From: an uncultured Candidatus Saccharibacteria bacterium
GTDB taxonomy: Bacteria; Patescibacteriota; Minisyncoccia; Minisyncoccales; UBA1441
Direction: 5' to 3'
DNA length: 50,434 bases
NCBI GenBank assembly: GCA_964572275.1
Contig: CAZNED010000003.1
Coordinates: 1 to 50,434 of the forward strand
The notes below the pieces were generated by a model, which was not told where the DNA came from, ran no database searches, and saw only the letters and a list, made by a program, of their open reading frames with translations. Shown piece by piece: positions 1 through 50,434 of this stretch; within the stretch, counting starts at the first letter, position 1; each line of letters opens with the position of its first letter. The translations under genes and the position numbers were made by a program.

Positions 1-662
1 AGACCAAATAATTGATAGGTCAAGAAATAGGCGGCCATAACAAATAGAGAACAAATGATTCTCGATCCGAACCAATATGTAACTTGACGGCGACTGCGTG
101 TCCAGGCTTTCAATACGCGATTTTGATATTTATTCGGCGTTAAAAACACAATAACCGACTCTACTCCTTTGCGCTCCAGAGAAATAAACAAAGCCATAAG
201 GAAAACGAAGAATGTCGTTGTCAATCCTCCCATAACTGAACCGAGTGCCTGAACGATCCCGCTAGGAGCCTGAGGGACTAATGCCTCTTGGACCCATGTT
301 CCCACTGCTTCCATCTCTAAACCGATAGCCGCCAATAAAGGTGAAATATCTTCAAGATAATCCGGCAATGATACGGCCAAATTCTTGATTTCAGTAAATA
401 ACAATGGAGCGCTTAAATAAAGCATTAATCCTATTAATCCAAAAACCAACAGATAAGTAATCACCGCTGACAGCCAATAAGGAACACGCATTCTGTAAAA
501 GAAGACAATGGCTGATTTAAGCAAAATGGCCAAAACGAAAGCGAAAAGCAGACTAACCAAAATATCTCTTAGTATTAACAACAGAAAAACGGCTCCCACC
601 GCGAATATCGTCCTGATGATCGCTTTCCATGAAAGATCTAATGTATAAGTGGCATTCTCCAT
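1..662 (-). CDS. AI-2E family (PerM/UPF0118-like) membrane transporter, 3' end cut by window edge
   Basis: Not in the ORF track because it runs off the window. A reverse-strand ATG at 660-662 opens a frame that stays open to nt 1: MENATYTLDLSWKAIIRTIFAVGAVFLLLILRDILVSLLFAFVLAILLKSAIVFFYRMRVPYWLSAV...FISLERKGVESVIVFLTPNKYQNRVLKAW... The multi-TM layout and the FxxLxxxG...P segment fit AI-2E permeases. Confidence 0.55.
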   Translation of the reverse strand, partial: MENATYTLDLSWKAIIRTIFAVGAVFLLLILRDILVSLLFAFVLAILLKSAIVFFYRMRVPYWLSAVITYLLVFGLIGLMLYLSAPLLFTEIKNLAVSLPDYLEDISPLLAAIGLEMEAVGTWVQEALVPQAPSGIVQALGSVMGGLTTTFFVFLMALFISLERKGVESVIVFLTPNKYQNRVLKAWTRSRRQVTYWFGSRIICSLFVMAAYFLTYQLFG

Positions 663-692
663 ATTGGATTATAAAATAATTACTATTTTATT

Positions 693-1967
693 TTACGCTA
701 TTTTTAATATTTTTTTAAACTGAGAAGATCGGCTCGGTCCGATTAAAGCCAAATTAAGACTTTCGTTTCTGAAAATCTTCTTAGCTAATTTTCGGATATC
801 CTCAGCGCCAACTTTGTCCAATTGTCGGCAAACTTCATCCGGTGAAATCGGTTTTAACCCTAATATTTCGAATTGAGCATAGTAACCGGCCAGATTTTCA
901 GGGCTTTCGATTGAGAGCCAAAGAATACCTTTCAAATATTCTTTAGCTTTGCGTAACTCTTCGGCCGGAACTGATTCATCCTTGATGCGTTTGTATTCCG
1001 ATAAGACCATAGCGATTGCCTGTTGTATGCGGTCGTTATCAACGCCCGCTTGAGTGACAATAAAGCCGGTATCCTTCATGGTATCAGCCGATGTTCTGAT
1101 GTAATAAGCTAGACTATTCTGCTCTCTGATCAAAGAGAATAAACGAGAGCTCATATTCCCGCCTAATATGGTAGCTAAAATAGCTTGAGGGAATCTCTCA
1201 GATTGTTGCAAAGAATAACCTCTCGCCCCTAAGCAAAAATGAGTCTGATCTGTTTTTTTGTATTGAACTAATATGCCGGGATGACTTTGCTTCTCTGATA
1301 ATGCGGGCATGTTTATTTTGGTTCGATTCGACTCAATAGATCCGAAAGCTTTGCTTATTTTTCTAGTTAACTCTGATGAAGGACTGACTCGTCCCGATAA
1401 AACAATCACTGTATTGCCAGCATGATAATGTTTGGAGCGATAATCTTTAAGGTGTTTTTGATTCATCGATCGAATAGCCGCTCGCGTCCCAATAATATTG
1501 CGCCCTAATGGATGCTTCCCGTAAAGCAGTTGATACCAAAGTTCATCAACGTAGTGCATTGGCATATCCAGATACATATTCAGTTCTTCAAGAATGACTT
1601 TCTTCTCGCGCTTAATATCCGAATCAGTCAAATTAGCATTCAAATAAATATCACTGAGCCAATCCAAAGCTAAATCAAAATGACGGGCATTAACTTTGGC
1701 ATAATAACCGGTATGCTCTCGACCGGTAAAAGCATTCATGGATCCGCCGATAGAATCTATCGTTTCCGAAATTAACAAAGGGGTGGGACGTTTTGGCGTT
1801 CCCTTAAACATTAAATGTTCTAAAAAATGAGAAATTCCTGCTGTTTCTTCTGGCTCATAGCCAGAACCCACTCCGGCAAAAACAAACAGGACCGCCGATT
1901 TGGCTCCTGCTTGAGGAACTGTAATTATTCTCAATCCGTTTTTTAATTTTTGATTATAAACTTTCAT
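693..1967 (-). CDS. M16 family zinc peptidase (insulinase-like)
   Basis: 424 aa ORF. The inverted zinc motif HxxEH is present as HFLEH, followed by LMFKGT. Length and layout are typical of M16. Confidence 0.85.
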   Translation of the reverse strand: MKVYNQKLKNGLRIITVPQAGAKSAVLFVFAGVGSGYEPEETAGISHFLEHLMFKGTPKRPTPLLISETIDSIGGSMNAFTGREHTGYYAKVNARHFDLALDWLSDIYLNANLTDSDIKREKKVILEELNMYLDMPMHYVDELWYQLLYGKHPLGRNIIGTRAAIRSMNQKHLKDYRSKHYHAGNTVIVLSGRVSPSSELTRKISKAFGSIESNRTKINMPALSEKQSHPGILVQYKKTDQTHFCLGARGYSLQQSERFPQAILATILGGNMSSRLFSLIREQNSLAYYIRTSADTMKDTGFIVTQAGVDNDRIQQAIAMVLSEYKRIKDESVPAEELRKAKEYLKGILWLSIESPENLAGYYAQFEILGLKPISPDEVCRQLDKVGAEDIRKLAKKIFRNESLNLALIGPSRSSQFKKILKIA

Positions 1968-3301
1968 TATTTAATGTTACCAACTAATAATTCTTTAATC
2001 GATTCATCTAATCTATCAATACTCACTCGCACCTGATTCATTGTCACGCGATCCCTGATCGTAACATCATTCTGTTTCAAACTGTCAAAATCGATTGTGA
2101 TCGCCAAAGGAGTTCCTATTTCATCGTGACGGCGGTAGCGCCGACCGATCGAACCGGTCTCATCGTATTGGCATCGGAAAGAAAGATTAATTTTCTCAAA
2201 AACTTCTTTAGCTTTACCGACTAATTCCTCTTTCTTCATTAAGGGGAAAACCGCTACTTGGACAGGAGCTAATTTCGGAGACAGCTGCAAGATCGTCTCA
2301 GTATCTCGTTGACTGCCATCACTCCGGCCTCCACTGATTTGCTGATAGGCATCACAGATAAAGGCAAACATTAAGCGACCGACCCCCGCTGACGTTTCGA
2401 TGACATGAGGATAAAAAGATTCTGTATTATCAGCATTGCGGTAAGTCAAATCTTTGCCGCTATGCTGAGAATGGTTTCTCAAATCAAAATCGCCACGATT
2501 ATGAATTCCTTCTATCTCATGCCAACCAAATGGAAAATTATAATCAACATCAATAGCCCTCCGAGCATAATGAGCCAATTCTTCTTTCGGCACCTCGCGA
2601 AATCTTATATTCTCTTTTTTAAGACCAAGATCGAGATACCATTTTAGACGTCTCTCTTTCCAATATTCAAACCATTGCTCGGCTTCGCTCTCAGATGTAA
2701 ACCACTCCATCTCCATCTGCTCGAATTCTCTCTGGCGATAGAGAAAATTCTTAGGATTGATCTCGTTACGAAAAGATTTACCGATTTGAGCTATGCCGAA
2801 AGGAAGTTTCATTCTCATTGAATCGGCTACCAAGCGGAAATCAAGAAAAATACTCTGACATGTTTCCGGTCTAAGATAAGCCTGATTATGAGTATCTTCA
2901 ACCGGACCAATAAAGGTCTTCATCATCAAATTATAGCTTCTCGGTTCGGTAATCTCTCCGCCACAATCAGGGCAATGTTCCTGTTTTATCTCTTCGGCTT
3001 TAAAGCGATGATGACATTGACGACACTCCACTAAAGAATCGGCAAAACCACTTCCGAGATGGCCTGAAGCTTGCCATGTTCTAGGATTAAGAATAATGGC
3101 CCCGTCAACTTCAAGAACGGAAGCATGACACCGGACCATGTCGTGACGCCAGAGATTTTTAATATTATTGGCCATCTCAAAACCAAGCGGGCCATAATCA
3201 TAACTCGCTCCGAAACCACCATAAATCTCGGAAGAGGGATAGACGAATCCTCTTCTCTTTAATAAAGAAATAATTTCTTTCATCATTGCTTCTTCAGCCA
3301 T
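1967..3301 (-). CDS. glyQS: glycine--tRNA ligase (class II, single-chain GlyQS type)
   Basis: 444 aa. The N-terminus RGFVYPSSEIYGGFGASYDYGPLG and later FRNEI, FEQMEME and GIHNRGDFDL are hallmark GlyRS segments. Confidence 0.9.
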   Translation of the reverse strand: MAEEAMMKEIISLLKRRGFVYPSSEIYGGFGASYDYGPLGFEMANNIKNLWRHDMVRCHASVLEVDGAIILNPRTWQASGHLGSGFADSLVECRQCHHRFKAEEIKQEHCPDCGGEITEPRSYNLMMKTFIGPVEDTHNQAYLRPETCQSIFLDFRLVADSMRMKLPFGIAQIGKSFRNEINPKNFLYRQREFEQMEMEWFTSESEAEQWFEYWKERRLKWYLDLGLKKENIRFREVPKEELAHYARRAIDVDYNFPFGWHEIEGIHNRGDFDLRNHSQHSGKDLTYRNADNTESFYPHVIETSAGVGRLMFAFICDAYQQISGGRSDGSQRDTETILQLSPKLAPVQVAVFPLMKKEELVGKAKEVFEKINLSFRCQYDETGSIGRRYRRHDEIGTPLAITIDFDSLKQNDVTIRDRVTMNQVRVSIDRLDESIKELLVGNIK

Positions 3302-3312
3302 GGTATAAAAAG

Positions 3313-4947
3313 CTAATTAAATGGACTTTCTTCTAACATTTCGCTGACCTCTCTAACCTCCAGACTTTCGAAAGAGATCACCTGTTCGGTCCAAACATCC
3401 CGACCCTGAACTTCGGCAGAATTAATGAAAGGATTATCTAGAGCTTGAACAGTTCGCGGATTTACTGCCAATTGAAAAGCCAATACCGCTTTCTGCCCAG
3501 GCTCTAATTGTCCGACATTCCAGACCAAACGATTGGTATCGGATTGAAAACCGAGTTTTCCTTTTTCTTCATCTGGAAAGATTTCATCGGCAAACATAAC
3601 TCCATCCGGTAATATAACCGCGGCCCAAATATCATCAACCGTATTATAATAATTAGTTAATTCCCAGAATACGGTATAGCGAGTGGTTTCACCGAGTATG
3701 AAAGGAATCGGCCCCATATCTTCGAAGAATTCATTATCAGCATAAACCTTTTGGACTAATTCCAGGCGAGAATTTATTTTTGCAGTGAAAACTTGGCGAA
3801 TTGAGCCAATCTCTACTTCAAGATCAATTTGAGGACTGAGGCTACGAACTGGCCAATCATCTTTGAGATTGACCCAAAAATCAATCACTCCTTCTTCATC
3901 ACGATCCAAGAACCTCAATTCTGGAATCACGCGCCAATCCCAAAGGATGACATTATGTCCGGGCTGGTAAGTACCACGAGTAGCCCTTAAAGTATCAAGA
4001 TCAAAATAATCACCTTTCAAGGAAACTGTTAAAAATTGACTTTCAATCGGTTTTTCTGTGATGTTTCTAAAATAAATTTGATAGTGGAGCGAATCCCCAG
4101 GACTAGCGACATAATCAAAAGAGTTATTTATCTGCAAAGATAAAAGTATCGGAGCATCGGCAATTTCAACCTTGCGATTGATTTTTTTTAATGGAGCAAA
4201 TCCCTGATCCGTCCAAACACCTAATTGAGCTGTTAAAACTATTTCCGGAATACTTTCATCGACGCGGCCTGTCAAACGGATGCGCCCGCCATCTTGTGAA
4301 ACCAAAAACGGTATCTGCCACTCTCCCGGATCATTCGTTGCCGGCGTGCTGTCTATCAATTCAAATCCCCGCGTTGCCGTTAATTTAATTCCCATGTTAT
4401 CTAAAGTCTCATCCAGCGCCGAAAAATAATTCAATGAAAATTGAAATTCTTCATTCGGAGCCACTGCCTGAGGTAAGCTTAATTCCAAAGTCAATGGTAC
4501 CGAAGAGATAACCGTGGTTGCCGATGTTTCAGCCGTGTAATAGACTTTCAATCCTGGTACCTGATAATCAATCTTGGCATTTGCCGTTAAAATTTCTTCA
4601 GCTTGTCCAAAAACCCTGGCTTGAAAAACAAATTGTTGTTCTTGTCCTGGATAAATATCATCTTCCAGCTTCTGCCTCACGATATTATCTGTTGAATTTA
4701 TAGGTCGAGCGTAACGTGGGAATTCAAACAACAATTCCGCGTTAGATAATGTAAATTTTCCCTGATTTTTGACTAATAAAGTATATTCGATCGGCTTCCC
4801 CACTATAATGCTTTCCGGGGCAATCAACTCTAAGAACAAGTCGCCACGCGAAGCGACATTACGCTGACCAAACCACCAAATAGCTATTAATAAAATTATT
4901 AAAACAACAAGGAGAGAAATCAAAATGATTTTCTTAAACTTTGACAT
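3313..4947 (-). CDS. membrane-anchored surface protein with repeated DUF11/CARDB-like beta-sandwich modules
   Basis: 544 aa. One N-terminal TM (IILISLLVVLIILLIAIWWF). Repeated segments of the type 'GxxxxYxhxhxNxG' occur, e.g. VGKPIEYTLLVKNQGK and PGDSLHYQIYFRNITEK. Confidence 0.5.
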   Translation of the reverse strand: MSKFKKIILISLLVVLIILLIAIWWFGQRNVASRGDLFLELIAPESIIVGKPIEYTLLVKNQGKFTLSNAELLFEFPRYARPINSTDNIVRQKLEDDIYPGQEQQFVFQARVFGQAEEILTANAKIDYQVPGLKVYYTAETSATTVISSVPLTLELSLPQAVAPNEEFQFSLNYFSALDETLDNMGIKLTATRGFELIDSTPATNDPGEWQIPFLVSQDGGRIRLTGRVDESIPEIVLTAQLGVWTDQGFAPLKKINRKVEIADAPILLSLQINNSFDYVASPGDSLHYQIYFRNITEKPIESQFLTVSLKGDYFDLDTLRATRGTYQPGHNVILWDWRVIPELRFLDRDEEGVIDFWVNLKDDWPVRSLSPQIDLEVEIGSIRQVFTAKINSRLELVQKVYADNEFFEDMGPIPFILGETTRYTVFWELTNYYNTVDDIWAAVILPDGVMFADEIFPDEEKGKLGFQSDTNRLVWNVGQLEPGQKAVLAFQLAVNPRTVQALDNPFINSAEVQGRDVWTEQVISFESLEVREVSEMLEESPFN

Positions 4948-4972
4948 AGAAATACTAAATAAATCAATCCGT

Positions 4973-5002
4973 ATTATAGCTTAAAAAGAAGATATTGCCT
5001 AA
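4973..5002 (-). promoter_or_regulatory. candidate sigma70-type promoter for the 3313-4947 gene
   Basis: On the minus strand there is TTAGGC (5002-4997), an 18 nt spacer, then a perfect TATAAT (4978-4973), about 25 nt upstream of the ATG at 4947. Confidence 0.35.
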
Positions 5003-5031
5003 TAAGCATTGATATAAACATTCTCTGATCT

Positions 5032-5760
5032 TTAGAGAATAATTTTCTCCGGAGATTGTTTTCGTTTCACTGATTCCAAGAAAAAGTTTGTTATTTTTCC
5101 GAGATTATCCTGGTCATTTTCATTGGTTTTGATTCGACCCAATAAATATTTATTTTTTTGGGCAATCAAGCGTAAAATTTTTATAGTATTCAAAGAAATT
5201 TCTTCTTGATGATCTTCTTGGCATCCACATTTGGCACAAATGATACCATCTGGAGCAATTAAACAATTACCTGCTAATTTTTTACGACATCGGGCGCAAC
5301 AATTCAGATCAATTTGATAACCGAGCGAAGAAAGAAGTGTCCATAAAAAATAGTAATACAATCTCTGATAATGGCGATTCATCTGATTAAGAGCATGCAA
5401 GGCTCCCAACGATAACAACCAAACATTTTCATCGGGCATCTGCCAGGGCATTAAAGAGTCAATCTCCTTCATCATTTTTTGAGCCACTGAAAACTTTTTC
5501 CAGTCCTGTCCAATGTTAATAAAAGGGGATTGTATCTTCGCGGATGTTATTATCGGATAACCACGCCCCGAGATTAATTCTATCTCACTCCAATTAAAAA
5601 GATTCAACCCGGCCCTCAATTTTGAGAGGAGTTTCCTCTCTCCTCGAGCCGTGGCCTTAATTTTGCCGAAACGATCGGTTAACAAAGTTAACAAACGATC
5701 CGATTCTCCATGGTCCTCGCGAACAAGAATCAAAGCATCTGTTTTCTCTTTGAGAAACAT
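5032..5760 (-). CDS. recO: DNA repair protein RecO
   Basis: 242 aa. It has a RecO-like N-terminal OB segment (ALILVREDHGESDRLLTLLTDRFGKIKATARG) and a CxxC...CxxC zinc finger (CARCRKK...CAKCGC). Confidence 0.8.
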   Translation of the reverse strand: MFLKEKTDALILVREDHGESDRLLTLLTDRFGKIKATARGERKLLSKLRAGLNLFNWSEIELISGRGYPIITSAKIQSPFINIGQDWKKFSVAQKMMKEIDSLMPWQMPDENVWLLSLGALHALNQMNRHYQRLYYYFLWTLLSSLGYQIDLNCCARCRKKLAGNCLIAPDGIICAKCGCQEDHQEEISLNTIKILRLIAQKNKYLLGRIKTNENDQDNLGKITNFFLESVKRKQSPEKIIL

Positions 5761-5761
5761 T

Positions 5762-8700
5762 TCAAGATTCTATCGATAAATATAATTCTCTCTCGCCTAA
5801 AATAATTTTTTTAAATTCAGACAGATCGTCATTGGTCAGGCGCTGAATTTTTTGAGCTCTGTTTTCTTTTTCAATCGAACCTCTATTCTCTTCAATCAAT
5901 TTGGCTAATTCATCTGATCCCTGATAGTAAACACTGATCTGATCTTGCGGAGTCAACCCAGATTCTTTACGCATGGATTGAATGGCACGGATTATTTCCC
6001 TTATTGATCCCTCTGCTTCCAACTCTGGCGTTAATTGGATAGATAGGGCGACTGATAAGTCATTTTCTTCAATCGTAATCCAATCTTCTGATTCTGGTAA
6101 AGAATCAACAAATTGCACTTTCTTAACATTAACCTCATCTATGACTAACTCTTCTAATTGCTGATTATCGAACGGCTTTCCTTTAATTTGTAATTCCGAC
6201 AATGGTTGACGAACCTTATAACCGGCTTTGGCGCGTGCTTGTAGAACCAAACGAACTATCTCTCGAATTCGCGCCATTTCTTTTTCTAATGGTTCATTGA
6301 TTAAATCTTCTTTAACTTCGAAATAATCAATTAAATGAATTGATTCCGGTTGGTCTTTATGACGTAATGATTGATATGATTTTTCGGCGATAAAGGGAGT
6401 AAAAGGTGCAATTAGTCGGCTGGTTTCAAGTAAAACCATTCTTAATACAGCGGCGGCTTTATCTGTTTCCGGACCATAATTCTGTAATCTGGGACGAGAT
6501 CGGCGAACATACCAGTTTGAGAGATCGTCTATCAAATCTAAAAACAATCGAGCCGCTTTATCAACATGATATTTATCCATTTCATTAATAACTGCCTGGC
6601 CTACCTTATGAATGCGAGAAATTATCCATTGATCTAATAAATTATCGCTCCCAATTTCCTGAACCGGAGATTCTTCTTTTGGAGCATAAGTTAAATAAAA
6701 CTGAACGCAATTATCTAAAGTGCTGATAACCTTTTGAGCCACCTCTCTGATCTTTATCTCATCGATAACATAATTTCCACCTAGAGAAGATCTACTTAAG
6801 AAATAAAATCTCAAAGCATCCGCCCCATGTTTATCAAGAATTTCTGTCGGTGGAGTATAATTAGCCAAATGCTTGGATAATTTTTCACCTGTTTCCGTTA
6901 AGATCAATCCATGAGCCACAGCATTTTTAAAAGCCGGCTTATTCTTTCCCAGTCCAATATCTTCTAGCGTTAAAGCTGTCGCTAGAACATGTAGTGTATA
7001 AAACCAACCTCTCGTTTGCTCTAGTGCCTCAGTAATAAAATCAGCTGGAAAAGATGCCTTAGTTTCTTCTCGATTCTCGAAAGGAAAATGATTCTGCGCA
7101 TAAGGCATGGCTCCCGATTCATACCAGCAATCAAAGACCTCTTCTATGCGTTTCATCTTTTTACCGTCTTCTGAATAAAAAACCACCTCATCGATATAGG
7201 GGCGATGGAAATCAATCCTGCCTTCATTGTTTATGGGCATGGGAATGAATTTCATTTCTCTGATTTCACTCAAGTTCAACCCTAATTCTTGCCGACGCAC
7301 CGCATGTTCTTTATCAGTCAAGCCAAGGCAAGCAGACTGAAGAGCCCGTAAAACTCCTCGATGGCTAATAATTAAAATATTTTTATTTTGACATTGCCCA
7401 TCTTGCTTCTTAATAAAATCATAAATTCTTTTCTTAAGTTCCAAGCCGGTCTCTCCGCCTTCTGGGGAATGTGTTAAATAATCTTCAGGAGAATTGAATG
7501 CCTTTCGATACACTTCTTCTTTTTGTTCATTGGCTACTCCGAACTTCCTTTCACCCAGCTCTTTAAAAAATTCAGGTTTAATGTTTAGCGCCTCGCCCGC
7601 GATCTCAGCTGTTTCTTTTGTGCGCAAAGTGGGGGAAGCCCAAATGGCATCAATCTTTAAATCTTTCAATTTTGAAATTGATTCTTCCACCTGCTTGCGG
7701 CCCGTTTCAGTTAGCGGATAACCTGTCTCGCTATCAACCAGTAATTTTTTGACATTGTTTTCAGCTTCACCATGGCGCATCAGCCAATAATGATTGTCGC
7801 TAAACTTCTGGTTCATTAAATCCTCTCTTGAACCGATAACTTTTATATCTCCGGATTCCGATACCCAGACTGGCAGGGGTGCTCCCCAATAACGATTACG
7901 CGAAACAGCCCAATCCCGAGCTCCTTCCAGCCATTTCCCGAAACGTCCCTTTTTCAAATGCCCCGGAACCCAATTAATCTGTTCATTATTAGCGACCAGT
8001 TGATCCCTGAATTTTTCAACCGCGATATACCAGCTTGTAATCGGATAATAAATTAAACGCTCATCGCAACGCCAACAGAAAGGATAACTATGCTTGATTT
8101 TCATCTTCTGATAGAGTAATCCTTTCTTCTCCAAATCAATTAAAACATCACCATCTGCCTCCCAGACTAATTTTCCTTGGCCCGGCAGATTATGGCCTGT
8201 TAATACCCGACCTTCTAAATCAACAGTTATCTTTAAAGGTAAATCTTTTTCTTTTGCCACTTCCATATCTTCCAAGCCAAAAGCGGCTAGATGTACCAAG
8301 CCGGTTCCTTCTTCCATGGAAACAAAATCAGCTGAAACAATTTGATAATCACGACCATTGCTCGGTTCCATAGGATAGATCGCCTCGTATTTCTGTCCTA
8401 GTAAAGTTTCGCCTTTGAATCTTTCTATTTCCTCGTATTCTCCACTCAAAACAGATAATCTTTCTGCGGCTAAAATCAGGAATTGCTTGCCTTGCTTAAC
8501 TTTAACGTATTCGGCATCTATATTAATAGCCAAGGCAAAATTAGCCGGCAAGGTCCAAGGCGTTGTTGTCCAAACTAATAAAAAGGTATCTTCGTCTAAA
8601 GGAAATTTAACAAAAATTGATGTATCTTCGATGTCGCGATAAGCCCCGGGCTGATTTAACTCAAAATTAGATAATGGTGTCCCACAGCGAGGACAATAAG

Positions 8701-9238
8701 GACTGGTGCGATATGCCTGATAGATTAATTCTTTGTCATACAAATATTTAAAAATCCACCAAATGCTTTCGGTATAAAGGGGGTCAATTGTTGCATAATA
8801 ATTTTCATAATCGGCCCAGCGGCCCATTCTCTTAAGAATTCTTTCGAATTCCGGAAGGCAGCGGAAAACCAAACTACTGCAAGTTTCATTGAATTTATCG
8901 ATCCCGAGTTTTTCAATATCCGCTTTATTTTTTTGTTTTAATTCTTTTTCTGCCAGATTCTCCAATGGTAAACCATGGCAATCCCAACCAACACGACGAG
9001 GAACGTAGTTTCCCCTCATAGTCCGATAACGCAAAACAACATCTTTAATAGTTGAAGGAAGCAAATTACCATAATGGGGTTGGCCCGTAGCAAAGGGAGG
9101 CCCATCGTAAAAAGAAAAGAAGGGGGATCCCTCTCTTTGGATTAAGCTCTTTTGGAAAATATTCTCCGATTCCCAGAATTTCAAAATCTCTTTTTCAGAA
9201 CGAACTGTTGAGTTTTCTTCGTTTGGTTGATTCATCAC
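5762..9238 (-). CDS. ileS: isoleucine--tRNA ligase (type 2) with an inserted histidine-phosphatase domain
   Basis: 1158 aa. IleRS segments seen: PPFATGQPHYGN (HIGH-type motif), GWDCHGLP, TTTPWTLPAN, DWAVSRNRYWGAPLPVW, FHRPYIDE, CWYESGAMPYAQ and a KMSKS-type KLSKH. Residues ~482-672 are an extra RHG...SH histidine-phosphatase module (see findings). Confidence 0.9.
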   Translation of the reverse strand: MMNQPNEENSTVRSEKEILKFWESENIFQKSLIQREGSPFFSFYDGPPFATGQPHYGNLLPSTIKDVVLRYRTMRGNYVPRRVGWDCHGLPLENLAEKELKQKNKADIEKLGIDKFNETCSSLVFRCLPEFERILKRMGRWADYENYYATIDPLYTESIWWIFKYLYDKELIYQAYRTSPYCPRCGTPLSNFELNQPGAYRDIEDTSIFVKFPLDEDTFLLVWTTTPWTLPANFALAINIDAEYVKVKQGKQFLILAAERLSVLSGEYEEIERFKGETLLGQKYEAIYPMEPSNGRDYQIVSADFVSMEEGTGLVHLAAFGLEDMEVAKEKDLPLKITVDLEGRVLTGHNLPGQGKLVWEADGDVLIDLEKKGLLYQKMKIKHSYPFCWRCDERLIYYPITSWYIAVEKFRDQLVANNEQINWVPGHLKKGRFGKWLEGARDWAVSRNRYWGAPLPVWVSESGDIKVIGSREDLMNQKFSDNHYWLMRHGEAENNVKKLLVDSETGYPLTETGRKQVEESISKLKDLKIDAIWASPTLRTKETAEIAGEALNIKPEFFKELGERKFGVANEQKEEVYRKAFNSPEDYLTHSPEGGETGLELKKRIYDFIKKQDGQCQNKNILIISHRGVLRALQSACLGLTDKEHAVRRQELGLNLSEIREMKFIPMPINNEGRIDFHRPYIDEVVFYSEDGKKMKRIEEVFDCWYESGAMPYAQNHFPFENREETKASFPADFITEALEQTRGWFYTLHVLATALTLEDIGLGKNKPAFKNAVAHGLILTETGEKLSKHLANYTPPTEILDKHGADALRFYFLSRSSLGGNYVIDEIKIREVAQKVISTLDNCVQFYLTYAPKEESPVQEIGSDNLLDQWIISRIHKVGQAVINEMDKYHVDKAARLFLDLIDDLSNWYVRRSRPRLQNYGPETDKAAAVLRMVLLETSRLIAPFTPFIAEKSYQSLRHKDQPESIHLIDYFEVKEDLINEPLEKEMARIREIVRLVLQARAKAGYKVRQPLSELQIKGKPFDNQQLEELVIDEVNVKKVQFVDSLPESEDWITIEENDLSVALSIQLTPELEAEGSIREIIRAIQSMRKESGLTPQDQISVYYQGSDELAKLIEENRGSIEKENRAQKIQRLTNDDLSEFKKIILGERELYLSIES

Positions 9239-10821
9239 ATTTTATCAGGAGCACTGATGCCCATGAGCGACAATGCTTCCTTCAATATTTTTTTAACTGT
9301 TTTTAATAATACTAAACGGGCTCGCTGCTCTTCCCCTTTAGATCCAATTACCGGACAATCTCTGTAAAATTGATGCAATGCCGATGCTAAACGATAAATA
9401 TATTGAGGCAATTGATGAACTTCATAATTTTCAGCAATTATTGAAATCACTTCAGGATAATTAAGCATGCTTGCGATCAAATTCAATTCGCTTGGATGAT
9501 TGAAGATAAAATCGGTTTGTTGGTCTATTTTGTCTTCATTTATATTCAGTTTGGTTAAAATACTTTGGATTCTGGCATGCGCATATTGAATGTAATAAAC
9601 CGGATTATCAGCTGATTTTTTAACAGCCAGATCAAAGTCAAAATTCAAATGAGAATTAAGACTTCTTTCTAAGAAGAAATAGCGAACGGCATCTAGCCCA
9701 ACTTCATCAACTAATTCAGCAATAGTAATATATTCTCCTCGACGCTTAGAGATCGTCACTTCTTGCCCATCTCTTATTACTTTGACCCACTGAGCGATCA
9801 ATATTTTTAATTTCTTCGATTCATGCCCCAAAGCATTCAATCCCTGGATCAGTGGTTGAATATGGCCCTGATGATCGGCCCCCCAAATATCTATCATTAG
9901 ATCAAACCCTCTCTCGAATTTATTGCGATGATAAGCAAGATCTGTCATTAAATAAGTCATCTCGCCCGTAGCTTTAACAAGCACCCTGTTTTTATCATCG
10001 CCAAATTCAGTCGTTTTTAACCAAAGCGCCCCCTCCTTTTCTTCAGTCAGTTTCTTGTTTTTTAATTCCACTAATACTTTTTCAACTAACTTGTCTCGAT
10101 AAAGCGTTCTTTCTGAAAACCAAACATCAAATTTTAATCCTATTTTTTCAACATCCGGTCTGATCATTGTCTCTAAGATATGATCAGCTGCTTTTTGTCC
10201 GGCTTCAATCGGATTATCGGCTTTTATTAATTGGCGCAATTCTTCAATATAATCACCCTGATAAGAGGCTTCCGGGTAATTTAATACTGATTCTCCTAGG
10301 CGCTGAACCTGATAACCAGCATCATTAATATAATATTCTTTCACGATCGTATGCCCTACCCTTTTCATAATATTCCCTAAAACATCTCCCAGGAAACCGC
10401 CTCTTCCATTGCCTAAAGTCAATGGACCGGTAGGGTTAGCTGAAACAAATTCTATTTGAATCTTTTGCGGATTCGGAGATTCTATCTGTTTATTCAATTC
10501 TCTAACCATATTCTGCCATTCTCGGCAAAGCAGTTCTGGGTCTAGATAAAAATTAACGAATCCCGGAGCAACAGCTTTAACTTCAAAATCATTGCTTAAG
10601 ATTTTACACAAACCCTGAGCTGTTTCCATTGGATCTTTGCCTATTTTTTTAGCTAAAACCATAGCCACATTCGTAGCATAATGACCATATTCCTGTTTTT
10701 CAGAAGCATAAACCTGCCAATTAACATCTTCAGGCCAATTCAGGGTATTTATTGCCTTCTCTATTTTTTCGACTATTTTCCCGATAGTTGTTTTCTTCAT
10801 AACAATGCCATATTTTAGCAT
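9235..10821 (-). CDS. argS: arginine--tRNA ligase
   Basis: 528 aa. Seen: SANPTGPLTLGNGRGG, YYINDAGYQV, DIWGADHQGH, and a C-terminal DALR-type anticodon-binding region (YIQYAHARI). The start could instead be the ATG at 10800 (MKKTTIG). Confidence 0.9.
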   Translation of the reverse strand: MLKYGIVMKKTTIGKIVEKIEKAINTLNWPEDVNWQVYASEKQEYGHYATNVAMVLAKKIGKDPMETAQGLCKILSNDFEVKAVAPGFVNFYLDPELLCREWQNMVRELNKQIESPNPQKIQIEFVSANPTGPLTLGNGRGGFLGDVLGNIMKRVGHTIVKEYYINDAGYQVQRLGESVLNYPEASYQGDYIEELRQLIKADNPIEAGQKAADHILETMIRPDVEKIGLKFDVWFSERTLYRDKLVEKVLVELKNKKLTEEKEGALWLKTTEFGDDKNRVLVKATGEMTYLMTDLAYHRNKFERGFDLMIDIWGADHQGHIQPLIQGLNALGHESKKLKILIAQWVKVIRDGQEVTISKRRGEYITIAELVDEVGLDAVRYFFLERSLNSHLNFDFDLAVKKSADNPVYYIQYAHARIQSILTKLNINEDKIDQQTDFIFNHPSELNLIASMLNYPEVISIIAENYEVHQLPQYIYRLASALHQFYRDCPVIGSKGEEQRARLVLLKTVKKILKEALSLMGISAPDKM

Positions 10822-10837
10822 TTTTGTTGATAGTTAC

Positions 10838-10897
10838 CAAAAACAAAGAGGCCTCCTGAACCGATTCAACCGACGTTCGGTTATCAGTCCAGGAGGC
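10838..10897 (-). terminator. rho-independent terminator after dcd (minus strand)
   Basis: GCCTCCTG (10851-10858) pairs with CAGGAGGC (10890-10897). An inner AACCGA/TCGGTT stem is present. On the minus strand a T-rich run follows (CTCTTTGTTTTTGG). Confidence 0.6.
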
Positions 10898-10952
10898 ACG
10901 ATATCTTTCCCTTTAGTCGTAGACAGAATACTGCTACAACCTTAGGCGAGGC

Positions 10953-11510
10953 TTATCTTGGAAGTGTAACTCCCTGTTGGTTCTGGTACTCGCCACCCGC
11001 TTCCTTCTCGGAGTATGTACGCTCAGGACGTTCTCCTCGAAAGAAAACAACCTGAGCGATCCCTTGACCGACATGAAGACGAATAGGTAATGGGGAGACG
11101 TTAGCCAGTTCGATCGTGAGAATACCGCGCCACCCGGGTTCAAGCGGAGTTACGTTGACCAGAAGACCGCAGCGTGCGTAGGAGCTCTTACCCCAACACA
11201 CACCGCAAACATCATCGGGCATGACGAAGCATTCGACTGATTCGGCCAAGACCTGTGAATTGGGTGATAGCTCGAATACGCTCGTCGCTTCAATCTGCCG
11301 GAAATGCCCTTCTGGAAAATCGATGGGATCGAGTACCACGTTCATCCCGCCCAAGGGCACCAAGAATCTGTGCCCCAGGCGAAGATCATAGCCATAGCTA
11401 CTCAACCCATACGACGGTCGGCCTTTTTGTGTCGAGACAAAAGGAACGAGCATTCCTTTTTTGCCACGGCACAATGCCTTGATTTCATGGTCGCTTAGGA
11501 TTCCGAACAT
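10953..11510 (-). CDS. dcd: dCTP deaminase (dUTPase-superfamily trimer type)
   Basis: Translation from the ATG at 11510 reads MFGILSDHEIKAL...SYGYDLRLG...GKSSYARCGLLVNVTPLEPGWRGILTIELANVSPLP...GEYQNQQG, which matches Dcd hallmarks. GGAGG lies 4 nt upstream and there is a TAATG stop/start overlap with the upstream gene. I trimmed the ORF-track start at 11585 as an extension. Confidence 0.85.
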   Translation of the reverse strand: MFGILSDHEIKALCRGKKGMLVPFVSTQKGRPSYGLSSYGYDLRLGHRFLVPLGGMNVVLDPIDFPEGHFRQIEATSVFELSPNSQVLAESVECFVMPDDVCGVCWGKSSYARCGLLVNVTPLEPGWRGILTIELANVSPLPIRLHVGQGIAQVVFFRGERPERTYSEKEAGGEYQNQQGVTLPR

Positions 11511-12043
11511 TAGACCTCCGTTTCTTTCTCCAATAGTTCTGGGTGGGCTACCAGGGCAAGCACATCCTTGACGAAGATCGACCACTCAGGCAGTCGATGA
11601 TTCCTGCGCTGACGAATGATCCGTTGCAGTGACATGTAATTCAGGCAGACAATTCGCCTTTGCAGGAATGACTCCGGAAGGTCCCACTTCACCTGATCCC
11701 ATGCCCTCTGCTCGATCAGCCTGTTCAGATGCGCCAGATGTTCCACCGGGATCTCGTGAGCGAAATCCTCTTGAACAAGCAAGCGCGCTGTGATGGTGTG
11801 CATCGTGGACTCGCTCTGCTTGGTCACGCCGACGCGATACGTGTCAAACTGCTGCCAGAAGTAGCGCGGGGCGGTCATGTCCAACCAGATCATGATCGAC
11901 TCAAGAAACTTGTTGTGCCCATCGCCCATGAAACAGAGACGCCGGGCTACCGATTCCATCTTCTCTGGATCTTGTTTGTACGAGAGAGACAACCCCAAAA
12001 GAGCCATCTCGTACCCGCACTCTCTCATCATGAGAGTTTTCAT
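11510..12043 (-). CDS. short ThyX-fold (Thy1 family-like) protein with a degenerate ThyX motif
   Basis: 177 aa. GHNKFLESIMIWLDMTAPRYFWQQFDTYRVGVTKQSES aligns by eye to the ThyX core (GH..P.EH..F.F.+...P..V.RQ..RHR.......S). RRNHRLPEW resembles the ThyX C-terminal R..SHAQWE segment. A strong SD (AAAGGAGGG) lies 5 nt before the ATG. Confidence 0.55.
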   Translation of the reverse strand: MKTLMMRECGYEMALLGLSLSYKQDPEKMESVARRLCFMGDGHNKFLESIMIWLDMTAPRYFWQQFDTYRVGVTKQSESTMHTITARLLVQEDFAHEIPVEHLAHLNRLIEQRAWDQVKWDLPESFLQRRIVCLNYMSLQRIIRQRRNHRLPEWSIFVKDVLALVAHPELLEKETEV

Positions 12044-12084
12044 TGAAGCCCTCCTTTCTCGGTTTATTCAGATAAGCCCTTCTC

Positions 12085-12140
12085 GATTGAGACGGGTTTT
12101 CAGATATCAATTGTTTGGTATCCAAAAACCTGTCTCAATC
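12085..12140. repeat. 16-bp inverted repeat (one G/A difference) with a 24-nt spacer, in the leader/promoter region of the ThyX-like gene
   Basis: GATTGAGACGGGTTTT (12085-12100) faces AAAACCTGTCTCAATC (12125-12140). The spacer contains the GATATC and CAATTG palindromes. Confidence 0.8.
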
Positions 12141-12234
12141 AGAAACAATTTACAAGAACTAAACTAACAAACTATTATATATATGATCAATTAAGTCAAG
12201 AAATTCTTCTGTTAAAAATGCTACAATTGAAAAG

Positions 12235-12681
12235 ATGCAAATAGCAAAGAATAAAAAGGCATTTTTTGATTACGAAATCCTAGAAACTCTAGAAACTGGG
12301 ATAGTTTTAAGTGGAGCCGAAACTAAATCCTCAAAAATGGGACAAGTTAGCTTGAGAGGAGCTTACGTCATTAATATAAACAATCTTCTTTATTTAACCG
12401 GAGCCCATATTTCTCCGTACCAACCGGCTAATCAGCCAGTTGATTATAATCCGACTCGACCGCGCTCTCTTTTACTCAAGAAAAAAGAATTAAAATACTT
12501 TCTCGGGAAATTGAAAGAAAAGGGCTTGACGCTTATCCCTCTAAGAATGTATACTAAGCAGAACTTAGTTAAACTAGAAATTGGTTTAGCTAAGGGAAAA
12601 AAGAAATACGACAAACGCGAGCAGATTAAAAAACGCGAAGATAATCGTCGCATAGGTAGATCTTTAAAAGGTGATGAATAA
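12235..12681 (+). CDS. smpB: SsrA-binding protein SmpB
   Basis: 148 aa. KNKKAFFDYEILETLETGIVLSGAETKS and a basic C-terminal tail. It lies immediately upstream of the tmRNA. Confidence 0.9.
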   Translation: MQIAKNKKAFFDYEILETLETGIVLSGAETKSSKMGQVSLRGAYVININNLLYLTGAHISPYQPANQPVDYNPTRPRSLLLKKKELKYFLGKLKEKGLTLIPLRMYTKQNLVKLEIGLAKGKKKYDKREQIKKREDNRRIGRSLKGDE

Positions 12682-12687
12682 ATACGT

Positions 12688-12977
12688 GGGGACGCATGGC
12701 TTCGATAGAAGCTTGAATCAAGTGGTGCAGATTAAGGTGTCGAGTCCTTATTAAACTTTCGACAAAGTACAAGTGTCAACACACTTCGGGGTTTAACCCC
12801 CGCTTACGCTTACGCCTGATATTCTCAGAGTAAGCTTTCATAGTTTTTTGCCCCCATTCGTGGGGGAATCGTTTCAGAGGAACAACTGTTCCTTTTAGAC
12901 TCTTGCAAAAGGGCTAAGTCTGTAGAAGCTACTTGTATTCGTCCTTCTAGACGTGGGTTCGATTCCCACCGTCTCCA
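12688..12977 (+). ncRNA. ssrA: tmRNA (ssrA)
   Basis: The 5' end GGGGACGCATGGCTTCGA pairs with the 3' acceptor CGTCTCC followed by discriminator A. A canonical T-arm GTGGGTTCGATTCCCAC is present. An internal tag frame ends ...TPAYAYA-TGA (stop at 12817-12819). CCA is not encoded. Confidence 0.8.
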
Positions 12978-13030
12978 CTCTAATTAAAATTAACTTTCAC
13001 ATAATCGAACAATATTTTATCAACAATACT

Positions 13031-13537
13031 ATCGAGAAAGGCTTGAGGTGGGCTCAAAAATCAACCGATCAAATAAGAGTGATCGGTCAAGATGGCCAGC
13101 AATTAGGTGTTTATAGCCTTGATCAAGCATTGAGTATGGCGCGAGAGCAAAATCTTGATTTAGTTCTCATAACTGCCAAGTCTGACATGCCCATCTGTCG
13201 CATTACAGAAGCCGGAAAGTTTCTCTATCAGAAAAAGAAAGAGAGAAAGAAAAGTGATTCTATCGAATCAAAGAAGCTCAAAATCAGATTCAACACTTCG
13301 TTGCATGACATGGAGACTCGAGCTCATCAAGCTAAGAAATTTCTCGAGAAAGGCGATCGGATTCAAATATTGATGCAATTGCGAGGACGAGAGAATGCCC
13401 TTCGCGCGCAAGCTGAGGAAAAGATGAATCAATTTTTGAAGATGATTGAATCTATCTATCCGATTAAGATAGAAAATCAGACATCTCAGAAATCCAAAAT
13501 CCTACAATACGAAATTATTCCCAATCCTTCAAAATGA
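13031..13537 (+). CDS. infC: translation initiation factor IF-3, non-AUG start, exact start uncertain
   Basis: DQIRVIGQDGQQLGVYSLDQALSMAREQNLDLVLI and a C-terminal domain (KLKIRFNTSLHDMETRAHQAKKFLEKGDRIQI) are typical of IF-3. No in-frame ATG lies upstream of the conserved N-terminus. Candidate starts are ATC 13019, ATC 13031 and TTG 13043. The track start at 12953 lies inside the tmRNA. Confidence 0.8.
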   Translation: MEKGLRWAQKSTDQIRVIGQDGQQLGVYSLDQALSMAREQNLDLVLITAKSDMPICRITEAGKFLYQKKKERKKSDSIESKKLKIRFNTSLHDMETRAHQAKKFLEKGDRIQILMQLRGRENALRAQAEEKMNQFLKMIESIYPIKIENQTSQKSKILQYEIIPNPSK

Positions 13538-13734
13538 AAAACCGTAAAGCTAAAACTAGAAAATCACTGGCTAATCGCTTTAAGATTACCAGCACTGGAA
13601 AAGTTATGCGACGCACTAGCGGCCAGAATCATTTACGTCAAGCCAAGTCAAAGCGAGTTAAACATAAAAAGAATTCCTGGATAGAAGTTCCCGCTCCTTT
13701 GGCTAAAAAAATAAAGAAATTAATTAAGGGATAA
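13534..13734 (+). CDS. rpmI: 50S ribosomal protein L35
   Basis: 66 aa and very basic. KSLANRFKITSTGKVMRRTSGQNHL. There is a 4-nt ATGA overlap with infC. Confidence 0.9.
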   Translation: MKNRKAKTRKSLANRFKITSTGKVMRRTSGQNHLRQAKSKRVKHKKNSWIEVPAPLAKKIKKLIKG

Positions 13735-13736
13735 AC

Positions 13737-14081
13737 ATGCCTAGAGTTAAACCGGGAAAAGCCGTCCCAACCAGAAAAAGAAATATTTTAAAAGCTACCA
13801 AGGGGTTTCTTTGGGGTAGAAAATCGAAATTCGCATTAGCTAAAGATGCTTATCGTCACGCTCGCGTCAATGCCTATATTGATCGTAGGCGCAAGAAAAG
13901 AGATTTTAGGCAGCTTTGGCAGATCAAAATAAATGCTTCAGCTCGCGAACATGGATTAACCTATTCTTCTCTGATTGATAAATTGAGCAAAGCAGAGATT
14001 AAAATAAATCGAAAGATGTTAGCAGAATTGGCTGCAGAAAAACCAGATGTTATGGCTAAGATAATTGAAAAGGTTAAATAA
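13737..14081 (+). CDS. rplT: 50S ribosomal protein L20
   Basis: 114 aa. MPRVKPGKAVPTRKRNILKATKGF...AYIDRRRKKRDFRQLWQIKINA. Canonical infC-rpmI-rplT order. Confidence 0.9.
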   Translation: MPRVKPGKAVPTRKRNILKATKGFLWGRKSKFALAKDAYRHARVNAYIDRRRKKRDFRQLWQIKINASAREHGLTYSSLIDKLSKAEIKINRKMLAELAAEKPDVMAKIIEKVK

Positions 14082-14084
14082 AAT

Positions 14085-14110
14085 TCCCGGCATTAGGCCG
14101 GGATTTTTTA
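14085..14110 (+). terminator. rho-independent terminator after rplT, possibly bidirectional
   Basis: TCCCGGC (14085-14091), loop ATTAG, GCCGGGA (14097-14103), then TTTTTT. An A-run on the other side allows use by the convergent gene. Confidence 0.7.
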
Positions 14111-15148
14111 ATTTCTAAAAGAGTATTTTCCTATTTTCTTTAGGAGTTCTTTAATCTTGCCTTTTATTATTTGACCCGTGAACAAGAAGAAATAACCTAC
14201 ACCGAGAGCGCACATAAGTAAACGCATTCCTCGCCAGATTAGACTGAACCCTACGGCGGCACCTTGCCCCAATCCTAATCCACTAAAAGCAATTACCTGT
14301 AGTAGCTCTAGACTACCAAGGGTAGCCGGTAAAAGGAACATGATGCTTAATCCTGCAAACGCATGCACCGATAAAGCTGATAAGACAGAAGCATGACCTG
14401 TTAAGAAGAAGACCAGTAAGAATGCTTGCGCGCAAGAAATCAAATATTTGATAAGAGTAATGCCCAACAATCTTCTGGCTTTGCTATTTTTTAAGTTAAA
14501 GAAACTGGTAATTTTATTTTCCTCTTCTTCTAAGTCAAAGAATTTATTATTATAGGCAGCTTTCGATAGGCCAAATAATCTCAGTACTGGATTGATAACA
14601 CTCTTGCCTCGCGATACTCGAACAAAGAAATAGACCAGAGCTATACTTAATCCTATTGGAATTAGCGTGAAGAAGGAGATAAGTTCTATACTAGCAAACC
14701 CTGTTGCAAACATGAACAATAATAATCCTAAGAAGATAAAGGAGGCATGGATAATGAAATCAGCTAATTTTAGGACAATTAGAGAATGTATTCCTTTGTT
14801 CCAAGAAACATCTTTTTCTTTTTTTAGAAGATAAAGAGTTAAGGCTTCTCCGCCAATGAAAGCTACTGGGGTTAAAAAGCTGACCGTAAAACCAACAACT
14901 AATATCCGCCAAAGTCTTCGCCATGGCAAATGGCAACCCATTTGAGACAAAGTATCTTGCCAGGCTAAAGCCGCAAAACCTTCTATGATTAAAGTACACA
15001 AGAAAAGTAAGACAAATTGCCAAGGCCGAATCATGCTAAGTGCACTACCGACATCTCGCCACTCAACACGGCCACTGATAATTAAAAAGAAAACTATACC
15101 CAGCGTAAGGGTGGTTAGAAAAAATAAAACGCTCTTAAGTGATGGCAT
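14108..15148 (-). CDS. polytopic membrane protein, UPF0104 / lysyl-PG-synthase-TM (flippase-like) family
   Basis: 346 aa with about 8 predicted TM helices. The N-terminal pattern (RVEWRDVGSALSMIRPWQFVLLFLCTLI...ALAWQ) is typical of this family. Confidence 0.5.
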   Translation of the reverse strand: MPSLKSVLFFLTTLTLGIVFFLIISGRVEWRDVGSALSMIRPWQFVLLFLCTLIIEGFAALAWQDTLSQMGCHLPWRRLWRILVVGFTVSFLTPVAFIGGEALTLYLLKKEKDVSWNKGIHSLIVLKLADFIIHASFIFLGLLLFMFATGFASIELISFFTLIPIGLSIALVYFFVRVSRGKSVINPVLRLFGLSKAAYNNKFFDLEEEENKITSFFNLKNSKARRLLGITLIKYLISCAQAFLLVFFLTGHASVLSALSVHAFAGLSIMFLLPATLGSLELLQVIAFSGLGLGQGAAVGFSLIWRGMRLLMCALGVGYFFLFTGQIIKGKIKELLKKIGKYSFRN

Positions 15149-15159
15149 AATAATTCAAC

Positions 15160-15197
15160 AAAGAAAAAGCGCTAAGAAAACTTCTGTTTTCTAGCGC
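15160..15197 (-). terminator. rho-independent terminator after the 88-aa gene (minus strand)
   Basis: On the minus strand: GCGCTAGAAAAC, loop AGAA, GTTTTCTTAGCGC (12 bp with one bulge), followed by TTTTTCTTTGTT. Confidence 0.7.
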
Positions 15198-15208
15198 ATT
15201 TTCGTTAT

Positions 15209-15475
15209 TCAGATCTTATAAACGCGATATCCTGGTCTTACTTTCTGATCGACTTTCATGCCTATTTCTTGCCCTGCTTTCGCGCTATCGATTTTTTGAT
15301 GATCGACTTCCATGGAATCGACTTTCTGGATGAAATCAGTCTCACCGCCCACAAACCTAATTTCGTCGCCGACTTTTAAGGATTTGCTTAGTTCTATTAC
15401 GGCAACGCCAATCTGGTCAAAATAATGGATAATTTGACCGATTATTTTTTTATCATCTAAACCCTCTTGGGGCAT
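15209..15475 (-). CDS. small EF-Tu domain-2-like beta-barrel protein ('translation elongation factor-like protein')
   Basis: 88 aa. IGQIIHYFDQIGVAVIELSKSLKVGDEIRFVGGETDFIQKVDSMEVDHQKIDSAKAGQEIGMKV matches the family pattern as I recall it. Confidence 0.55.
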   Translation of the reverse strand: MPQEGLDDKKIIGQIIHYFDQIGVAVIELSKSLKVGDEIRFVGGETDFIQKVDSMEVDHQKIDSAKAGQEIGMKVDQKVRPGYRVYKI

Positions 15476-15668
15476 AATAAATATGGAAAGTTAATAAAGA
15501 TGACCTTTATTGGGTAAGGACTTGACCTCATATCTCCCTACCGATCCCCCCGAGATAAACTCGGATCGGTCATTCCGACCGAAGGCCAGGGATCCATCCG
15601 TCTATATCATACCAAAATGAGAACATATTTCCAGTGTTATTTATAAACAGCATCAGATTAAGCAATAG

Positions 15669-15740
15669 TACCCCCAAAAGGAATCGAACCTTCATCCCGG
15701 CCTCCGGAGGGCCGTGCTTTGTCCATTAAGCTATGGGGGC
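15669..15740 (-). tRNA. tRNA-Arg (anticodon CCG)
   Basis: The reverse complement GCCCCCATAGCTTAATGGACAAAGCACGGCCCTCCGGAGGCCGGGATGAAGGTTCGATTCCTTTTGGGGGTA folds as a 72-nt cloverleaf. It has a 7-bp acceptor stem (one G-U), D stem GCTT/AAGC, anticodon stem CGGCC/GGCCG with loop CTCCGGA, and a T arm GAAGG-TTCGATT-CCTTT. Confidence 0.85.
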
Positions 15741-16382
15741 GCGATAAGCAATAATAAAATAATTACAACGCTTGTTTTTCCTTAAAAATCCTTCTTCTAA
15801 AATCTTCAATCCTGATCTTATCACCAACTTTTTTAATTCATTTGGTGTAAAATAATGATAATAGAGCCAAGATCTTCCACCCCATTTCTTCAAGAAAGAC
15901 TGGCGATCCAAATGATATTTCTTTTTTATAAATGAAGGATAGGGTTGCCAAACAGTTATGATAATTTTACCATTAATACGCAGTGTTCTATAAGCTTCCT
16001 TAAGGGTTTCTAGAGTTGCTGAAGGTGATAAGTGGTGCAATAAAGCAATTGCCCAAATTGAATCAAAATAATTATCAGTATAAGGCAGATGCCGAGCATC
16101 TCCTATGCAAAAAGAAAATGAAGAATGATTCAATTTAGCAATCCGGATTAAGGCATCTGACTGATCAAGGCCATGATATTCTACCTTTAGATCATCGAAT
16201 AACTCCACTAACCTACCATGGCCACATCCCAGATCAAGAATTCTGTTGTTTGGTTCAATTAATCTTTTGAATTCCTGTAACTCCGGCCAAATAGTTTTGC
16301 GAGAAGATTGGAATAGATAACTTTCCTGGTTATAGCCTTGTCGATTCAATTCAATCAATTCATCATCTGTTAATCTCTTCAT
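15726..16382 (-). CDS. class I SAM-dependent methyltransferase, Trm9-like (tRNA mcm5U-type)
   Basis: SAM motif I is ILDLGCGHGRL. F.SSRKTIWPELQEF precedes it. AIALLHHLS and the C-terminal WLYYHYFTPNELKKLV...GF resemble yeast Trm9 (FSQTRYKPWP..., IDVGCGNGKY, ISIAVVHHWST, YRYYHLYREGEL) as I recall it. I take the ATG at 16382 as the start; the track uses a TTG at 16391. Confidence 0.65.
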   Translation of the reverse strand: MKRLTDDELIELNRQGYNQESYLFQSSRKTIWPELQEFKRLIEPNNRILDLGCGHGRLVELFDDLKVEYHGLDQSDALIRIAKLNHSSFSFCIGDARHLPYTDNYFDSIWAIALLHHLSPSATLETLKEAYRTLRINGKIIITVWQPYPSFIKKKYHLDRQSFLKKWGGRSWLYYHYFTPNELKKLVIRSGLKILEEGFLRKNKRCNYFIIAYRAPIA

Positions 16383-18002
16383 ATGGATCAAAATACTTTT
16401 AAAATATGCGAAAAAATAATTATTCGATTATCTCTTGAGCCGAATTTGAGTTATCCAATGCTAGATCGGATAAAAAGAGATGAGGCGAAAAACCATCTTT
16501 CAACGCCTCCCAAGAATTCTCAGATACTTTCAGTCTATCATGAGTTAATCAGAAAAAGAATTATTAAGCATCAAATTCGGTTAGCCCGCTTTTTGGTTAC
16601 TCGTCGCGTTAGATCTTTATCTGGCGTCACTGTTATCTCAGTTTTAACAAAACCTTATCCTTGTCCCGGACATTGTCTCTATTGCCCAGAACAAGAGAAT
16701 GTTCCCAAGAGCTACCTTCGCAATGAACCGGCTGTTATGCGAGCTATCGATAATAAGTATAGTCCGTATTGGCAGGTAATTAATCGAATTAAATCTTTGG
16801 AAGAAATTGGTCATCCTACTGATAAATTAGAACTGATTGTTATTGGTGGCACCTGGAGTTATCTGCCTAAAAGATACCAAAGAAGATTTATCTACCAATG
16901 CTTCCGGGCCGCTAATGGACGCAAGAGTTTAACTTTATCAAGTGCGCAAAAATTAAATACTCAAGCAAAACATCGCATTATTGGCATTACCCTAGAAACT
17001 CGCCCTGATTTCATAAATCCAGAGGAAATAAGGCGCATGCGCAGGCTAGGCGCTACTAAAGTAGAGTTGGGGATTCAGTGTTTGGATAATCGCATTTTGG
17101 CAATAAATCGACGAGGACACGATTTAACAGCCATTATCAAAGCAACTTCATTATTGAAAGATGCCGGATTTAAGGTGGGATATCATTTAATGGTAAATAT
17201 GCCTGGAGCAACTGTCGAACAAGAGAAAACTGCCTCTCGCAAATTATTTGATGATGAGAATTTTCGGCCAGATTTTCTCAAAATATATCCAACCGCCATT
17301 CTTCCTGAAGCTCCATTGTATCAATGGTGGCAAGAAGGAAAATATAGCCCTTATGAATATCGCGAACTTATTGATTTAATTAAATTTATTAAGAAAAATG
17401 TTCCCAGATATTGCCGGATACAGAGAGTTATCCGAGATATCCCTTCCGACAGTGTCGTTGTCGGTCCGGTCAAAACAACTAATCTTCGAGAAATCATTCT
17501 ACAAGAATTAAAGAGTGAAGGAACGCCTTGTCAATGTATCCGTTGCCGAGAAATTAAGGATCATCTCCATGAATTCAATCCTATTCTTTTCAGAGAAGAT
17601 TACCAATCTTCCGGAGGGAAAGAAATTTTCCTTACTTTCGAAGATGAAGGTAGGAAGAATCTATTAGCGCTATTAAGACTTAGAATTCCTTCTCATGTCA
17701 TTAACCATTCGGTTCATTTCTGGTCTATATTAAACAGATCAGCTTTAGTAAGAGAAATACACACTTACGGACAACATTTATCTCTCGGTGAGAAAACAAT
17801 TTCATCACCCCAGCATCAAGGTTTGGGGAAAAAGCTTCTAGAAAAAGCCGAGCAAATAGTTTCCCAAGAGTTTAATTCAGAAATAGATCAAATTGTCATT
17901 ATTGCTGGAGTCGGCACTAGAGAATATTATCGTCGATTTGGATATTCCCTAAAAGAAACATATATGATCAAGAAGCTTTCATCTCAGACCAAAGACGTCT
18001 GA
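16383..18002 (+). CDS. elp3: Elp3-type radical SAM + GNAT enzyme (tRNA U34 cm5-modification family)
   Basis: 539 aa. Radical-SAM cluster segment KPYPCPGHCLYCP. A TIM-barrel body (LELIVIGGTWSYLP, TLETRPD, VELGIQCLD). A C-terminal GNAT acetyl-CoA motif QHQGLGKKLLEKAE. Confidence 0.8.
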   Translation: MDQNTFKICEKIIIRLSLEPNLSYPMLDRIKRDEAKNHLSTPPKNSQILSVYHELIRKRIIKHQIRLARFLVTRRVRSLSGVTVISVLTKPYPCPGHCLYCPEQENVPKSYLRNEPAVMRAIDNKYSPYWQVINRIKSLEEIGHPTDKLELIVIGGTWSYLPKRYQRRFIYQCFRAANGRKSLTLSSAQKLNTQAKHRIIGITLETRPDFINPEEIRRMRRLGATKVELGIQCLDNRILAINRRGHDLTAIIKATSLLKDAGFKVGYHLMVNMPGATVEQEKTASRKLFDDENFRPDFLKIYPTAILPEAPLYQWWQEGKYSPYEYRELIDLIKFIKKNVPRYCRIQRVIRDIPSDSVVVGPVKTTNLREIILQELKSEGTPCQCIRCREIKDHLHEFNPILFREDYQSSGGKEIFLTFEDEGRKNLLALLRLRIPSHVINHSVHFWSILNRSALVREIHTYGQHLSLGEKTISSPQHQGLGKKLLEKAEQIVSQEFNSEIDQIVIIAGVGTREYYRRFGYSLKETYMIKKLSSQTKDV

Positions 18003-19272
18003 CAATCGCTCTGTCATCCCAAGGTATTTTTCGCCCACCCGATAAACACATAAGAGGTTCTGATCCTTTACCCGTAATAACTATTACATCGCCCGGACGA
18101 GCTATATGCATAGCTTTCTTGATGGCTTTTTCCCGGTCTAAAACGATTGAACATTTTCCTTTGAAATTATCGGAGACTCCCGCCCGAACTTGTTCGATTA
18201 TTGCCGCAGGATTTTCATCATACGGATCTTCATCTGTCAAAATGATAATATCTCCATATTCTTCTGCTATTTTCCCAAAAACCGGCCTCTTCCAATGATC
18301 ACGACCGCCTCCGCAAGCTCCTAGAATCAAAATCATTCTCCCTTTTAACCCGATCTTTACGGTTTCATAAACGAACTTTAAGGCCTTGGGAGTATGTGCG
18401 TAATCAACTATTACCGAAAAGGGGCTATCCATAACTATTTCCATGCGTCCTGGCATAATCTTAACTGATTTTAGTGCTTGACTGGATTTCTCGCGCGAAA
18501 TGCCCTGAGACCATGTTGCCGCTACAGCAGCTAAACCGTTAAGAACATTAAATTCTCCCAATAACGGCCAAGAAACTTCATGATTATCAAAAGTAAATTT
18601 TGATCCAAACGGAGATAATGTTATCTTGTCGAGATAAATCCCTTCTTTCGTTTTATCCCTATTCTTTTGGCCGAAACCAATTTTCCTATCTGCAATAAAA
18701 CTTAAGAAATGATCGGCATATTTGTCATCTATATTTGCAATTATAACCTTATCTTTTTTAATGCTCTTAGATAGTCCTGAAAAAAGTTTGCTTTTAGCCT
18801 GCAAATATTTTTCAAAACTACCGTGTCTTTCAATATGTTCTGGAGAAAGATTGGTGAAAACCAAAGCATCGAAGTCAATAAAGCGATGACGATGCTGACT
18901 AATACCTTCGGATGTTACCTCTAATACGGCATATTGGCATTTAGCTTTGACTGCTTGCGCCAGAAAACGCTGCATAGCCCAGCGTCCAGGCATGGTCATT
19001 TTCAAATTATTGAATTCGATATCATCGTTAAGGCGGAATTGAATTGATGATGAAGAAGCTGTTTTATGTCCTGTTGTACGAAAGATATGCGCAATCAATT
19101 CAACTACTGTTGATTTCCCGCTCGTTCCCGTAACTCCGATGACTTTTAACCGACGAGAGGGAAAACGATAAAAACAAGCACCAGATAAAGCCAATGAAAA
19201 ATGGTAAATGCCGATTAAAAATTTTGGAGTAATCCGACGAACTATATTTTTTATGAACCTTAATATTTTCAT
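17968..19272 (-). CDS. murE: Mur ligase, MurE-like (UDP-MurNAc-tripeptide synthetase)
   Basis: 434 aa. P-loop VIGVTGTSGKST, then LEVTSEGISQHR, FTNLSPEHIERHG, DYAHTPKAL, LGACGGGRD and ITGKGSEP. The amino-acid specificity cannot be read from the sequence. Confidence 0.75.
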   Translation of the reverse strand: MKILRFIKNIVRRITPKFLIGIYHFSLALSGACFYRFPSRRLKVIGVTGTSGKSTVVELIAHIFRTTGHKTASSSSIQFRLNDDIEFNNLKMTMPGRWAMQRFLAQAVKAKCQYAVLEVTSEGISQHRHRFIDFDALVFTNLSPEHIERHGSFEKYLQAKSKLFSGLSKSIKKDKVIIANIDDKYADHFLSFIADRKIGFGQKNRDKTKEGIYLDKITLSPFGSKFTFDNHEVSWPLLGEFNVLNGLAAVAATWSQGISREKSSQALKSVKIMPGRMEIVMDSPFSVIVDYAHTPKALKFVYETVKIGLKGRMILILGACGGGRDHWKRPVFGKIAEEYGDIIILTDEDPYDENPAAIIEQVRAGVSDNFKGKCSIVLDREKAIKKAMHIARPGDVIVITGKGSEPLMCLSGGRKIPWDDRAIVRRLWSEMKAS

Positions 19273-19317
19273 TTTATCCTCTTTGTGTTAAAATTGGTCC
19301 ATTATAATTTTAGATTT

Positions 19318-19575
19318 ATGCCTAATATAAAATCTGCAAAAAAATCTTTGAAACAGGATCAGCGTCGACATCAGGAAAATTTGAGTAAGAAAAGAAAAAT
19401 CTCTGAATTGTTCAAGCGCATTCAAAAGCTTATCGGCCAAAACAAGAAGGAAGAAGCTATGGGTCTGCTACCAAGCTATGATAAAGCAGTTGATAAGGCG
19501 GCCAAAACCAATGTTATTAAAGATCAAACCGCATCGCGCCGAAAATCCGTCGTCCGTCATCTCTTCATAAAATAA
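19318..19575 (+). CDS. rpsT: 30S ribosomal protein S20
   Basis: From the ATG at 19318: MPNIKSAKKSLKQDQRRHQENLSKKRKI..., typical of S20. I trimmed the track start at 19285 as an extension. Confidence 0.85.
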   Translation: MPNIKSAKKSLKQDQRRHQENLSKKRKISELFKRIQKLIGQNKKEEAMGLLPSYDKAVDKAAKTNVIKDQTASRRKSVVRHLFIK

Positions 19576-19576
19576 C

Positions 19577-20509
19577 TTATATTTTCGCAATAAACAAATC
19601 TAAGCCGGTCTGAGGATCTATCTGGCCGGTTTTTAGCTGGTAATCCAATATGAATATTCTTCGATATATATCTCTTAAACGGTCCATGCTTAAATTTTCA
19701 CTTTGACGATAAACTTTATTGAAAACAAAAGCAGGTAATCCTGATTTCTGTTTAATCTGATTGTATTCAAATCCCTTCTCTATCAGATCGCGTACTATTA
19801 TCAATTGACGAAATTGGTAGATTATCAAAGGTAGCAATCCCTCGGGACGTCCTCCTTGTGCAAGATAACGGTGAGCTAACAATAGGGCTTTATCTTTCAT
19901 GCCCTGGCTGATAGCTGAAGAAAGATGAAAGATATCGACTGTTTGGATTTCTTCACTCAATCGAATTATATTTTGAATCGTTTCTTCTTGATTGCTTGAG
20001 CTAGAGAGTCTCATAGCTGTTTCTTGTCCTTTCATCCAATCATCTTGCATATAATCAATCAGCATTCTAATTGATTCTGAAGATAATTGTAAATTATGAC
20101 TCTGGTTTAATTCTGCTAACCAGCGATTTGCGTCTAACTTACTTGGTTTTGGAAATTCTTGCGCTTTTCCTATTTTTTTAATCTTTTCAATCAAGGTTTG
20201 ATCCGTTTTCTTAATTTCTGTTGCCGCTAGAGCCACAATAATCTCATCGTCATCTGCTATTGTTTGCAGATTTTTCCGAAAATTCTTCTTAAAATCGGAA
20301 TCTTGGAAAATATTCTCGATAATAGTCAATCTATTTTTTACAAACATCGATTTTTGCCTGAATCCACGCCAAAAACTCTCAAAATCAGATTGCTCCGCAT
20401 CGATTTTATGCAAATTCAAGCCTTGATGTTTTTGTTGATAATGATCAACAATTTCTTGAAGTTTTTTATTCAATAAATATTTATTCGGACCGTAGAGCAG
20501 AATTATCAT
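19577..20509 (-). CDS. holA: DNA polymerase III delta subunit (HolA-like)
   Basis: MIILLYGPNKYLLNKKLQEI..., about 310 aa with a helical C-terminus. The ATG at 20509 forms an ATGA overlap with the mutM stop. The track start at 20527 is also possible. Confidence 0.65.
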   Translation of the reverse strand: MIILLYGPNKYLLNKKLQEIVDHYQQKHQGLNLHKIDAEQSDFESFWRGFRQKSMFVKNRLTIIENIFQDSDFKKNFRKNLQTIADDDEIIVALAATEIKKTDQTLIEKIKKIGKAQEFPKPSKLDANRWLAELNQSHNLQLSSESIRMLIDYMQDDWMKGQETAMRLSSSSNQEETIQNIIRLSEEIQTVDIFHLSSAISQGMKDKALLLAHRYLAQGGRPEGLLPLIIYQFRQLIIVRDLIEKGFEYNQIKQKSGLPAFVFNKVYRQSENLSMDRLRDIYRRIFILDYQLKTGQIDPQTGLDLFIAKI

Positions 20510-21342
20510 TTTTGACAATAAGGACAATAATAAGTCGAGCGATTACCTATAATTTCTCTTTTCAAAGATTGATGACATCGAGGACACTTGCCGTTCTTCC
20601 GATAAATCTTCAGATAAGAAGAATATTTTCCTTCTTGATCATTTACATTTCTAAATTCGGCAATACTCGTACCACCCTCTATTATGGCCTGTTTTAATAT
20701 TTTTTTAATACCAGAAAATATCTTTTTGCGCTCAGATAAAGACAGAGACTTGGCCTGACGATAAGGATTTATCTTTGTGGCCCAAAGAATCTCATTGGCA
20801 TAAATATTGCCTATGCCAACGATATGTTTTTGATCCATCAACCAACTCTTGATACGTGCTGAATTTTGGTCAATTAATTCATTAAATCTTTCAAAGGTGA
20901 AATCTGCAACAAGAGGTTCATCTCCCAAATTAGCTAACCATTTGATATCTTCTATCGTTTCAGTCGGCCAATATTCAATTCTAGAAAATTTACGTTGGTC
21001 CGACCAGGCCAAATATTGATTATTATTTAATTCAAAAAAAGCATGAATCGATTTATCCTCTATGTATTCTTTTTGATATGTTTTCGGACTAAGAATTAGA
21101 AAATGGCCTGTCATCTTGGGATGAAATAATAAGAATCCTTGCGGTTTTAAGTGAAAAACTATTATTTTTCCTCTTCTCCTTACATCCATGATTGAAGAAT
21201 CTTTTATTTTTTTCTTTAAAACCGAAAAAGACGGATGATAAAATAATTTACGTTCATCCGTCCAGACATCAATTATTCTCTTGTTCTTTATCCGAGAGCG
21301 GAGGCCTCTGACCATCGTCTCTACCTCCGGCAATTCAGGCAT
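20506..21342 (-). CDS. mutM: formamidopyrimidine-DNA glycosylase (Fpg/MutM)
   Basis: MPELPEVETMVRGL N-terminus, an H2TH segment, and a C-terminal CxxC...CxxC zinc finger (CPRCHQ...YYCPYCQ). Confidence 0.9.
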   Translation of the reverse strand: MPELPEVETMVRGLRSRIKNKRIIDVWTDERKLFYHPSFSVLKKKIKDSSIMDVRRRGKIIVFHLKPQGFLLFHPKMTGHFLILSPKTYQKEYIEDKSIHAFFELNNNQYLAWSDQRKFSRIEYWPTETIEDIKWLANLGDEPLVADFTFERFNELIDQNSARIKSWLMDQKHIVGIGNIYANEILWATKINPYRQAKSLSLSERKKIFSGIKKILKQAIIEGGTSIAEFRNVNDQEGKYSSYLKIYRKNGKCPRCHQSLKREIIGNRSTYYCPYCQK

Positions 21343-21727
21343 TAACCGGTTTTCGGAAAGGGGCTCTTACTCTTTCTACTATCTCGTCAGGCGTAAAATG
21401 GGCCTTGATTAAATAATCATCTGCCCCTAAATCAAATCCTCTCTCAATGTCTTCTCTTTGACCCAGATTCGAAAGAATGATTACCGGAATTTGGCCTATC
21501 TCCGGATCATCTTTAATTTTCTCCAGAATTTCAAAACCGTCAACGCCAGGTAAAATCAAATCAAGTAAAATCAAATCTGGTTTTTCTTGCCGAGTCAATT
21601 CTAACCCCTCTTCGCCATTAGCCGCTTTCACAACATCAAATCCTTCTTCTATCAATTTCTTGGCCATCAGTTCATTCAAGAAAACATCGTCTTCTATAAT
21701 CAATATTTTTTTAGGGAGATTTGACAT
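21335..21727 (-). CDS. stand-alone response-regulator receiver (CheY-like)
   Basis: 130 aa. ILIIEDD...DLILLDLILPGVDGFE...PVIILSN...KAHF. No output domain. Confidence 0.85.
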   Translation of the reverse strand: MSNLPKKILIIEDDVFLNELMAKKLIEEGFDVVKAANGEEGLELTRQEKPDLILLDLILPGVDGFEILEKIKDDPEIGQIPVIILSNLGQREDIERGFDLGADDYLIKAHFTPDEIVERVRAPFRKPVNA

Positions 21728-21741
21728 TTTTTTAAAAATAA

Positions 21742-22116
21742 TTAGCTTGACTCTTGGATAACTTTATTTATTTTTTCCATTGTTTCTTGCAAGCTAAACT
21801 TAGTTTTGATAATCCAGTCGCAAGCCCCCAGATGACGAGCTTGGCTGATCTCTGACGCAGCCCCGGAATTAGATATAATAATCACAGGAATATCTTTTGT
21901 CTCTGGTGCGGCCTGTTTCCTTTTTAAAAGTTCTATACCGTCAATATTAGGAAGAGTAATATCCAAAAGGATCAAATCAAGATTTTCTTCTCTTAACAAT
22001 TTCAATCCTTCTTCGCCATCATGAGCAGTCAAGACTTCATAGCCAGCATCACTAATTTTCCGCGACAATAGTCCTAATATTTCTTGATCATCTTCAATGA
22101 TTAACACTCTGCTCAT
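21742..22116 (-). CDS. stand-alone response-regulator receiver (CheY-like)
   Basis: 124 aa. VLIIEDD...DLILLDITLPNIDGIE...PVIIISN...KTKF. No output domain. Confidence 0.85.
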   Translation of the reverse strand: MSRVLIIEDDQEILGLLSRKISDAGYEVLTAHDGEEGLKLLREENLDLILLDITLPNIDGIELLKRKQAAPETKDIPVIIISNSGAASEISQARHLGACDWIIKTKFSLQETMEKINKVIQESS

Positions 22117-22165
22117 ATAAACAATCTGTGGATATTATAACAAGGGCTGAATCTCTTTGCAAACG

Positions 22166-24130
22166 TCAATAGGGGATGCTGAAAAAGAAAGTTGTTCCTT
22201 TGCCTTCTTGTGATTCGAACCAGATCCTGCCCTTATGAGCCTCAATAATATTGCGGGAAATGAATAATCCTAAACCAGTGCCTTCTGTTTCTTGAGTAAC
22301 AGCATTCCCGGCTCTGAAGAATCTTTGGAAAACTCTAGCTTGCTGGGCACGAGGGATGCCGATACCTTGATCTTTGACCGATGCCAGCAGAAAGCCATCA
22401 TCTTCTTCCAAAGAAACAAATACTTTGCTATTTCTGGGCGAATATTTAATCGCATTTTCAATAATATTCTGAATTGCTAAAGTCATCTTTTCTTGGTCGG
22501 CTCTGATCAGTGGAAAAGTTTTTTCTCCCCCTTGGAAGGATATTATTATCTCTTTCTGCCGGGCCGATTCTTCGACAGAATTGATAACATTCTGAATGAT
22601 CTCTTTAAGATCGGTTTCCTTCGGCTCATAAAGAAAGCGTCCTTCTTCGATTCGCGAAACATTAAGCAGATCATTAACCAAATTAATCATTCGTTGATTA
22701 CTGATATAGGTTTTCTCCATTAAATCTTTTTGCCCCCGGCTCAGCTCTCCCTCGTCTCCGTCAAGCATCATCCTTAAACTCCATTTGATAGCCGATAATG
22801 GTGTTCTTAATTGATGAGCCGCGATTGAGACAAATTCTGTCTTCATCCTTTGGACTAATTTTTCTCGAGAAACATCGTGAAAAACTATTAGATATCCGGC
22901 GGATTCATTTTGAGCTAATGGTACTGTTGATACCTCAAAATAAATGCCTTCTTTGGCTTCAAATCCCTCTCTTTTAATAATTTTTATCTTCTGTCCATCT
23001 AAAATATGTTGCAAGGCGGGTTTCAATTTAGGATTACTGTTTAATTCTATCAGTGGTTTCCCTTCTATTTTAGAATCAAGACCGAAAGTTTCCTGAGCAT
23101 GTGTATTAATCATCTGGATTAACCCCTGCTCGTCAACTACCAGCAAGGCATCCACGAAATTATTAATCACCGTCAATGTCTTCTCCCTTTCTTCTTCTGC
23201 TTTTTGGCGAGCTTCCTCTGTATCTTCTAAAATATTCAGCAAAGCTTCCGTCGTCTGCTTCATCTGAGAAACTTCTTGTCTCTTCTTGACATCACTGTCG
23301 TTCTCCAGGCTATCTTTCATTTTCTCAGTTAATTCTCTGATCTGATTATCTTTTTCTCTCATGCGCTGAGCTGATCGAACTCGAAAAGCAACTTGCTCTT
23401 GTCTTGCTTTAATGGCTTGATATCCTTCCTCTTTTAATTTCGATTGAAGAGTATTGTTGATATCTTGCAATCTTCTCGTTGCCCAACTCATTTGATCGTG
23501 AAAATGATTGATAATAAATTGAGCCATAAAAATGGCTATTCCACTGATAATCAACAAAAATCCCTCCATCATTGGTTGAGCTTCGCAACTATTAGGAGGA
23601 CCGTAATCAAACAAGAATTGGCAATTATTACTCAAGAAAACTAATAAGGCTAATGCAATCCAGATTAAAGCACAGAAAAATGTTTGGTAGAGATTGTTAT
23701 CTCTAAAGAATGGAGCGACTAGGGCAATATAGCAAATATAGAATATGATAGCTAAGTATGGAATAGATATGCCATGCACCATGGCTACCGGAGCAAAGAG
23801 ATAGAAAGTTAGCCAAATCGTTAAGACTTCTAGAGTAAAAATACTTGATAAGATCTGCTGGGATTGCTCCAGTGTCAAATTACTTGTGCGACGAATGAAT
23901 AAAGCTCCGAAGAAGAATAAAAGAGAGGAAATTCCAATGAACCCAGCCCCTAAAGCAATTGACAAAAGAGATCCTGTCTCTCTTCCTAAAACAAATAGAA
24001 TAATCAGCAAGACAAAGACACCGGGCAAGAGAAGTTGTCTCAATTTAATCTGCTTCTCCATCGCCCTTAATAATATTTCTTTATTGGCTTTGGAAGATAA
24101 TTCTTTATCCTTCATGAAAAGATTTGTCAT
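22166..24130 (-). CDS. membrane sensor histidine kinase (multi-TM, coiled coil, PAS, HisKA, HATPase_c)
   Basis: 654 aa. H-box SIAAHQLRTPLSAI, N-box NIIENAIKYSP, G-boxes DQGIGIP and GTGLGLFISRNI. About 6 N-terminal TM helices. Confidence 0.85.
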   Translation of the reverse strand: MTNLFMKDKELSSKANKEILLRAMEKQIKLRQLLLPGVFVLLIILFVLGRETGSLLSIALGAGFIGISSLLFFFGALFIRRTSNLTLEQSQQILSSIFTLEVLTIWLTFYLFAPVAMVHGISIPYLAIIFYICYIALVAPFFRDNNLYQTFFCALIWIALALLVFLSNNCQFLFDYGPPNSCEAQPMMEGFLLIISGIAIFMAQFIINHFHDQMSWATRRLQDINNTLQSKLKEEGYQAIKARQEQVAFRVRSAQRMREKDNQIRELTEKMKDSLENDSDVKKRQEVSQMKQTTEALLNILEDTEEARQKAEEEREKTLTVINNFVDALLVVDEQGLIQMINTHAQETFGLDSKIEGKPLIELNSNPKLKPALQHILDGQKIKIIKREGFEAKEGIYFEVSTVPLAQNESAGYLIVFHDVSREKLVQRMKTEFVSIAAHQLRTPLSAIKWSLRMMLDGDEGELSRGQKDLMEKTYISNQRMINLVNDLLNVSRIEEGRFLYEPKETDLKEIIQNVINSVEESARQKEIIISFQGGEKTFPLIRADQEKMTLAIQNIIENAIKYSPRNSKVFVSLEEDDGFLLASVKDQGIGIPRAQQARVFQRFFRAGNAVTQETEGTGLGLFISRNIIEAHKGRIWFESQEGKGTTFFFSIPY

Positions 24131-24971
24131 CTGTTAATTCGCCCTTATCTTTTTTAAGTTGAGTTAATTTTTCTTTCAATTCCACCATCTTAAGCTCTCG
24201 CCCGACAACCATTCTTCGAAAACGTTCTAATTCATCAATGCGACGTCTTAAGGCATCAGTTTTAAGCCTGTTTTCTTCTCTCAATAACCCGGCCTGTTCT
24301 TGCAATTCTCTAGTTTTGGCACGGATACGAATCTCCAAAACCAAAGCTGTTTCTTCTAATTCTTGCCTTTGATTATAAATTCTCCGAAGAGACCTTTTCG
24401 CTCTGGCGCCATTCCAGGCAAAAAAAGCAGCGCCTGAAATTATTAAAATAGATATTAAGAGAAAGTTTAACAAAGCCAATCCATCAATCTCAAAGAGATA
24501 AGAATGACTGTTATAGAAATAGATTAAGGCTATTGCCCCCATGGCTCCCAACCCCAGAGAATCTAATGCTGGGAAGAAATTGCTTTGCATGAAATTAATT
24601 AGCAATAAAGCAAAAACTATATATGACAATAAAATCACCATCCAAGCCGATGGAGCTAAGGTCGCCAAATAAAAAAACAATGAGATTAAACAGATACTAT
24701 TTGTCCAGAGGACCAATCTTTCGAATTTTTTTCGATTTGACAATAAAAAGCTTATGACAAGCCAAGCAGCCCAAATAAGTAATAAATTTCCGATAGAGAG
24801 AAAAGGTGAGAAGCTAAGAGTTTCAAGATATCCCCCTAATAAAAAACACGTCATCAAGGCTCCACCATATATGATAAAGAAGTTAAAAAAAGAAAGCTGT
24901 TCTCTTTTTAAAAATTCTTGGAATTCAGCATTAGGCACTTCTTTAAAATGAAAAAACTTCTTCATAATCAA
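24105..24971 (-). CDS. polytopic membrane protein with a C-terminal coiled coil (sensor-like, no kinase core)
   Basis: 288 aa with about 6 TM helices, then LEIRIRAKTRELQEQ...IDELERFRRMVVGRELKMVELKEKL. Its 3' end overlaps the kinase gene start. Confidence 0.5.
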   Translation of the reverse strand: MIMKKFFHFKEVPNAEFQEFLKREQLSFFNFFIIYGGALMTCFLLGGYLETLSFSPFLSIGNLLLIWAAWLVISFLLSNRKKFERLVLWTNSICLISLFFYLATLAPSAWMVILLSYIVFALLLINFMQSNFFPALDSLGLGAMGAIALIYFYNSHSYLFEIDGLALLNFLLISILIISGAAFFAWNGARAKRSLRRIYNQRQELEETALVLEIRIRAKTRELQEQAGLLREENRLKTDALRRRIDELERFRRMVVGRELKMVELKEKLTQLKKDKGELTDDKSFHEG

Positions 24972-25849
24972 GGCAAACTTTTGATTAGACTTTTAAGACT
25001 ATATTTTTCTAAAAACTCAATTGCCTCTTTTCTATTATAACCTTTCCATTGATATTTTTCTAACGAGCTATCAATAGGAATATTACACTTAATGGTTCCC
25101 AGCTGGCGGCTCATGAAGGCTTCCTTTTTCTGCTCTATTAATTTACTCTTAAATCTATCGGGAATTTTATCCAGGTTTTGGTAAACTTCTTCTAATGTTT
25201 TAAATTTTTGAATCAATTCTTTTCCTGTTTTATCGCCGATACCTTTTACTCCCGGCAAATTATCCGTAGCATCTCCCTTCAGCCCTTTCAATTCTATTAA
25301 TTGCTTCGGTTCCAGTCCATATTTTTCCTCAATTTCATCTGGACCAAATATTTGATATTGCCCTATCCCTTGTTGCATAAGAATGATCTTTGTTTCAACG
25401 TTTGCTAATTGTAACAAATCTGTATCTCCGGTGATTATCAATTTATTGATAGGTTTGTCGATTATTTTTGATAAAGTACCAATTAAATCATCAGCCTCAA
25501 ATCCTTGTTTCGCTAAGATTGATATTCCTAATGTCTCTAATGCTTTCTTAATATATGGAATTTGTTGATAAAGTGATTCTGGGGCTTTAACTCTTGTTGC
25601 TTTATAATCAGAGAAAACTTGATGACGGAATGTTGGACCGGGGGCGTCAAAGGCGACAAATAAATGTGTCGGGCCATATTCTCTGATAATTTTAAAGATA
25701 ACTCTTAAAAAACCATAGAGTGCTCCGATTGGTTCTTTCCGGCTATTGATTAAAGGAGGAAGAGCATGGAAAGCCCTGTGAACAATGGCATTACCATCGA
25801 TCATAGCTATTGTTGGCTTTCCGAAATTAAGCTCTAAGTGATCATTCAT
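24968..25849 (-). CDS. 5'-3' exonuclease / flap endonuclease (stand-alone Pol I N-terminal domain)
   Basis: 293 aa. DGNAIVHRAFHALP, FDAPGPTFRH, GFEADDLIGTL, ITGDTDLLQL, GDATDNLPGVKGIGDKT. Confidence 0.85.
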   Translation of the reverse strand: MNDHLELNFGKPTIAMIDGNAIVHRAFHALPPLINSRKEPIGALYGFLRVIFKIIREYGPTHLFVAFDAPGPTFRHQVFSDYKATRVKAPESLYQQIPYIKKALETLGISILAKQGFEADDLIGTLSKIIDKPINKLIITGDTDLLQLANVETKIILMQQGIGQYQIFGPDEIEEKYGLEPKQLIELKGLKGDATDNLPGVKGIGDKTGKELIQKFKTLEEVYQNLDKIPDRFKSKLIEQKKEAFMSRQLGTIKCNIPIDSSLEKYQWKGYNRKEAIEFLEKYSLKSLIKSLP

Positions 25850-26330
25850 TATTAAATTGACTTAATTCCGATAATAAAGATCCCTCTATTATTATTTTTC
25901 TCTCATTTTCGTTTTCAAACAAAAACTTGATATTTAATCCCGGCAAATTAGATATATCAATCCTATTGCTCCATTCAACGGCCACAATATTATTTGGTGA
26001 ATTGATAATCTTCTCGAAACCTAATTCCTGCAGATTTTCCCGATCAGCTTCTGTTTCCAGGCGATAACAATCAAAATGATAAAAATTATGATATCGATCA
26101 TGATTAACGCTATAGCGCCTCATTAATATAAAAGTTGGGCTTAAGACAGATTGTCGGATTCCTAGCCCTTTCGCAAAACCCTGTATAAAAGTAGTTTTCC
26201 CTCCGCCAAGATCTCCTTCAAGTTTTAAAATTAAAGCCCGCTCTTGCCTTTTTTTCGATTTTAATATTGCTGAAGCTAATTTCATCCCGATAATTTTGGT
26301 TTCTTCAGTGCTATTAGTAATTAATACCAT
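25842..26330 (-). CDS. tsaE: tRNA t6A37 biosynthesis ATPase TsaE
   Basis: 162 aa. LEGDLGGGKTTFIQGFAKGLGI...SPTF...HFDCYRL. Confidence 0.85.
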   Translation of the reverse strand: MVLITNSTEETKIIGMKLASAILKSKKRQERALILKLEGDLGGGKTTFIQGFAKGLGIRQSVLSPTFILMRRYSVNHDRYHNFYHFDCYRLETEADRENLQELGFEKIINSPNNIVAVEWSNRIDISNLPGLNIKFLFENENERKIIIEGSLLSELSQFNNE

Positions 26331-26336
26331 ATTTGA

Positions 26337-26365
26337 TTGACGATTGGTTTAAAATAAGATAAATT
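26337..26365 (+). promoter_or_regulatory. candidate sigma70-type promoter for the 26381 operon
   Basis: TTGACG (26337-26342), 17 nt spacer, TAAATT (26360-26365), 15 nt before the ATG at 26381. Confidence 0.35.
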
Positions 26366-26380
26366 GACTAGACAAGAGAA

Positions 26381-27460
26381 ATGGACGAACGTCAACTTTC
26401 GGAATTCAAAAGACTGATTGAAAATAGCCGAGAAATAGCGATCATTCCCTCGCTCAATACTCGGGGCGAAGCTTTGCTGTCTAGTTTGGCCCTTCTCTTT
26501 AGTTTAAATAATTTTAATCGAAAAACAAGCTTACTTTTAGGTTCATTGCCCGCTTCTGTTGTCGCTGTAGAATCAAATAGAACTTGGCAAAATAAACCGG
26601 CCATTATTATTAATAGTCCTTCCGGAGAAAAAATCTCCCAATTGAGGTACGAAAAAAATAATGGGCGAGTTTATCTTCATTTCAATAGCCATGATCTTCC
26701 TATCCGAGAAGAAGATGTCGTTCTCTCATTTTCTCCACTTGAAACTGAATCGGACCTCTTCATATGTTTAGGATTCTCTGATATATCTGAAATACAGCAT
26801 CCTGATTTTCAAAAGAAAAAAGATACTGTTAATATTATTAACATTGGATGCAATAATAAAAATAATTTCGGACAGGTTAATTTATCGCAAGAAGGATCCT
26901 CTCTGACTGAAATTGTGACTGGAGTAATTGAATTTCTTGATCGAGATTTAATCAATCAGCAAGTGGGGGCTTATTTATTAAAAGGATTGAAATTATATGC
27001 TGCCCCTCAGGAACTCTCTGATAGATTGTGCCGTCAAATCGCTCAATTTGTTAATCGAGAAGCATTATCTTATACGCCTAATCCTTGTACCTCGGAGGAT
27101 GTGAATCAATTATCTTTTTTGGAAAGTGCCTTAGGGCAGATAGATTTTTATCCTCAGAAAAATATAGCCATCCTGGTCATCGATTCAGATAAATATCATC
27201 ATCTTGAAGCGCATGATCTTGTTTTTGTTATAGATGAATTGAGATCGAGACTACTTGAGCTAAATAATTTGATTGTGCTTTGGCATCCGGAAGAGGAGTT
27301 AACGCAGGGAATTATCTACCTAGAAGACAAAGGAAGGCTTGAACAATTTGCCGTATCTTATCCGGGCCATTATCAGGAAGGACGTGGCGTCTTTAATATT
27401 TCGAAATCAGATTTATCATTGATAAAGAATCAATTGACTAATTATCTTTTATCCCTCTAA
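26381..27460 (+). CDS. hypothetical protein, degenerate DHH/NrnA-like N-terminus
   Basis: 359 aa. FKRLIENSREIAIIPSLNTRGEALLSSLALLFSL follows the NrnA N-terminal pattern (..i.I..H.nPDgDalGS.lal...L) but lacks the His/Asp metal ligands. It has a TAATG overlap with the ATPase gene. Confidence 0.4.
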   Translation: MDERQLSEFKRLIENSREIAIIPSLNTRGEALLSSLALLFSLNNFNRKTSLLLGSLPASVVAVESNRTWQNKPAIIINSPSGEKISQLRYEKNNGRVYLHFNSHDLPIREEDVVLSFSPLETESDLFICLGFSDISEIQHPDFQKKKDTVNIINIGCNNKNNFGQVNLSQEGSSLTEIVTGVIEFLDRDLINQQVGAYLLKGLKLYAAPQELSDRLCRQIAQFVNREALSYTPNPCTSEDVNQLSFLESALGQIDFYPQKNIAILVIDSDKYHHLEAHDLVFVIDELRSRLLELNNLIVLWHPEEELTQGIIYLEDKGRLEQFAVSYPGHYQEGRGVFNISKSDLSLIKNQLTNYLLSL

Positions 27461-28794
27461 TGGAAACACAATTTTTCGAGCGTAATGTAAAAATTGATCC
27501 GAATATTGCCTCGGAGATTTTACCGCGTTTACGAAATATTCGCGATTTAAAACGCTTGCTTCGTCATAATTCCCAGGGAAACGTTTCTCGTTTTGTCGAT
27601 ATTATCATGGGAGGGGCCATTGCATTGAGAGCTTCTGATGTTCATATCGAGCCTGAAGTGGATAAAGCTTCTTTGCGCATTCGTATTGATGGAGTGCTCC
27701 AAGTAGTAGACGCTCTTCCTTATGATCTTTATCAGAAAATTGTTTCTCGTATCAAGTTTTTAGCAAAACTTAAACTGAATATTACAAAGAAAGCTCAAGA
27801 TGGACGTTTTGGAATTGACTTTGAGCATGAAGGAAGAGAGATTGAGATAAGAACCTCAGCTCTTCCGTCAAGCTATGGTGAAACTATTGTCATGAGAATT
27901 CTTGATCCCATCGCTTTGATTGATATTGAAGCCCTGGGTATGCGTCCGGATTTGCATCAAGATATTCTTGAAGAGTTAAAAAAACCAAATGGGATGATCT
28001 TATTGACTGGTCCAACAGGATCGGGAAAAACGACAACTCTTTATGCTTTCTTAAAGAAACTGAATGAACCCGGAATAAAGATCATAACTATTGAAGATCC
28101 AATAGAATATCAGATTACAGGCCTTTCTCAGACTCAAGTCGATGAAAAACAAGGATATGATTTTGCTAAGGGACTATCGGCTATTGTGAGGCAAGATCCC
28201 GATGTTATTCTAGTGGGCGAAATCCGAGATTACGAAACAGCTCATATTGCCCTTCAGGCATCTATGACTGGCCACCTGGTTTTTAGCACCGTTCATACCA
28301 ACGATGCCGCTGGAACCATTGCTCGATTAGAGGCATTAGGCGAAGAAGCTCATAATATCGCCCCCGCTTTAAATGTTGCTATTGCCCAAAGATTGATTAG
28401 GCGCATTTGCCCTGAATGCGGACAATTGCAGGAACCAAAACCAGAGGATTTTAAAGAATTAAAAGAGGGATTATCTAGTTTGCCTGATCGCATCCAAGTT
28501 CCAGAATTGAATGAAGAAACTAAGATCTATTATGCCAATCCGGGAGGTTGCCGTTATTGTAATTTCACCGGCTATCGAGGACGAATTGGTGTATTTGAAG
28601 CGTTCTTTGTTGATGACGAAATGGAAGAATTTGTTCAGCAATCTCCCAGCATTCCGGCTTTACGGAGAAAAGCCATTGATAAAGGCATGGTTCTTATGTA
28701 TCATGATGGACTTATCCGCATTATGAATAAAATTTCAACTTTGGAAGAGATCCATCGTGTGACAGCTAGGGTAAAGTTAAATGAAAAGAATTAA
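27460..28794 (+). CDS. GspE/PilB-family secretion ATPase (short form)
   Basis: 444 aa. Walker A LLTGPTGSGKTTTLYA. Asp box and Walker B DPDVILVGEIRD. His box GHLVFSTVHTNDA. A tetracysteine motif CPECG...CRYC. Confidence 0.85.
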   Translation: METQFFERNVKIDPNIASEILPRLRNIRDLKRLLRHNSQGNVSRFVDIIMGGAIALRASDVHIEPEVDKASLRIRIDGVLQVVDALPYDLYQKIVSRIKFLAKLKLNITKKAQDGRFGIDFEHEGREIEIRTSALPSSYGETIVMRILDPIALIDIEALGMRPDLHQDILEELKKPNGMILLTGPTGSGKTTTLYAFLKKLNEPGIKIITIEDPIEYQITGLSQTQVDEKQGYDFAKGLSAIVRQDPDVILVGEIRDYETAHIALQASMTGHLVFSTVHTNDAAGTIARLEALGEEAHNIAPALNVAIAQRLIRRICPECGQLQEPKPEDFKELKEGLSSLPDRIQVPELNEETKIYYANPGGCRYCNFTGYRGRIGVFEAFFVDDEMEEFVQQSPSIPALRRKAIDKGMVLMYHDGLIRIMNKISTLEEIHRVTARVKLNEKN

Positions 28795-29458
28795 AGCATT
28801 AACAATATTGCTCTTTTTAATAATAGGTCATTCCGCCTCTGCCCTAATAATCACTGAAGTACAAATCGCTGGAGATCAAACTGATAATGATTATGTTAAA
28901 ATATATAATGAACAGGAAGTAGATTCTCACGCAGATGGATGGCGTTTACGGAAAAAAAGTTCGACCGGTCAAGAATATTCTTTAAGAGTATTCCCGAAGA
29001 ATACAATTATTCCCTCTGGTGATTATCTGGTTTGGGCAAATTCGAAAAATGGTTTTGCCGAACAAATTGGAGCTGATTTAAGCAGTACCGGAGCGTTATC
29101 AAGCGATAATAGTATCGCTTTGATCGATCCAGAAGGAGTTATTGTTAGCTCCGTCGCTTGGGGACAGGGTCGTGAGCAATTTCAAGAAGGATTAAATCAT
29201 TTGCAAAATCCCAGTCTTAATCAACAAATCATTAGGAAAGAAACTGAAGGTGTTTATCAGATGACTCAATCAAATATTGATGATTTCTATTTAACGGAAA
29301 TCTCACTCTCTTCTGCCGAATTAGATTTTATTCCGTCTGTGCCATTAAGAAGAAGGCCTCAATCCATGACTGGGTTGATTCTAGCCGCCATTATTGTAAG
29401 CTTATGTGCTGGAAAGTTATTTACGCTTTATTATCAAGATAATTATAAAATATCATGA
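28781..29458 (+). CDS. secreted, C-terminally anchored lamin-tail-domain (LTD) protein
   Basis: 225 aa with a signal peptide. LIITEVQIAGDQTDNDYVKIYNEQ...GWRLRKKSS...IIPSGDYLVWANS...DNSIALIDPEG is the LTD pattern. A C-terminal TM is present (LILAAIIVSLCAG). Confidence 0.65.
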   Translation: MKRIKALTILLFLIIGHSASALIITEVQIAGDQTDNDYVKIYNEQEVDSHADGWRLRKKSSTGQEYSLRVFPKNTIIPSGDYLVWANSKNGFAEQIGADLSSTGALSSDNSIALIDPEGVIVSSVAWGQGREQFQEGLNHLQNPSLNQQIIRKETEGVYQMTQSNIDDFYLTEISLSSAELDFIPSVPLRRRPQSMTGLILAAIIVSLCAGKLFTLYYQDNYKIS

Positions 29459-30177
29459 GTGGTCATTCCCATTGGTCTACTATAAAACATAAAAAAGAAG
29501 CTACCGACAAAAAGAAGGGGGCTCTATTTTCTCAAGCTGCTCGATTAATTTCATTAGCAGCTCGACAAGGAGGCGCCGATCCTGAAAGCAATTTCGAATT
29601 GCGCAGCGCTATCGATAAGGCACGTGCAATCAATATGCCGAATAAGAATGTTGAGCGTGCCATTGAAAGAGGTGCCGGGACTGGTACCGATCAAGAAGAA
29701 TGGAATCGTGTCAGTTATGAAGCTTTCGGTCCCGGGCAAACTGCCTTGATTATCGAAGGCATTACTAATAATAAGAATAGGACTCTTGAAGAAGTAAAAG
29801 GGTTGCTTAGCCGTCATGATGCCAAGTTTGCAGAACCAGGATCAGTGCGCTGGCTTTTCAAGCATTCTGGAAGATTAGTTATTGCCGACGGGTTAAAAGA
29901 TAAAGAGAACAGCGAGTTGAAAGCAATTGAAGCTGGTGCTGTCGAACTAGAATGGATTGATGATAATCTTAATGTGTATGTTGATCCGGACACGATTAAT
30001 GAAAGCCGTAAGATGATTGAACAAAAAGGATTAACCGTTACTGAACAATTTCTTGATTGGATAGCTCAAGAAGAGATCACTATCGATGAACAGAGCCGAG
30101 AAAAATTGAGTAAGCTACTTGATGCGTTGAGCGAGCATGATGATATTCAAGAAGTTTATTTTAATGCCAATTTATGA
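29455..30177 (+). CDS. yebC: YebC/PmpR family DNA-binding regulator
   Basis: 240 aa. MSGHSHWSTIKHKKEATDKKKG... Confidence 0.9.
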   Translation: MSGHSHWSTIKHKKEATDKKKGALFSQAARLISLAARQGGADPESNFELRSAIDKARAINMPNKNVERAIERGAGTGTDQEEWNRVSYEAFGPGQTALIIEGITNNKNRTLEEVKGLLSRHDAKFAEPGSVRWLFKHSGRLVIADGLKDKENSELKAIEAGAVELEWIDDNLNVYVDPDTINESRKMIEQKGLTVTEQFLDWIAQEEITIDEQSREKLSKLLDALSEHDDIQEVYFNANL

Positions 30178-30680
30178 TTGTCTTGGGCATTGATCCTGGA
30201 ACAGCTGAGACCGGTTATGGTTTTATCACTGTTCAAAAACAACATCCCAAAATAATAGATTGTGGATTAATCAAAACTGAGGCTCAGCGCGAAGATGCTT
30301 ATCGATTGTTGACGATGGAAAAAGAGCTTCGTAAATTGATTCGCCAATACAACCCTGATGTTTTAGCGATTGAAAGTATTTTCTTTTTCCAGAATCGCAG
30401 ATCCGCCTTGGCTGTCAGTCAGATGAAAGGCATTGTTCTATTGACTGCTGAAAAACATAAAGTCCCAATCTATGAATTTAGCCCTCTAGAGATCAAGCTA
30501 GCCATCACCGGATGGGGAAAGGCTGATAAAGAAGAGATGCGTTTAGCCGTTCAAGAATTATTTACTCTTAAGGAAAATAATCATTCAAATCACGCTACCG
30601 ATGCTATCGGTGCGGCCGCTTGTTTTTTGATCAAGAATAAATTCCTCCAACCAATTGATTGGCACGAGAGAAAAAAATAA
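30174..30680 (+). CDS. ruvC: crossover junction endodeoxyribonuclease RuvC
   Basis: 168 aa. MIVLGIDPGTAETGYGFI...LAIESIFF...HATDAIGAA. Confidence 0.9.
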   Translation: MIVLGIDPGTAETGYGFITVQKQHPKIIDCGLIKTEAQREDAYRLLTMEKELRKLIRQYNPDVLAIESIFFFQNRRSALAVSQMKGIVLLTAEKHKVPIYEFSPLEIKLAITGWGKADKEEMRLAVQELFTLKENNHSNHATDAIGAAACFLIKNKFLQPIDWHERKK

Positions 30681-30689
30681 TCTTATTAT

Positions 30690-32573
30690 ATGATTTCTCG
30701 AAAGAATTTTAAAATATTCTTAATCAGTTTTTTTGAAACCCTGTTTATTATCATATTAATAGGCGTTATTTTAATATTGGCGCTTTTTCTCTATTACACT
30801 CATGATTTTCCTCGCCCTGATAAGTTCACGAATGATACTGCGGCTCAACCAACAAGAATTTACGATCGGCACGGGGAGATACTTCTTTATAATATTTTTG
30901 GGGAAGAAAATCGTTTAATCGTTCCTCTCAGTAAAATATCTTCTTATTTACAATATGCTGTCATTGCCTTGGAAGATGCCAAGTTCTATCAACACCACGG
31001 AGTAGATATCCAAGGAATTGTGCGCTCTATTCTAACCGATTTGAAGCTAGGTCGTCCTGCCGCTGGCGCTTCGACTATCTCCCAACAGTTAATCCGCTCT
31101 CACTTTTTAAGTACTCAAAAAACAGCTGAGAGAAAAATTAGAGAAATTCTTTTAACTCTTGAGTTAGAAAGACAATATTCCAAGGACGAGATATTAGAGT
31201 GGTATTTAAACCAAGTTCCATTTGGATCAAATTTTTACGGAGCAGAATCGGCCAGCCAAGGATTTTTTAATAAAACGGCTGAGCAGTTATCAATTGGAGA
31301 AGCCGCCACCCTAGCTGCACTTATCCAATCTCCCAGCGGCTTTTCTCCATATGGAGGTGATCAGGAAGCTCTTGTTGCTAGACAACAATACGCTTTACAA
31401 CGTATGTATCAATTGGATTTCATAAACAAAGAATCTCTTGATAACGCGTTAGTGGAAGACATCAATTTTGCCGAAATAATACACTCTCTTAAAGCCCCTC
31501 ATTTTACTCTCAAAGTGCTGGAAGAATTAGAAAGCGTGTATGGACGCTCAAGATTAGAGCGTGACGGATTGAAGATTTATACAACGCTTGATTGGCAGAT
31601 GCAACAGAGAGCCGAAGAAATAATTCAAGAAAAAGTAGAAGAATTTGAGATTTTTAGAGTTTATAATGGTTCTTTAGTAGCAATTGATCCTAATAATGGA
31701 GCTATTTTGGCCATGGTCGGATCCAAGGATTATTTTGGGACATCTTATCCTGAAGGATGTGAACAAGGATGTCTTTTCCAGCCTCAATTCAATGTTGCCA
31801 CCTCTGGAGAAAGACATCCCGGATCCGCTTTAAAACCATTTATCTACGCCGTTGCCTTTCAGAAAGGAGCCACCCCAGAAGATATTATTGAAGATGAGCC
31901 AACTAATTTTGGTTTATGGGGGGATTCTTATTACATTCCTCGTAATTACGATGGATTATTCCGCGGATCTGTTACTTTGCGTAGTGCCTTAGCTCAATCT
32001 TTAAATATTCCGGCCGTTAAAGTATTCATGTATTTGGCTGGGATAGAAGATAGTATTAAATTACTGAAGGAGGCTGGGGTTAGCAGTTCTCTCCCAGCCG
32101 TTCCTTCCTTAGTATTAGGCGGTGGCGGTGTCAAATTGTTAGAGTTAACTGCTGCTTACGGAATATTCGCCACAGAGGGTCTTAAGATCACTCCCTATAT
32201 GATCAGTCGAGTTGAAGATTCTCAAGGACGAGTTATTTTTGAAAATAAAAACTCTGTCGGTCTAAGGGTAATTGATCGCTCTGTAGCGCAAGATATCAAT
32301 AGTATTCTTTCAGATAATGAAGCACGTTCTCCGATGTTCGGATTAAACTCAAACCTTTACATCTCAAAATATCCTGATGTTGCCGCTAAAACAGGAACTA
32401 ATCAAGATTACAAAGATTTCTGGGCTATTGGTTATAACCGAGATCTTATTGTCGGAGTTTGGTTAGGGAACAATAATCAAGAGGGAATGATTCAGCGCCC
32501 TTCAGTCAGTACGGCAGGTGTAATTTGGAAGACATTTATGACCGAAGCGCTTGATCAGATTTATGGACTTTAA
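30690..32573 (+). CDS. class A penicillin-binding protein (GT51 transglycosylase + transpeptidase)
   Basis: 627 aa with an N-terminal TM. GT51 motifs ALEDAKFYQHHGVD, GASTISQQL, RKIRE. Transpeptidase motifs SALKPF (SxxK) and KTGT. Confidence 0.9.
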   Translation: MISRKNFKIFLISFFETLFIIILIGVILILALFLYYTHDFPRPDKFTNDTAAQPTRIYDRHGEILLYNIFGEENRLIVPLSKISSYLQYAVIALEDAKFYQHHGVDIQGIVRSILTDLKLGRPAAGASTISQQLIRSHFLSTQKTAERKIREILLTLELERQYSKDEILEWYLNQVPFGSNFYGAESASQGFFNKTAEQLSIGEAATLAALIQSPSGFSPYGGDQEALVARQQYALQRMYQLDFINKESLDNALVEDINFAEIIHSLKAPHFTLKVLEELESVYGRSRLERDGLKIYTTLDWQMQQRAEEIIQEKVEEFEIFRVYNGSLVAIDPNNGAILAMVGSKDYFGTSYPEGCEQGCLFQPQFNVATSGERHPGSALKPFIYAVAFQKGATPEDIIEDEPTNFGLWGDSYYIPRNYDGLFRGSVTLRSALAQSLNIPAVKVFMYLAGIEDSIKLLKEAGVSSSLPAVPSLVLGGGGVKLLELTAAYGIFATEGLKITPYMISRVEDSQGRVIFENKNSVGLRVIDRSVAQDINSILSDNEARSPMFGLNSNLYISKYPDVAAKTGTNQDYKDFWAIGYNRDLIVGVWLGNNNQEGMIQRPSVSTAGVIWKTFMTEALDQIYGL

Positions 32574-33697
32574 TTAGAACGAATGGGCATTAAAACATGC
32601 AAATAATCTTCTTGCCCATCTTGCTTGATAAGTGCCGCTTTATCTGCATCGGTTAAACATAGATAAGCGCTTGCTCCATTAATGTTCGTTAAAGCATCTG
32701 ATAAGAAGCGACCATTAAAAGCTATTTCCATATCTCCACCTGTTATCTCCGCAGATATCGATGATTTGAATTCTCCTACGCGAGAACTCTGGGCTTTTAT
32801 TTTGAGATTATTCTCTTCTGAGGAAACGGTTAGTCTTACTTCATAGGTTTGGTCAGAAAGTAGACTAGCAGCTTTAATTTTACTCAAGAATTCTTGTCGA
32901 TCAATTTTGATTGTAATCGGTGATTTATCGGGAATTACTTCTTGATATTTAGGGTAAGTTCCTTCTATTAAGCGCGAAACCATTCTTATTTCCAAATTAG
33001 AAGGAGCTTCGCCAAGAACTGTTAAGAATTCTATCTGATTATCATCTCCCGTAATTTTAACTGATGAATTAGATTCTCCGAGTATTCCAATAATATTATT
33101 AACCGCTTTTGCCGGTAAAATGATCTCATAATCTTTCTTCAATTTCTGAGATAAAGAAATCGTTTTTTGAGCCAATCGATAGCTATCAGTAGCAGCTAAA
33201 ATAAGTTGATCGTCTTTAAAATGCATATAAACTCCCGATATTTCCGGGCGGGTGCGCGATGGCGCTACGCATCCTATGACTTGCCTTAATCCTTCATTTA
33301 ATGCAGAACCGCTTATCTCTACTGTTAGTGACGATTCTGGTTTAGGAATAATTGGAAAATCTTCAGATTCCATAATCTGCAAAGATGTTTCATTCTCGGC
33401 ATCCTTGACGTTTAAAGTATTTTTTATCAATTCAATATAAAGCTTTTCATCGCTCATTAACCTACCAAGTGCGGATATAATACGCCCAGGGACTACAGCT
33501 TGCCCGTCTTTTGCAACTTTAGCTAGCGCTGTGACTTCGACTCCGATTTCTAAATCTGTAGCGGAAAAATGGACCGAATTATCATCAGCCTTGATCATTA
33601 TTCCTTCCAGAATAGGCAAGTTAGGACTCTTAATGGCAACTCTACTAACTATTGAGATAGCTTGATTAAGTTTTTCACGAAGGACTTCGATTTTCAT
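32570..33697 (-). CDS. dnaN: DNA polymerase III beta sliding clamp
   Basis: 375 aa. MKIEVLREKLNQAISIVSRV...LATDSYRLA-type segment (AATDSYRLAQ). It lies directly downstream of dnaA. Confidence 0.9.
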   Translation of the reverse strand: MKIEVLREKLNQAISIVSRVAIKSPNLPILEGIMIKADDNSVHFSATDLEIGVEVTALAKVAKDGQAVVPGRIISALGRLMSDEKLYIELIKNTLNVKDAENETSLQIMESEDFPIIPKPESSLTVEISGSALNEGLRQVIGCVAPSRTRPEISGVYMHFKDDQLILAATDSYRLAQKTISLSQKLKKDYEIILPAKAVNNIIGILGESNSSVKITGDDNQIEFLTVLGEAPSNLEIRMVSRLIEGTYPKYQEVIPDKSPITIKIDRQEFLSKIKAASLLSDQTYEVRLTVSSEENNLKIKAQSSRVGEFKSSISAEITGGDMEIAFNGRFLSDALTNINGASAYLCLTDADKAALIKQDGQEDYLHVLMPIRSN

Positions 33698-33916
33698 AAC
33701 TATAATAATATATTAATTATATAAATTTGTTGTTATTAGAGATGATGATTTTGTGGAAAAGATGATGAAAGCTAGATTGGTAAATGTTTTGTAAAAATAA
33801 TAATTTGGGGATAAAAAGGAAAACTTGTGGAAAATAAAATGGAATTTTGAAATTTTTTTCTAATCTCTATAAATTCTCAACTAATTCTACCATATTTACA
33901 CACTGATTATTCAGGA
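33698..33916. other. candidate oriC / DnaA-box cluster in the dnaA-dnaN spacer
   Basis: 219-nt AT-rich non-coding spacer. TTGTGGAAAA occurs twice (33751-33760 and 33825-33834) and TTGGGGATAA once (33805-33814). Each is one mismatch from the DnaA box TGTGGATAA. Confidence 0.5.
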
Positions 33917-35257
33917 TTACTCCCCATAAATTCTTTGTCGAATCATCCCTATTTCTTCAGATAAATGACCATCTTTTACCGCTTCTTGATCTATCTTAGT
34001 GCAAGCATATATCACCGTGGTATGATCTCGTCCTCCAAACAAATCACCGATACTCAAGTAAGATTTTTTTAGATCTTTACGCAATAAATACATAGCTATT
34101 TGTCGAGGATAAGCAATATCTTTTTTCCGAGTTGGAGAAAGTAATTCTTTTATCTCCAGATCATAATAGGCAGCCACAGAGGATATTATTTTTTGAGGAT
34201 TTGTTGATCGAACTTGAGTTCTAGTAAAATCCTTTAAGCATTTTTTAGCGGAATCAATATCAAGTTTAGTTTTCTTGAGATCTTGATAAGCCATGAGACG
34301 TTTTAATGCTCCTTCTAGCTCGCGAATATTATTTTGTACGTTAGTGGCCACATAATCTAATATTTCTGGAGGAATATCAGTTTTCCATTCTTTTGATTTG
34401 TTCTCTAAAATAGCTCGGCGACTTTCATAATCCGGTCTTCCTACGTCGGTAACCATTCCTCCTTCAAAGCGAGATCGAAGTCTCTTTTCAAGAGTAGGAA
34501 TGGCTGCGGGCAATCGATCAGAAGAAAGAATAATTTGACTATTTCTTTCATAAAGAGCGTTAAAAATATGGAAGAATTCTTCTTGAGTTTTGTCTTTACC
34601 GGCAACAAATTGAATATCATCAACTATCAATACGTCGAGTTGCTGAAATTCTTTTTTAAGAGCTTCGATATTCCTTGATTGAATGCTGCTGACAATCTGA
34701 GAAATTAGTTTATCAGCTGAAATATATTTAATCTTCATTTCATCTTCTTCGTCCAGTTTGTTTCCGATAGCCTGCAAAAGATGAGTTTTACCCAATCCAA
34801 CTCCACCATAGATGAAAAGAGGATTATATGCTCGTCCAGGGTCGCGAGTGACAGCTTCAGCGGCTGCATAAGCCATTTCGTTAAAAGAAGCGACAACAAA
34901 ATCGCGAAAAGTATACCTAGTATTTAAACCAGTTTTAGGATTAAGCTGGAGTTCTTCAAAAGGAATCTGTTTTGTGTGATTGACTTTGACTGGAACTTTT
35001 TCAACAGACTGTTTTTTAGAAATAATATATTTTATCTTACGAATATTAGGGTCGATTTCTCGAAGAGCCTTTAAAATGTCTTCATGATATTTTTTCTCAA
35101 GCCATTCTTTAGAGAATGAATTAGAGGTTCCGATAGAAACAGTGTCTCCTTCCCATTCTGCAATCTCTGCCTCTTTAAACCAAGCTGCAAAATTTGCGCG
35201 AGAAACACTAAACTGCAATTGCGCTAGGGCAGCTTTCCATAATTCATCTTTTGTCAT
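33917..35257 (-). CDS. dnaA: chromosomal replication initiator DnaA
   Basis: 446 aa. Walker A GGVGLGKTHLL, Walker B LIVDDIQF, sensor and DNA-binding helix (GGRDHTTVIYA). Confidence 0.95.
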   Translation of the reverse strand: MTKDELWKAALAQLQFSVSRANFAAWFKEAEIAEWEGDTVSIGTSNSFSKEWLEKKYHEDILKALREIDPNIRKIKYIISKKQSVEKVPVKVNHTKQIPFEELQLNPKTGLNTRYTFRDFVVASFNEMAYAAAEAVTRDPGRAYNPLFIYGGVGLGKTHLLQAIGNKLDEEDEMKIKYISADKLISQIVSSIQSRNIEALKKEFQQLDVLIVDDIQFVAGKDKTQEEFFHIFNALYERNSQIILSSDRLPAAIPTLEKRLRSRFEGGMVTDVGRPDYESRRAILENKSKEWKTDIPPEILDYVATNVQNNIRELEGALKRLMAYQDLKKTKLDIDSAKKCLKDFTRTQVRSTNPQKIISSVAAYYDLEIKELLSPTRKKDIAYPRQIAMYLLRKDLKKSYLSIGDLFGGRDHTTVIYACTKIDQEAVKDGHLSEEIGMIRQRIYGE

Positions 35258-35373
35258 AATAATGACACTTTAACACAATTAGCCATGCAATAGAATGAGT
35301 CAAAATACTCTTGTATTAAGGGCTTTCTAGGCAAGGGGGATAATATGTTAATATCTTGGGTAAGAACAGTTGA

Positions 35374-35402
35374 TTGACCAACCCCTATTTCGCTGATAAT
35401 CT
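35374..35402 (+). promoter_or_regulatory. candidate sigma70-type promoter for rnpA-yidC-jag
   Basis: TTGACC (35374-35379), 17 nt spacer, TAATCT (35397-35402), 21 nt upstream of the rnpA ATG. Confidence 0.35.
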
Positions 35403-35423
35403 TAAGCATTGTGAAATAATATA

Positions 35424-35759
35424 ATGTTGCCACGTTTTCATCGCCTAACCAAGAAATCTGATTTTGATGATGCCTACCGGTCAAAATGGGCGGTCAGTGG
35501 GCATTTCTTTCTTGCTAAGATAAAAACGAATGAATTAGGGCGCGTCAGAATTGGAATAGTGATCAGCAAGAAAATAATCAAAAAAGCTACTGGCCGGAAT
35601 AAAATAAAAAGACAGTTGCGTCAAATAGTTCGTCAAGAAGCTATACAAGTAAAAAAAGGAATCGATATTGTCATTGCTTGCAAGTCAGCAATTCAAAAAG
35701 CTAGCTATATAGAACTACAGAAAGAATGGCAATCAATTTGGTCAAAAATTAATCTTTAA
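35424..35759 (+). CDS. rnpA: ribonuclease P protein component
   Basis: 111 aa. LPRFHRLTKKSDFDDAY...ATGRNKIKRQLRQIVR (RNR motif region). Confidence 0.85.
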   Translation: MLPRFHRLTKKSDFDDAYRSKWAVSGHFFLAKIKTNELGRVRIGIVISKKIIKKATGRNKIKRQLRQIVRQEAIQVKKGIDIVIACKSAIQKASYIELQKEWQSIWSKINL

Positions 35760-35761
35760 TT

Positions 35762-36469
35762 ATGTCACTAGGAAATATCTTCCATATTATTCTATATCAA
35801 CCAATCCTGAATTTATTGATCCTACTTTATTATTACTTACCGGGTCATGATCTAATTTGGGCGGTAATTGTCTTAACCCTTATCTTAAAACTCGCCCTTC
35901 ATCCAATTTCCATGAAAGCGGTAATCGTCCAGGAAGCCATGAATAAGATTGATCCTAAGATGAAAGAAGTAAGAGAAAAGTATAAAGATGATCCAGCTAA
36001 ACAATCTAAAGAAATTATGGCTCTTTATAAAGAGCATCATGTGAATCCATGGTCAAGTTTAATGTATCCGCTGATACAACTTCCGATCATAATTGTTCTA
36101 TTTAGAATATTCCAAGATTTAAGTATTCTTGGTTTAAGCAGCAATCTTTATTCTTTCACGCCGATTATAGATTTAACCGAAATGACTTTTCTCGGAAATC
36201 CGAATTTGACCCAACCAAGTATAATCTTAGCCATCTTAGCGGGATTGGCTCAGTATTGGCAACAGAAAACAATGCCAACTCCAGCTAAAAAAAGCTCATG
36301 GCAAAAGAACATGATTTACTTTTTCCCGGCTTTTACATTTTTCATTCTAACTAGATTTAGTGCTGTTCTTGGAGTATACTGGCTAATAAATATTCTTTTT
36401 ACAATCGGTCAACAATATTATCTTAAGAGAAAAAGAACATGTTCCGACCCTCTGAAACAGAAAAAATAA
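35762..36469 (+). CDS. yidC: membrane protein insertase YidC (short form)
   Basis: 235 aa. ILLYYYLPGHD...WAVIVLTLILKLALHPIS...MKEVREKYKDDPAKQSKEIMALYKEHHVNP. Confidence 0.85.
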   Translation: MSLGNIFHIILYQPILNLLILLYYYLPGHDLIWAVIVLTLILKLALHPISMKAVIVQEAMNKIDPKMKEVREKYKDDPAKQSKEIMALYKEHHVNPWSSLMYPLIQLPIIIVLFRIFQDLSILGLSSNLYSFTPIIDLTEMTFLGNPNLTQPSIILAILAGLAQYWQQKTMPTPAKKSSWQKNMIYFFPAFTFFILTRFSAVLGVYWLINILFTIGQQYYLKRKRTCSDPLKQKK

Positions 36470-36897
36470 AAAAGACAGTTAAGCAATTTTTTGAATTTCT
36501 TAGTATCGATTCTCAGATTAAAGTAAATGAAATAGAAACCGATACTATTAAGATATCTCTCTGGGCTGAAGAAGCTCCATTTTTTATAGGAGAAAGAGGT
36601 GAAACTTTAGTCGAAACTCAAAGCTTGCTTAAAAAGATTTTAGCCAAACAATTAGGACGCTATATCTTTATTGATCTAGACATCAATAATTATAAGGAGA
36701 AAAAAGCAAAATATTTAGAAGATTTAGCTCGGACAGCGGCAGACCAAGTGGCTTTAACAAAGAGTCCTCAAACACTCAAACCGATGTGGGCTTGGGAGAG
36801 AAGAATCATCCACACGGCTTTAGCCGAAAGAAGCAATGTTTATAGCCAAAGCGCTGGACATGGGGAAAGTCGCCATATCGTTATCTATCCGGCTTAG
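36439..36897 (+). CDS. jag: Jag/SpoIIIJ-associated RNA-binding protein (KH + R3H)
   Basis: 152 aa. KH-like middle region (FIGERGETLVETQSLL) and R3H (ERRIIHTALAERSNVYSQSAGHGESRHIVIYP). Confidence 0.75.
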   Translation: MFRPSETEKIKKTVKQFFEFLSIDSQIKVNEIETDTIKISLWAEEAPFFIGERGETLVETQSLLKKILAKQLGRYIFIDLDINNYKEKKAKYLEDLARTAADQVALTKSPQTLKPMWAWERRIIHTALAERSNVYSQSAGHGESRHIVIYPA

Positions 36898-38465
36898 AGA
36901 TAGGGAATAATAGCGATGGCTTTAATGCGGGCACCATGCCGATAATTTCTCAAAACGAAAGATCCGAAGAGAGTAGGAGTGTTTTGAGTAATAATTGTGC
37001 AATCGCCGGTAAAATCTTCTTCAGAATTCAAAACGACTAAGAATTTTCCATCAATTTTGATAGAAAGAATATGTTCTTGGTCCCATTCATTCTTTCCATC
37101 AGGATAATCCAAATTCTTGTCCCAAATATTATTAACAGAATTCTGCTCTCCGATATCGCTGGCAGTAATAACTCGTGAAGGGAGTACATGCCCGGGGCTA
37201 CCTTCGCCATAATCAATACCAGAATAGAAAGTTACCTTACCTTCAAGGGTATCATTATCGAGATTGCGCTTAAAAACATGGGCACTATGAATTGAATTAT
37301 CTGGATCAGTTCCTACTCCTCCACCTATTCTTCCACCATAACTTGGATTAAAACCTGGCGTGAGTTCGAAAGTACCGGAAGTAGGCTGTTCTCCGAAGAT
37401 TAAAGCGCAACCTCCTTGGTAATTATTTTGAGTGAAAAAAACTCCAGCCCAAGGAATCTCGTCTCCGGCAAAGAATCCCTGGTCTTCTTCTAGAGAATAA
37501 AGAACAATACATTCGGTACGACCATTGTAACTACCTAAATCTGGATATGGAGATTTTATCAGCAAGGGGAGATTTCTGAGATTATCGCTGAAGTCATAAT
37601 CTCCGCAACGATAATCTTCCCCTGGAGCCGGGAAAAGGTAAAAACCGGATTGATATCTCCAAATATAGATAGATTGAGGGTATTCGATCGTTTCTCCAGA
37701 GCTAGAAGATCCCCCAAGTAATGCAGTTTCAGTCAGTGATTGCCAATGTTCATCAGTTTCGTCTTCAAAAGGATTAGTGTTAAGAATAATAATATAATCA
37801 CCTTTATAACCTTCTTCCGGGAAGACAAAAGCCGCAGCCATACCCGGGAATTTTTCCCTGAAACTGACCTCCTCGGCTATAAAACCGACAGGAAGTATCT
37901 CACTAGCATTCTGATCGAAACAATAGGTGCGAGGCTCAATTTGGCAACACTGAATTTGTTGCGCGCCGGTCGTTGATTCGCCTAGGGCCTCCTGGCAATT
38001 TTCTTCTTCAAGTTTTTCCCATCCTTCTGGGCAAGTCTCTCCCTCTTTCCATGATACCTCTCTGCCACGCAGGCAATATCCTTGGCTTGGTAATCCGGGG
38101 TCAGTTGGATCTTTAAAAAACTGAGGATCAATGGTATTTAAAGCTAAATGGGCACCAAGAATTATAGCAACACCGGATAATCCCGCTATGATGCGAGCGC
38201 GACCTTGCCGCATTCGTCCAGGAGAGCCGGCAGAAGTGAGGTAAACAAATCCTCCACTGACAAATGCCGCAAGGGCGATAATACCGGTAATGCCAACGGC
38301 GAAATAATAAATATATTCTAAATATTGAGGCAAAGCGAATCCTTCGCTAGGAGTTTCAACGCCAGGAATACTAGGATAAGTTGTCTCGAATTGTCGTGCC
38401 GCAAAAATAGTAAAAGGGATTAATGCAAGCAAGGCGATGAAGATAATTATTCTTTTAATAGACAT
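36894..38465 (-). CDS. surface protein: N-terminal VirB2/TrbC-like T4SS pilin module fused to a ~400-aa extracellular region
   Basis: 523 aa. Signal/TM, then YIYYFAVGITGIIALAAFVSGGFVYLTSAGSPGRMRQGRARIIAGLSGVAIILGAHLALNTIDP, a two-helix pilin hairpin paralogous to the neighbouring gene. The C-terminal region has repeated hxhYxxxxYxG strands. Confidence 0.55.
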   Translation of the reverse strand: MSIKRIIIFIALLALIPFTIFAARQFETTYPSIPGVETPSEGFALPQYLEYIYYFAVGITGIIALAAFVSGGFVYLTSAGSPGRMRQGRARIIAGLSGVAIILGAHLALNTIDPQFFKDPTDPGLPSQGYCLRGREVSWKEGETCPEGWEKLEEENCQEALGESTTGAQQIQCCQIEPRTYCFDQNASEILPVGFIAEEVSFREKFPGMAAAFVFPEEGYKGDYIIILNTNPFEDETDEHWQSLTETALLGGSSSSGETIEYPQSIYIWRYQSGFYLFPAPGEDYRCGDYDFSDNLRNLPLLIKSPYPDLGSYNGRTECIVLYSLEEDQGFFAGDEIPWAGVFFTQNNYQGGCALIFGEQPTSGTFELTPGFNPSYGGRIGGGVGTDPDNSIHSAHVFKRNLDNDTLEGKVTFYSGIDYGEGSPGHVLPSRVITASDIGEQNSVNNIWDKNLDYPDGKNEWDQEHILSIKIDGKFLVVLNSEEDFTGDCTIITQNTPTLFGSFVLRNYRHGARIKAIAIIPYL

Positions 38466-38479
38466 GATTTTTAAATAAT

Positions 38480-40948
38480 TTAAAACTTTTGTTCACCACA
38501 GAAATAGTCAAACATAAGATCGGCAATAGCTGCTTGGCATTCAGCGCTTTCCCTGTCTCGATAACAAGCAGCGCGCTGGCTTTCGGTCAAAGAATTATCA
38601 CCATAAGGAGATTGACTATTGTATGGATAACAAGTTTCAATAAGTGGATTGAATTTCATTCCTCCGCTATCTACTCCCAAGTCTTGCAGATAAAGCAACC
38701 AATAGCAACTGAAAGGCATAGTTGCGGCAGTAGCAAGCTCAGGATCATTCCCGAAACTAGAAATACATCGTGCTAATTTTTCTTGAGAATCTTGCAATTG
38801 ATTCAACATTTCAGCCCGGCTTGGTTGATGTTCCATAAGATTCATGGCTAAAATAAGGTTTTTAACTTGCTCGACTCTCTTTTTAACAGAATCGATATCT
38901 GTCTCATACCAATATTTCGTCTCATCTCTTCTTTTAAAAATCACACTGAGCGGGCAAGGATGGTATTCGCCACCAACCAGACAAGGAGTGCAGGCACAGC
39001 CGGGGCAACCCCCGCAATTATTGCACAAACAACCATGAGTTGTGCCACAACCCGGTCCACAACCGGCGCGGTCGCTAGTAACTAATGCATAACAAACACA
39101 TCGTGGTGGCAAATGATAAAGCCGACACTGATTATTTGGATCATTCTTATCGTATGATGGACACACAACTTCTGGAGCTGAGGTATCTACAAGGATTTTC
39201 ATTTCGCTCATTAATTCTTGAACATAGACTTCAGCATCATCTACTAATTGCCCAATCGCGATATTGCTTCTAGGATATCCCGAGACTACATATTGATCGA
39301 TAGTTGGTTCGGAAATTCCTTTTTGATCTTGAGTCAAAACAGGGGCTCCTATAAAATCCTTGGAGCAGTAAAACGTAATAGGATTTTGGCTCAACTGATT
39401 ACACTTATCACTATCTGTCTGAATGCGACACATGATTCCGAGTTCATCATCAACTTCACGTCCTTGAATCCCATCCTCCTGGTTGATACGATATTCAGAG
39501 CACTTGTAGGACACCAATTCTTCATCTCCCCAAGGAAAAGAAATAGCAATTCCTTTTTCTAAATCATCCAAATTGCAAATGCCGCAATTTGATTGCTCGC
39601 AATCAGTGCAACGAAATTCTAAACACCAACGATCGATATCAATTCTTTCTTCAACTATACAATCTTCACCCCATGCTGGCTGATTACCATTCAGGCAGAA
39701 TTTATTTCTTTCTAGACTTGTGAATGGATCTGATTCGGCTTCTTTTAGCAATTGAATAAAAGTAGCATGAGTAATGTAAGTTCCATGTTCGCATTGCATC
39801 TTGTACATTTCCTCAACTTTTTGAAGATAGCTTAAGTCAATTTCTAGGCTAGCAATATGAGGAGGCAGAAAATGACTGGCTAAGTATCTAATTTGATTGA
39901 CGACAGTCATTTTTTCATACGAATCAACAGAAACTTTCACTAATTCACTTTCTTTAAGCAAATTTCTTCCTTCTAATATTTGATGCATCCATAAACCGGC
40001 TCCACCTTCTTTGAATGTTTTAATGCGTATTTGATCAATTCGTGCTCGAGCTGGGCATGGATCACCACCGCAAGGAGCCCCGCAACGACAAGAGCCGAAC
40101 GGTATACAAGGGCATCCTCCACATGAATTACAAGCTCCACAATTACATTGACTAGTCAATTGAGCGAGTTCTTCGACTTTTTCCTTTAAGAAAAGGCTTT
40201 TAGCATCAAGCGCTCGGACAACTCTCTCAATGCAATCAAGCCGATCATTAGTGGGAATTGGCTGAATTCCAGGCTGACTGGGGTCTCCATCTAAGAATTC
40301 CCCATCTTTATCAAAAGCATAACAGAGATAAGCAATTTCAGCGTCTTTCGGTTCAGGATTAGGCCATGCCTCCGGAAAATCTCGAGACATAACATCTATA
40401 ATTCTTGATTTCTCTTCGCTTGTCACGGGTTGGCCGGAATGACAATCAACTAAATTGCTATTATTATCAAAACAACTTATATTTTTAGCCAATATTCTGG
40501 TTTCTAGAATGGTTCCAAAAGGCATTTCTTGATATTCGAAAACTGTTACTTCCGGCCCGGGAGGAGTATGAACTTCACCGTCCTTAAACGAAATCTCAGG
40601 CAATCTGAATATTTCGTTCAGAATGTCAGGATTTATTTGGCGAACAATAACATAAGAAGTTAATATCAGAGAAACTCCGAGCAATCCACCTATAACTCTC
40701 TTTTTGGCCTGTGCCATAGCCATAGGAGAACCAGCGGCTGTTAAATATCCCAATCCTCCCCATAATAAAGCGATAAAAGCAATAATGCCCGCACCGCTGA
40801 TGACGAAATTAAGCACGGTAGAGATCATCCTAGAAAAAGCTTCTAGTCTTTCAGTAGTCGCTTCTTCGGCAGCCAGAGAAGGGGATGCTAGAAAGAGTAA
40901 TAGAAATAATACAATTATTTTAATCATTTTTAGTTTCAAGATAAACAC
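38480..40948 (-). CDS. surface protein: N-terminal VirB2/TrbC-like T4SS pilin module fused to a ~700-aa cysteine-rich extracellular region
   Basis: 822 aa. Signal peptide, then ISTVLNFVISGAGIIAFIALLWGGLGYLTAAGSPMAMAQAKKRVIGGLLGVSLILTSYVIVRQINP. There are 46 Cys by hand count, all after residue 150, including two CxxC-dense knots. Confidence 0.55.
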   Translation of the reverse strand: MFILKLKMIKIIVLFLLLFLASPSLAAEEATTERLEAFSRMISTVLNFVISGAGIIAFIALLWGGLGYLTAAGSPMAMAQAKKRVIGGLLGVSLILTSYVIVRQINPDILNEIFRLPEISFKDGEVHTPPGPEVTVFEYQEMPFGTILETRILAKNISCFDNNSNLVDCHSGQPVTSEEKSRIIDVMSRDFPEAWPNPEPKDAEIAYLCYAFDKDGEFLDGDPSQPGIQPIPTNDRLDCIERVVRALDAKSLFLKEKVEELAQLTSQCNCGACNSCGGCPCIPFGSCRCGAPCGGDPCPARARIDQIRIKTFKEGGAGLWMHQILEGRNLLKESELVKVSVDSYEKMTVVNQIRYLASHFLPPHIASLEIDLSYLQKVEEMYKMQCEHGTYITHATFIQLLKEAESDPFTSLERNKFCLNGNQPAWGEDCIVEERIDIDRWCLEFRCTDCEQSNCGICNLDDLEKGIAISFPWGDEELVSYKCSEYRINQEDGIQGREVDDELGIMCRIQTDSDKCNQLSQNPITFYCSKDFIGAPVLTQDQKGISEPTIDQYVVSGYPRSNIAIGQLVDDAEVYVQELMSEMKILVDTSAPEVVCPSYDKNDPNNQCRLYHLPPRCVCYALVTSDRAGCGPGCGTTHGCLCNNCGGCPGCACTPCLVGGEYHPCPLSVIFKRRDETKYWYETDIDSVKKRVEQVKNLILAMNLMEHQPSRAEMLNQLQDSQEKLARCISSFGNDPELATAATMPFSCYWLLYLQDLGVDSGGMKFNPLIETCYPYNSQSPYGDNSLTESQRAACYRDRESAECQAAIADLMFDYFCGEQKF

Positions 40949-41456
40949 TTACTATCCAACTCAAAGCAATTTTTCCTAGGATAGGAACACTTTCTATTAA
41001 CCAGGGGATAAGAACTCTTAAAATCCATTTCTTAAAGATAGAAACAACTTTATTTGATCCACTGCCTCCGAGTGCCTGACCGAGGTTTTCTGCTGCCTGT
41101 TTGTCGAAAGAGGAGGTTGTCGAGCTAGAATCTGGAGAATCAACAGTTTTGGATTTAGAAGAATTTAAGGGAGCACTCTTTCTGGCAGCCATTTTTACTC
41201 CCGAAGAGATATCTCCTCTAAAAAATACTATCCAAATGGTAAAGAAAATCTTGCCAAAAAGATTAAGCATAAACTGAATGGCAACCCCAAGAGGGAATAA
41301 GACGACAGTTAAACTTAGGAGAAAGCATAGCAAACCTCCCATATCGAGTATAAAAGCGACTAAATAAGCAACCAAAGTATCCGCCGAAATGATGCCTCGA
41401 CGTGTTTCATCTCCAGAATCGTCAAATTCTTCAAAGGTTCCCGCGTATGAATTCAT
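40920..41456 (-). CDS. small membrane protein of the T4SS-like operon (unknown role)
   Basis: 178 aa. Acidic N-terminus, 3-4 TM helices, and an S/T-rich linker. It overlaps both neighbouring genes. Confidence 0.45.
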   Translation of the reverse strand: MNSYAGTFEEFDDSGDETRRGIISADTLVAYLVAFILDMGGLLCFLLSLTVVLFPLGVAIQFMLNLFGKIFFTIWIVFFRGDISSGVKMAARKSAPLNSSKSKTVDSPDSSSTTSSFDKQAAENLGQALGGSGSNKVVSIFKKWILRVLIPWLIESVPILGKIALSWIVSVYLETKND

Positions 41457-43248
41457 CTCTCTTTAAGGCACGCCGCGCCTCTTTGATTTTAATAACTTCT
41501 TCGGGATTGCTGGTAATAATTTGATCTTCGGTATAAGAAGCAACGACTTGAATAGCAACTCGTTTATTACCGGCAAAAAACAATCCTTCTCCGACACTGC
41601 TTGATAAGATCAAATGTTTTTCTCCCATTGTTAATCCGAAAGTGTTGGCAATAACATCAACGGATGTACTTGATTGTTTCATCAATAATTGCAGGGAAGA
41701 GTTATTTAAGATAGGGACACCGTATGGCGAGCTAAGGAAATCGTTGACATCCTGAGTGATAGTAGTTAGCCCCAACCAATATTTTCTAGCTCTTTTAGCC
41801 ATTCCAAACAGGAAAGATGCTCCGTCCGGGGATTGCATGATGACCCAAGCCTCATCGATAACAACAATTCTCTTTTTCATCTCACCGCGAATTTCATTCC
41901 AAATATAGTGCAAGATAATATACATGGCCATCGGGCGCAATTCATCTTCCATATCTCGAATACCAAAAACCACCAAATGGCGATCAATCTCTATATTAGT
42001 ATGATTGTTAAAGAAATTAGCGTAACTTCCTAGAGTAAATTTACGAGTTCTTTGACCTAATGATTCGGCTCCTTCCATGCTTTCGAGAACAGCTTGAAAA
42101 TCACTCATTAAAGGAGGCTCAAGTTTGGCAAAATTGGCATCGGCGGAAATATCTTTAGAAGCATATGTTTCAATAATCGCCTGATCGATAATAGAATCTT
42201 CTTCTGGTGTTAGCCCGCCAAGCATAATACGGAATAATCCGACCAATTCAACAGTATTTCTTCTAAGAACATCGGCTGGATTTTCATCAAGACCGACTTT
42301 AGGCAAATCAAATGGATTGAGATGATGAGGTGAGCTTAAAGAAATATTGATATAGGAACCATCGGCAGCATCACTTAAGAACTCATATTCATTTTCAGGA
42401 TCGATAATTAAAACATCGACTCCTTCCATCATTAATCTTAAAATCTCTAGCTTAGTCGCATAGCTTTTCCCCCCACCAGATTTTCCGAAAATAACCATAT
42501 TGGCATTTTCGAGGGAAAATCTGTCAAAAAGAACCAAAGAATTGTTATGTTTATTAATTCCATAGAGAATCCCTTCGTTGGAGCTTAAATCAAAAGAAAT
42601 AAATGGGAAAACACTAGACAGAGGAGACGTATTCATGGGGGTGTGGACCATCAACTGATCCAGTCCGTATGGAGCGCAGGTATAAAATCCTTCTTTCTGC
42701 TGAAAGGATGCCGGTTTAATGTAAACTAGTCGCGACTCAAGAATAGATCTAATTTCTATTTCAGCATCACGCAATTCCTTTTCTTCATCTCCGGAAATAG
42801 CGAAGTAAATGCCGATTTGAAACATTTTTTCTTGAGCAGTTCGCAATTTGTTGCGCAACTCCTCAATATCTTGAAAAGCAGTTTCAAGTTCGGGATCACG
42901 CACTAATCCTTTTTCCTCTCGTTCCATTAATTCTGCTTGTATTTCCGTAGTTTTTTTTCTTAATTTCTTTAGTATAGGAGTAGTTTCAATCGGATGGAAG
43001 AAAAATGAAATACTGATAGGTCGGCTCATATTAATAATAGGGGCAAGCCATCCAACTGAAAGATATCGAGGATAAGAAAAAACAAATAAAGTTCTAATCA
43101 GGCGACCTCTTAGATCAACGCTATTCTGGTTGATTTGGACAGAAGGTGGCGCAATTAAATCATGAAGAGTCACCGCTCTTGCCGGAGCAGTCGATGTTTG
43201 TTCTTTCGATTGAAATGTTTCTTTTAATTTACCAAACATTTTATTCAA
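41431..43248 (-). CDS. virB4: VirB4/TrbE/CagE-family type IV secretion ATPase
   Basis: 605 aa. Walker A VIFGKSGGGKSYATK, then LIIDPENEY, NPFDLP, Walker B RIVVIDEAW and ARKYWLGLTTITQDVNDF. Confidence 0.85.
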   Translation of the reverse strand: MNKMFGKLKETFQSKEQTSTAPARAVTLHDLIAPPSVQINQNSVDLRGRLIRTLFVFSYPRYLSVGWLAPIINMSRPISISFFFHPIETTPILKKLRKKTTEIQAELMEREEKGLVRDPELETAFQDIEELRNKLRTAQEKMFQIGIYFAISGDEEKELRDAEIEIRSILESRLVYIKPASFQQKEGFYTCAPYGLDQLMVHTPMNTSPLSSVFPFISFDLSSNEGILYGINKHNNSLVLFDRFSLENANMVIFGKSGGGKSYATKLEILRLMMEGVDVLIIDPENEYEFLSDAADGSYINISLSSPHHLNPFDLPKVGLDENPADVLRRNTVELVGLFRIMLGGLTPEEDSIIDQAIIETYASKDISADANFAKLEPPLMSDFQAVLESMEGAESLGQRTRKFTLGSYANFFNNHTNIEIDRHLVVFGIRDMEDELRPMAMYIILHYIWNEIRGEMKKRIVVIDEAWVIMQSPDGASFLFGMAKRARKYWLGLTTITQDVNDFLSSPYGVPILNNSSLQLLMKQSSTSVDVIANTFGLTMGEKHLILSSSVGEGLFFAGNKRVAIQVVASYTEDQIITSNPEEVIKIKEARRALKRDEFIRGNL

Positions 43249-43894
43249 TAATTTCAGGCATAATGGATGGATAATAGCCGTGTTCAGCAGAAGCGGGATG
43301 ATGGAGAGACCAAAATAATTCTATAATTTCAGGCGATGTCAAAGGAACGGCTTCTAATTCACAACGCCTGAGACCAATGGCAACGAATTCCATGCGTTGG
43401 ATCAATTGCATTCGAGCTCGTTGAAATGCTTCAGCAGACATTACCTGTTTTACTTGGTCTTTCTTACGAAGCATTTCTCGGGCAGCAGAAACAGTTCCTT
43501 GAACTTCAGCAAGAGTGTATGGAACAATAATATAAAATGATTTCCCCATGATGACTCCTTTATTCAGAATATCTGTAATAAATTGACGATAATCACTGGT
43601 TTGAGCCTTCATTAATTCATTTGTTTGCTGCTCCTCTAATTTTTTTAGTCGTTCTAGATAACCGGTCATGTTAACTCGACGTGATTGAACGAGGATTTGA
43701 GTAGTGAAGTCAAGTGAGTTTAAGAAATTCTGAAATTGGTAGATAATAGCTTGTTGTTCGTCGGATGATTTTAATGCAAAATTAATGGAGGAAACCATTA
43801 ATATTCCTCTTAATCCTCCGCTACGCAAAATTACAACGCCTTCTTTTATCTCACTGAAAGGCAAGAATTGTTGACTGTATGCTTGGCCGTTCAT
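43241..43894 (-). CDS. T4SS-associated cytoplasmic protein, resembles a VirB4 N-terminal domain without the ATPase
   Basis: 217 aa. FSEIKEGVVILRSGGLRGILMVSSINFALKSSDEQQAIIYQFQNFLNSLDFTTQILVQS follows the N-terminal pattern I recall from Firmicutes VirB4-type ATPases. It overlaps PrgI-like by 4 nt and virB4 by 8 nt. Confidence 0.4.
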   Translation of the reverse strand: MNGQAYSQQFLPFSEIKEGVVILRSGGLRGILMVSSINFALKSSDEQQAIIYQFQNFLNSLDFTTQILVQSRRVNMTGYLERLKKLEEQQTNELMKAQTSDYRQFITDILNKGVIMGKSFYIIVPYTLAEVQGTVSAAREMLRKKDQVKQVMSAEAFQRARMQLIQRMEFVAIGLRRCELEAVPLTSPEIIELFWSLHHPASAEHGYYPSIMPEIIE

Positions 43895-44310
43895 TTTTTA
43901 GTCTCGATAGAGCTTTTTAATTTTTCTAAACGTCCTCGTGGGGCCAACGTAAGCAAATCATTATTTTCCTGAGAAATTGACATTTTCCCTAATTTCGGAC
44001 TATCCAGAATAATGGGGAAATCAGCCTTTATCTCTTCTTTATGCCATAAATAGCGCCGAGAAGAAAAAAGATAACCAAAAGCATAGGTTAGTACATCGGC
44101 TAAGGCTCGGCCACCAGGTTTCAAGAATGCTAAAGCTAATCCGGCTACAACAATGATTGGTACAATCAACCAAGCTATGGCTCTCGGTAAAATTGACCAA
44201 AGCAGAAAAGCGATTCCAGCTGCTCCAGCTAAAAAGAGGATTTGTTTAAAATGCAAAGATCCGACGATCTTAGCTTCTCTTTCTATAAATTGAGGGACAG
44301 AATATTGCAT
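43891..44310 (-). CDS. PrgI-family (VirB3-like) two-TM T4SS protein
   Basis: 139 aa. MQYSVPQFIEREAKIVGSLHFKQILFLAGAAG followed by two TM helices, the typical PrgI-family opening. Confidence 0.65.
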   Translation of the reverse strand: MQYSVPQFIEREAKIVGSLHFKQILFLAGAAGIAFLLWSILPRAIAWLIVPIIVVAGLALAFLKPGGRALADVLTYAFGYLFSSRRYLWHKEEIKADFPIILDSPKLGKMSISQENNDLLTLAPRGRLEKLKSSIETKK

Positions 44311-44312
44311 GA

Positions 44313-44762
44313 TTATCCTATGGGTTCACGATATGGATCTGGAGTTTTTTGGGCAGAATAAGTGTCAGGATCAGGAGATGATATTTGGCCAGAGTCTTTA
44401 AGAGAGGCATCTTTATCTGGTTTAATACCATAATGTTTGTTTAAATCATTATGAAGGCGATTCAAAATAAAAGCATCTAATTCTCCTCTTACGAAATTGA
44501 GCTTGTCGCCGTCAAGATTCAAGCGGCGATTCAATTCATTATTTATATTATCAAAAGGTAAAAATCCCAATAAAATGTCATAAACAATGCCTGATAATTC
44601 CTGCGCTTCTTCTTCATTGAATTTATAGCGATTGGTAATATTTTCAAGAACATCAATCATCTCCACAGAAAGATAGGCGTCTTGTATGGCCGGTGGTAAT
44701 TTACTAATCAATTTCAGTAATTCGATCTGAGGCAATTGACTTCGGCGACTGAGTTTTTCCAT
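44313..44762 (-). CDS. hypothetical soluble protein in the T4SS-like operon
   Basis: 149 aa ORF, co-directional, with 2-5 nt gaps to its neighbours. I recognise no motif. Confidence 0.4.
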   Translation of the reverse strand: MEKLSRRSQLPQIELLKLISKLPPAIQDAYLSVEMIDVLENITNRYKFNEEEAQELSGIVYDILLGFLPFDNINNELNRRLNLDGDKLNFVRGELDAFILNRLHNDLNKHYGIKPDKDASLKDSGQISSPDPDTYSAQKTPDPYREPIG

Positions 44763-44767
44763 ATTAT

Positions 44768-46780
44768 TTAGACATATCCCTGATTACGCCAAGCATTAAG
44801 AGTTGCTTTTACGCTTGGGTCATTAAGGCGCCCTAATGTGTCAGCCCTAGTTCGGAATTTCATAGCGAAAACTTTTTGTTCTGTCGGCGACATGGATTTA
44901 ATAATATCTCGATTAACCTCGCGTTTGCCTCCCAGCATGGCATCAACTATATAATTTATCCTATCGACATAAGCAGTTCTTTCGGCTGCTGTAGTAGGCT
45001 TATCTTTAAGAGCGCTTTTGAAGACATCGGCTACAAGAGTGGCTCCTTTCTGGTCAACCTTTGCTAAAGATTCTTGGGAATAGGATTCACCTGCTTTCTT
45101 TATTCCTAAGGCGATTGCTTGTGCATCAATAGCGGCTCCGTGTTTTCCGGATTGAGATATAGCGAATTTTTTAGCATCACTCTCATTCCCTTGCTGTAGT
45201 AGTGCAGTAAATGTACGTACGGCAGCGTCCTCAGGAAGATTTAGGGATCCTAATGTTTTTAGAGCGGTATCTTCGTGACTTGATAATAACTCATGCATAG
45301 CAGCAGCAGTTTTTTCGGGATTGACGCGAGGATCGTAGACCATGGCTGTAAGTTTTTCTGGATCTGTTTCTTGTAGTTTTTTCCGAAAGTGAGAATGCTC
45401 GATTTTCCTCTTTTCCATCTTTTCAGTAACGCTCAAATAACGGGAGGCGTGAGCTTTTTCTATACTAGTAGCTCCTGAGCTTTTCATAATTTCTTGAGCA
45501 ACACGATGGCGGGCATAATGGTTCGTCCCGCGATCATCCCATCCATGAGTTGCAATTCCCAGACGACTTGCTGTATCAAACACATGAGACCCTTCGTTTC
45601 TTTGTCGGACAGTATCACGAGTTTGAGCTCCGCGATATTTTGTCTGGTCCCAACCCCACGATTTTGCTTTATCGAATCCACCTTTTGTGAGTCCCATAAT
45701 TTGGTTACTGACAGAAGGGGCTAGTTTCAAACTAATCATATATCCGATATAGACCAATGCTGCTGGCATAACAAAATAGAAAGTTTCGGAAGGCATGGCA
45801 TCTTGCGTGCCAGTGGCTGTTTGCAAGCTGAGTGCTTGTGATAATTTTGCGGAAGTTCCTGCCCAGAATACTTTATCTTTAATTATTTCCATCATTTGAG
45901 CGGCTAGGAAAAGGAAAAAAGCTACGGGAATTCCAAGGAAGGTCCAACTTATGAAATTTGACCACCATTGAGACCAGAATTTTTTACCACCTGGGAAAGC
46001 GAAAGCAAGAAAGGCCAGTGGTGATAAAATTACTAGAATCCAGAGCATGACATAACGTACTAAAAAAGTGAAGGCGAGAATAAAATAAATAACGCCCACA
46101 AAAAACATGCTTGCGGCAAGAGCAAAAAGCTGTACGAAAGACTGCAATATACTAGTGTCAGGATTTGCAATCCACATTACAGATTGTCCAAGCATCCCAG
46201 CAAAATCAAGTTTTCCTCCACGAATCATGAAATAATCCATGGCAACATGCGAAGCATCGATTGCTAATCCAATTAGGGTTGGAGTGAAATTAATTAAAAA
46301 TGCCAAAGCGATAAGCCTAATTAAAGTTTTTTTTGTCTTCGGGCCAGACATATCTAACGCCGTCCTCAAGCCTGTATAAACTAGTCCCAAAATAATGCCA
46401 ATATTGGCTAGATCCCTAACCAGACGCCAATTTTCATAAACAAATGTATTATCAGCCCCCGTGAAAGAGACAGAAAGGAATCCAGGATCGCTTATCCAAG
46501 AGAAAAGTAGTTGGGCTAAAGATAAGAATCCTAAAGTTAGAGCGATAACGAGGGAAAAAATAATACCTACGATTGCCTTGCCAATACTTTCTAAAATATT
46601 AACAAAAATATTTCCACCTCTAGATTTCTGGGTATAATTTTCTATATCTTCAAATGCAAGTCCTAATTCACCCTCTAATTCGTCTTCGGCTCTCAGGGGC
46701 GCAGAAACAGCACTGAGACCTAAGAGTACAATAATTCCCGCAAGGATAAATAAATTTCTCCTTTTGATTTTACATTTCAT
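44768..46780 (-). CDS. VirB6/TrbL-like polytopic membrane protein with a ~300-aa soluble C-terminal region
   Basis: From the ATG at 46780: MKCKIKRRNLFILAGIIVLLGLSAV (signal/TM), then at least 7 TM helices over about 350 aa, then a hydrophilic tail. It sits upstream of PrgI/VirB4 as VirB6-type genes usually do. The track start at 46837 would overlap rsmA. Confidence 0.5.
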   Translation of the reverse strand: MKCKIKRRNLFILAGIIVLLGLSAVSAPLRAEDELEGELGLAFEDIENYTQKSRGGNIFVNILESIGKAIVGIIFSLVIALTLGFLSLAQLLFSWISDPGFLSVSFTGADNTFVYENWRLVRDLANIGIILGLVYTGLRTALDMSGPKTKKTLIRLIALAFLINFTPTLIGLAIDASHVAMDYFMIRGGKLDFAGMLGQSVMWIANPDTSILQSFVQLFALAASMFFVGVIYFILAFTFLVRYVMLWILVILSPLAFLAFAFPGGKKFWSQWWSNFISWTFLGIPVAFFLFLAAQMMEIIKDKVFWAGTSAKLSQALSLQTATGTQDAMPSETFYFVMPAALVYIGYMISLKLAPSVSNQIMGLTKGGFDKAKSWGWDQTKYRGAQTRDTVRQRNEGSHVFDTASRLGIATHGWDDRGTNHYARHRVAQEIMKSSGATSIEKAHASRYLSVTEKMEKRKIEHSHFRKKLQETDPEKLTAMVYDPRVNPEKTAAAMHELLSSHEDTALKTLGSLNLPEDAAVRTFTALLQQGNESDAKKFAISQSGKHGAAIDAQAIALGIKKAGESYSQESLAKVDQKGATLVADVFKSALKDKPTTAAERTAYVDRINYIVDAMLGGKREVNRDIIKSMSPTEQKVFAMKFRTRADTLGRLNDPSVKATLNAWRNQGYV

Positions 46781-47625
46781 TTCTCTTTGATTATAGCATT
46801 TTTCTTTTTTAGAAAACAATATAAAAGCTTGAGCCAATTGTTCTTATCCAATGCTTCAGCTCTTATCTTTTCATTGAAACCGCATTCAGATAAAAAATGG
46901 GAATCTATTCCCAAGGATTTTAGATTATTTAATAAAGTTTTACGCGGGGAAGAAAAGCCTATCTCAATCAAATTCATCAAATCTTGGTCAAAAGAATGCT
47001 TCTCAATGTTAGAAATCTTTAAGATAGCGGCTGAAACTTCAGGCTTGGGCCAAAAATCGGAGGAGGAAACATTTTGGATGATCTGACAATCTCCTCGAAA
47101 TTGACACATCATTGCTAAACGATTGCTTTTTGGCGGTTTGGCACAAATTCTTTCAGCAACTTCTTTCTGGATCATTATAATAATCGTAGATGGAAGATGA
47201 ACGAGGGTGATCATGCTTACAATTAAATGAGATGTTAAATAAAAAGGTAAATTAGCTACTATTTTATATCTGGACAGATCGGGGTTTTCTTTTAAAAAAC
47301 ATCGCACGTCTTGATTAAGAATAGTTACATTATTGATGTGATCAAATCTTTGTTTCAGAATATTGAATAAATCAGGATCTTTCTCAATGGCCAAAACTTG
47401 ACAAGATTTATCAATCAGAGCTTGAGTTAGAATCCCTAAACCGGCTCCAATCTCTAAAACCAAATCTCCTGGATTCAATTCAGCGACATCAATAATATCG
47501 GTTAAAACTTTATTATTAATTAAAAAATTTTGCCCAAGGTGCTTTTTGGGGCGTAATCCTTTCTCTTGCAATATAGACCTAGCATCTCCTGCTAAATTTA
47601 TTATTGGGGATAACTTTCTTGACAT
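46777..47625 (-). CDS. rsmA: 16S rRNA (adenine1518/1519-N6)-dimethyltransferase
   Basis: 282 aa. HLGQNFLINNKVLTDII...VLEIGAGLGILTQAL...ANLPFYLTS. Confidence 0.9.
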   Translation of the reverse strand: MSRKLSPIINLAGDARSILQEKGLRPKKHLGQNFLINNKVLTDIIDVAELNPGDLVLEIGAGLGILTQALIDKSCQVLAIEKDPDLFNILKQRFDHINNVTILNQDVRCFLKENPDLSRYKIVANLPFYLTSHLIVSMITLVHLPSTIIIMIQKEVAERICAKPPKSNRLAMMCQFRGDCQIIQNVSSSDFWPKPEVSAAILKISNIEKHSFDQDLMNLIEIGFSSPRKTLLNNLKSLGIDSHFLSECGFNEKIRAEALDKNNWLKLLYCFLKKKNAIIKEK

Positions 47626-47657
47626 GAAAGGTTAATTTAGCTAAAGTAATTAGCGTT

Positions 47658-48644
47658 ATGCATCTGTCTAAGAGGGCAGGGATTTCTTTTTTAGCCCTCG
47701 CGATAGTTTTATTAGTAATCATTCTCTGGCCTTGCTCGCCGGCCGAATTGGTGTCCGATCGTTATGTGCTGAATTCATCAAGCGAGTTTGTTTCGGCTTT
47801 AAACAAAGCGGAAACTTTTTCTTTTTCACATATCAGTCTAATTCAAGATAATAGCGTGCAGGTTTCTACCTCGCCAAGCGTTTCAGGAAAAACGCTAGGA
47901 ACATTAGTTAGTGATGGATATGATTATCGGAGTCAAACTTTCACTTATTCAGTCCAATCTGGCGATACAATCTCAAGCTTAGCTGAAAAATTCAATATTT
48001 CCATTGATACTATATTATGGAGCAACGATTTAAAAGCAACAGATAAACTCAGAGAAGGAGATCGTTTGATAGTATTACCAGTTTCCGGATTGCTGCATTT
48101 AGTTAATCGCAATGAAACATTAAGCCAGATTGCTAGTAGTTATAATGTTAAAGAATCAGAAATTCTTTCCTTTAATCAATTAAGCGATGCAGACTCTATT
48201 TTTATAGGAGATTTATTGATTATTCCGGGCGGACAAAAACCAATTCAGCCTCACGTGATTGCTCAACAACCAATCGCCTCTTCCTATTTTATCATACCGA
48301 CATCCGGGAAAATCTCTCAAGGATTGCATTATTACAATGCAATTGATATAGCTAATAATTGTGGAACACCGATCTATGCTGCCGCTGCCGGAACCGTCCA
48401 GCGTGCCGGATACATCTCGATAGGGGGAAATAGAGTGCAGGTTATCCATCCTAATGGCGTTGTAACTTATTATGGACATCTTTCTCAGATATCCGTTGTG
48501 TCTGGTCAATCAGTTGTTCAAGGGCAAGAGATTGGTCGTATGGGAACTACTGGCTTATCGACAGGATGCCATCTTCATTTCGATGTTCGAGGAGCAGTCA
48601 ATCCGTTAGCTCGCTACGCTGTTGGTACTTATATTAATTTCTAA
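47658..48644 (+). CDS. secreted peptidoglycan hydrolase: 2x LysM + M23 metallopeptidase
   Basis: 328 aa. LysM repeats YSVQSGDTISSLAEKFNISIDTILWSN and HLVNRNETLSQIASSYNVKESEILSFN. M23 motifs GIDIA-type (AIDIAN), HPNGVVTYYGHL and GCHLHFDV. Confidence 0.85.
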   Translation: MHLSKRAGISFLALAIVLLVIILWPCSPAELVSDRYVLNSSSEFVSALNKAETFSFSHISLIQDNSVQVSTSPSVSGKTLGTLVSDGYDYRSQTFTYSVQSGDTISSLAEKFNISIDTILWSNDLKATDKLREGDRLIVLPVSGLLHLVNRNETLSQIASSYNVKESEILSFNQLSDADSIFIGDLLIIPGGQKPIQPHVIAQQPIASSYFIIPTSGKISQGLHYYNAIDIANNCGTPIYAAAAGTVQRAGYISIGGNRVQVIHPNGVVTYYGHLSQISVVSGQSVVQGQEIGRMGTTGLSTGCHLHFDVRGAVNPLARYAVGTYINF

Positions 48645-48653
48645 AAGAAAAAT

Positions 48654-48684
48654 AAAACGGCCATACAATTAGCCGTCTTTTTTA
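48654..48684 (+). terminator. rho-independent terminator, probably bidirectional
   Basis: ACGGC (48657-48661), 10-nt loop, GCCGT (48672-48676), then CTTTTTT. An A-run on the 5' side serves the convergent gene. Confidence 0.6.
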
Positions 48685-50434
48685 TAACAAATATCCTTTA
48701 AAAATCAGATAAGCCAAAACTCCTAATCCAATAATCAATAGAATTATCAAAATTCGAGCAACAAGTTTCTGACTACGATCTGGGCTTTGAGGCATCGGGC
48801 GAAAAATTATACCTTCCTGAACCTGGGTTTCTAGTGGATTATTAGGAACTTGAAAATTTCCCTCACCGCGTACTCTTTGTAAAAATTTCTCTCTATCTAT
48901 TTCTTCTCGTGCGGATGAACTCATTAATTGATTAATAAAAACATCGCGAGCGGTTTGTGGTTTTTTTACGACTGGTTCCTCTATAGATTGAACTTTCTCT
49001 TCAGACATTGGTAGCGGAGTTTTCGGAAGAGAGCTTTGTCTTATCTTCTCAATCTCAGCTTGTTTTTCTTCCATAGCCTTGCGTTGTTCAATCATTTCTT
49101 CTTCAAGTTTTTCCCTGGCTTCTTTCTTTTTAGTATCAATTTCATCAGTGACAGGAGCTCTTTTTTCAGAGACGGATGATTGAGGCGTTGAAGGAACAGG
49201 TCTAGGTTGAATTGTTTCAGATGCTATAGTTTCTTTTAAAGTTTGATGTTCTTGATCGTGATCATCATCTTTCTTTTGAATGACATCATTTTTTTCAGTT
49301 TTTTCATCTTCAGAAAGAACGCTTTCTAAGGGCTGTGATTCAGAAATAAAAACATCTTCTTCTAATTGGAATGATGTTTTTTCAAATTTCTGGCTTTGAG
49401 CTTCTTGTTTTTTTTGCGCACGTTCATCCAGTTTTTCTCTGCCACGACTTACGCCATAAGCGATCAAAACATCAATCTCTCTTAATTTCTTATAAAGATC
49501 TCTCTCTTCATTTATAATCATCTGATGGGGAACGACAGCATGTTTATATTGATCGCGCAAGGCAATAGCCTTCTGTTCGACCTGCCATCGTTTTTTCTCA
49601 ATTCGTTCTCTTTCTTTTTCAATATTCCATCTTTGTTCAGTCAATTTCTTCTTCTCATCACTACTAATAGTAGCTTTAATCTGTCTCTTCAATTCAGCTT
49701 CTTTTCTCTCAACAATTTTTTCTTCTCTCAAAATTGGCTGTAATTCAGAACGTAAATCAGTTTTCTGCGCCTCTAATTTTTCGATAAGGCGCAACGGTTT
49801 TTCTTTAGCTAAATCCAGTTCAATGAGCTTTTGTTTAATTTGAACTTTTTTCTGGCCGAGTAGGATTTCTTCTTTCTCAAGATTAAGATCTCGAAGGCGC
49901 GACTCCAGTTTGTTTTTCTGTCCCTGCAAACCAGAAGCACTTGATTCAATTCGATTTAAGGCAGTATTAATTTCAGCCAATTCATCTTTTTTAACCCATT
50001 TTTCCTGTTCTACTTCTCTTTGTCGATTAGCTAATTGCCAGCGTTTTTCTTCATATCTTCTTCTTTCTTCGCTAGAACGAGCTTTATTTTCTAATTGCTC
50101 AATATTATTTCGGGTACGCTCTATCTCTTCAAGCCGATTCAATAATTTCTGATATTCCTTCTCCGACTGATTCTTTTGACCCTCAATCTTTTTCTTTTCT
50201 GGTAAAATTAATTTTTCTTGAGCAGGGAACTCTTTTAATTGTAATTGCAATAATTCAATCTCATGTTCTTTCTGGGCTAATAACTCAGAAGTTTTATCGA
50301 GATCGTCAATATCGCTGAAGATATGCCAAGTTTGGGCGGCTGTTTCTGCTTCTGCCAGAATCTTTTCCCAATGAACTCTTTCAGCTTTCTGACGAGCTTC
50401 TTCTTCTAATTTCTTTCTTTCAGCTTCAGCTTTC
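48682..50434 (-). CDS. tail-anchored, highly charged coiled-coil protein, 5' end beyond the window
   Basis: The track ORF begins at an internal TTG (50250). The same frame has no stop up to nt 50434 (...KAEAERKKLEEEARQKAERVHWEKILAEAETAAQTWHIF...). A C-terminal TM is present (LVARILIILLIIGLGVLAYLIF). Confidence 0.6.
   Translation of the reverse strand, partial: KAEAERKKLEEEARQKAERVHWEKILAEAETAAQTWHIFSDIDDLDKTSELLAQKEHEIELLQLQLKEFPAQEKLILPEKKKIEGQKNQSEKEYQKLLNRLEEIERTRNNIEQLENKARSSEERRRYEEKRWQLANRQREVEQEKWVKKDELAEINTALNRIESSASGLQGQKNKLESRLRDLNLEKEEILLGQKKVQIKQKLIELDLAKEKPLRLIEKLEAQKTDLRSELQPILREEKIVERKEAELKRQIKATISSDEKKKLTEQRWNIEKERERIEKKRWQVEQKAIALRDQYKHAVVPHQMIINEERDLYKKLREIDVLIAYGVSRGREKLDERAQKKQEAQSQKFEKTSFQLEEDVFISESQPLESVLSEDEKTEKNDVIQKKDDDHDQEHQTLKETIASETIQPRPVPSTPQSSVSEKRAPVTDEIDTKKKEAREKLEEEMIEQRKAMEEKQAEIEKIRQSSLPKTPLPMSEEKVQSIEEPVVKKPQTARDVFINQLMSSSAREEIDREKFLQRVRGEGNFQVPNNPLETQVQEGIIFRPMPQSPDRSQKLVARILIILLIIGLGVLAYLIFKGYLL

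Follow-up and report, generated by a model that had tools for sequence, protein, structure and literature searches.

The ileS gene and its neighbors

The window (the whole 50,434-nucleotide stretch of DNA that we analyzed, from an uncultured Candidatus Saccharibacteria bacterium) contains a gene for isoleucyl-tRNA synthetase (IleRS) between argS and recO. The genes and the main landmarks of the synthetase are:

5032..5760, minus strand: recO, the downstream operon partner (Pfam RecO_N and RecO_C; conserved synteny)
5762..9238, minus strand: ileS, encoding a type 2 IleRS with a nested phosphatase domain (1158 amino acids, GTG start; from the open reading frame and TIGR00392)
6869..6883, minus strand: the KMSKS-type signature, KLSKH (amino acids 786–790; coordinates verified)
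8267..8572, minus strand: hallmarks of the CP1 editing domain, WTTTPWT (amino acids 223–229), GTGLVH (amino acids 311–316), and D324 (coordinates verified)
9065..9079, minus strand: the HIGH-type signature, PHYGN (amino acids 54–58; coordinates verified)
9235..10821, minus strand: argS (ArgRS), the upstream operon partner (Pfam Arg_tRNA_synt_N, tRNA-synt_1d, and DALR_1)

The reading frame of ileS is unbroken, without a stop or a frameshift, and the stop of argS overlaps the start of ileS. The whole protein matches the NCBIfam model for ileS (TIGR00392) with 803.7 bits, above the cutoff of 621.4. The order of Pfam domains is tRNA-synt_1 in two stretches around His_Phos_1, then Anticodon_1 and DUF5915. 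An AF2 model of the full-length protein (pLDDT 91.3, pTM 0.86) has IleRS2 of P. megaterium as its best match from Foldseek (8c8v; E = 3e-89, TM 0.84). The top matches by sequence in the PDB are 9w01, 8c8u, and 1ile (E of about 1e-200), versus 4e-81 for the type 1 enzyme 1ffy. We assign the protein to type 2: its closest sequences and folds are IleRS2 and the eukaryotic enzymes, and DUF5915 is present. With the models for the mupirocin-resistant enzymes MupA and MupB (NF000257 and NF000258), it scored 679.7 and 659.1 bits, below the cutoff of 1900. The characterized type 2 enzymes, which are eukaryote-like and of the mupirocin-resistant type (P. megaterium IleRS2, 8C8U/8C8V; T. thermophilus, 1ILE; and the yeast and human cytosolic enzymes, 8WND and 9W01) have the same fold and are collinear with the window protein outside of the insert. 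They share the catalytic fold, CP1 editing, the anticodon-binding domain, and the C-terminal DUF5915.

In an alignment of 84 sequences, K786, S788, and K789 are invariant. WTTTPWT, GTGLVH, and D324 are also invariant columns, and by this test the editing domain is present. Asparagine at the fourth position of the HIGH motif is tolerated in TrpRS (TIGN). The original prediction had presented PHYGN and KLSKH as if linked to the insert, but these are traits of the lineage and are unrelated to it. KLSK[RHK] is the norm for the loop in Parcubacterial IleRS, whether or not the insert is present (KLSK[RHKS] across the lineage), and HYGN is found in 11 of 77 insert-bearing proteins, all in the window's subclade (61 of the 77 have the canonical HYGH).

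Five other loci (L001, L005, L007, L088, and L093) also have argS upstream of ileS. The order argS-ileS-recO is shared by the window, L001, L005, and L093, as well as by L003 and L007, which lack the insert. No second ileS was found in a Pfam scan of all but five of the window's open reading frames of at least 120 amino acids. Judging from the conserved neighborhood and the invariant catalytic and editing columns, this ileS is predicted to be the organism's housekeeping type 2 IleRS orthologue.

A histidine-phosphatase domain nested in IleRS

Within the catalytic fold of IleRS lies an inserted segment, at what we will call site A:

7103..7219, minus strand: C-terminal IleRS flank (amino acids 674–712, RIDFHRPYIDEVVF...CWYESGAMP); most homologues have one half (CxC) of a zinc knuckle here, and the window protein has lost it
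7220..7810, minus strand: inserted segment of about 197 residues (amino acids 477–673), as measured against insert-less orthologues
7304..7786, minus strand: match to Pfam His_Phos_1 (PF00300; amino acids 485–645)
7361..7363, minus strand: H626, the second active-site histidine (invariant in alignment A2)
7451..7453, minus strand: E596, the predicted general acid (invariant in alignment A2)
7622..7624, minus strand: R539, the phosphate-binding arginine (from alignments; coordinates verified)
7772..7777, minus strand: R488-H489 of the RHG motif, with H489 as the predicted phospho-acceptor nucleophile (invariant in alignment A2)
7811..7912, minus strand: N-terminal IleRS flank (amino acids 443–476); in most homologues, it contains the CxxC half of the zinc knuckle, which is lost in the window

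The limits of the insert come from alignment with 44 insert-less orthologues, from the difference in length between L005 and L007 (see below), and from PDB alignments. The original prediction of a complete phosphatase domain that lies in frame inside IleRS, at 7223–7795, agrees with the Pfam scan, which places His_Phos_1 within a split tRNA-synt_1. These coordinates correspond exactly to amino acids 482–672, and the full extra segment is slightly larger. The motifs that it quoted (WLMRHGEAENN, ASPTLRTKETAEI, ILIISHRGVLRAL, PHYGN, and KLSKH) are all there, and its catalytic residues were correctly picked and are not misaligned; E596 should be added to them.

The insert matches His_Phos_1 with 118.1 bits (gathering threshold 21.7, E = 5e-34), and among 77 homologues, 90% or more conserve its catalytic residues. 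The pentad R488-H489/R539/E596/H626 is intact in 165 of the 175 domain copies that we surveyed; in the multi-copy proteins listed, it is kept in every complete copy except for one E → Q. An AF2 model of the insert alone (pLDDT 95.3) has an alpha/beta fold, and its nearest folds in the PDB (Foldseek, TM about 0.8) are GpgP, PspA, CobC, PhoE, TIGAR, and a histidine-family phosphatase (HFP) of the riboflavin pathway. So the insert is a complete branch-1 histidine-phosphatase domain by Pfam score, catalytic core, and fold. No protein phosphatases were among the top 50 Foldseek matches of this model.

The insert resembles CobC (6NRU, 6E4B), PhoE (1H2E), PspA (4IJ5), GpgP (Rv2419c, 4PZA), and TIGAR (3DCY) in fold, with 18–25% identity. 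These compact branch-1 phosphatases have the same catalytic set (Arg-His/Arg/Glu/His) and a similar size (about 190–210 amino acids). However, they are free-standing, while the insert is embedded in another enzyme and misses the cutoff of every curated family. Its best NCBIfam phosphatase matches, all below cutoff, are dPGM_arch (NF038349, 95.3 bits versus 225) and CobC (TIGR03162, 84.9 versus 162.9). The other phosphoglycerate mutase model (TIGR01258 pgm_1, 17.8 versus 81.7), PspA (NF045917, 42 versus 350), and SixA (TIGR00249, 37.4 versus 74.5) were missed as well.

In solved structures of IleRS, including those of type 2, the linker at this site has only about 8–20 residues, and the short linker that was originally expected there is indeed the norm. 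The flanks of the insert abut residues 488 and 497 of human IleRS, or about residue 463 and residue 484 of P. megaterium IleRS2 (PDB alignments). Site A is a hairpin that connects the WGxPxPxW strand to the DxWxESG helix, and most relatives have a four-cysteine knuckle there. The original picture of a graft onto a surface loop of the Rossmann fold holds as to the loop, which is in the second half of the catalytic fold. By domain order, site A is the region that is termed CP3 in published schemes (for the CP/INS nomenclature of modules in class Ia synthetases, see PMC11685878 and bioRxiv 10.64898/2026.02.03.703510).

No characterized type 2 IleRS has a domain at site A. The window's subclade differs from those enzymes by the insert, by HYGN instead of HYGH, and by the lost knuckle cysteines. 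All four cysteines are gone in 21 of 77 insert-bearing proteins, including the window's clade, versus 0 of 44 insert-less ones, and they are retained in 50 of the 77. The complete loss probably happened only once in evolution.

Purifying selection is as strong on the insert as on the core of IleRS (dN/dS of 0.049 and 0.052), and the identity of the insert tracks that of the core across homologues. Its GC content (0.38–0.43) matches that of the flanks. We considered a mobile element as its origin and rejected this, as the junctions have no direct repeats and only trivial AT-rich inverted repeats, and the GC content is normal.

Some curated architectures are similar in part. NF040702 (IleRS with an N-acetyltransferase domain) is a precedent for an extra catalytic domain in IleRS, but that accessory is a GNAT rather than a phosphatase, and the window protein is not a member (254.7 bits versus a cutoff of 1999). 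NF005567/PRK07238 (bifunctional RNase H/acid phosphatase) joins a CobC-like phosphatase to a nucleic-acid enzyme. The window protein scored 57.8 bits, far below the cutoff of 326 for this family, whose members have the phosphatase fused end to end with RNase H; the phosphatase in the window is nested in a synthetase. We take NF005567/PRK07238 to be of the mycobacterial Rv2228c/RnhC type. Class Ia synthetases also have nested modules (CP1, CP2, CP3, the leucine-specific domain of LeuRS, and INS of IleRS2) that follow the same principle of a whole module in a loop of the body. These have aminoacyl-tRNA as their substrate or bind tRNA, and they occur throughout their families, whereas the insert is of the phosphohydrolase type, restricted to a lineage, and polymorphic.

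Distribution, exchange, and partners of the phosphatase

The same insert is present in 76 homologues that are 44–93% identical (from NCBI, JGI, ENA, and Logan). Of 80 species genomes, 61 have the same in-frame junctions, as do dozens of independent assemblies, one of which (L093) has synteny identical to the window's. If the IleRS gene and a phosphatase gene had been joined by a chimeric assembly or a frameshift artifact, these shared junctions would be hard to explain; also, there is no break in composition, and insert and core diverge together. We did encounter one apparent split IleRS (L046), which is itself an artifact: a stretch of Ns that is flanked on each side by duplicated sequence. 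We are nearly certain that the fusion is not an artifact.

At least 384 confirmed matching stretches are in species-representative genomes, and, separately, 1138 cluster representatives match at E ≤ 1e-30. The query for the survey of genomes was a back-translated subgroup of seven inserts, because a diverse alignment of 26 inserts has no conserved stretch, so it samples mainly the "VSHGDPLW" subgroup. The nested architecture is not rare: it is widespread in uncultured Parcubacteria. It was not found in any characterized IleRS. Database labels for the insert-bearing proteins are only "isoleucine--tRNA ligase" or "class I tRNA ligase family protein". As originally suspected, we found no published description of a phosphatase nested in IleRS, and a 2026 survey of the domain architectures of about 109,000 bacterial IleRS does not mention one.

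The phosphatase also occurs as a separate gene. In 14 of 80 species genomes, argS is followed downstream by a free-standing homologue of 190–200 amino acids, and this in turn precedes an ileS without the insert; 13 of these 14 have it directly upstream of ileS, often overlapping its start. L088 and L092 also have the order argS-phosphatase-ileS, and in L090 there are other genes between the phosphatase and ileS. In the source databases, relatives of the phosphatase are labelled "probable phosphoglycerate mutase" or "PhoE".

Two loci differ in little besides the insert. L005, which has it, and L007, which lacks it, are collinear and 97–98.6% identical over 10.7 kb; the sole difference is a segment of 682 nucleotides in one and 88 in the other (594 nucleotides, or 198 codons), whose flanks have diverged too. 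The identity of the flanks follows the state of the insert rather than the phylogeny of the core, and insert-less forms are nested within insert-bearing clades of a neighbor-joining tree (our neighbor-joining trees carry no support values). These comparisons of sequences indicate that near-identical strains recombine long and short cassettes with one another. Because near-identical strains and close relatives lack the insert, it is accessory and not needed for the function of IleRS. The module may have come from the free-standing gene that related Parcubacteria have between argS and ileS. The neighbor-joining tree of the phosphatases, which is star-like with an arbitrary root, is compatible both with a move of the neighboring gene into ileS and with the reverse.

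The same phosphatase is found in two further loops of IleRS (sites B and C) and as tandem copies. Sites A, B, and C are all within the half of the catalytic fold that bears the KMSKS-type loop. The phosphatase is also in ValRS (P0339, 848.8 bits versus a cutoff of 704, with P0210 as a second case), fused to ArgRS (P0248), and fused to the t6A enzyme TsaC (4 clusters), and tandem phosphatase genes lie just upstream of tyrS. Among the fused representatives there were no unrelated partners: all are adenylate-forming tRNA enzymes, in surveys that are biased because inserts from IleRS served as the queries. The unions with ArgRS and IleRS could be explained by the gene order argS-phosphatase-ileS alone. 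In CPR bacteria, TsaC is also fused to Ogt, TruB, 2H phosphoesterase, NUDIX, and GNAT; given this promiscuity, an end-to-end fusion with TsaC is weak evidence of coupling.

Possible functions of the phosphatase

We propose, with middling confidence, that the insert is a dispensable accessory phosphohydrolase, tied functionally to adenylate-forming tRNA enzymes, within a bifunctional housekeeping IleRS. The window protein is most likely bifunctional. The synthetase part appears to retain all of the motifs for aminoacylation and editing, and the insert, a folded domain that is strongly selected, would be a phosphohydrolase. In the predicted mechanism, R488, R539, and H626 would hold a phosphoryl group for attack by H489, with E596 as the acid for the leaving group. 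Because the phosphatase has repeatedly been joined to tRNA enzymes that convert ATP to AMP and PPi, we suggest that it works alongside the synthetase and that its substrate is a small phosphorylated compound that is connected with adenylation or aminoacylation. In this proposal, we infer the catalytic activity, the class of substrate, and the functional coupling; the architecture, fold, conservation, selection, distribution, polymorphism, and partners are as observed above.

As a guess, the substrate could be pyrophosphate or a nucleotide phosphomonoester. But every aminoacyl-tRNA synthetase makes PPi, so a role as a pyrophosphatase leaves the preference for IleRS unexplained, and we know of no branch-1 histidine phosphatase that is established as a pyrophosphatase. 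Two papers on CPR bacteria do not say whether these have a PPase. The original prediction had suggested a nucleotide by-product, an alarmone, or a phosphate at the end of tRNA; the comparative data favor some link to aminoacylation chemistry and single out none of these.

We also considered that the free-standing form might dock electrostatically. The free-standing forms next to ileS have a pI of 9.5–10.4 in 13 of 14 cases, and the inserts are near-neutral; in comparable genomes, the charge per 100 amino acids is +7.1 for embedded copies versus +10.5 for free forms (p = 0.012). However, IleRS and ArgRS from the same genomes are also basic (pI of about 9–9.6); we dropped the idea and retain the difference in charge as weak evidence.

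Alternatively, this could be an unrelated housekeeping phosphatase (resembling phosphoglycerate mutase, or acting on phosphoserine or a sugar phosphate) that became associated with synthetases by adjacency, genome compaction, and drift. This is a possibility that we take seriously while doubting it. The free-standing gene is part of a conserved housekeeping cluster, the relatives' labels and the best NCBIfam matches (dPGM_arch and CobC) point to such enzymes, and the structural neighbors are metabolic phosphatases. Furthermore, CPR fusions can be promiscuous, as for TsaC, and the insert is dispensable for IleRS. However, the partners speak against this: every one that was found besides IleRS is an adenylate-forming tRNA enzyme (ValRS, ArgRS, TsaC, and the neighbor tyrS): if such genes are about 3–4% of a small genome, then three or four hits by chance would be unlikely (a rough estimate that assumes independence). 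Entry in frame into three or four internal loops, together with tandem amplification, is also hard to achieve by losing a stop codon, and the cutoffs for the characterized families (dPGM_arch, pgm_1, CobC, and PspA) were all missed. A non-catalytic role, either as a structural brace for the lost zinc knuckle or as a pad that binds tRNA or phosphate, would fit the total loss of knuckle cysteines only among insert-bearing proteins (21/77 versus 0/44). But most insert-bearing enzymes (50/77) keep their cysteines, and both the strict conservation of the pentad, in tandem and free-standing copies as well, and the low dN/dS of the insert make such a role highly improbable.

The phosphatase might instead act in cis on the synthetase's own partners, by healing the 3' end of tRNA-Ile or by removing a phosphate from the KLSK loop after attack by a toxin kinase; taking both together, we think this unlikely. 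Healing would mean that a 2'- or 3'-phosphate, an opened cyclic phosphate, or another terminal phosphate of RNA is removed before the same enzyme aminoacylates the tRNA. The partners all handle tRNA or intermediates of tRNA modification, PRK07238 among the matches is a precedent for a histidine phosphatase joined to a nucleic-acid enzyme, and the domain has +7 to +10 charges per 100 amino acids, whereas the less basic core of the synthetase from the same genomes has +3 to +4, but this difference is modest and the proteomes are basic overall. Also, TsaC is not known to bind tRNA, the nearest folds are phosphatases of small molecules, and RNA 3'-phosphatase activity is not known for any histidine phosphatase, which together leave healing rather improbable. 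Dephosphorylation of the protein is suggested by analogy: HipA phosphorylates a serine of the KLSKR loop in GltX, and HipT one of the KMSKS loop in TrpS. A built-in phosphatase that undoes such inhibitory phosphorylation by Hip-type toxin kinases would be a cis-acting immunity. This could account for the presence/absence polymorphism that is shuffled by recombination among near-identical strains, for the tandem amplification, and for the location of sites A, B, and C in the loop-bearing half of the catalytic fold; the partners are mostly class I synthetases with KMSKS-type loops, and the serine of KLSK is invariant in IleRS. Yet TsaC has no such loop, the fold search found no neighbors like SixA, PGAM5, or Sts, and no kinase-toxin family was found among the Pfam-scanned open reading frames of the window or the called genes of the loci examined. 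PADLOC-DB has no defense model that matches the full protein, the insert, or the free-standing homologue, and we dropped membership in a defense system. As the idea is purely analogical, we consider it very unlikely. (A preprint on host defense in Patescibacteria mentions tRNA synthetases, but this concerns pheS as a counter-selection marker and is irrelevant here.)

If action in cis were true, then an aminoacyl-tRNA synthetase would contain a module for repair or immunity of a novel type, and an ongoing conflict would have left its traces in the cassette polymorphism, the tandem amplification, and the repeated, independent insertions into IleRS and ValRS. Returning to our proposal of an accessory phosphohydrolase, few enzymes have been studied as thoroughly as the aminoacyl-tRNA synthetases. 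Their known nested modules edit or bind tRNA, and a conserved, apparently active phosphohydrolase in the catalytic body of IleRS would extend the chemistry of such accessory domains. Nature provides controls: the phosphatase is inserted, neighboring, or absent, and the cassette is all that distinguishes some near-identical strains, which makes its function testable. For the annotation of CPR/Patescibacteria, the labels "PhoE" and "phosphoglycerate mutase" on the free-standing relatives may mislead metabolic reconstructions.

A phosphatase domain within an orthologous IleRS

The original prediction placed a complete histidine-phosphatase domain in-frame inside the isoleucyl-tRNA synthetase (IleRS), and the uninterrupted reading frame and nested Pfam domains bear this out:

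5762..9238, minus strand: ileS, IleRS with nested phosphatase (uninterrupted ORF, 1158 aa)
7220–7810, minus strand: extra segment (aa 477–673), measured against insert-less orthologues
aa 485–645, minus strand: His_Phos_1 match (Pfam, 118 bits, E = 5e-34)

The predicted extent of the domain, 7223–7795, corresponds exactly to aa 482–672. Pfam's tRNA-synt_1 is split around His_Phos_1 and is followed by Anticodon_1 and DUF5915, and the NCBIfam equivalog model for ileS gives 803.7 bits (cutoff 621.4). In HMMER alignments to solved structures, residues 474 and 675 abut at positions 488 and 497 of human IleRS, with contiguous flanks, and residues ~464 and ~673 abut at ~463 and ~484 of P. megaterium IleRS2. 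GC content is constant across the insert, and we found no bracketing repeats around it.

Homologues with the same nested architecture numbered 76 in a search of 5.8 billion proteins (~1140–1190 aa, 44–93% identity; all from Parcubacteria-type organisms in NCBI, JGI, ENA, and Logan assemblies); 44 close IleRS of ~946–1024 aa that lack the insert were also recovered. The closest relative (locus L093) is from an independent assembly and has smpB and argS-ileS-recO arranged as in the window. An assembly chimera is effectively excluded. The order argS-ileS-recO is common to insert-bearing loci (L001, L005) and insert-less loci (L003, L007), so the window's gene is the orthologous ileS, not a paralogue. 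No second ileS was found among the window's Pfam-scanned ORFs of at least 120 aa (five such ORFs were left out). The hallmarks of CP1 editing and the catalytic columns are invariant in 84 aligned sequences. The full-length AlphaFold2 model (pLDDT 91.3, pTM 0.86; ~89–97 for blocks of the insert) superposes on the type 2 IleRS 8c8v (E = 3e-89, TM 0.84).

Two signature motifs and the site of a lost cysteine knuckle lie outside the insert:

9065–9079, minus strand: HIGH signature, as HYGN (Asn at the fourth position)
7811–7870 and 7160–7200, minus strand: remnants of the knuckle (aa ~457–476 and ~680–700), cysteines absent

The unusual HYGN and KLSKH had been listed alongside the insert but are unrelated to it. 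Among these IleRS, KLSK[RHKS] is usual whether the insert is present or absent. Of the 77 proteins with the insert, the 11 with HYGN all belong to the window's subclade and 61 have HYGH, as do 43 of 44 insert-less enzymes. The halves of a four-cysteine knuckle (CxxC...CxC) flank the window's insertion point, or site A, in 50/77 proteins with the insert and 33/44 without. The window's clade, with 21 sequences in the sample, lacks all four cysteines, and in the sample as a whole complete loss is seen only in insert-bearing proteins. One evolutionary loss probably explains this, so the pattern does not argue for compensation. By the order of domains, the hairpin at site A corresponds to CP3, in the nomenclature of published schemes for class Ia synthetase modules (PMC11685878); we infer the residue-level assignment.

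Other features of the window

12235–12681, plus strand: smpB, with the tmRNA gene directly after
12688–12980, plus strand: tmRNA gene (Rfam, 93 bits)
12953–13537: IF3 ORF with a GTG start
32570–33697, minus strand: dnaN
33917–35257, minus strand: dnaA
41431–43248, minus strand: TraG/VirB4-like P-loop ATPase

The IF3 ORF overlaps the 3' end of the tmRNA gene; translation therefore probably begins downstream of the listed GTG. A gene-free stretch of ~500 nt separates dnaA from yidC (35762) and a jag-like R3H gene; 32570–35761 is probably the chromosomal origin region. The ATPase belongs to a minus-strand cluster (36894–46837) in which two large proteins, of 523 and 822 aa, weakly match T4SS pilins at their N-termini. 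The cluster resembles a type IV secretion or pilus-like apparatus; the ORFs at 40920–41456, 43241–43894, and 44768–46837 had no Pfam match. At 21335–24130, a PAS-containing histidine kinase (654 aa) has two single-domain response regulators beside it, of 130 and 124 aa, a substantial signalling module given the small genome.

Distribution and exchange of the domain

With a subgroup of the inserts as query, a scan of GTDB species, each represented by a single genome, yielded at least 384 confirmed stretches. Nearly all of the best 80 are labelled as Patescibacteria-type metagenome-assembled genomes, with a few other phylum labels (many of the organism labels are generic); the named groups among them are Nealson-, Jorgensen-, Azam-, Nomura-, Harrison-, Wildermuth-, and Staskawiczbacteria and Paceibacter. 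In 61 of these 80 loci, the domain is embedded in-frame in IleRS. In another 14, a free-standing homologue of 190–200 aa lies between argS (upstream) and an insert-less ileS (downstream), immediately upstream of ileS in 13 of the 14 and often overlapping its start (L084 has one intervening gene). Three independently found free-standing relatives (L088, L090, L092) are also just downstream of argS; ileS follows directly in L088 and L092, and several genes intervene in L090. Other loci have no phosphatase (L003, L007). In a neighbor-joining tree of the IleRS core, which carries no support values, insert-less enzymes appear at several positions within insert-bearing clades.

The argS-ileS slot gathers extra genes in some lineages. 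In L090 (5001–6058), next after the phosphatase come a NADAR-domain gene and an AOX-like gene, with ileS ~4 kb downstream. L096 (5001–7795) and L086 (1285–5291) keep the conserved argS-(phosphatase)-ileS-recO slot except for ileS, which must lie elsewhere in those genomes; in L086, a free-standing phosphatase is downstream of argS and immediately upstream of recO. In L046 (4585–4680), ileS seems to be broken just downstream of the insert, but we rejected this as a scaffolding artefact, since the break is caused by a run of Ns flanked by duplicated sequence.

Close relatives can differ in whether they carry the insert. P0021, which has it, shares 96–97% core identity with P0058, P0059, and P0063, which do not. 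L005 and L007 are collinear, with 97.3–98.6% identical DNA over 10.7 kb, except for one segment of 682 nt in L005 versus 88 nt in L007. Besides the insert, this segment includes heavily diverged flanks of ~45 nt upstream and ~65 nt downstream. Flank identity tracks the insert state, not the relatedness of the cores: P0021 (with) and P0059 (without) have core identity of 0.98 and flank identity of 0.64; P0024 (with) and P0077 (without), 0.92 and 0.55; and P0059 and P0077 (both without), 0.85 and 0.84. This is the pattern predicted by recombinational replacement of a long or short allele, rather than by clean deletion, although co-adaptation of the flanks could conceivably have caused some of their divergence. 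Because IleRS works without the module, as the L005/L007 case shows, the module is accessory.

To survey other contexts, we ran the insert profile against 1.84 billion cluster representatives; 1138 matched at E ≤ 1e-30. The best 150 include 55 free-standing proteins, 80 IleRS fusions or fragments, 2 ValRS, and 12 proteins without similarity to either synthetase, and 22 have more than one copy (surveys seeded with IleRS inserts are biased toward IleRS). Site A (residues 474–477/669–676 of the window's IleRS) predominates among mapped insertions, and two more IleRS loops are used: site B, between 716–719 and 727–731, and site C, between 852 and 865. P0213 and P0279 have a second copy at site C, P0211 has A and B occupied, P0245 and P0257 have copies at B and C and none at A, and P0217, P0226, and P0247 have two tandem copies at A. 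The ValRS P0339 (848.8 bits; cutoff 704) has two copies, and the ValRS fragment P0210 has four. The two domains of P0339 (L094, 703–5319) are separated by ~240 residues (629–866) with a tRNA-synt_1 match between them, and only the last ~47 aa of the spacer (867–913) align to IleRS; a PemK toxin gene is immediately upstream.

P0248 is an ArgRS with the phosphatase fused C-terminally, followed directly by recO with no ileS in the slot (L096). TsaC/Sua5 fusions occur in P0253 and three further clusters, and a tandem-double phosphatase plus a fragment is immediately upstream of tyrS. On the contig of P0245 (L095, 6001–10260), at 48.5% GC, the gene content (purA, DAHP synthase, an SLH-domain protein) seems unlike that of CPR; given this neighborhood and GC content, the association may extend beyond CPR.

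Possible roles of the domain

In histidine phosphatases, the histidine of RHG attacks a phosphoryl group held by two arginines and a second histidine, a glutamate donates a proton to the leaving group, and hydrolysis of the phospho-histidine follows. The corresponding residues (R488-H489, R539, E596, H626) are kept in at least 90% of the 77 insert-bearing proteins. In a wider set, 165 of 175 domain copies have all five; of the other 10, 8 have missing columns (truncated or partial copies) and 2 have substitutions. The window's gene and a 93%-identical relative give a dN/dS of 0.049 across the insert, against 0.052 across the synthetase core, and identities of core and insert move together across the family. 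The catalytic residues and fold are under strong selection in every arrangement, tandem copies included. The insert looks like a working enzyme, judging from sequence and models, and a purely structural role is unlikely.

Modeled alone (pLDDT 95.3), the insert is closest to compact small-molecule phosphatases: GpgP, PspA, CobC, PhoE, TIGAR, and a riboflavin-pathway phosphatase (TM ~0.8). An anti-kinase protein phosphatase is a less likely candidate; SixA-, PGAM5-, and Sts-type protein phosphatases are absent from the model's top 50 fold matches. The insert fell below every characterised-family cutoff tested (dPGM, CobC, PspA, SixA, and RNase H/acid phosphatase), so we classify the insert at the superfamily level only.

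IleRS, ValRS, ArgRS, TsaC, and the neighboring TyrRS all make acyl-AMP and pyrophosphate from ATP in tRNA-related reactions. This set appears too consistent for random fusion: that 3–4 independent events would all hit such genes by chance is improbable, by a rough estimate that puts such genes at ~3–4% of a small genome and assumes independence. However, ArgRS and IleRS may be partners merely through gene order, and CPR TsaC is joined to many unrelated domains, so an unrelated housekeeping phosphatase could also be at work. (Patescibacterial fusions of the t6A enzyme TsaC/Sua5, P0359–P0475, have strikingly varied partners and very commonly involve an Ogt-type DNA-binding domain, PF01035; other partners are TruB, 2H/cyclic phosphodiesterase, methylpurine glycosylase, NUDIX, GNAT, and histidine phosphatase.) Given the small-molecule-type structural neighbors and the partner set, the best reading is that the domain would be an accessory phosphohydrolase that clears or converts some small phosphorylated molecule connected with adenylation or aminoacylation. 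Pyrophosphate and a nucleotide phosphomonoester are candidate substrates. E. coli AppA, a branch-2 member of the superfamily, is a precedent for phosphoanhydride hydrolysis. A caveat is that all aminoacyl-tRNA synthetases make pyrophosphate. Healing of tRNA ends might also fit.

Full-text searches of the literature, whose coverage is incomplete, found nothing on IleRS combined with a histidine phosphatase. In a 2026 preprint that sorted ~109,000 bacterial IleRS into domain architectures, phosphatases, CPR, and Patescibacteria all go unmentioned. NCBI's curated models include one for IleRS with a GNAT domain, whereas the phosphatase-containing form has none. The parts are known, namely type 2 IleRS and branch-1 histidine phosphatases, and nested modules are familiar in class Ia synthetases; there is a small chance that the nested phosphatase is mechanistically new.

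Follow-up and report, generated by a model that had tools for sequence, protein, structure and literature searches.

Non-orthologous displacement of the thymidylate synthase ThyA by ThyX was reportedly described by Myllykallio et al. in 2002. The locus described here resembles that displacement in that, in two lineages, canonical synthases and members of a new family with the ThyX fold are complementary in presence and absence. It differs in that the pattern is not universal, two genomes having both.

Synthesis of dTMP forms part of the minimal repertoire of CPR bacteria and can also be acquired horizontally (PMC12455944). As in the transfer of thyA reported for Patescibacteria (PMC12455944), a CPR genome has here gained a candidate gene for dTMP synthesis from a phylum that co-occurs with it but is unrelated. 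Unlike that case, the incoming gene is non-canonical, ThyX-like and coupled to dcd, and both donor operon and empty site have been defined; a further contrast is that the canonical gene is missing here, so that the event is one of displacement. Since gene transfer in the CPR, thymidylate genes included, has already been described, the island represents a well-documented example and not a new phenomenon. Its value lies in a transfer that is fully defined, with donor operon, insertion point, empty site and relative age.

The window, that is, the whole stretch of DNA analysed, comprises 50,434 nt of a 471-kb genome. The island within it lies between argS and smpB, and was compared with the same locus in a congener, the second of the two sampled species of the genus. 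The features of the locus are as follows.

9235-10821, minus strand: argS, the left flank, of native composition (G+C 0.37, GC3 0.31), its start facing the island.
10836-10897, minus strand: intrinsic terminator after dcd, a hairpin GCCUCCUG...CAGGAGGC followed by CUCUUUGUUUUUGG.
10953-11510, minus strand: dcd, encoding a dCTP deaminase of 185 aa (TIGR02274, Pfam DCD).
11510-12043, minus strand: gene for a ThyX-fold protein of 177 aa, a candidate thymidylate synthase, in which T68-Y69-R70 replaces RHR.
11515-11519, minus strand: GGAGG ahead of the dcd start, within the 3' end of the ThyX-like gene.
12049-12057, minus strand: AAAGGAGGG, 5 nt ahead of the ThyX-like gene start.
12085-12140, minus strand: 5' leader hairpin (inverted repeat I1), with 26-nt arms of 85% complementarity.
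12171-12199, minus strand: promoter-like TTGACT-17-AATAGT for the island operon, from a consensus scan only, in AT-rich sequence.
12235-12681, plus strand: smpB, the right flank, of native composition and divergent from argS.

The original prediction of a sharply bounded GC-rich island was borne out by sliding-window G+C, tetranucleotide usage and GC3. The G+C content was 0.523 at 10848-12100 against 0.381 in the remainder of the window, and 200-nt windows ranged from 0.45 to 0.575 over 10.8 to 12.1 kb and from 0.33 to 0.43 elsewhere; the four hand counts on which the prediction drew (34/60 and 37/60 inside, 20/60 and 19/60 outside) were exact. Across the genome the highest G+C was that of the 1-kb window at C3:11001 (0.529; mean 0.381, sd 0.032, 1830 windows). 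The tetranucleotide distance of the island to the genome (z = 5.3) placed it within the three highest of 1815 windows, and its dinucleotide delta* ranked 49th of 1815. The atypical composition holds at synonymous sites too, as is characteristic of a horizontally acquired islet: the ThyX-like gene has a GC3 of 0.70 and dcd one of 0.53 (2nd and 8th of 418 ORFs), with a genome mean of 0.32 (sd 0.06). Given synonymous sites that are saturated relative to the congener, the value of 0.70 is high, which tells against a simple single old transfer. The window has a second compositional outlier (49-50.4 kb), which encodes an E/K-rich coiled-coil protein and is not an island.

Both island genes carry the strong Shine-Dalgarno sequences that had been noted, and are among just eight of 418 crudely called ORFs with GGAGG upstream. 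The TAATG stop/start overlap of the two genes lies at 11508-11512. The internal GGAGG before dcd also occurs in the donors and the congener, and the donors have a motif resembling AAAGGAGGG inside the end of pyrE. Spurious antisense ORFs of 64-105 aa overlie the island, and both edge structures foreseen, a terminator on one side and an inverted repeat on the other, are present. The terminator hairpin (10851-10897, inverted repeat I4) is followed by a U-run, and the surrounding region (10822-10952) folds at -54.4 kcal/mol (z = -6.5); the leader (12044-12150) folds at -37 kcal/mol (z = -4.3). The congener possesses an analogous terminator hairpin and U-run, a similar TTGACT...TAATAA upstream, and a hairpin at the same leader position, where leader and hairpin are duplicated ahead of tdk. 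An Rfam scan of the island flanks yielded only sub-threshold miRNA-like matches to the leader hairpin, read here as chance hairpin resemblance, and neither island protein matched a defence system in PADLOC.

Sharp edges in composition might also be produced by a Bipolaricaulota fragment misjoined into the CPR contig during assembly or binning. Two independent assemblies from other samples, however, run unbroken across both island junctions, one over 8270-12873 (99.87% identity) and the other over 9734-12211 (99.92%), which, to the extent that assemblies can show it, excludes a chimeric contig or breakpoints at the island edges; Pfam SmpB was matched on an independent assembly's contig. The congener keeps the gene order ileS-argS-dcd-thyXlike. 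Its contig does stop 153 bp past the island, but this break is accounted for by duplication of the 102-nt leader, and a 131-kb contig of the same species crosses the entire locus. Moreover, the island differs by at least 15% from every donor sequence and is intermediate in GC3. The probability of an artefact is accordingly negligible.

The source of the island is a Bipolaricaulota lineage. In both cases the protein falls within Bipolaricaulota sequences, to which it is 74-85% identical. Seventeen Bipolaricaulota-type loci, of native G+C 0.56-0.70, have the pair adjacent, and there the two genes form the end of a pyrK-pyrD-pyrF-pyrE operon with 4-bp overlaps. Among 41 related genomes, only two, which both belong to this genus, were found to have the ThyX-like gene. 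In six genomes of four sister genera, where argS orthologues of 64-70% identity have smpB directly next to them, the argS-smpB spacer is 61-117 bp long and lacks the island. An empty site in relatives is thus combined with conflict between gene tree and species tree. Phylogeny, empty site and donor operon context together uphold the prediction that a pyrimidine-deoxynucleotide module was acquired horizontally from a donor of high G+C.

As had been anticipated, no integrase gene and no target-site duplication were found; between argS and smpB there was no tRNA target either, nor were terminal repeats found at the island, where flanking direct repeats were imperfect and of 13 nt or less. A 14-nt inverted match (10812-10825 and 12214-12227) coincides with TGCTAnAAT -10-like boxes of argS and smpB. 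A search upstream of the ThyX-like gene for a remnant of the donor pyrE gave no significant match; the sole resemblance, that of CCGAGAAAGGAGGGC to CCGAGAAGGGC, is too short to count.

The acquisition had been proposed to be recent, a view contradicted by the congener, which carries the island at the same site. Between the two species the island proteins are 72-78% identical and the flanking IleRS and ArgRS 70-76%. All four genes show a dN of 0.16-0.22 with synonymous sites saturated, and the island genes equal the flanking ones in amino-acid identity, dN and pS. The transfer therefore predates the split of the two species. Since the insert is still GC-rich though as old as that split, base composition is unreliable for dating in this genome.

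Independent acquisitions of the pair at this spacer, one in each species, are quite unlikely, as is a later swap here for a fresher Bipolaricaulota allele. Dcd shares 85% identity with the best donor-type protein and only 78% with that of the congener, but such asymmetric identities are accounted for by the congener's longer branch. A free search of the dense ThyX-like tree placed this copy with P0002 and the congener's with P0103; yet in three of four trees the two copies are sisters nested among Bipolaricaulota (94/84 for the ThyX-like protein, 83/86 concatenated), and the tree constrained to hold them together had the higher likelihood and was not rejected (p-AU 0.73). SH-aLRT values for the pairing were moderate, at 29-86. 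The GC3 of the ThyX-like gene and dcd is higher here than in the congener (0.70/0.53 vs 0.48/0.38), leader and terminator are alike in architecture and little in sequence, and in the congener's species this spacer acquired another Bipolaricaulota-type gene, tdk, all of which would suit repeated transfer. Against this, both species have the pair at one and the same insertion site and in the same gene order, and dN equals that of the flanking genes.

The presence of tdk, thyX-like and dcd of one Bipolaricaulota lineage in a single spacer of this genus weakly hints at Bipolaricaulota as its physical partner or host, which is an unlikely reading. Two other GC-rich islets lend this no further support, since a Cu-oxidase_4 gene (C1:23504-24217) had no close homologue besides an 86% copy and an ORF at C5:3660-4100 had no match in 81 Bipolaricaulota genomes.

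On the preferred reading of a single old transfer, a segment of about 1.25 kb from the 3' end of a Bipolaricaulota pyrK-pyrD-pyrF-pyrE-thyXlike-dcd operon would have been inserted into the 60-120-bp spacer between the divergent argS and smpB in an ancestor of this CPR genus, earlier than the split of its two sampled species. The insert, with its own terminator, would afterwards have acquired an AT-rich promoter and a leader hairpin locally, and would have been kept under purifying selection while ameliorating only in part.

The first of the imported proteins, Dcd, belongs to the dCTP deaminases of TIGR02274, scoring 142.9 bits over residues 4-185 against an equivalog cut-off of 92.8 (Pfam DCD, 100.6 bits), and is up to 85% identical to Bipolaricaulota-type proteins. 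The closest solved structures were 3km3 (E = 1.6e-46) and 4dhk (E = 2.2e-41), matches that carry no product annotation; the M. tuberculosis DCD-DUT (2qxx/4a6a) was matched only at E = 1.5e-17. The genome has no separate dUTPase that could be found, which may point to a bifunctional DCD-DUT or another pyrophosphatase.

The second protein had been described as ThyX-like, a name that stands as regards fold and fails as regards the ThyX signature residues. Its AF2 model (pLDDT 96.6, pTM 0.88) has the fold of ThyX/Thy1 (PF02511; T. maritima TM0449, H. pylori 3n3y/3ah5): the best 50 Foldseek matches were all ThyX, the best being H. pylori ThyX 3n3y with a TM of 0.80 over the whole query model (E = 8.6e-9). 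By sequence, Pfam Thy1 gave 22.2 bits, under the gathering cut-off of 24.8, and a whole-genome PF02511 scan did not detect the gene. No NCBIfam model matched the protein. A single-sequence search against solved ThyX proteins found no match, and one with the family profile gave nothing better than E = 0.21. The relationship to ThyX rests on the fold together with hhalign, in which a profile of 59 family members matched eight canonical CPR ThyX proteins with a probability of 68% (E = 4.9e-5). At 177 aa the protein is shorter than ThyX (about 200-250 aa), with which it shares 15-17% sequence identity.

The signature RHR(X)7-8S...S-x-R-Y is not present. In the hhalign alignment R-H-R is matched by T68-Y69-R70, E-S is kept as E78 and S79, and R-Y is either replaced by M81-H82 or shifted to R87. 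In the second motif (NFRxWRH) the canonical Arg, Trp, Arg and His are replaced, with Met and Arg in place of Arg and His. The replacements Y69, M81 and H82 are nearly invariant within the family. Shared with ThyX are the GH histidine, the third Arg of RHR, the Glu-Ser of QES, the Arg/Lys before LP and the invariant Arg of the C-terminal helix; equivalents of the catalytic His53 and of Ser88, Glu and Arg174, which bind dUMP, are kept. R146, invariant in all 59 family members, is the equivalent of the substrate-binding Arg174 of T. maritima and aligns, with moderate confidence in the alignment, with R173, invariant in the canonical set.

The family is large, and its members all bear the source name 'hypothetical protein'. 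No description of it was found in searches of the literature on ThyX-like proteins and ThyX paralogues, dCTP deaminase, or Bipolaricaulota or Acetothermia thymidylate synthases. The protein also matched phrog_6721 (E = 4.7e-33), and phage homologues sit in replication and nucleotide modules. Like canonical ThyX, the gene adjoins dcd and occurs in phage nucleotide modules; at all cellular loci it is translationally tightly coupled to dcd, and phage copies without an adjacent dcd occupy the slot where phages usually hold a thymidylate synthase.

The genome, which is 92% complete, encodes NrdD and Tmk, and searches for ThyA, canonical ThyX and thymidine kinase found none of them. The ThyX-like gene is the only candidate for thymidylate synthesis in this genome, which has no other thymidylate synthase gene; that a minimal genome lacking the canonical enzymes has this one candidate dTMP source constitutes genetic-style evidence for the function of an unstudied family. 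The suggestion that the lineage typically depends on salvage did not hold: among 39 other relatives of the family and order, 28 encode canonical ThyA (10) or ThyX (18), whereas thymidine kinase was found in only four of 41 genomes searched. Eighteen of the 39 encode dcd, which usually adjoins ThyA or ThyX. As most relatives have a canonical enzyme, the event represents the replacement of a module and not a first gain, and the imported pair would stand in for the canonical dcd/ThyA-or-ThyX(/glyA) module of those relatives. Overall, an old insertion of a Bipolaricaulota pair that replaced the canonical module, with a candidate role as thymidylate synthase, is the likely account of the locus.

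A similar pattern is seen in the donor phylum, where a sample of 81 genomes contained ThyA or canonical ThyX in none of eight genomes positive for the ThyX-like gene and in 51 of the 73 others; five further donor genomes with the gene likewise lacked both. The family member is thus unaccompanied by ThyA or another ThyX in this genome, the congener and 13 Bipolaricaulota, although these counts include related genomes, which are not independent observations. Two other MAGs (Fibrobacterota and 'Peribacteria') carry a family member together with canonical ThyX, one of the copies being in a phage-like context. The donors do have thymidine kinase, so the gap in their pathway is softer than that in this genome.

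More likely than not, the ThyX-like protein is a thymidylate synthase whose active site has been rebuilt. In the pathway suggested by the gene content, a class III ribonucleotide reductase would make dCTP, Dcd would deaminate this, giving dUTP or, were the enzyme bifunctional, dUMP directly, the ThyX-fold protein would methylate dUMP to dTMP, and Tmk would then phosphorylate dTMP. The methylation step would involve putative FAD binding and dependence on NAD(P)H and methylene-folate. The changed signature residues, the sub-cut-off Thy1 score and the E-value of the family profile mean that the activity may be a different one. A less probable reading, although one to be taken seriously, is that a genuine transfer brought in a ThyX-fold protein that is no thymidylate synthase but catalyses another pyrimidine reaction or is a nucleotide-binding partner of Dcd, dTMP being obtained by uptake or an unrecognised route. 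The loss of the signature residues and the near invariance of their replacements would agree with this, but the equivalents of His53, Ser88 and Arg174 are retained. Tight coupling to dcd at all cellular loci could mean a complex, yet phage copies lacking that neighbour fill the usual thymidylate synthase slot. Co-occurrence with canonical ThyX in two genomes likewise favours another function, against which absence of the canonical synthases tracks presence of the ThyX-like gene in two unrelated lineages and this genome has Tmk with no other source of dTMP. SHMT was not found in this genome, a further point in favour of another function; nine relatives with canonical ThyX are likewise without it.

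Returning to the protein as a synthase, it might conceivably be a third working type, with Tyr-Arg in place of Arg-His-Arg, Met-His in place of Arg-Tyr, and perhaps another reductant or one-carbon donor, although this seems unlikely. Were it so, the CPR genus would be a natural complementation experiment, in which a 471-kb genome without ThyA, ThyX or SHMT lives on an imported pair. Among the genomes searched, the family occurs in anaerobes and their phages.

Genome-wide calculation confirmed the sharply bounded GC-rich island that the original prediction had placed between argS and smpB, and its four hand counts of G+C were all exact on recount. The locus comprises the following features.

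5762-9238, minus strand: ileS
9235-10821, minus strand: argS
10836-10897: GC-rich hairpin 3' of dcd
10848-12100: island
10953-11510, minus strand: dcd
11510-12043, minus strand: ThyX-like gene (177 aa)
12085-12140: leader hairpin
12235-12681, plus strand: smpB

In 200-nt windows, G+C rises from 0.36-0.39 in argS to 0.45-0.575 at 10.8-12.1 kb and falls to 0.275 ahead of smpB; outside the island, every 1-kb stretch of the 50-kb window has a G+C of 0.43 or less. Across the assembly (470,812 bp, 15 contigs, 92% complete), C3:11001 has the highest G+C of 1830 1-kb windows (0.529, mean 0.381, s.d. 0.032). The tetranucleotide profile of the island lies 5.3 s.d. from the genome mean, in the top three of 1815 windows, and by dinucleotide delta* the island comes 49th among 1815. 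The ThyX-like gene has a GC3 of 0.70 and dcd one of 0.53, placing them 2nd and 8th among 418 ORFs (mean 0.32); the G+C excess sits at synonymous sites and is therefore not a consequence of amino-acid content. Both GGAGG-type motifs, the TAATG overlap, antisense ORFs, terminator and inverted repeat described previously are all present in the sequence. Window 48682-50433 (minus strand) was rejected as a second island, since a Glu/Lys-rich coiled-coil protein of >580 aa, membrane-anchored at its C terminus, accounts for this most extreme di- and tetranucleotide deviation in the genome.

The island is not an assembly artefact. Contigs of two ENA assemblies from other samples match window 8270-12873 (99.87%) and 9734-12211 (99.92%) without gaps, spanning the island edges unbroken in the order smpB, ThyX-like, dcd, argS, ileS. 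The order ileS-argS-dcd-ThyX-like recurs in the congener (G001, the second sampled species of the genus), and the entire locus lies on one 131-kb JGI contig from that species. In six genomes, drawn from four further genera of the family, the divergent argS and smpB starts are 61-117 bp apart and the pair is missing; the distance in the window is 1434 bp, identifying the island as an insertion into this spacer. Among 41 related CPR genomes searched, the ThyX-like gene was restricted to the genus of the window and congener. As noted previously for integrases and target-site duplications, the argS-smpB interval of the window has neither an integrase nor a tRNA gene, and its flanks show no convincing repeat. 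Extended -10-like boxes (TGCTAnAAT) at 10812-10825 (argS) and 12214-12227 (smpB) lie only ~8-20 nt ahead of the annotated starts, which suggests that the leaders of both genes may be very short or absent. An in-frame His_Phos_1 (histidine-phosphatase) domain is encoded within ileS at window 7223-7795, and also occurs in the isoleucyl-tRNA synthetase of the congener.

Acquisition from a high-GC donor was upheld by protein identities and phylogeny, which place the donor in the Bipolaricaulota. The best homologues (ThyX-like 74%, Dcd 85%) lie on contigs whose named members are Bipolaricaulota/Acetothermia. The two genes adjoin in 17 Bipolaricaulota-type MAG loci, where the G+C of the pair (0.51-0.69) matches that of the loci themselves (0.56-0.70); on annotated contigs the pair comes last, with 4-bp overlaps, in an operon pyrK-pyrD-pyrF-pyrE-X-dcd, X being the ThyX-like gene. 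In trees, the window species and congener are sisters (support 94/84 for ThyX-like, 83/86 for the concatenation) within the Bipolaricaulota radiation. With ~118 sequences, the Dcd tree recovered this pairing with weak support, and for ThyX-like the likelihood was higher when the tree was constrained to it (p-AU 0.73). Transfer thus ran from Bipolaricaulota to CPR, as judged from base composition, distribution, operon context and nesting. Horizontal receipt of thyA by Patescibacteria has already been published (PMC12455944), and the island therefore belongs to a known kind of event.

The proposed recent date was not borne out. Amino-acid identity between the two species is 75.8% for IleRS, 69.9% for ArgRS, 77.8% for Dcd and 71.6% for the ThyX-like protein, dN is 0.16-0.22 for all four genes alike and pS is saturated (at least 0.74). 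The age of the insert therefore equals that of the species split, and purifying selection has continued to act on it. GC3 of the ThyX-like gene and dcd is 0.70 and 0.53 here and 0.48 and 0.38 in the congener (hosts 0.30-0.34, donors 0.62-0.89); amelioration has been uneven between the species and G+C is a poor clock in this genome. One old transfer does not fully account for the high GC3 of the window's copies, and a later exchange of these for another allele would be an alternative, albeit an improbable one; an insert dating from the split or before is preferred. A second sharply bounded GC-rich gene (G+C 0.55-0.57, flanks 0.32-0.40) lies at C1:23504-24217 (L065:2005-2718, minus strand) and encodes a Cu-oxidase_4 family protein whose sole close homologue (86%) is on a 2.7-kb contig, the next best being 34%. 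Further short ORFs that are GC-rich (G+C 0.51-0.59, GC3 0.63-0.72) within AT-rich surroundings occur at C5:3660-4100, C9:8016-8555, C1:10471-10917, C1:91879-92226 and C7:11255-11731; the first had no match in 81 Bipolaricaulota genomes.

The argS-smpB spacer has received genes of pyrimidine-deoxynucleotide metabolism more than once. In the species of the congener, the stretch corresponding to window 12044-12234 (L069:2906-4000, on the JGI contig) carries a thymidine kinase gene between smpB and the ThyX-like gene, with a G+C of 0.50, GC3 of 0.46 and its own terminator. It is preceded by a 102-nt, 99% identical copy of the ThyX-like promoter/leader hairpin, a repeat that accounts for the break of the congener's MAG contig at the locus. 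Identity of the kinase to Bipolaricaulota proteins is 67-74%, and its best match is in the genome that also comes closest to the concatenated ThyX-like and Dcd pair. Thymidine kinase was found in only 4 of 41 CPR relatives, at ≤56% identity, and a genome search found none in the window's genome.

Dependence of the lineage on salvage, as previously supposed, is not supported: among 39 other relatives, ThyA is present in 10, canonical ThyX in 18 and dcd in 18, and 15 of the 18 dcd-positive relatives have ThyA or ThyX, often adjoining dcd and glyA. Neither ThyA nor canonical ThyX was found in the genus of the window and congener. The imported pair displaced a canonical module; it was not gained by a lineage that lived on salvage alone. 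In G016, G030, G032, G037, G039 and G040, ThyX is encoded in open frames 450-550 aa long, each matching Thy1 twice (e.g. G039:C14:11625-12953), with one or two dcd genes and glyA as frequent flanking neighbours; the frames look like tandem duplications of ThyX.

The designation ThyX-like holds for the fold, and fails at the Pfam Thy1 cut-off (22.2 against 24.8 bits) and in the R-H-R and R-Y motifs. The AF2 model (pLDDT 96.6) has ThyX structures as all of its best 50 PDB matches, with a TM of 0.80 to H. pylori ThyX at 15-17% identity. NCBIfam gave no match; PHROG 6721 ('unknown function') matched at E = 4.7e-33. An exhaustive search returned 2426 cluster representatives at E ≤ 0.001, of which 1455 lay at E ≤ 1e-10. 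The family signature reads APRYWWxQFDTYRxGxxKQSESTMHT ... LPEGFLQRRxVxxNYxxLRNIIxQRxxHRLxEW; Y69, S77, S79 and R146 are invariant in 59 aligned members.

Residues of the ThyX-like protein, their canonical equivalents and state, from a profile-profile alignment against eight canonical ThyX proteins of CPR bacteria
H43: GH histidine; kept
T68-Y69-R70: R-H-R; third Arg alone kept
E78-S79: E-S of QES; kept
M81-H82: R-Y; changed
K118: Arg before LP; basic residue kept
M137, L139, Q140, R141: second-motif Arg, Trp, Arg, His; changed
R146: invariant Arg; kept

In T. maritima numbering, the residues aligned with H43 and R146 are His53 and Arg174. On this alignment several substrate-side residues are retained, and residues that contact FAD in the T. 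maritima enzyme have changed. Literature searches yielded no description of the family. The gene is a new variant of ThyX in a real, old and well-delimited xenologous replacement.

The window's genome (92% complete) encodes NrdD and Tmk; ThyA, canonical ThyX, thymidine kinase above cut-off, SHMT and any dUTPase besides Dcd were not found in it, leaving the ThyX-like gene as its sole visible source of dTMP. Absence of SHMT is not decisive, as SHMT is likewise missing from nine relatives that have canonical ThyX. Within a sample of 81 donor-phylum genomes, none of the 8 with the ThyX-like gene has ThyA or canonical ThyX, compared with 51 of the 73 without it; for independent genomes, 0 in 8 would have a probability of 1.8e-4, but these genomes are not independent. 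As counter-examples, a Fibrobacterota MAG and a 'Peribacteria' MAG carry both the ThyX-like gene and a canonical ThyX; the 'Peribacteria' copy of the ThyX-like gene adjoins exonuclease, glucosaminidase and radical-SAM genes, a phage-like setting. Homologues occur in 25 phage records (hosts Desulfovibrio, Clostridium, Enterocloster, Fusobacterium and C. difficile), all 'hypothetical' or unannotated; that of phage ProddE lies among DNA polymerase, exonuclease, NTP pyrophosphohydrolase, kinase and NrdDG genes. The structure matches include PDB 7ndz and 7ndw, which stem from work reporting that ThyX can use formaldehyde. On balance, the predicted thymidylate synthase activity is somewhat more likely than not.

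The inverted repeat reported previously folds into a stable hairpin in the 5' leader (-37 kcal/mol, z = -4.3), and the GC-rich hairpin and U-run 3' of dcd constitute a predicted intrinsic terminator. Both elements occur in the congener, alike in architecture and different in sequence; no Rfam family matched the island's flanking hairpins. The 16S rRNA 3' end (G000:C4; L068:1220-1440, minus strand) continues after helix 45 as GUGGAACAAUAUUUAUU..., and the anti-Shine-Dalgarno CCUCC is absent within 180 nt past that helix on contig C4. Shine-Dalgarno-like motifs are missing from ~80% of crudely called ORFs; the GGAGG motifs of the island, which match internal motifs of the donor operon, are still conserved in both species.

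Follow-up and report, generated by a model that had tools for sequence, protein, structure and literature searches.

We analyzed a stretch of 50,434 nt (hereafter the window) from the very small genome (471 kb, 92% complete) of a member of the CPR/Patescibacteria, in which a gene for Elp3 lies divergently beside a gene for a Trm9-like methyltransferase. We consider it probable (roughly 70%) that these two genes form a U34 modification module that replaces MnmE/MnmG and leads from cm5U to mcm5U, with mcm5s2U on some tRNAs. Elp3, using its [4Fe-4S] cluster, SAM and acetyl-CoA, would carboxymethylate U34 at C5 in certain tRNAs, yielding cm5U, and would do so alone, without Elp1, Elp2, Elp4-6 and Kti12, as in archaea and Dehalococcoides. 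The divergently encoded Trm9-like enzyme would then move a methyl group from SAM to the carboxylate of cm5U, producing mcm5U without Trm112, and MnmA would 2-thiolate tRNA-Lys(UUU), tRNA-Glu(UUC) and tRNA-Gln(UUG) to mcm5s2U. We infer which substrates the module uses, in which order its steps run and what product results; it would stand in for the MnmE/MnmG pathway missing from this genome and from nearly the whole phylum. A preliminary description of the locus had proposed a two-gene module of the mcm5U type, and our results support it: none of the observations that it had named as speaking against the proposal (a methyltransferase grouping with UbiE or other Methyltransf_11 families, the presence of MnmE/MnmG, Elp3 cluster ligands lacking) was made.

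The first ORF of the pair (16383-18002, plus strand, 539 aa, with radical-SAM and GNAT/KAT domains) is, judged from its sequence, a complete Elp3 with every checked cofactor ligand present. It scored 536.6 bits on TIGR01211 (cut-off 350), with residues 27-532 aligned, and matched the PDB entries 5l7j (DmcElp3, E = 2e-122, 46% identity) and 6ia8 (MinElp3, E = 1e-119). Both Elp3 motifs quoted in the preliminary description, KPYPCPGHCLYCP and QHQGLGKKLLEKAE, are present, and so are all the cluster ligands. The radical-SAM [4Fe-4S] motif CPGHCLYC (16662-16685, plus strand; C94, C98 and C101) aligned with CPGKCIYC of DmcElp3, a Zn-binding CQCIRC (C383, C385 and C388) was found at 17529-17546 (plus strand) and the acetyl-CoA motif QHQGLG of the KAT domain lies at residue 477 (17811-17828, plus strand). 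The three-Cys Zn motif is conserved in bacterial and archaeal Elp3 (PMC6367351), and the pocket residues K148, K264, E458 and Y515 are conserved with K77, K193, E386 and Y441 of DmcElp3 (PMC6367351). Residues 1-75 (16383-16607, plus strand) form a basic N-terminal extension of the archaeal/eukaryotic type, with 16 K/R vs 7 D/E, to which a 2019 paper ascribes importance in substrate recognition (PMC6367351). Formation of cm5U34 by the window Elp3 is predicted. The last 35 nt of the gene lie inside a convergent Mur-ligase gene (17968-19272, minus strand).

The second ORF (15726-16382, minus strand, 218 aa from its ATG) encodes a class I SAM-dependent methyltransferase which, according to sequence, profile and fold comparisons, belongs to the Trm9-like family. 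An alternative TTG start at 16391 would give a protein of 221 aa (15726-16391, minus strand), and the ATG is favored both by a database gene call (P0001) and by N-terminal conservation among the homologues. The lengths of both ORFs and their divergent adjacency were as the preliminary description had claimed, as were the methyltransferase motifs FQSSRKTIWPELQEF, ILDLGCGHG, AIALLHHLS and WLYYHYFTPNEL, and the Trm9 strings that it had given for comparison match the fungal consensus (HFSxTRYKPWP, LDVGCGNGKY, ISIAVIHHLST and RYYHLYRxGEL). Its claim of a resemblance to Trm9 beyond the generic SAM fold was also borne out, the similarity being well above what chance would give. The top phmmer match in the PDB was Trm9 from Yarrowia (5cm2_Z, E = 1.5e-15, residues 30-215), the identity between YlTrm9 and the window protein being approximately 28%, and hmmsearch with the family profile ranked Trm9 first among PDB sequences (93.7 bits). 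Aligned with 15 fungal Trm9 sequences by hhalign, the family profile reached a probability of 100 (E = 7.7e-41, 201 columns) and ran end to end, from column 11 to 230 (of 233) on one side and from 17 to 230 (of 234) on the other. An AF2 model of the protein (pLDDT 91.8) also retrieved 5cm2_Z first with Foldseek (E = 3.1e-17), but 3sm3 and METTL6 followed within an order of magnitude and many class I methyltransferases were near, and we therefore dropped the fold search as a means of discriminating Trm9.

Those close Foldseek E-values, together with Pfam and NCBIfam matches that were only generic and the UbiE label that some databases attach to the homologues, could point to a general SAM methyltransferase with no tie to Elp3 other than its position, either UbiE-like or acting on a small molecule. 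Such an enzyme is very improbable here. No named family, UbiE or other Methyltransf_11, rose above its cut-off (UbiE/MenG models 35-38 bits vs 158-216, DVU_1556 51.7 vs 155, BioC 42.5 vs 185), Trm9 was the best match by sequence, profile and fold, and a 471-kb genome is unlikely to hold quinone or small-molecule pathways needing such an enzyme. A PADLOC match to mad2 (52.9 bits) was dismissed, as it spans the generic methyltransferase core only. Phylogeny was dropped as proof of Trm9 orthology: an 89-row quick tree left the deep node joining Trm9 to the bacterial family unsettled, and a reduced tree (9 long rows left out), whose best topology separated Trm9, archaeal proteins and the Elp3-linked proteins from bacteria from 14 generic proteins, supported that node weakly (SH-aLRT 41). 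Archaeal proteins grouped with fungal Trm9 in the tree, and the bacterial proteins formed separate, well-supported clades.

The functional residues separate the Elp3-adjacent proteins from generic methyltransferases. We used a ten-residue Trm9 signature (Y18, R29, D72, H115, H116, W145, W168, R241, Y243 and N271; PMC4678810), within which R29, D72, H116, W145, W168, R241, Y243 and N271 are needed for the activity of ScTrm9 according to mutagenesis (PMC4678810). Scores were bimodal, with 8-10 in 44/44 Elp3-adjacent proteins vs 2-5 in 23 generic methyltransferases, which again argues against an unrelated enzyme; fungal Trm9 scored 10/10 and the window protein 9/10, keeping Y20, R31, D76, H119, H120, W148, W170, Y178 and N210 (221-aa numbering). 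In the 218-aa numbering, SAM-binding motif I (ILDLGCGHG) comprises residues 48-56 (16215-16241, minus strand), in columns invariant in the alignment, and the SAM-ribose aspartate D73, at GLD, corresponds to ScTrm9 D72. The His-His pair H116/H117 (16032-16037, minus strand) corresponds to ScTrm9 H115/H116, positions occupied by His in 43/44 and 42/44 Elp3-adjacent proteins, respectively. Trm9 H116 has been proposed to position the cm5U carboxylate, which the R29/H116 pair would hold, and N271 has been proposed to read the uracil (PMC4678810).

The exception is R241. The segment LYYH (residues 173-176 of the 218-aa form; 15855-15866, minus strand) aligns with R241-Y242-Y243-H244 of Trm9 and places a leucine (L176 in the 221-aa numbering) where 43 of the 44 Elp3-adjacent proteins have Arg, the window protein being the sole exception; across its 11-member clade the residue is Leu or Ile. 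This counts against our main reading, since replacing R241 by alanine leaves yeast Trm9 with approximately 1% of its specific activity (PMC4678810), and it raises the possibility that the methyltransferase, although coupled to Elp3, catalyzes another reaction, on a different Elp3-derived side chain or anticodon-loop atom, or with a specificity altered or weakened in this clade. Two new basic residues, R100 and K169 (R97 and K166 in the 218-aa numbering), are clade-specific and invariant or nearly so, suggesting a remodeled pocket, and the branch of the window protein is long (1.4-1.5 vs a median of about 0.6). Moreover, cm5U was not detected in Haloferax, where an unidentified isobaric species was seen (PMC6144793), which leaves room for other side-chain chemistry in archaea and bacteria. 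We nevertheless find a different reaction rather unlikely, because the other nine functional residues, including the R29/H116 pair and N271, are kept in 11/11 clade members and R241 itself is kept outside the clade. The same R97 and K166 may instead compensate for the lost arginine. With these residues, the methyltransferase is best read as a predicted tRNA (carboxymethyluridine34-5-O)-methyltransferase working without Trm112.

To place the pair in its wider context, we used a phylum sample of 401 genomes. Elp3 exceeded its cut-off in 148 of them and MnmG in 11, none of which had Elp3, so that Elp3 is approximately 13 times commoner than MnmG; the earlier statement that Elp3 is only sporadic in bacteria does not apply to this phylum. 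A Trm9-like gene was located within 1.5 kb of Elp3 in 90 of the 148 Elp3-positive genomes (median gap 122 bp), and the orientation was divergent in all 90. The family profile, for its part, had 116 strong matches, of which 113 fell in Elp3-positive genomes. The co-occurrence and synteny that the preliminary description had suggested checking are thus strong, and the support for a dependence of the methyltransferase on Elp3 is this genomic association. Against the main reading, 38/148 Elp3-positive genomes had no strong Trm9-like gene, so Elp3 can work without a Trm9-like enzyme. Among named genomes, Elp3 was adjacent for 42/55 full-length matches vs 2/25 core-only matches. All-against-all ORF clustering of 20 loci from 17 families revealed no third module gene: only Elp3 and the methyltransferase occurred in more than four loci, and the other neighbors differed, a pattern hard to reconcile with a methyltransferase lying beside Elp3 by chance. 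Dehalococcoides Elp3 likewise has a divergent Trm9-like neighbor 43 bp away with a signature of 10/10, and the pair is widespread in Patescibacteria and Chloroflexota, Dehalococcoides included. The preliminary description had known of no account of a linked bacterial pair. The pair is not confined to this genome, and for an archaeon, Sulfolobus solfataricus, a cluster of Elp3 and Trm9 genes was reported earlier (PMC6144793). The two genes are also adjacent in a Crenarchaeota MAG; the archaeal genes that we found are co-strand, not divergent.

Another alternative is a recent archaeal transfer, decaying or unexpressed, so that no modification would be made. The loss of the R241 equivalent would fit such decay, as would the result that neither type of SAM synthetase was found in this 92% complete genome, which also weighs against our main reading. 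Such a decaying pair has, in our view, little chance of being the explanation, because both ORFs are intact, all Elp3 ligands are present and strongly reduced genomes of 0.5-1 Mb have retained the pair throughout the order, the class and many families of the phylum, and because the bacterial methyltransferases are not nested in the archaeal clades.

The remainder of the genome was searched for other enzymes acting on wobble uridines. Neither MnmE (best match 28.6 bits, cut-off 252.6) nor MnmG (16.3 bits, cut-off 524.85) was found in the 92% complete genome, and searches for Kti12, CmoB and TilS/Ncs6-type enzymes also found none of them there. A bacterial-type MnmA is present (360 bits, cut-off 237), which makes the pathway a hybrid, as is an ADP-forming acetyl-CoA synthetase. 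Trm112 (PF03966) had no match in the genome, a further point against the main reading; across the phylum, PF03966 exceeded its cut-off in 15/401 genomes, mostly inside ORFs of more than 300 aa, and a control search recovered Trm112 in seven named genomes. The methyltransferase would therefore have to act unaided by Trm112, on which Trm9 of yeast and Haloferax depends; the preliminary description had named Trm112 as the partner of Trm9 in eukaryotes. An 88-aa ORF (15209-15475, minus strand) with weak matches to Peptidase_U32_C and EF-Tu domain 2 was rejected as a Trm112 substitute, having homologues in the two closest relatives only, of 20 loci. The genome has approximately 46 tRNAs, and in the split boxes every tRNA with U34 is matched by one with C34, in the archaeal/eukaryotic manner. 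Taken together, the missing MnmE, MnmG, Trm112, Kti12, CmoB and TilS-type enzymes and the presence of MnmA lead to a prediction of mcm5U34, with mcm5s2U34 on the Lys, Glu and Gln tRNAs.

The layout of the locus is compact. The methyltransferase ATG (16382-16380, minus strand) abuts the Elp3 ATG (16383-16385, plus strand), forming a CATATG junction at 16380-16385 without any intergenic nucleotide, and each promoter should therefore lie inside the coding sequence of the partner gene. Four relatives of the same order were compared: L005 and L006 also have CATATG, L003 and L004 have CATG with a 2-nt overlap, and in each of the five loci the Elp3 ATG is preceded at 6-9 nt by a TAAT[CT]T element. 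A promoter and terminator scan of 15100-18200 found promoter-like sites to be rarer than in shuffled sequence and therefore gives no guidance. Missing SD sites were dropped as an argument for leaderless mRNAs: an SD-like 4-mer precedes only 10% of the ORFs of the genome vs 15% in an internal control, and since the genome barely uses SD sites, their absence at the Elp3 and methyltransferase starts says nothing. At its 3′ end, the methyltransferase gene overlaps by 15 nt, on the same strand, a tRNA-Arg(CCG) gene (15668-15740, minus strand; ARAGORN; Rfam RF00005, 64.9 bits), so that the last four methyltransferase codons (A-P-I-A) and the stop codon are read from the initial 15 nt of the tRNA gene, which cover the acceptor stem and the beginning of the D-arm. 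The APIA tail is common to 11/11 clade methyltransferases in the alignment, and tRNA-Arg(CCG) lies directly downstream of the methyltransferase in three of the four relatives (L003, L004 and L005). Because of its C34, this tRNA is not an expected Elp3 substrate. The preliminary description had missed both the abutting ATG codons and the tRNA overlap.

A broader reading joins these elements, and we give it about even odds: the Patescibacteria/CPR superphylum and many Chloroflexota would have swapped MnmEG for a hybrid of Elp3, a Trm112-independent Trm9 relative and MnmA, yielding mcm5U/mcm5s2U; in the order of the window, the genes would have no intergenic DNA and promoters inside the partner coding sequence, mRNAs may be leaderless, and the substrate-binding Arg would apparently have moved to R100 or K169. 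Reviews of tRNA modification treat mcm5U, mcm5s2U and Trm9 as archaeal/eukaryotic and assign bacterial wobble uridines to MnmEG. With the usual bacterial enzymes missing, this organism probably uses the route that those reviews call absent from bacteria, and Elp3 is mostly accompanied by a Trm9 relative without Trm112 in this lineage, which is among the largest in bacteria. According to one review, bacteria have no detectable gene similar to the Trm112-dependent methyltransferases (PMC5372719). If nucleoside analysis confirms the module, the range of organisms known to carry an important anticodon modification would change. The family would then also supply structural and mechanistic studies with a Trm9 that is by nature independent of Trm112, explain the biological role of the crystallized Dehalococcoides Elp3 and serve as an indicator of how accurate decoding is maintained by ultra-small symbionts with so few tRNAs.

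Compared with known systems, MnmE/MnmG (with MnmC) and MnmA act on the same tRNAs and position, and the MnmA step is shared with the window genome, whereas the C5 chemistry of MnmE/MnmG uses folate, FAD and glycine and that of Elp3 radical-SAM and acetyl-CoA. Methyl esterification of a wobble-uridine carboxylate by a SAM-dependent bacterial enzyme has a precedent in CmoM (SmtA) of E. coli, which converts cmo5U to mcmo5U. However, no CmoM structure was among the top PDB sequence matches, and the window family has its link with Elp3 rather than with CmoA/CmoB. DmcElp3 of Dehalococcoides mccartyi (PDB 5L7J, 6IA6), a characterized bacterial Elp3, has the same ligands as the window Elp3 but lacks its basic N-terminal extension; in a literature search that did not reach the 2016 structure paper, no mention of its methyltransferase neighbor was found. 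Haloferax and Sulfolobus are prokaryotic systems like that of the window, with a stand-alone Elp3 and, in their case, a Trm9 orthologue, and HvoTrm9-Trm112 makes mcm5U in an archaeon, as shown by LC-MS (PMC6144793), but the archaeal enzyme is Trm112-dependent, Haloferax volcanii Trm9 requiring Trm112 for solubility and activity (PMC6144793), as does yeast Trm9. Fungal Trm9-Trm112 (S. cerevisiae; Y. lipolytica, 5CM2) and, in animals, the methyltransferase domain of ALKBH8 with TRMT112 are the eukaryotic counterparts, class I SAM enzymes whose alignment with the window protein spans its full length. It differs from Trm9 in its 218 aa without insertions, the Leu at R241, the absence of a detectable Trm112 from its genome and the hydrophobic residues V59 and F78, which Trm112 buries and which are charged (R and E) in the window protein. 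The two nevertheless share the N-terminal helix with Y18, R29, the HH pair, W145, W168, Y243 and N271, both are genetically tied to Elp3, and the same reaction, cm5U34 to mcm5U34, is predicted for the window enzyme.

As the preliminary description had it, the window carries a 539-aa Elp3 ORF (16383-18002, + strand) beside a divergent SAM methyltransferase ORF (15726-16382, - strand; 218 aa when read from the ATG, 221 aa from a TTG further upstream), and every motif quoted for the two was found there. The Elp3 ORF scored 536.6 bits against NCBIfam TIGR01211 (cut-off 350) and matched the Elp3 structures of Dehalococcoides (E = 2e-122) and Methanocaldococcus (E = 1e-119). The functional residues named in PMC6367351 were mapped onto it and all were found, with the radical-SAM triad (C94, C98, C101), the acetyl-CoA pocket residues (K148, K264, E458, Y515) and the three Zn cysteines (C383, C385, C388) intact and a QHQGLG motif. 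The 75 residues at its N-terminus are basic (16 K/R versus 7 D/E) and correspond to an extension that archaeal and eukaryotic Elp3 have and the crystallised Dehalococcoides mccartyi enzyme (DmcElp3) lacks. There is hardly any doubt that this ORF encodes a true Elp3.

The methyltransferase had been likened to yeast Trm9 beyond the generic SAM fold. In Pfam and NCBIfam it gave generic matches only, with no Trm9-specific match and scores far under the cut-off of every named equivalog. Its top PDB match by phmmer was nevertheless the Trm9 chain of the Yarrowia Trm9-Trm112 complex (5cm2_Z, E = 1.5e-15), in an alignment spanning residues 30-215 that includes the C-terminal YYH segment, outside the Rossmann core. 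A profile of 40 homologues (A1) likewise ranked Trm9 first in the PDB, at 93.7 bits over its full length, followed by 1ve3 at 85.8 bits over the core only, and profile-profile comparison with 15 named fungal Trm9 sequences gave a probability of 100 (E = 7.7e-41) across 201 columns, end to end. A fold search of the PDB with the AlphaFold model, which was confident (pLDDT 91.8), ranked 5cm2_Z first (E = 3.1e-17, target TM-score 0.79, 28% identity), with further class I methyltransferases close behind, so the fold alone is not decisive for Trm9 identity.

The residues separated the groups cleanly. Ten positions of Saccharomyces cerevisiae Trm9 (ScTrm9) serve activity or the cm5U pocket (Y18, R29, D72, H115, H116, W145, W168, R241, Y243 and N271; PMC4678810), of which the window methyltransferase keeps nine. 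When this signature was scored across 89 proteins, the 44 Elp3-adjacent proteins reached 8 to 10 and the ten fungal Trm9 all ten, versus 2 to 5 for 23 generic methyltransferases recruited through the common GCG motif; no protein scored 6. Twelve further proteins whose retrieved locus showed no Elp3 scored 7 to 10; they belong to the same lineages of Patescibacteria, Chloroflexota and archaea.

Phylogeny was weaker evidence. In a quick tree of the 89 rows, the Elp3-linked bacterial methyltransferases formed one clade, with a Patescibacteria subclade that includes the window protein (SH-aLRT 95) and a Chloroflexota-type subclade (99), while fungal Trm9 and archaeal proteins grouped together (88), the node joining them to the bacterial groups being left open. 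Once nine long-branch rows were removed, both bacterial groups fell on one side of the reduced tree with Trm9 and the archaeal proteins, and all 14 generic proteins on the other, at an SH-aLRT of only 41. The grouping of Trm9 with the bacterial Elp3-linked proteins is thus recovered and not rejected by the tree, which does not demonstrate it. Sequence, profile, fold rank and residue signature all bear out the Trm9 assignment over the generic one, and we put at roughly 0.9 the probability that the methyltransferase belongs to the Trm9 family and is linked in function to Elp3.

The preliminary description had proposed a two-gene module from this single locus, and co-occurrence and synteny agreed with it. 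In a sample of 401 genomes from the phylum, we searched separately for Elp3 and with the A1 profile, the latter built without regard to gene context, and cross-tabulated the results. Elp3 was above cut-off in 148 genomes, and 113 of the 116 A1 matches of at least 100 bits fell in these; one of the other three adjoins an Elp3 fragment cut by a contig end. The pair lay within 1.5 kb in 90 Elp3-positive genomes (median gap 122 bp), and all adjacent pairs were divergent. Only Elp3 and the methyltransferase were common to more than four of 20 loci from 17 families, indicating that they were kept together through many rearrangements. Among named public genomes, Elp3 adjoined 42 of 55 full-length matches versus 2 of 25 core-only matches. 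Numerous lineages of Patescibacteria have the pair, and it is also present in Chloroflexota (Anaerolineales, Caldilineaceae and others), Ca. Fermentibacteria, Ca. Multivorans and one Crenarchaeota MAG. Dehalococcoides CP019867.1 encodes an Elp3 98% identical to DmcElp3 and, 43 bp upstream, a divergent 224-aa methyltransferase with all ten signature residues.

Two further observations came from this survey. Throughout one family (f35, e.g., G017, G045, G070, G174, G191 and G237), Elp3 is present but no Trm9-like match reaches 100 bits, and in several of its genomes ORFs of about 314 aa contain a weak match to the Trm112 domain; this family may use a different step downstream of Elp3. The methyltransferases of five MAG loci labelled 'uncultured Gammaproteobacteria' (L041, L047, L048, L059 and L079), three of them with Elp3 adjacent, fall inside the Patescibacteria clade, and the labels probably reflect errors of binning or default taxonomy.

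The window is contig C3 of a genome that comprises 470,812 bp in 15 contigs and is an estimated 92% complete; relatives of this genome carry the label Patescibacteria. The preliminary description had pointed to mnmE, mnmG and trm112 as the genes to look for, and within this assembly MnmE reached at best 28.6 bits (cut-off 252.6), MnmG at best 16.3 bits (cut-off 524.85) and Trm112 had no match. The same assembly gave zero matches to CmoB, to Kti12 and to PP-loop enzymes of the TilS/Ncs6/TtuA type (PF01171). It does encode a bacterial MnmA (360 bits, cut-off 237). Across the phylum sample, MnmG was found in 11 of 401 genomes, none of which had Elp3, and Trm112-domain matches above cut-off in 15, nearly all inside ORFs longer than 300 aa. 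Some 242 of the 401 genomes had neither MnmG nor an above-cut-off Elp3.

The 46 tRNAs of the genome include U34 species for Lys, Glu, Gln, Arg(UCU), Leu(UAA) and Gly, each with a C34 partner, the same pattern as in archaea and eukaryotes. The set looks archaeal or eukaryotic in other respects too: there is a tRNA-Ile(UAU), with two CAT tRNAs only and no TilS-type enzyme, so that AUA is apparently read without lysidine. A tRNA-Arg(GCG) is present and no ACG tRNA was found among the 46; the four-codon boxes have G34, C34 and U34 tRNAs and none with A34. As regards cofactors, the genome encodes a two-subunit ADP-forming acetyl-CoA synthetase, and neither AckA nor Pta was present in the assembled 92%. 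Although SAM-dependent enzymes are encoded, neither a bacterial (MetK) nor an archaeal SAM synthetase was found in the same assembly, meaning either that SAM is imported, perhaps from a host, or that the synthetase is encoded in sequence missing from the assembly.

From family membership, residue conservation, gene linkage and precedent in yeast and Haloferax, we propose a pathway in which Elp3 alone would carboxymethylate U34 at C5, the Trm9-like enzyme would methylate the resulting carboxylate using SAM, and MnmA would thiolate C2 on the Lys, Glu and Gln tRNAs, giving mcm5U and mcm5s2U. In the precedent, Trm9-Trm112 acts on cm5U-bearing tRNA and mcm5U is lost upon trm9 deletion (PMC6144793). 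That the product in the window's organism is mcm5U or mcm5s2U seems likely. Two hydrophobic residues of Yarrowia lipolytica Trm9 that are buried by Trm112 are charged in the window protein (V59 to R, F78 to E); in most CPR members the two sites are occupied by K/R and D/E. Such charges would fit a solvent-exposed surface, but they count only as supporting evidence since the two archaeal sequences also differ there.

The missing signature residue is the equivalent of ScTrm9 R241, which is Leu in the window protein (L176, 221-aa numbering), the sole non-Arg among the 44 Elp3-adjacent proteins; Leu or Ile occupies the position in the window's 11-member clade. This clade alone has gained two basic residues, R100 (Arg in 11/11 members versus Leu in 23/29 others) and K169 (Lys in 10/11 versus mostly Pro, Ser or Asp). 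Judged from the alignment, R100 and K169 look like a relocated substrate-binding residue replacing R241.

The gene layout showed two features absent from the preliminary description. First, the ATGs of Elp3 and the methyltransferase abut with zero intergenic DNA, forming a CATATG junction (16380-16385). Throughout the five genomes of the order (that of the window and four relatives), the divergent start codons either abut or overlap by 2 nt (CATG), and conserved N-terminus lengths support these start assignments. All five also carry a TAAT[CT]T element 6-9 nt 5' of the Elp3 ATG; it is kept while the methyltransferase residues that it overlaps vary, suggesting a constraint on the DNA itself, e.g., as a -10 box. 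It may be the -10 box of a leaderless or near-leaderless mRNA. Second, a tRNA-Arg(CCG) gene (15668-15740, - strand) overlaps the methyltransferase CDS at 15726-15740. Four of the five genomes have this tRNA gene downstream of the methyltransferase, and in the window's subclade the CDS enters it by 15 nt, with the last four codons and stop of the CDS. The C-terminal APIA shared by 11/11 clade homologues is explained by this overlap with the tRNA acceptor stem and D-arm. If the two were co-transcribed, RNase P processing would strip the stop codon and leave a non-stop mRNA.

Around the pair, the 3' end of Elp3 overlaps that of a convergent Mur-ligase gene (17968-19272, - strand) by 35 nt (17968-18002), another sign of extreme genome compaction. 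An 88-aa ORF (15209-15475, - strand), conserved in the two closest relatives only, has weak matches to Peptidase_U32_C (29.4 bits) and an EF-Tu domain 2-like family (24.6 bits). A tmRNA gene (12688-12980, + strand; tag peptide VNTLRGLTPAYAYA) stands immediately 5' of infC-rpmI-rplT; the longest infC ORF (GTG at 12953) overlaps its 3' end, and infC translation therefore probably begins at a later codon.

DmcElp3 has been described as a rare example of a bacterial Elp3 (PMC6367351), and other literature places Elp3 in numerous bacteria; the Elp3 literature examined nowhere names a bacterial enzyme acting after it. According to a review of Trm112, bacteria have no detectable genes that resemble the methyltransferases dependent on Trm112 in eukaryotes, and their U34 is modified by MnmEG and MnmC (PMC5372719). 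Full-text searches, with the 2016 DmcElp3 paper outside their scope, returned nothing linking Elp3 to the candidate phyla radiation. They also returned nothing joining Patescibacteria, tRNA modification and wobble, no mention of Patescibacteria in the Elp3 and Trm9 literature found, and zero occurrences of the phrase 'bacterial Trm9'. The enzymes and their chemistry are already known from eukaryotes and archaea, and clustered Elp3 and Trm9 genes have been noted in Sulfolobus (PMC6144793). The pathway proposed here would follow the same two-step logic as eukaryotic and archaeal Elp3 and Trm9, but in a bacterium, without Trm112 and combined with MnmA; in the window's order, the gene layout is also unusual and an active-site residue is altered.

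Follow-up and report, generated by a model that had tools for sequence, protein, structure and literature searches.

The window analysed here, a stretch of 50,434 nucleotides from an ultrasmall bacterium of the Patescibacteria, encodes within a T4SS operon an 822-residue protein that carries 46 cysteines, and it raises the question of what this protein is and what its two Cys-dense segments, called knots below, do for it. The gene (38480..40948, on the minus strand, as are all features given below) was delimited from the ORF list, the translation, orthologues P0001-P0016 and the distant relatives P0017 and P0019. The ORF opens with GTG; the identical database protein P0001 has 815 residues and begins at Met8, and translation may therefore really start 21 nt farther downstream, at the ATG of Met8 (nt 40927). 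A hand count in the original prediction had given 46 Cys with none in residues 1-150, and exact counting of the translation returned the same number, the first Cys being residue 159. Cys makes up 5.6% of the protein versus 0.80% across the window's remaining 43 ORFs, and the probability of finding at least 46 Cys in 822 residues is ~4e-24. With the Cys frequency of the protein itself as background, both clusters are still improbable (~0.004 and ~0.01 after correction for window positions). The two Cys-dense knots of the 822-residue protein are real and conserved.

The N terminus gives the protein the character of a pilin fusion. A signal peptide (residues 1-26, 40871..40948), assigned from the sequence and the hydrophobic segment 1-30 and ending at a putative cleavage site, is of the Sec type, with a hydrophobic core and the sequence ...SLAAEE, and a twin-arginine motif was absent from residues 1-26. 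The VirB2/TrbC-like T4SS pilin hairpin that follows (residues 27-113, 40610..40870) was assigned from matches to PF18895 and PF04956 and from its AF2 helices (32-70 and 75-105). The Pfam scores over residues 40-103 fall just below the curated cut-offs (PF18895, 24.4 bits with a cut-off of 26.6; PF04956, 22.6 bits with a cut-off of 27.9), and several orthologues carry a precomputed PF18895 match. Hydrophobic segments 41-73 and 84-103 are separated by a basic loop, AQAKKR, between the hairpin helices, and the hairpin ends in an INP motif. A profile of the whole family matches 47,577 proteins, mainly via this hairpin domain. The ~700 mostly helical residues beyond the hairpin are predicted from this topology to be extracellular.

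Directly after a Pro-rich linker lies a strand plus helix, YQEMPFGTILETRILAKNISC (residues 137-159, 40472..40540), which the conservation scan gives as the best-conserved stretch of the protein and which is also covered by the 'link' sub-profile, matching 67 of 172 related proteins. A long helix (residues 236-265, 40154..40243; AF2 H236-265, pLDDT ~90) then leads into knot 1 and opens with an (H)DRLDC motif (C239) that recurs across the module family described below. Knot 1 itself (residues 268-299, 40052..40147) runs from a C.C entry to a GDPCP.R exit, which is followed by helix 301-310. Its residues 268-298 had been reported as CNCGACNSCGGCPCIPFGSCRCGAPCGGDPC, with 10 Cys in 31 residues at nt 40055-40147, and the translation matches exactly. 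The third, looser cluster said to lie between the knots was located at residues 430-458 (39575..39661) and contains 6 Cys. Farther on, a second IxIG motif (IAIGQLVDDAE) together with a long helix towards knot 2 occupies residues 556-595 (39164..39283; AF2 H565-595), and the corresponding 'IPIG2' sub-profile matches 67/172 proteins. The knot 2 region (residues 596-666, 38951..39163) has its core at 617-666, with 12 Cys in 49 residues; the HGC at 638-640 is invariant, PCP at 664-666 forms the exit, and helix 666-683 comes next. The sequence given for residues 617-665, CVCYALVTSDRAGCGPGCGTTHGCLCNNCGGCPGCACTPCLVGGEYHPC, and its count of 12 Cys in 49 residues stand, but the coordinates need correction to 38954-39100, as the earlier endpoint of 38951 takes in the next Pro of PCP. 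A helical C-terminal domain (residues 667-822, 38483..38950; 6 Cys, AF2 pLDDT 85-95) completes the protein. The AF2 model, built from 29 sequences (pLDDT 76, pTM 0.74), sets each knot between long helices and is confident throughout except in the knots (pLDDT <50 at 271-294 in knot 1 and 613-665 in knot 2) and three middle-region loops.

Conservation was assessed in the orthologues, as the original prediction had proposed. Forty-two of the 46 Cys, including all 10 of knot 1, are retained by 15 or more of the 16 orthologues (33-81% identity), and the conservation scan places the knots with the most conserved segments, non-Cys positions included. The two findings on which the prediction could have foundered, Cys positions that drift among orthologues or a match to a described Cys-rich family, were not obtained. 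The same scan revealed no hypervariable tip among the orthologues; this speaks against an adhesin of the classical, variable type. Total Cys per orthologue ranges from 40 to 61, odd and even numbers alike, and its parity carries no information on disulfides.

Five Cys pairs covary, every one of them outside the knots. C455, in the middle cluster, and C516 are jointly lost in P0006 and P0008; C728 and C817 in P0004, P0007 and P0010; and C748 and C773 in P0024, P0025 and P0029 (hmmalign of 52 C-terminal domains). C159 and C169 are co-absent in nine of ten cases, and a further pair (alignment positions 548 and 818) is co-absent in 12 of 12. C795 and C804 are both present always in the 52 aligned C-terminal domains. 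All six Cys of that domain fall into pairs that either covary or are invariant (728/817, 748/773 and 795/804). Such joint gain or loss of five pairs is a disulfide signature.

The gene belongs to a tightly packed minus-strand operon of a Gram-positive-type T4SS that adjoins rnpA-yidC-jag and dnaA-dnaN. Its first gene encodes a VirB6/TrbL-like polytopic membrane protein (44768..46837; six hydrophobic segments), assigned by orthology (33% identity over 378 residues to a gene with PF19590, TrbL_3, in the related locus L001). PrgI (VirB3-like; 43891..44310, PF12666 29.3 bits, cut-off 27) is followed by a TrsD/TraC-like protein akin to the N-terminal region of VirB4 (43241..43894; weak matches to NF041427, NF045975 and NF045971), the syntenic counterpart of which bears PF26593 in related loci, and by a VirB4-like conjugal-transfer ATPase of the CD1110 family (41431..43248; NF045971 365.6 bits, cut-off 325; PF19044 95.9 bits). 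Immediately upstream of the 822-residue gene is a small membrane protein (40920..41456; 178 residues, three hydrophobic segments) of which a small counterpart occupies the same position in related loci. Downstream lies a second pilin-fusion protein of 523 residues with 10 Cys (36894..38465; PF18895 24.7 bits, local pilin profile 3.4e-24). This partner lacks the knot module, and of the sub-profiles only that for the pilin matches it; its orthologue adjoins in L001 and a 423-residue counterpart does so in L019. Gene order is the same in L001-L003, and the gene set is kept but rearranged in L019 around the 24%-identical P0019. Scanning the operon for promoters and terminators gave no excess over shuffled expectation. 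Content and position match the published origin-proximal Patescibacteria T4SS, which has VirB2-like pilins and is essential in S. epibionticum (PMC12102498, PMC10633639, PMC12857230).

Known families account for the hairpin only. Searches of the whole protein against Pfam and NCBIfam returned the pilin hairpin and nothing else, and Pfam searches with six sub-segments at E <= 10 gave no family for the extracellular part. The knot segments matched no Pfam model at E <= 10, zinc-finger, zinc-ribbon and metallothionein models included; IBR and B-box matches were at noise level (E 0.07-0.12) and confined to the middle cluster. PDB sequence and profile searches gave no match, and Foldseek found only generic helical hairpins at E > 1 when two AF2 models were compared with PDB (best E above 2) and the first with BFVD. 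The original prediction had likewise failed to place the motif in a family.

Relatives of the protein place knot 1 in a wider context. It is one case of an undescribed module consisting of a long helix, a C.C entry, a Cys-rich loop, a (G)DPCP.R exit and a second helix. The module is present in 106 of 172 related pilin-fusion proteins and lies directly behind the T4SS pilin hairpin in many such proteins of Patescibacteria. Knot 1 fits the consensus from 50 modules, in which the C.C entry and exit C are invariant and G.PC..R is near-invariant, and knot 2 fits it more loosely. The 62 cleanly delimited modules hold 6-16 Cys and one further orthologue holds 24, some orthologues having enlarged knot 1 by tandem acidic C-x-P-x-x-P-x repeats. 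Most modules have 6, 8 or 10 Cys (6 and 10 occur as often as 8), and even counts predominate (45 even and 17 odd, p = 2.5e-4; 33 versus 17 outside the close clade, p = 0.016). Module length is 17-72 residues with highly variable spacing. Certain lineages encode the protein in two neighbouring genes with one knot apiece, the second having its own signal peptide; this context was read from L017, as the contigs of stand-alone C-half proteins are mostly too short, and L016 and L018 added nothing. When the knot-1 module alignment (A2) was searched against a database of 5.8e9 sequences, no match was obtained at E <= 1e-3, the module being short and the database large. A third search for homologues, started from the 29-sequence alignment (A3), gave the same 19 proteins again and thus no deeper alignment.

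How the two knots relate to one another is less clear-cut. The original prediction pointed to a shared CN[S/N]CGGCP and a PCP end, and the window protein indeed has CNSCGGCP at 273-280, CNNCGGCP at 642-649 and PCP exits in both knots. It had also held that the likeness exists at the protein level rather than by recent DNA duplication, and this agrees with the DNA: the codons of the 8-mers differ (16/24 nt identical) and no DNA repeat was found between knot 1 and knot 2, which together rule out a recent duplication. In knot 1, the literal motif is limited to the window protein, the identical P0001 and, as CNPCGGCP, the closest orthologue P0002; the remaining orthologues have C[GS]CG.CPC at that position. 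From these alignments the shared 8-mer appears to be largely coincidental or lineage-specific. A looser pattern is common to both knots, L..L...C.C followed by a CxxC run, PCP and a helix.

Knot 2 is, we think, probably a second, more divergent copy of the knot 1 module. The competing explanation is that the resemblance is one of composition, with two independent Cys-rich loops sharing an 8-mer by chance. In its favour are the confinement of CN[SN]CGGCP in knot 1 to three proteins, the lack of any similarity detected between the two halves of the protein beyond the knots, and a column-shuffle control in which 4 of 200 shuffles reached the observed hhalign score (21.4 versus 12.9 +/- 9.3). However, when wider knot segments were aligned with hhalign, the L..L...C.C entry and the exit PCP plus helix aligned as well as the Cys run (probability 86.5%), P0092, P0106 and P0154 each have a second match to the knot-1 profile where knot 2 would lie, and long helices flank both knots in the AF2 model. 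We regard the composition explanation as unlikely, although a serious competitor; by the alignment scores, homology of the knots seems to rise only modestly above a bare composition effect. Note that this alternative bears on the relation between the knots and not on their reality.

As to chemistry, the original prediction offered two readings, a disulfide knot on a secreted pilus-borne protein and a metal-cluster or metallothionein-like site. The former is the better supported, given the Sec-type signal and VirB2-like topology, the five covarying pairs and the mostly even Cys counts of the knots; the latter found no specific support. We favour a T4SS subunit, borne on the pilus or part of a stalk, whose helices are capped by disulfide-laced loops, and give this reading, together with the module and its second copy, a probability of roughly 0.55. 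The protein would be exported by the Sec pathway and held in the membrane by its VirB2-like N-terminal hairpin, probably later entering a T4SS pilus or stalk, and a mostly helical domain of ~700 residues and novel fold would be displayed outside the cell. All 46 cysteines would be oxidised to disulfides. The knots would form Cys/Gly/Pro/Ser-rich, disulfide-laced loops capping pairs of long helices, knot 1 on helices 236-265/301-310 and knot 2 on helices 565-595/666-683, and would staple the helical scaffold, keeping it rigid and resistant to proteases outside the cell; in addition, they may make a conserved contact surface. Sequence features, conservation, operon context, the covariation of Cys pairs beyond the knots and the distribution of the module are observed, whereas the membrane topology, the oxidation of the knot Cys, assembly into a pilus or stalk and a role in host contact are what we infer. 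In favour of disulfides, MdbA-like oxidoreductase and VKOR show enrichment among CPR genomes (bioRxiv 10.1101/335083). Against them, no gene for DsbA, MdbA, VKOR or another thiol-disulfide oxidoreductase was found within the 50-kb window. The five covarying pairs all lie outside the knots, AF2 pLDDT falls below 50 in both knots, 17/62 modules are odd in Cys, the orthologue totals are not always even and H638 of knot 2 is invariant. Dense CxC/CxxC spacing at about 25-32% Cys is also typical of metal-thiolate proteins, and many such organisms inhabit anoxic water, which again weighs against the disulfide reading.

In the metal-thiolate alternative, the knots are structural knuckles of the Zn(Cys)4 type, or else Zn/Cu clusters like those of metallothioneins that take up their metal once exported, the metal sites either folding the helix caps or sequestering metal at the cell surface. 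A local Cys density of 24-32% in CxC and CxxC runs, invariant Cys positions and the invariant HGC 638-640 of knot 2 would fit such sites, as would the failure of AF2, which is blind to ligands, on just the knots and three middle-region loops; even Cys counts suit Cys4 sites equally well. However, Cys numbers of 6 to 24 per module with variable spacing and length would not be tolerated by a defined cluster geometry, and with His accounting for just 1.1% of knot residues across the modules they are a poor fit to one fixed metal site. Disulfide-type pairwise Cys covariation elsewhere in the same extracellular protein and the unmatched zinc-finger, zinc-ribbon and metallothionein models, even at E <= 10, count against it further, and we consider metal-thiolate sites improbable. 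Metallothioneins are small (under ~10 kDa) cytosolic proteins that lack a signal peptide and contain ~30% Cys in CxC/CxxC, and Giardia variant-specific surface proteins are extracellular and CxxC-rich. The knots recall both in their local Cys density of 25-33% in CxC/CxxC runs (10/31 and 12/49 residues, a metallothionein-like level). They differ in being short caps inside a large helical protein of 822 residues with a Sec-type signal peptide and membrane hairpin, and in a Cys number that varies among relatives.

It is more doubtful still that the knots are hinge-like cross-linkers in which intermolecular disulfides lock a multimeric T4SS tip or wall-spanning stalk, the partners being neighbouring subunits or the 822-residue protein with its 523-residue partner. 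The Cys/Pro/Gly-rich composition and the acidic C-x-P-x-x-P-x expansions of knot 1, up to 24 Cys, are in keeping with it, and Cys/Pro-rich repeats recall immunoglobulin hinge regions. The knots are left unmodelled in the AF2 monomer prediction, the odd counts of about a quarter of the modules would leave Cys unpaired, and a conserved partner gene always adjoins; yet even counts dominate, and intramolecular pairing is the simpler account. In its broadest form, which we hold equally doubtful, the helix, Cys knot, helix module would mark a hitherto unrecognised, Patescibacteria-specific class of T4SS pilus/stalk subunit with knots forming intermolecular disulfide or metal-bridged cross-links that lock the wall-spanning or tip complex. 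If true, the ~820-residue protein, with or without its ~420-520-residue partner, would covalently lock the complex by which an essential T4SS engages the host cell, a monoderm pilus-building solution unlike either the Gram-negative VirB2/VirB5 pili or sortase pili. Iron-sulfur cluster sites for extracellular redox chemistry, suggested by ferredoxin-like CxxCxxCxxC runs at 270-279 and 642-651, are very improbable, and a ferredoxin-type site is ruled out by motif spacing and export signal: the canonical CxxCxxCxxxCP is absent (the spacings are CxxCxxCxC and CxxCxxCxxCxC), Fer4 gave no Pfam match, Cys number varies across the family and, as a folded cofactor-bearing domain cannot pass through Sec and needs Tat, a folded Fe-S domain could not be exported by a Sec-type signal lacking twin arginines.

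Among named systems, the closest are the VirB2/TrbC pilins, including the Patescibacteria arrays (PMC12102498, PMC10633639), which share with the 822-residue protein the signal peptide, hydrophobic hairpin, basic loop and a T4SS locus with VirB4, VirB3 and VirB6 homologues; the Patescibacteria arrays also have a second pilin-domain gene alongside, as here. However, canonical pilins have ~70-130 residues rather than 822 with a C-terminal extension of ~700 residues and 46 Cys, and no description of a Cys-rich fusion domain on VirB2-like pilins was found in the cited Patescibacteria T4SS literature. TraN, the F-like mating-pair-stabilisation adhesin, is likewise a Cys-rich, T4SS-associated surface protein, in which 22 conserved cysteines are all predicted to form intramolecular disulfides and which acts in cell-cell contact (PMC9246713). 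In contrast to the helical 822-residue protein with its pilin-hairpin anchor and no hypervariable tip, TraN sits in a diderm outer membrane and is beta-rich with a variable tip, and homology to it was not detected (no Pfam match at E <= 1, no PDB fold match). The VirB5/TraC pilus-tip proteins of Gram-negative T4SS are helical and extracellular and are thought to touch the target from the pilus or stalk, a possible functional analogy; Pfam, NCBIfam, PDB profile and Foldseek searches revealed no homology. VirB5 is not known to carry a pilin hairpin or to be rich in Cys.

The 822-residue protein is an undescribed elaboration of a known system and no new kind of system. The Patescibacteria T4SS is essential for epibiotic growth in the one species tested, and its function and extracellular architecture are not established in the literature (PMC10633639, PMC11665869, PMC12857230). 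Published surveys count 'VirB2-like pilins', and the cited ones do not describe large Cys-rich extracellular domains. Defined here are a conserved protein of ~820 residues, always beside VirB4 and the replication origin, and a recurrent Cys-knot module within a two-half architecture that is sometimes encoded by two genes. The domain merits definition as a family, and the dependence of its oxidative folding on MdbA/VKOR is a testable hypothesis. The knot-bearing proteins are concrete candidates for the part of the T4SS that touches the host.

The gene of the 822-aa protein (38480-40948, minus strand; ORF translation with a GTG start) lies within a tightly packed minus-strand operon of T4SS genes (36894-46837). 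It runs from the gene of a polytopic VirB6/TrbL-like protein (44768-46837) through those of a 149-aa protein, the VirB3-like PrgI (43891-44310), a TrsD/TraC-like protein (43241-43894), a CD1110-family VirB4 ATPase (41431-43248; 365.6 bits against a cut-off of 325) and a 178-aa membrane protein to the 822-aa gene, which is followed immediately by the gene of another pilin fusion (523 aa, 10 Cys; 36894-38465). The C-terminal ~400 aa of this second fusion matched no Pfam family, and a partner is kept at its position in related loci (L001-L003, 497-499 aa; L019-L020, 423 aa). The operon adjoins dnaN, dnaA, rnpA, yidC and jag (32570-36897), that is, the replication origin, a placement that also holds in L001-L003 and the distant L019. 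Gene order is identical around P0012, a 44% identical orthologue (L001-L003), whereas around P0019 (24% identity; L019) the same gene set is present but rearranged. In genome collections, the relatives turned out to be MAGs labelled Candidatus Saccharibacteria or Patescibacteria. Patescibacteria have an origin-proximal Gram-positive-type T4SS with VirB2-like pilins that is essential in Southlakia epibionticum (PMC12102498, PMC10633639, PMC12857230), and the operon in the window is this published system. Those publications on the Patescibacteria T4SS give no description of a large Cys-rich domain fused to a pilin.

Other features of the window are noted here. A LysM/M23 peptidase gene (47658-48644) flanks the T4SS locus, and just past it is encoded a 522-aa Lys/Glu-rich, coiled-coil-like protein (48682-50250, minus strand) that lacks Cys, has one membrane anchor, at its C-terminus, and matched no Pfam family. 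On the plus strand, a type II/IV secretion ATPase (26381-29458; T2SSE, 381 bits) has a 359-aa protein with no Pfam hit on one side and a lamin-tail-domain protein on the other; this cluster may belong to the type IV pilus apparatus that such bacteria typically have. The 1158-aa isoleucyl-tRNA synthetase ORF (5762-9238, minus strand) carries a His_Phos_1 domain (118 bits, residues 485-645) between two class I synthetase core stretches, an unusual in-frame insertion, and the tmRNA gene (tag peptide VNTLRGLTPAYAYA) comes directly after smpB in the ordinary arrangement (12235-12980, plus strand).

The start of the 822-aa gene may differ from that of the ORF finder (GTG 40948), as the identical database copy P0001 (815 aa) begins at Met8, and translation may thus really begin 21 nt further on, at an ATG (40927-40948). 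Note that the GTG start gives a 29-nt overlap with the upstream 178-aa gene. The N-terminus has a Sec-type signal peptide that lacks a twin-arginine motif and, behind it, two hydrophobic helices split by a basic loop. Pfam and NCBIfam matches were restricted to residues ~4-105 and were to PF18895 T4SS_pilin (24.4 bits, cut-off 26.6), PF04956 TrbC/VirB2 (22.6 bits) and, weakly, a Mycoplasma ICE pilin-like protein model. In topology and locus the protein agrees with VirB2 pilins and its N-terminus works like one, although its size is atypical and the Pfam score is marginal. From the established VirB2-type pilin topology, the ~700 residues behind the hairpin would be extracellular.

The original prediction of two Cys knots was borne out by translation and by Cys statistics. 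The protein contains 46 Cys, the first being residue 159, a share of 5.6% versus 0.80% across the other 43 ORFs of the window (P ~4e-24), and the two clusters are improbable even given the protein's own Cys frequency (~0.004 and ~0.01, corrected for window positions). Knot 1 has 10 Cys in 31 aa (residues 268-298, nt 40055-40147), knot 2 has 12 Cys in 49 aa (residues 617-665, nt 38954-39100), and a third cluster lies between them (residues 430-458). The CN[SN]CGGCP octapeptides of the two knots are written in different codons and no DNA repeat linking the knots was found, which excludes a recent DNA duplication, as had been argued. The octapeptide is indeed present in both knots, but as a shared signature it fared less well: in knot 1 it is confined to the window protein, P0001 and the closest orthologue P0002.

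A word-indexed protein search gave only 19 relatives, every one unnamed or "hypothetical". Aligning 16 sequences that share 33-81% identity with the window protein showed 33 Cys to be invariant and 42 of the 46, covering every Cys of both knots, to be kept in at least 15 sequences. Orthologues therefore retain the Cys positions, and lack of conservation gives no ground for setting the knots aside. Within the clade the knots rank among the best-conserved segments, non-Cys positions included (majority fraction 0.61-0.65). The top conserved stretch is residues 137-160 (YQEMPFGTILETRILAKNISC; nt ~40472-40540, minus strand), and a second IxIG motif, IAIGQLVDDAE (residues 561-571), opens the C-terminal half. 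The conservation scan found no hypervariable tip among orthologues, which suggests a structural core subunit rather than a variable adhesin.

Searching 1.84 billion representatives with a profile returned 47,577 matches, most via the pilin hairpin. Sub-profiles were scanned against 172 proteins: the best 147 new representatives of those matches, the 19 homologues and six window proteins. The YQEMPFGTILETRILAKNISC stretch recurred in 67 of these pilin-fusion proteins, as did the second IxIG-helix segment (67/172), and the C-terminal domain in 53. Helix, knot 1 and helix together (segment 236-312) were found in 106, always directly behind the pilin hairpin. The consensus of this module starts with (H)DRLDC and a ~28-residue helix that ends in L..L...C.C; a loop rich in Cys, Gly, Ser and Pro follows, then (G)DPCP.R and another helix. 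Loop length was 17-72 residues and Cys number 6-16 among the 62 modules that could be delimited cleanly; one further orthologue, P0009, has 24 Cys. Acidic C-x-P-x-x-P-x repeats lengthen the loop in some orthologues: in P0009, P0011, P0013 and P0014 (orthologue alignment A1, columns ~360-440) tandem repeats such as CEPEEPCDPNDPD... raise knot 1 to 16-24 Cys, a composition that recalls hinge regions.

Profile-profile alignment of residues 131-330 with 540-720 brought entry, CxxC run and PCP exit into register (probability 86.5%). In a column-shuffle control 4 of 200 shuffles reached the observed score, and the alignment is therefore only modest evidence that knot 2 is the same module as knot 1. 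In three other proteins the knot-1 profile picked up second copies at the knot-2 position. A split-gene form is documented in at least one lineage, locus L017, where the N-half gene (2-703; knot 1 to ...GEPATFYFPAAEFK and the stop) ends after the middle domain and a C-half gene 31 nt downstream (734-1822; P0114) encodes a signal peptide of its own together with the IxIG helix, knot 2 and the C-terminal domain. Further stand-alone C-halves are P0057, P0075, P0076 and P0135. Judged from the L017 gene split, the 822-aa protein consists of two fused halves, each carrying one knot.

AF2 modeling gave pLDDT 62 with 16 sequences and pLDDT 76 (pTM 0.74) with 29. The extracellular part is predicted to be mainly helical with small beta elements, knot 1 lying between helices 236-265 and 301-310 and knot 2 between 565-595 and 666-683. 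Confidence was low over longer stretches only in the knots (271-294, 613-665) and in three middle-region loops (453-456, 489-503, 509-519). Foldseek searches of PDB with both models and of BFVD with the first gave a best E of ~1.3, and a PDB profile search gave no match. Neither these searches nor Pfam and NCBIfam turned up a described Cys-rich family.

The original prediction had allowed either a metal cluster or a disulfide knot on a secreted pilus-borne protein, and it is the latter that is favoured. Outside the knots Cys residues vanish or appear pairwise: C455 with C516, C728 with C817, C748 with C773, C159 with C169 and, as an additional pair, alignment position 548 with 818. C795 and C804 are both present in every case. 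Disulfide bonds classically leave this signature of pairwise loss and gain, and they are in keeping with export of the protein. The covariation shows oxidative folding for these five pairs, and we infer it for the knot Cys themselves. Knot modules have even Cys counts in 45 cases and odd in 17 (p = 2.5e-4; outside the close clade 33 versus 17, p = 0.016). CPR genomes are reportedly enriched in MdbA-like oxidoreductase and VKOR (bioRxiv 10.1101/335083); neither gene was found within the 50-kb window. The knot Cys may instead bind metal, since their CxC/CxxC density is similar to that of metal-thiolate proteins, knot 2 holds an invariant His, and AF2 failure on exactly the knot loops is compatible with a missing ligand. 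However, a fixed metal cluster would not tolerate the variable Cys number and loop length of the modules, in which 6, 8 and 10 Cys are about equally frequent, and His makes up only 1.1% of knot residues, leaving this alternative less supported. A ferredoxin-type site was rejected on Cys spacing and the Sec signal, and membership tests placed the protein outside the VirB5, metallothionein, zinc-finger and ferredoxin groups.

The nearest functional analogy is TraN of F-like plasmids, a surface protein of the T4SS in which 22 conserved Cys are predicted to form disulfides (PMC9246713); the search showed the two proteins to share no homology. In the mechanism we propose, the Sec pathway would export the 822-aa protein, its VirB2-like hairpin would anchor it and the ectodomain would fold oxidatively. 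Conserved synteny suggests that the VirB4/VirB3/VirB6 machine would then build both this protein and the neighbouring 523-aa pilin fusion into a pilus, its tip or a stalk spanning the wall. The knots would be disulfide-laced caps stapling long helices, and may also provide a conserved contact surface. The kind of protein, a T4SS pilin, and the functionally enigmatic secretion system are already known; what is new is an undescribed extracellular domain architecture and a recurrent Cys-knot module.
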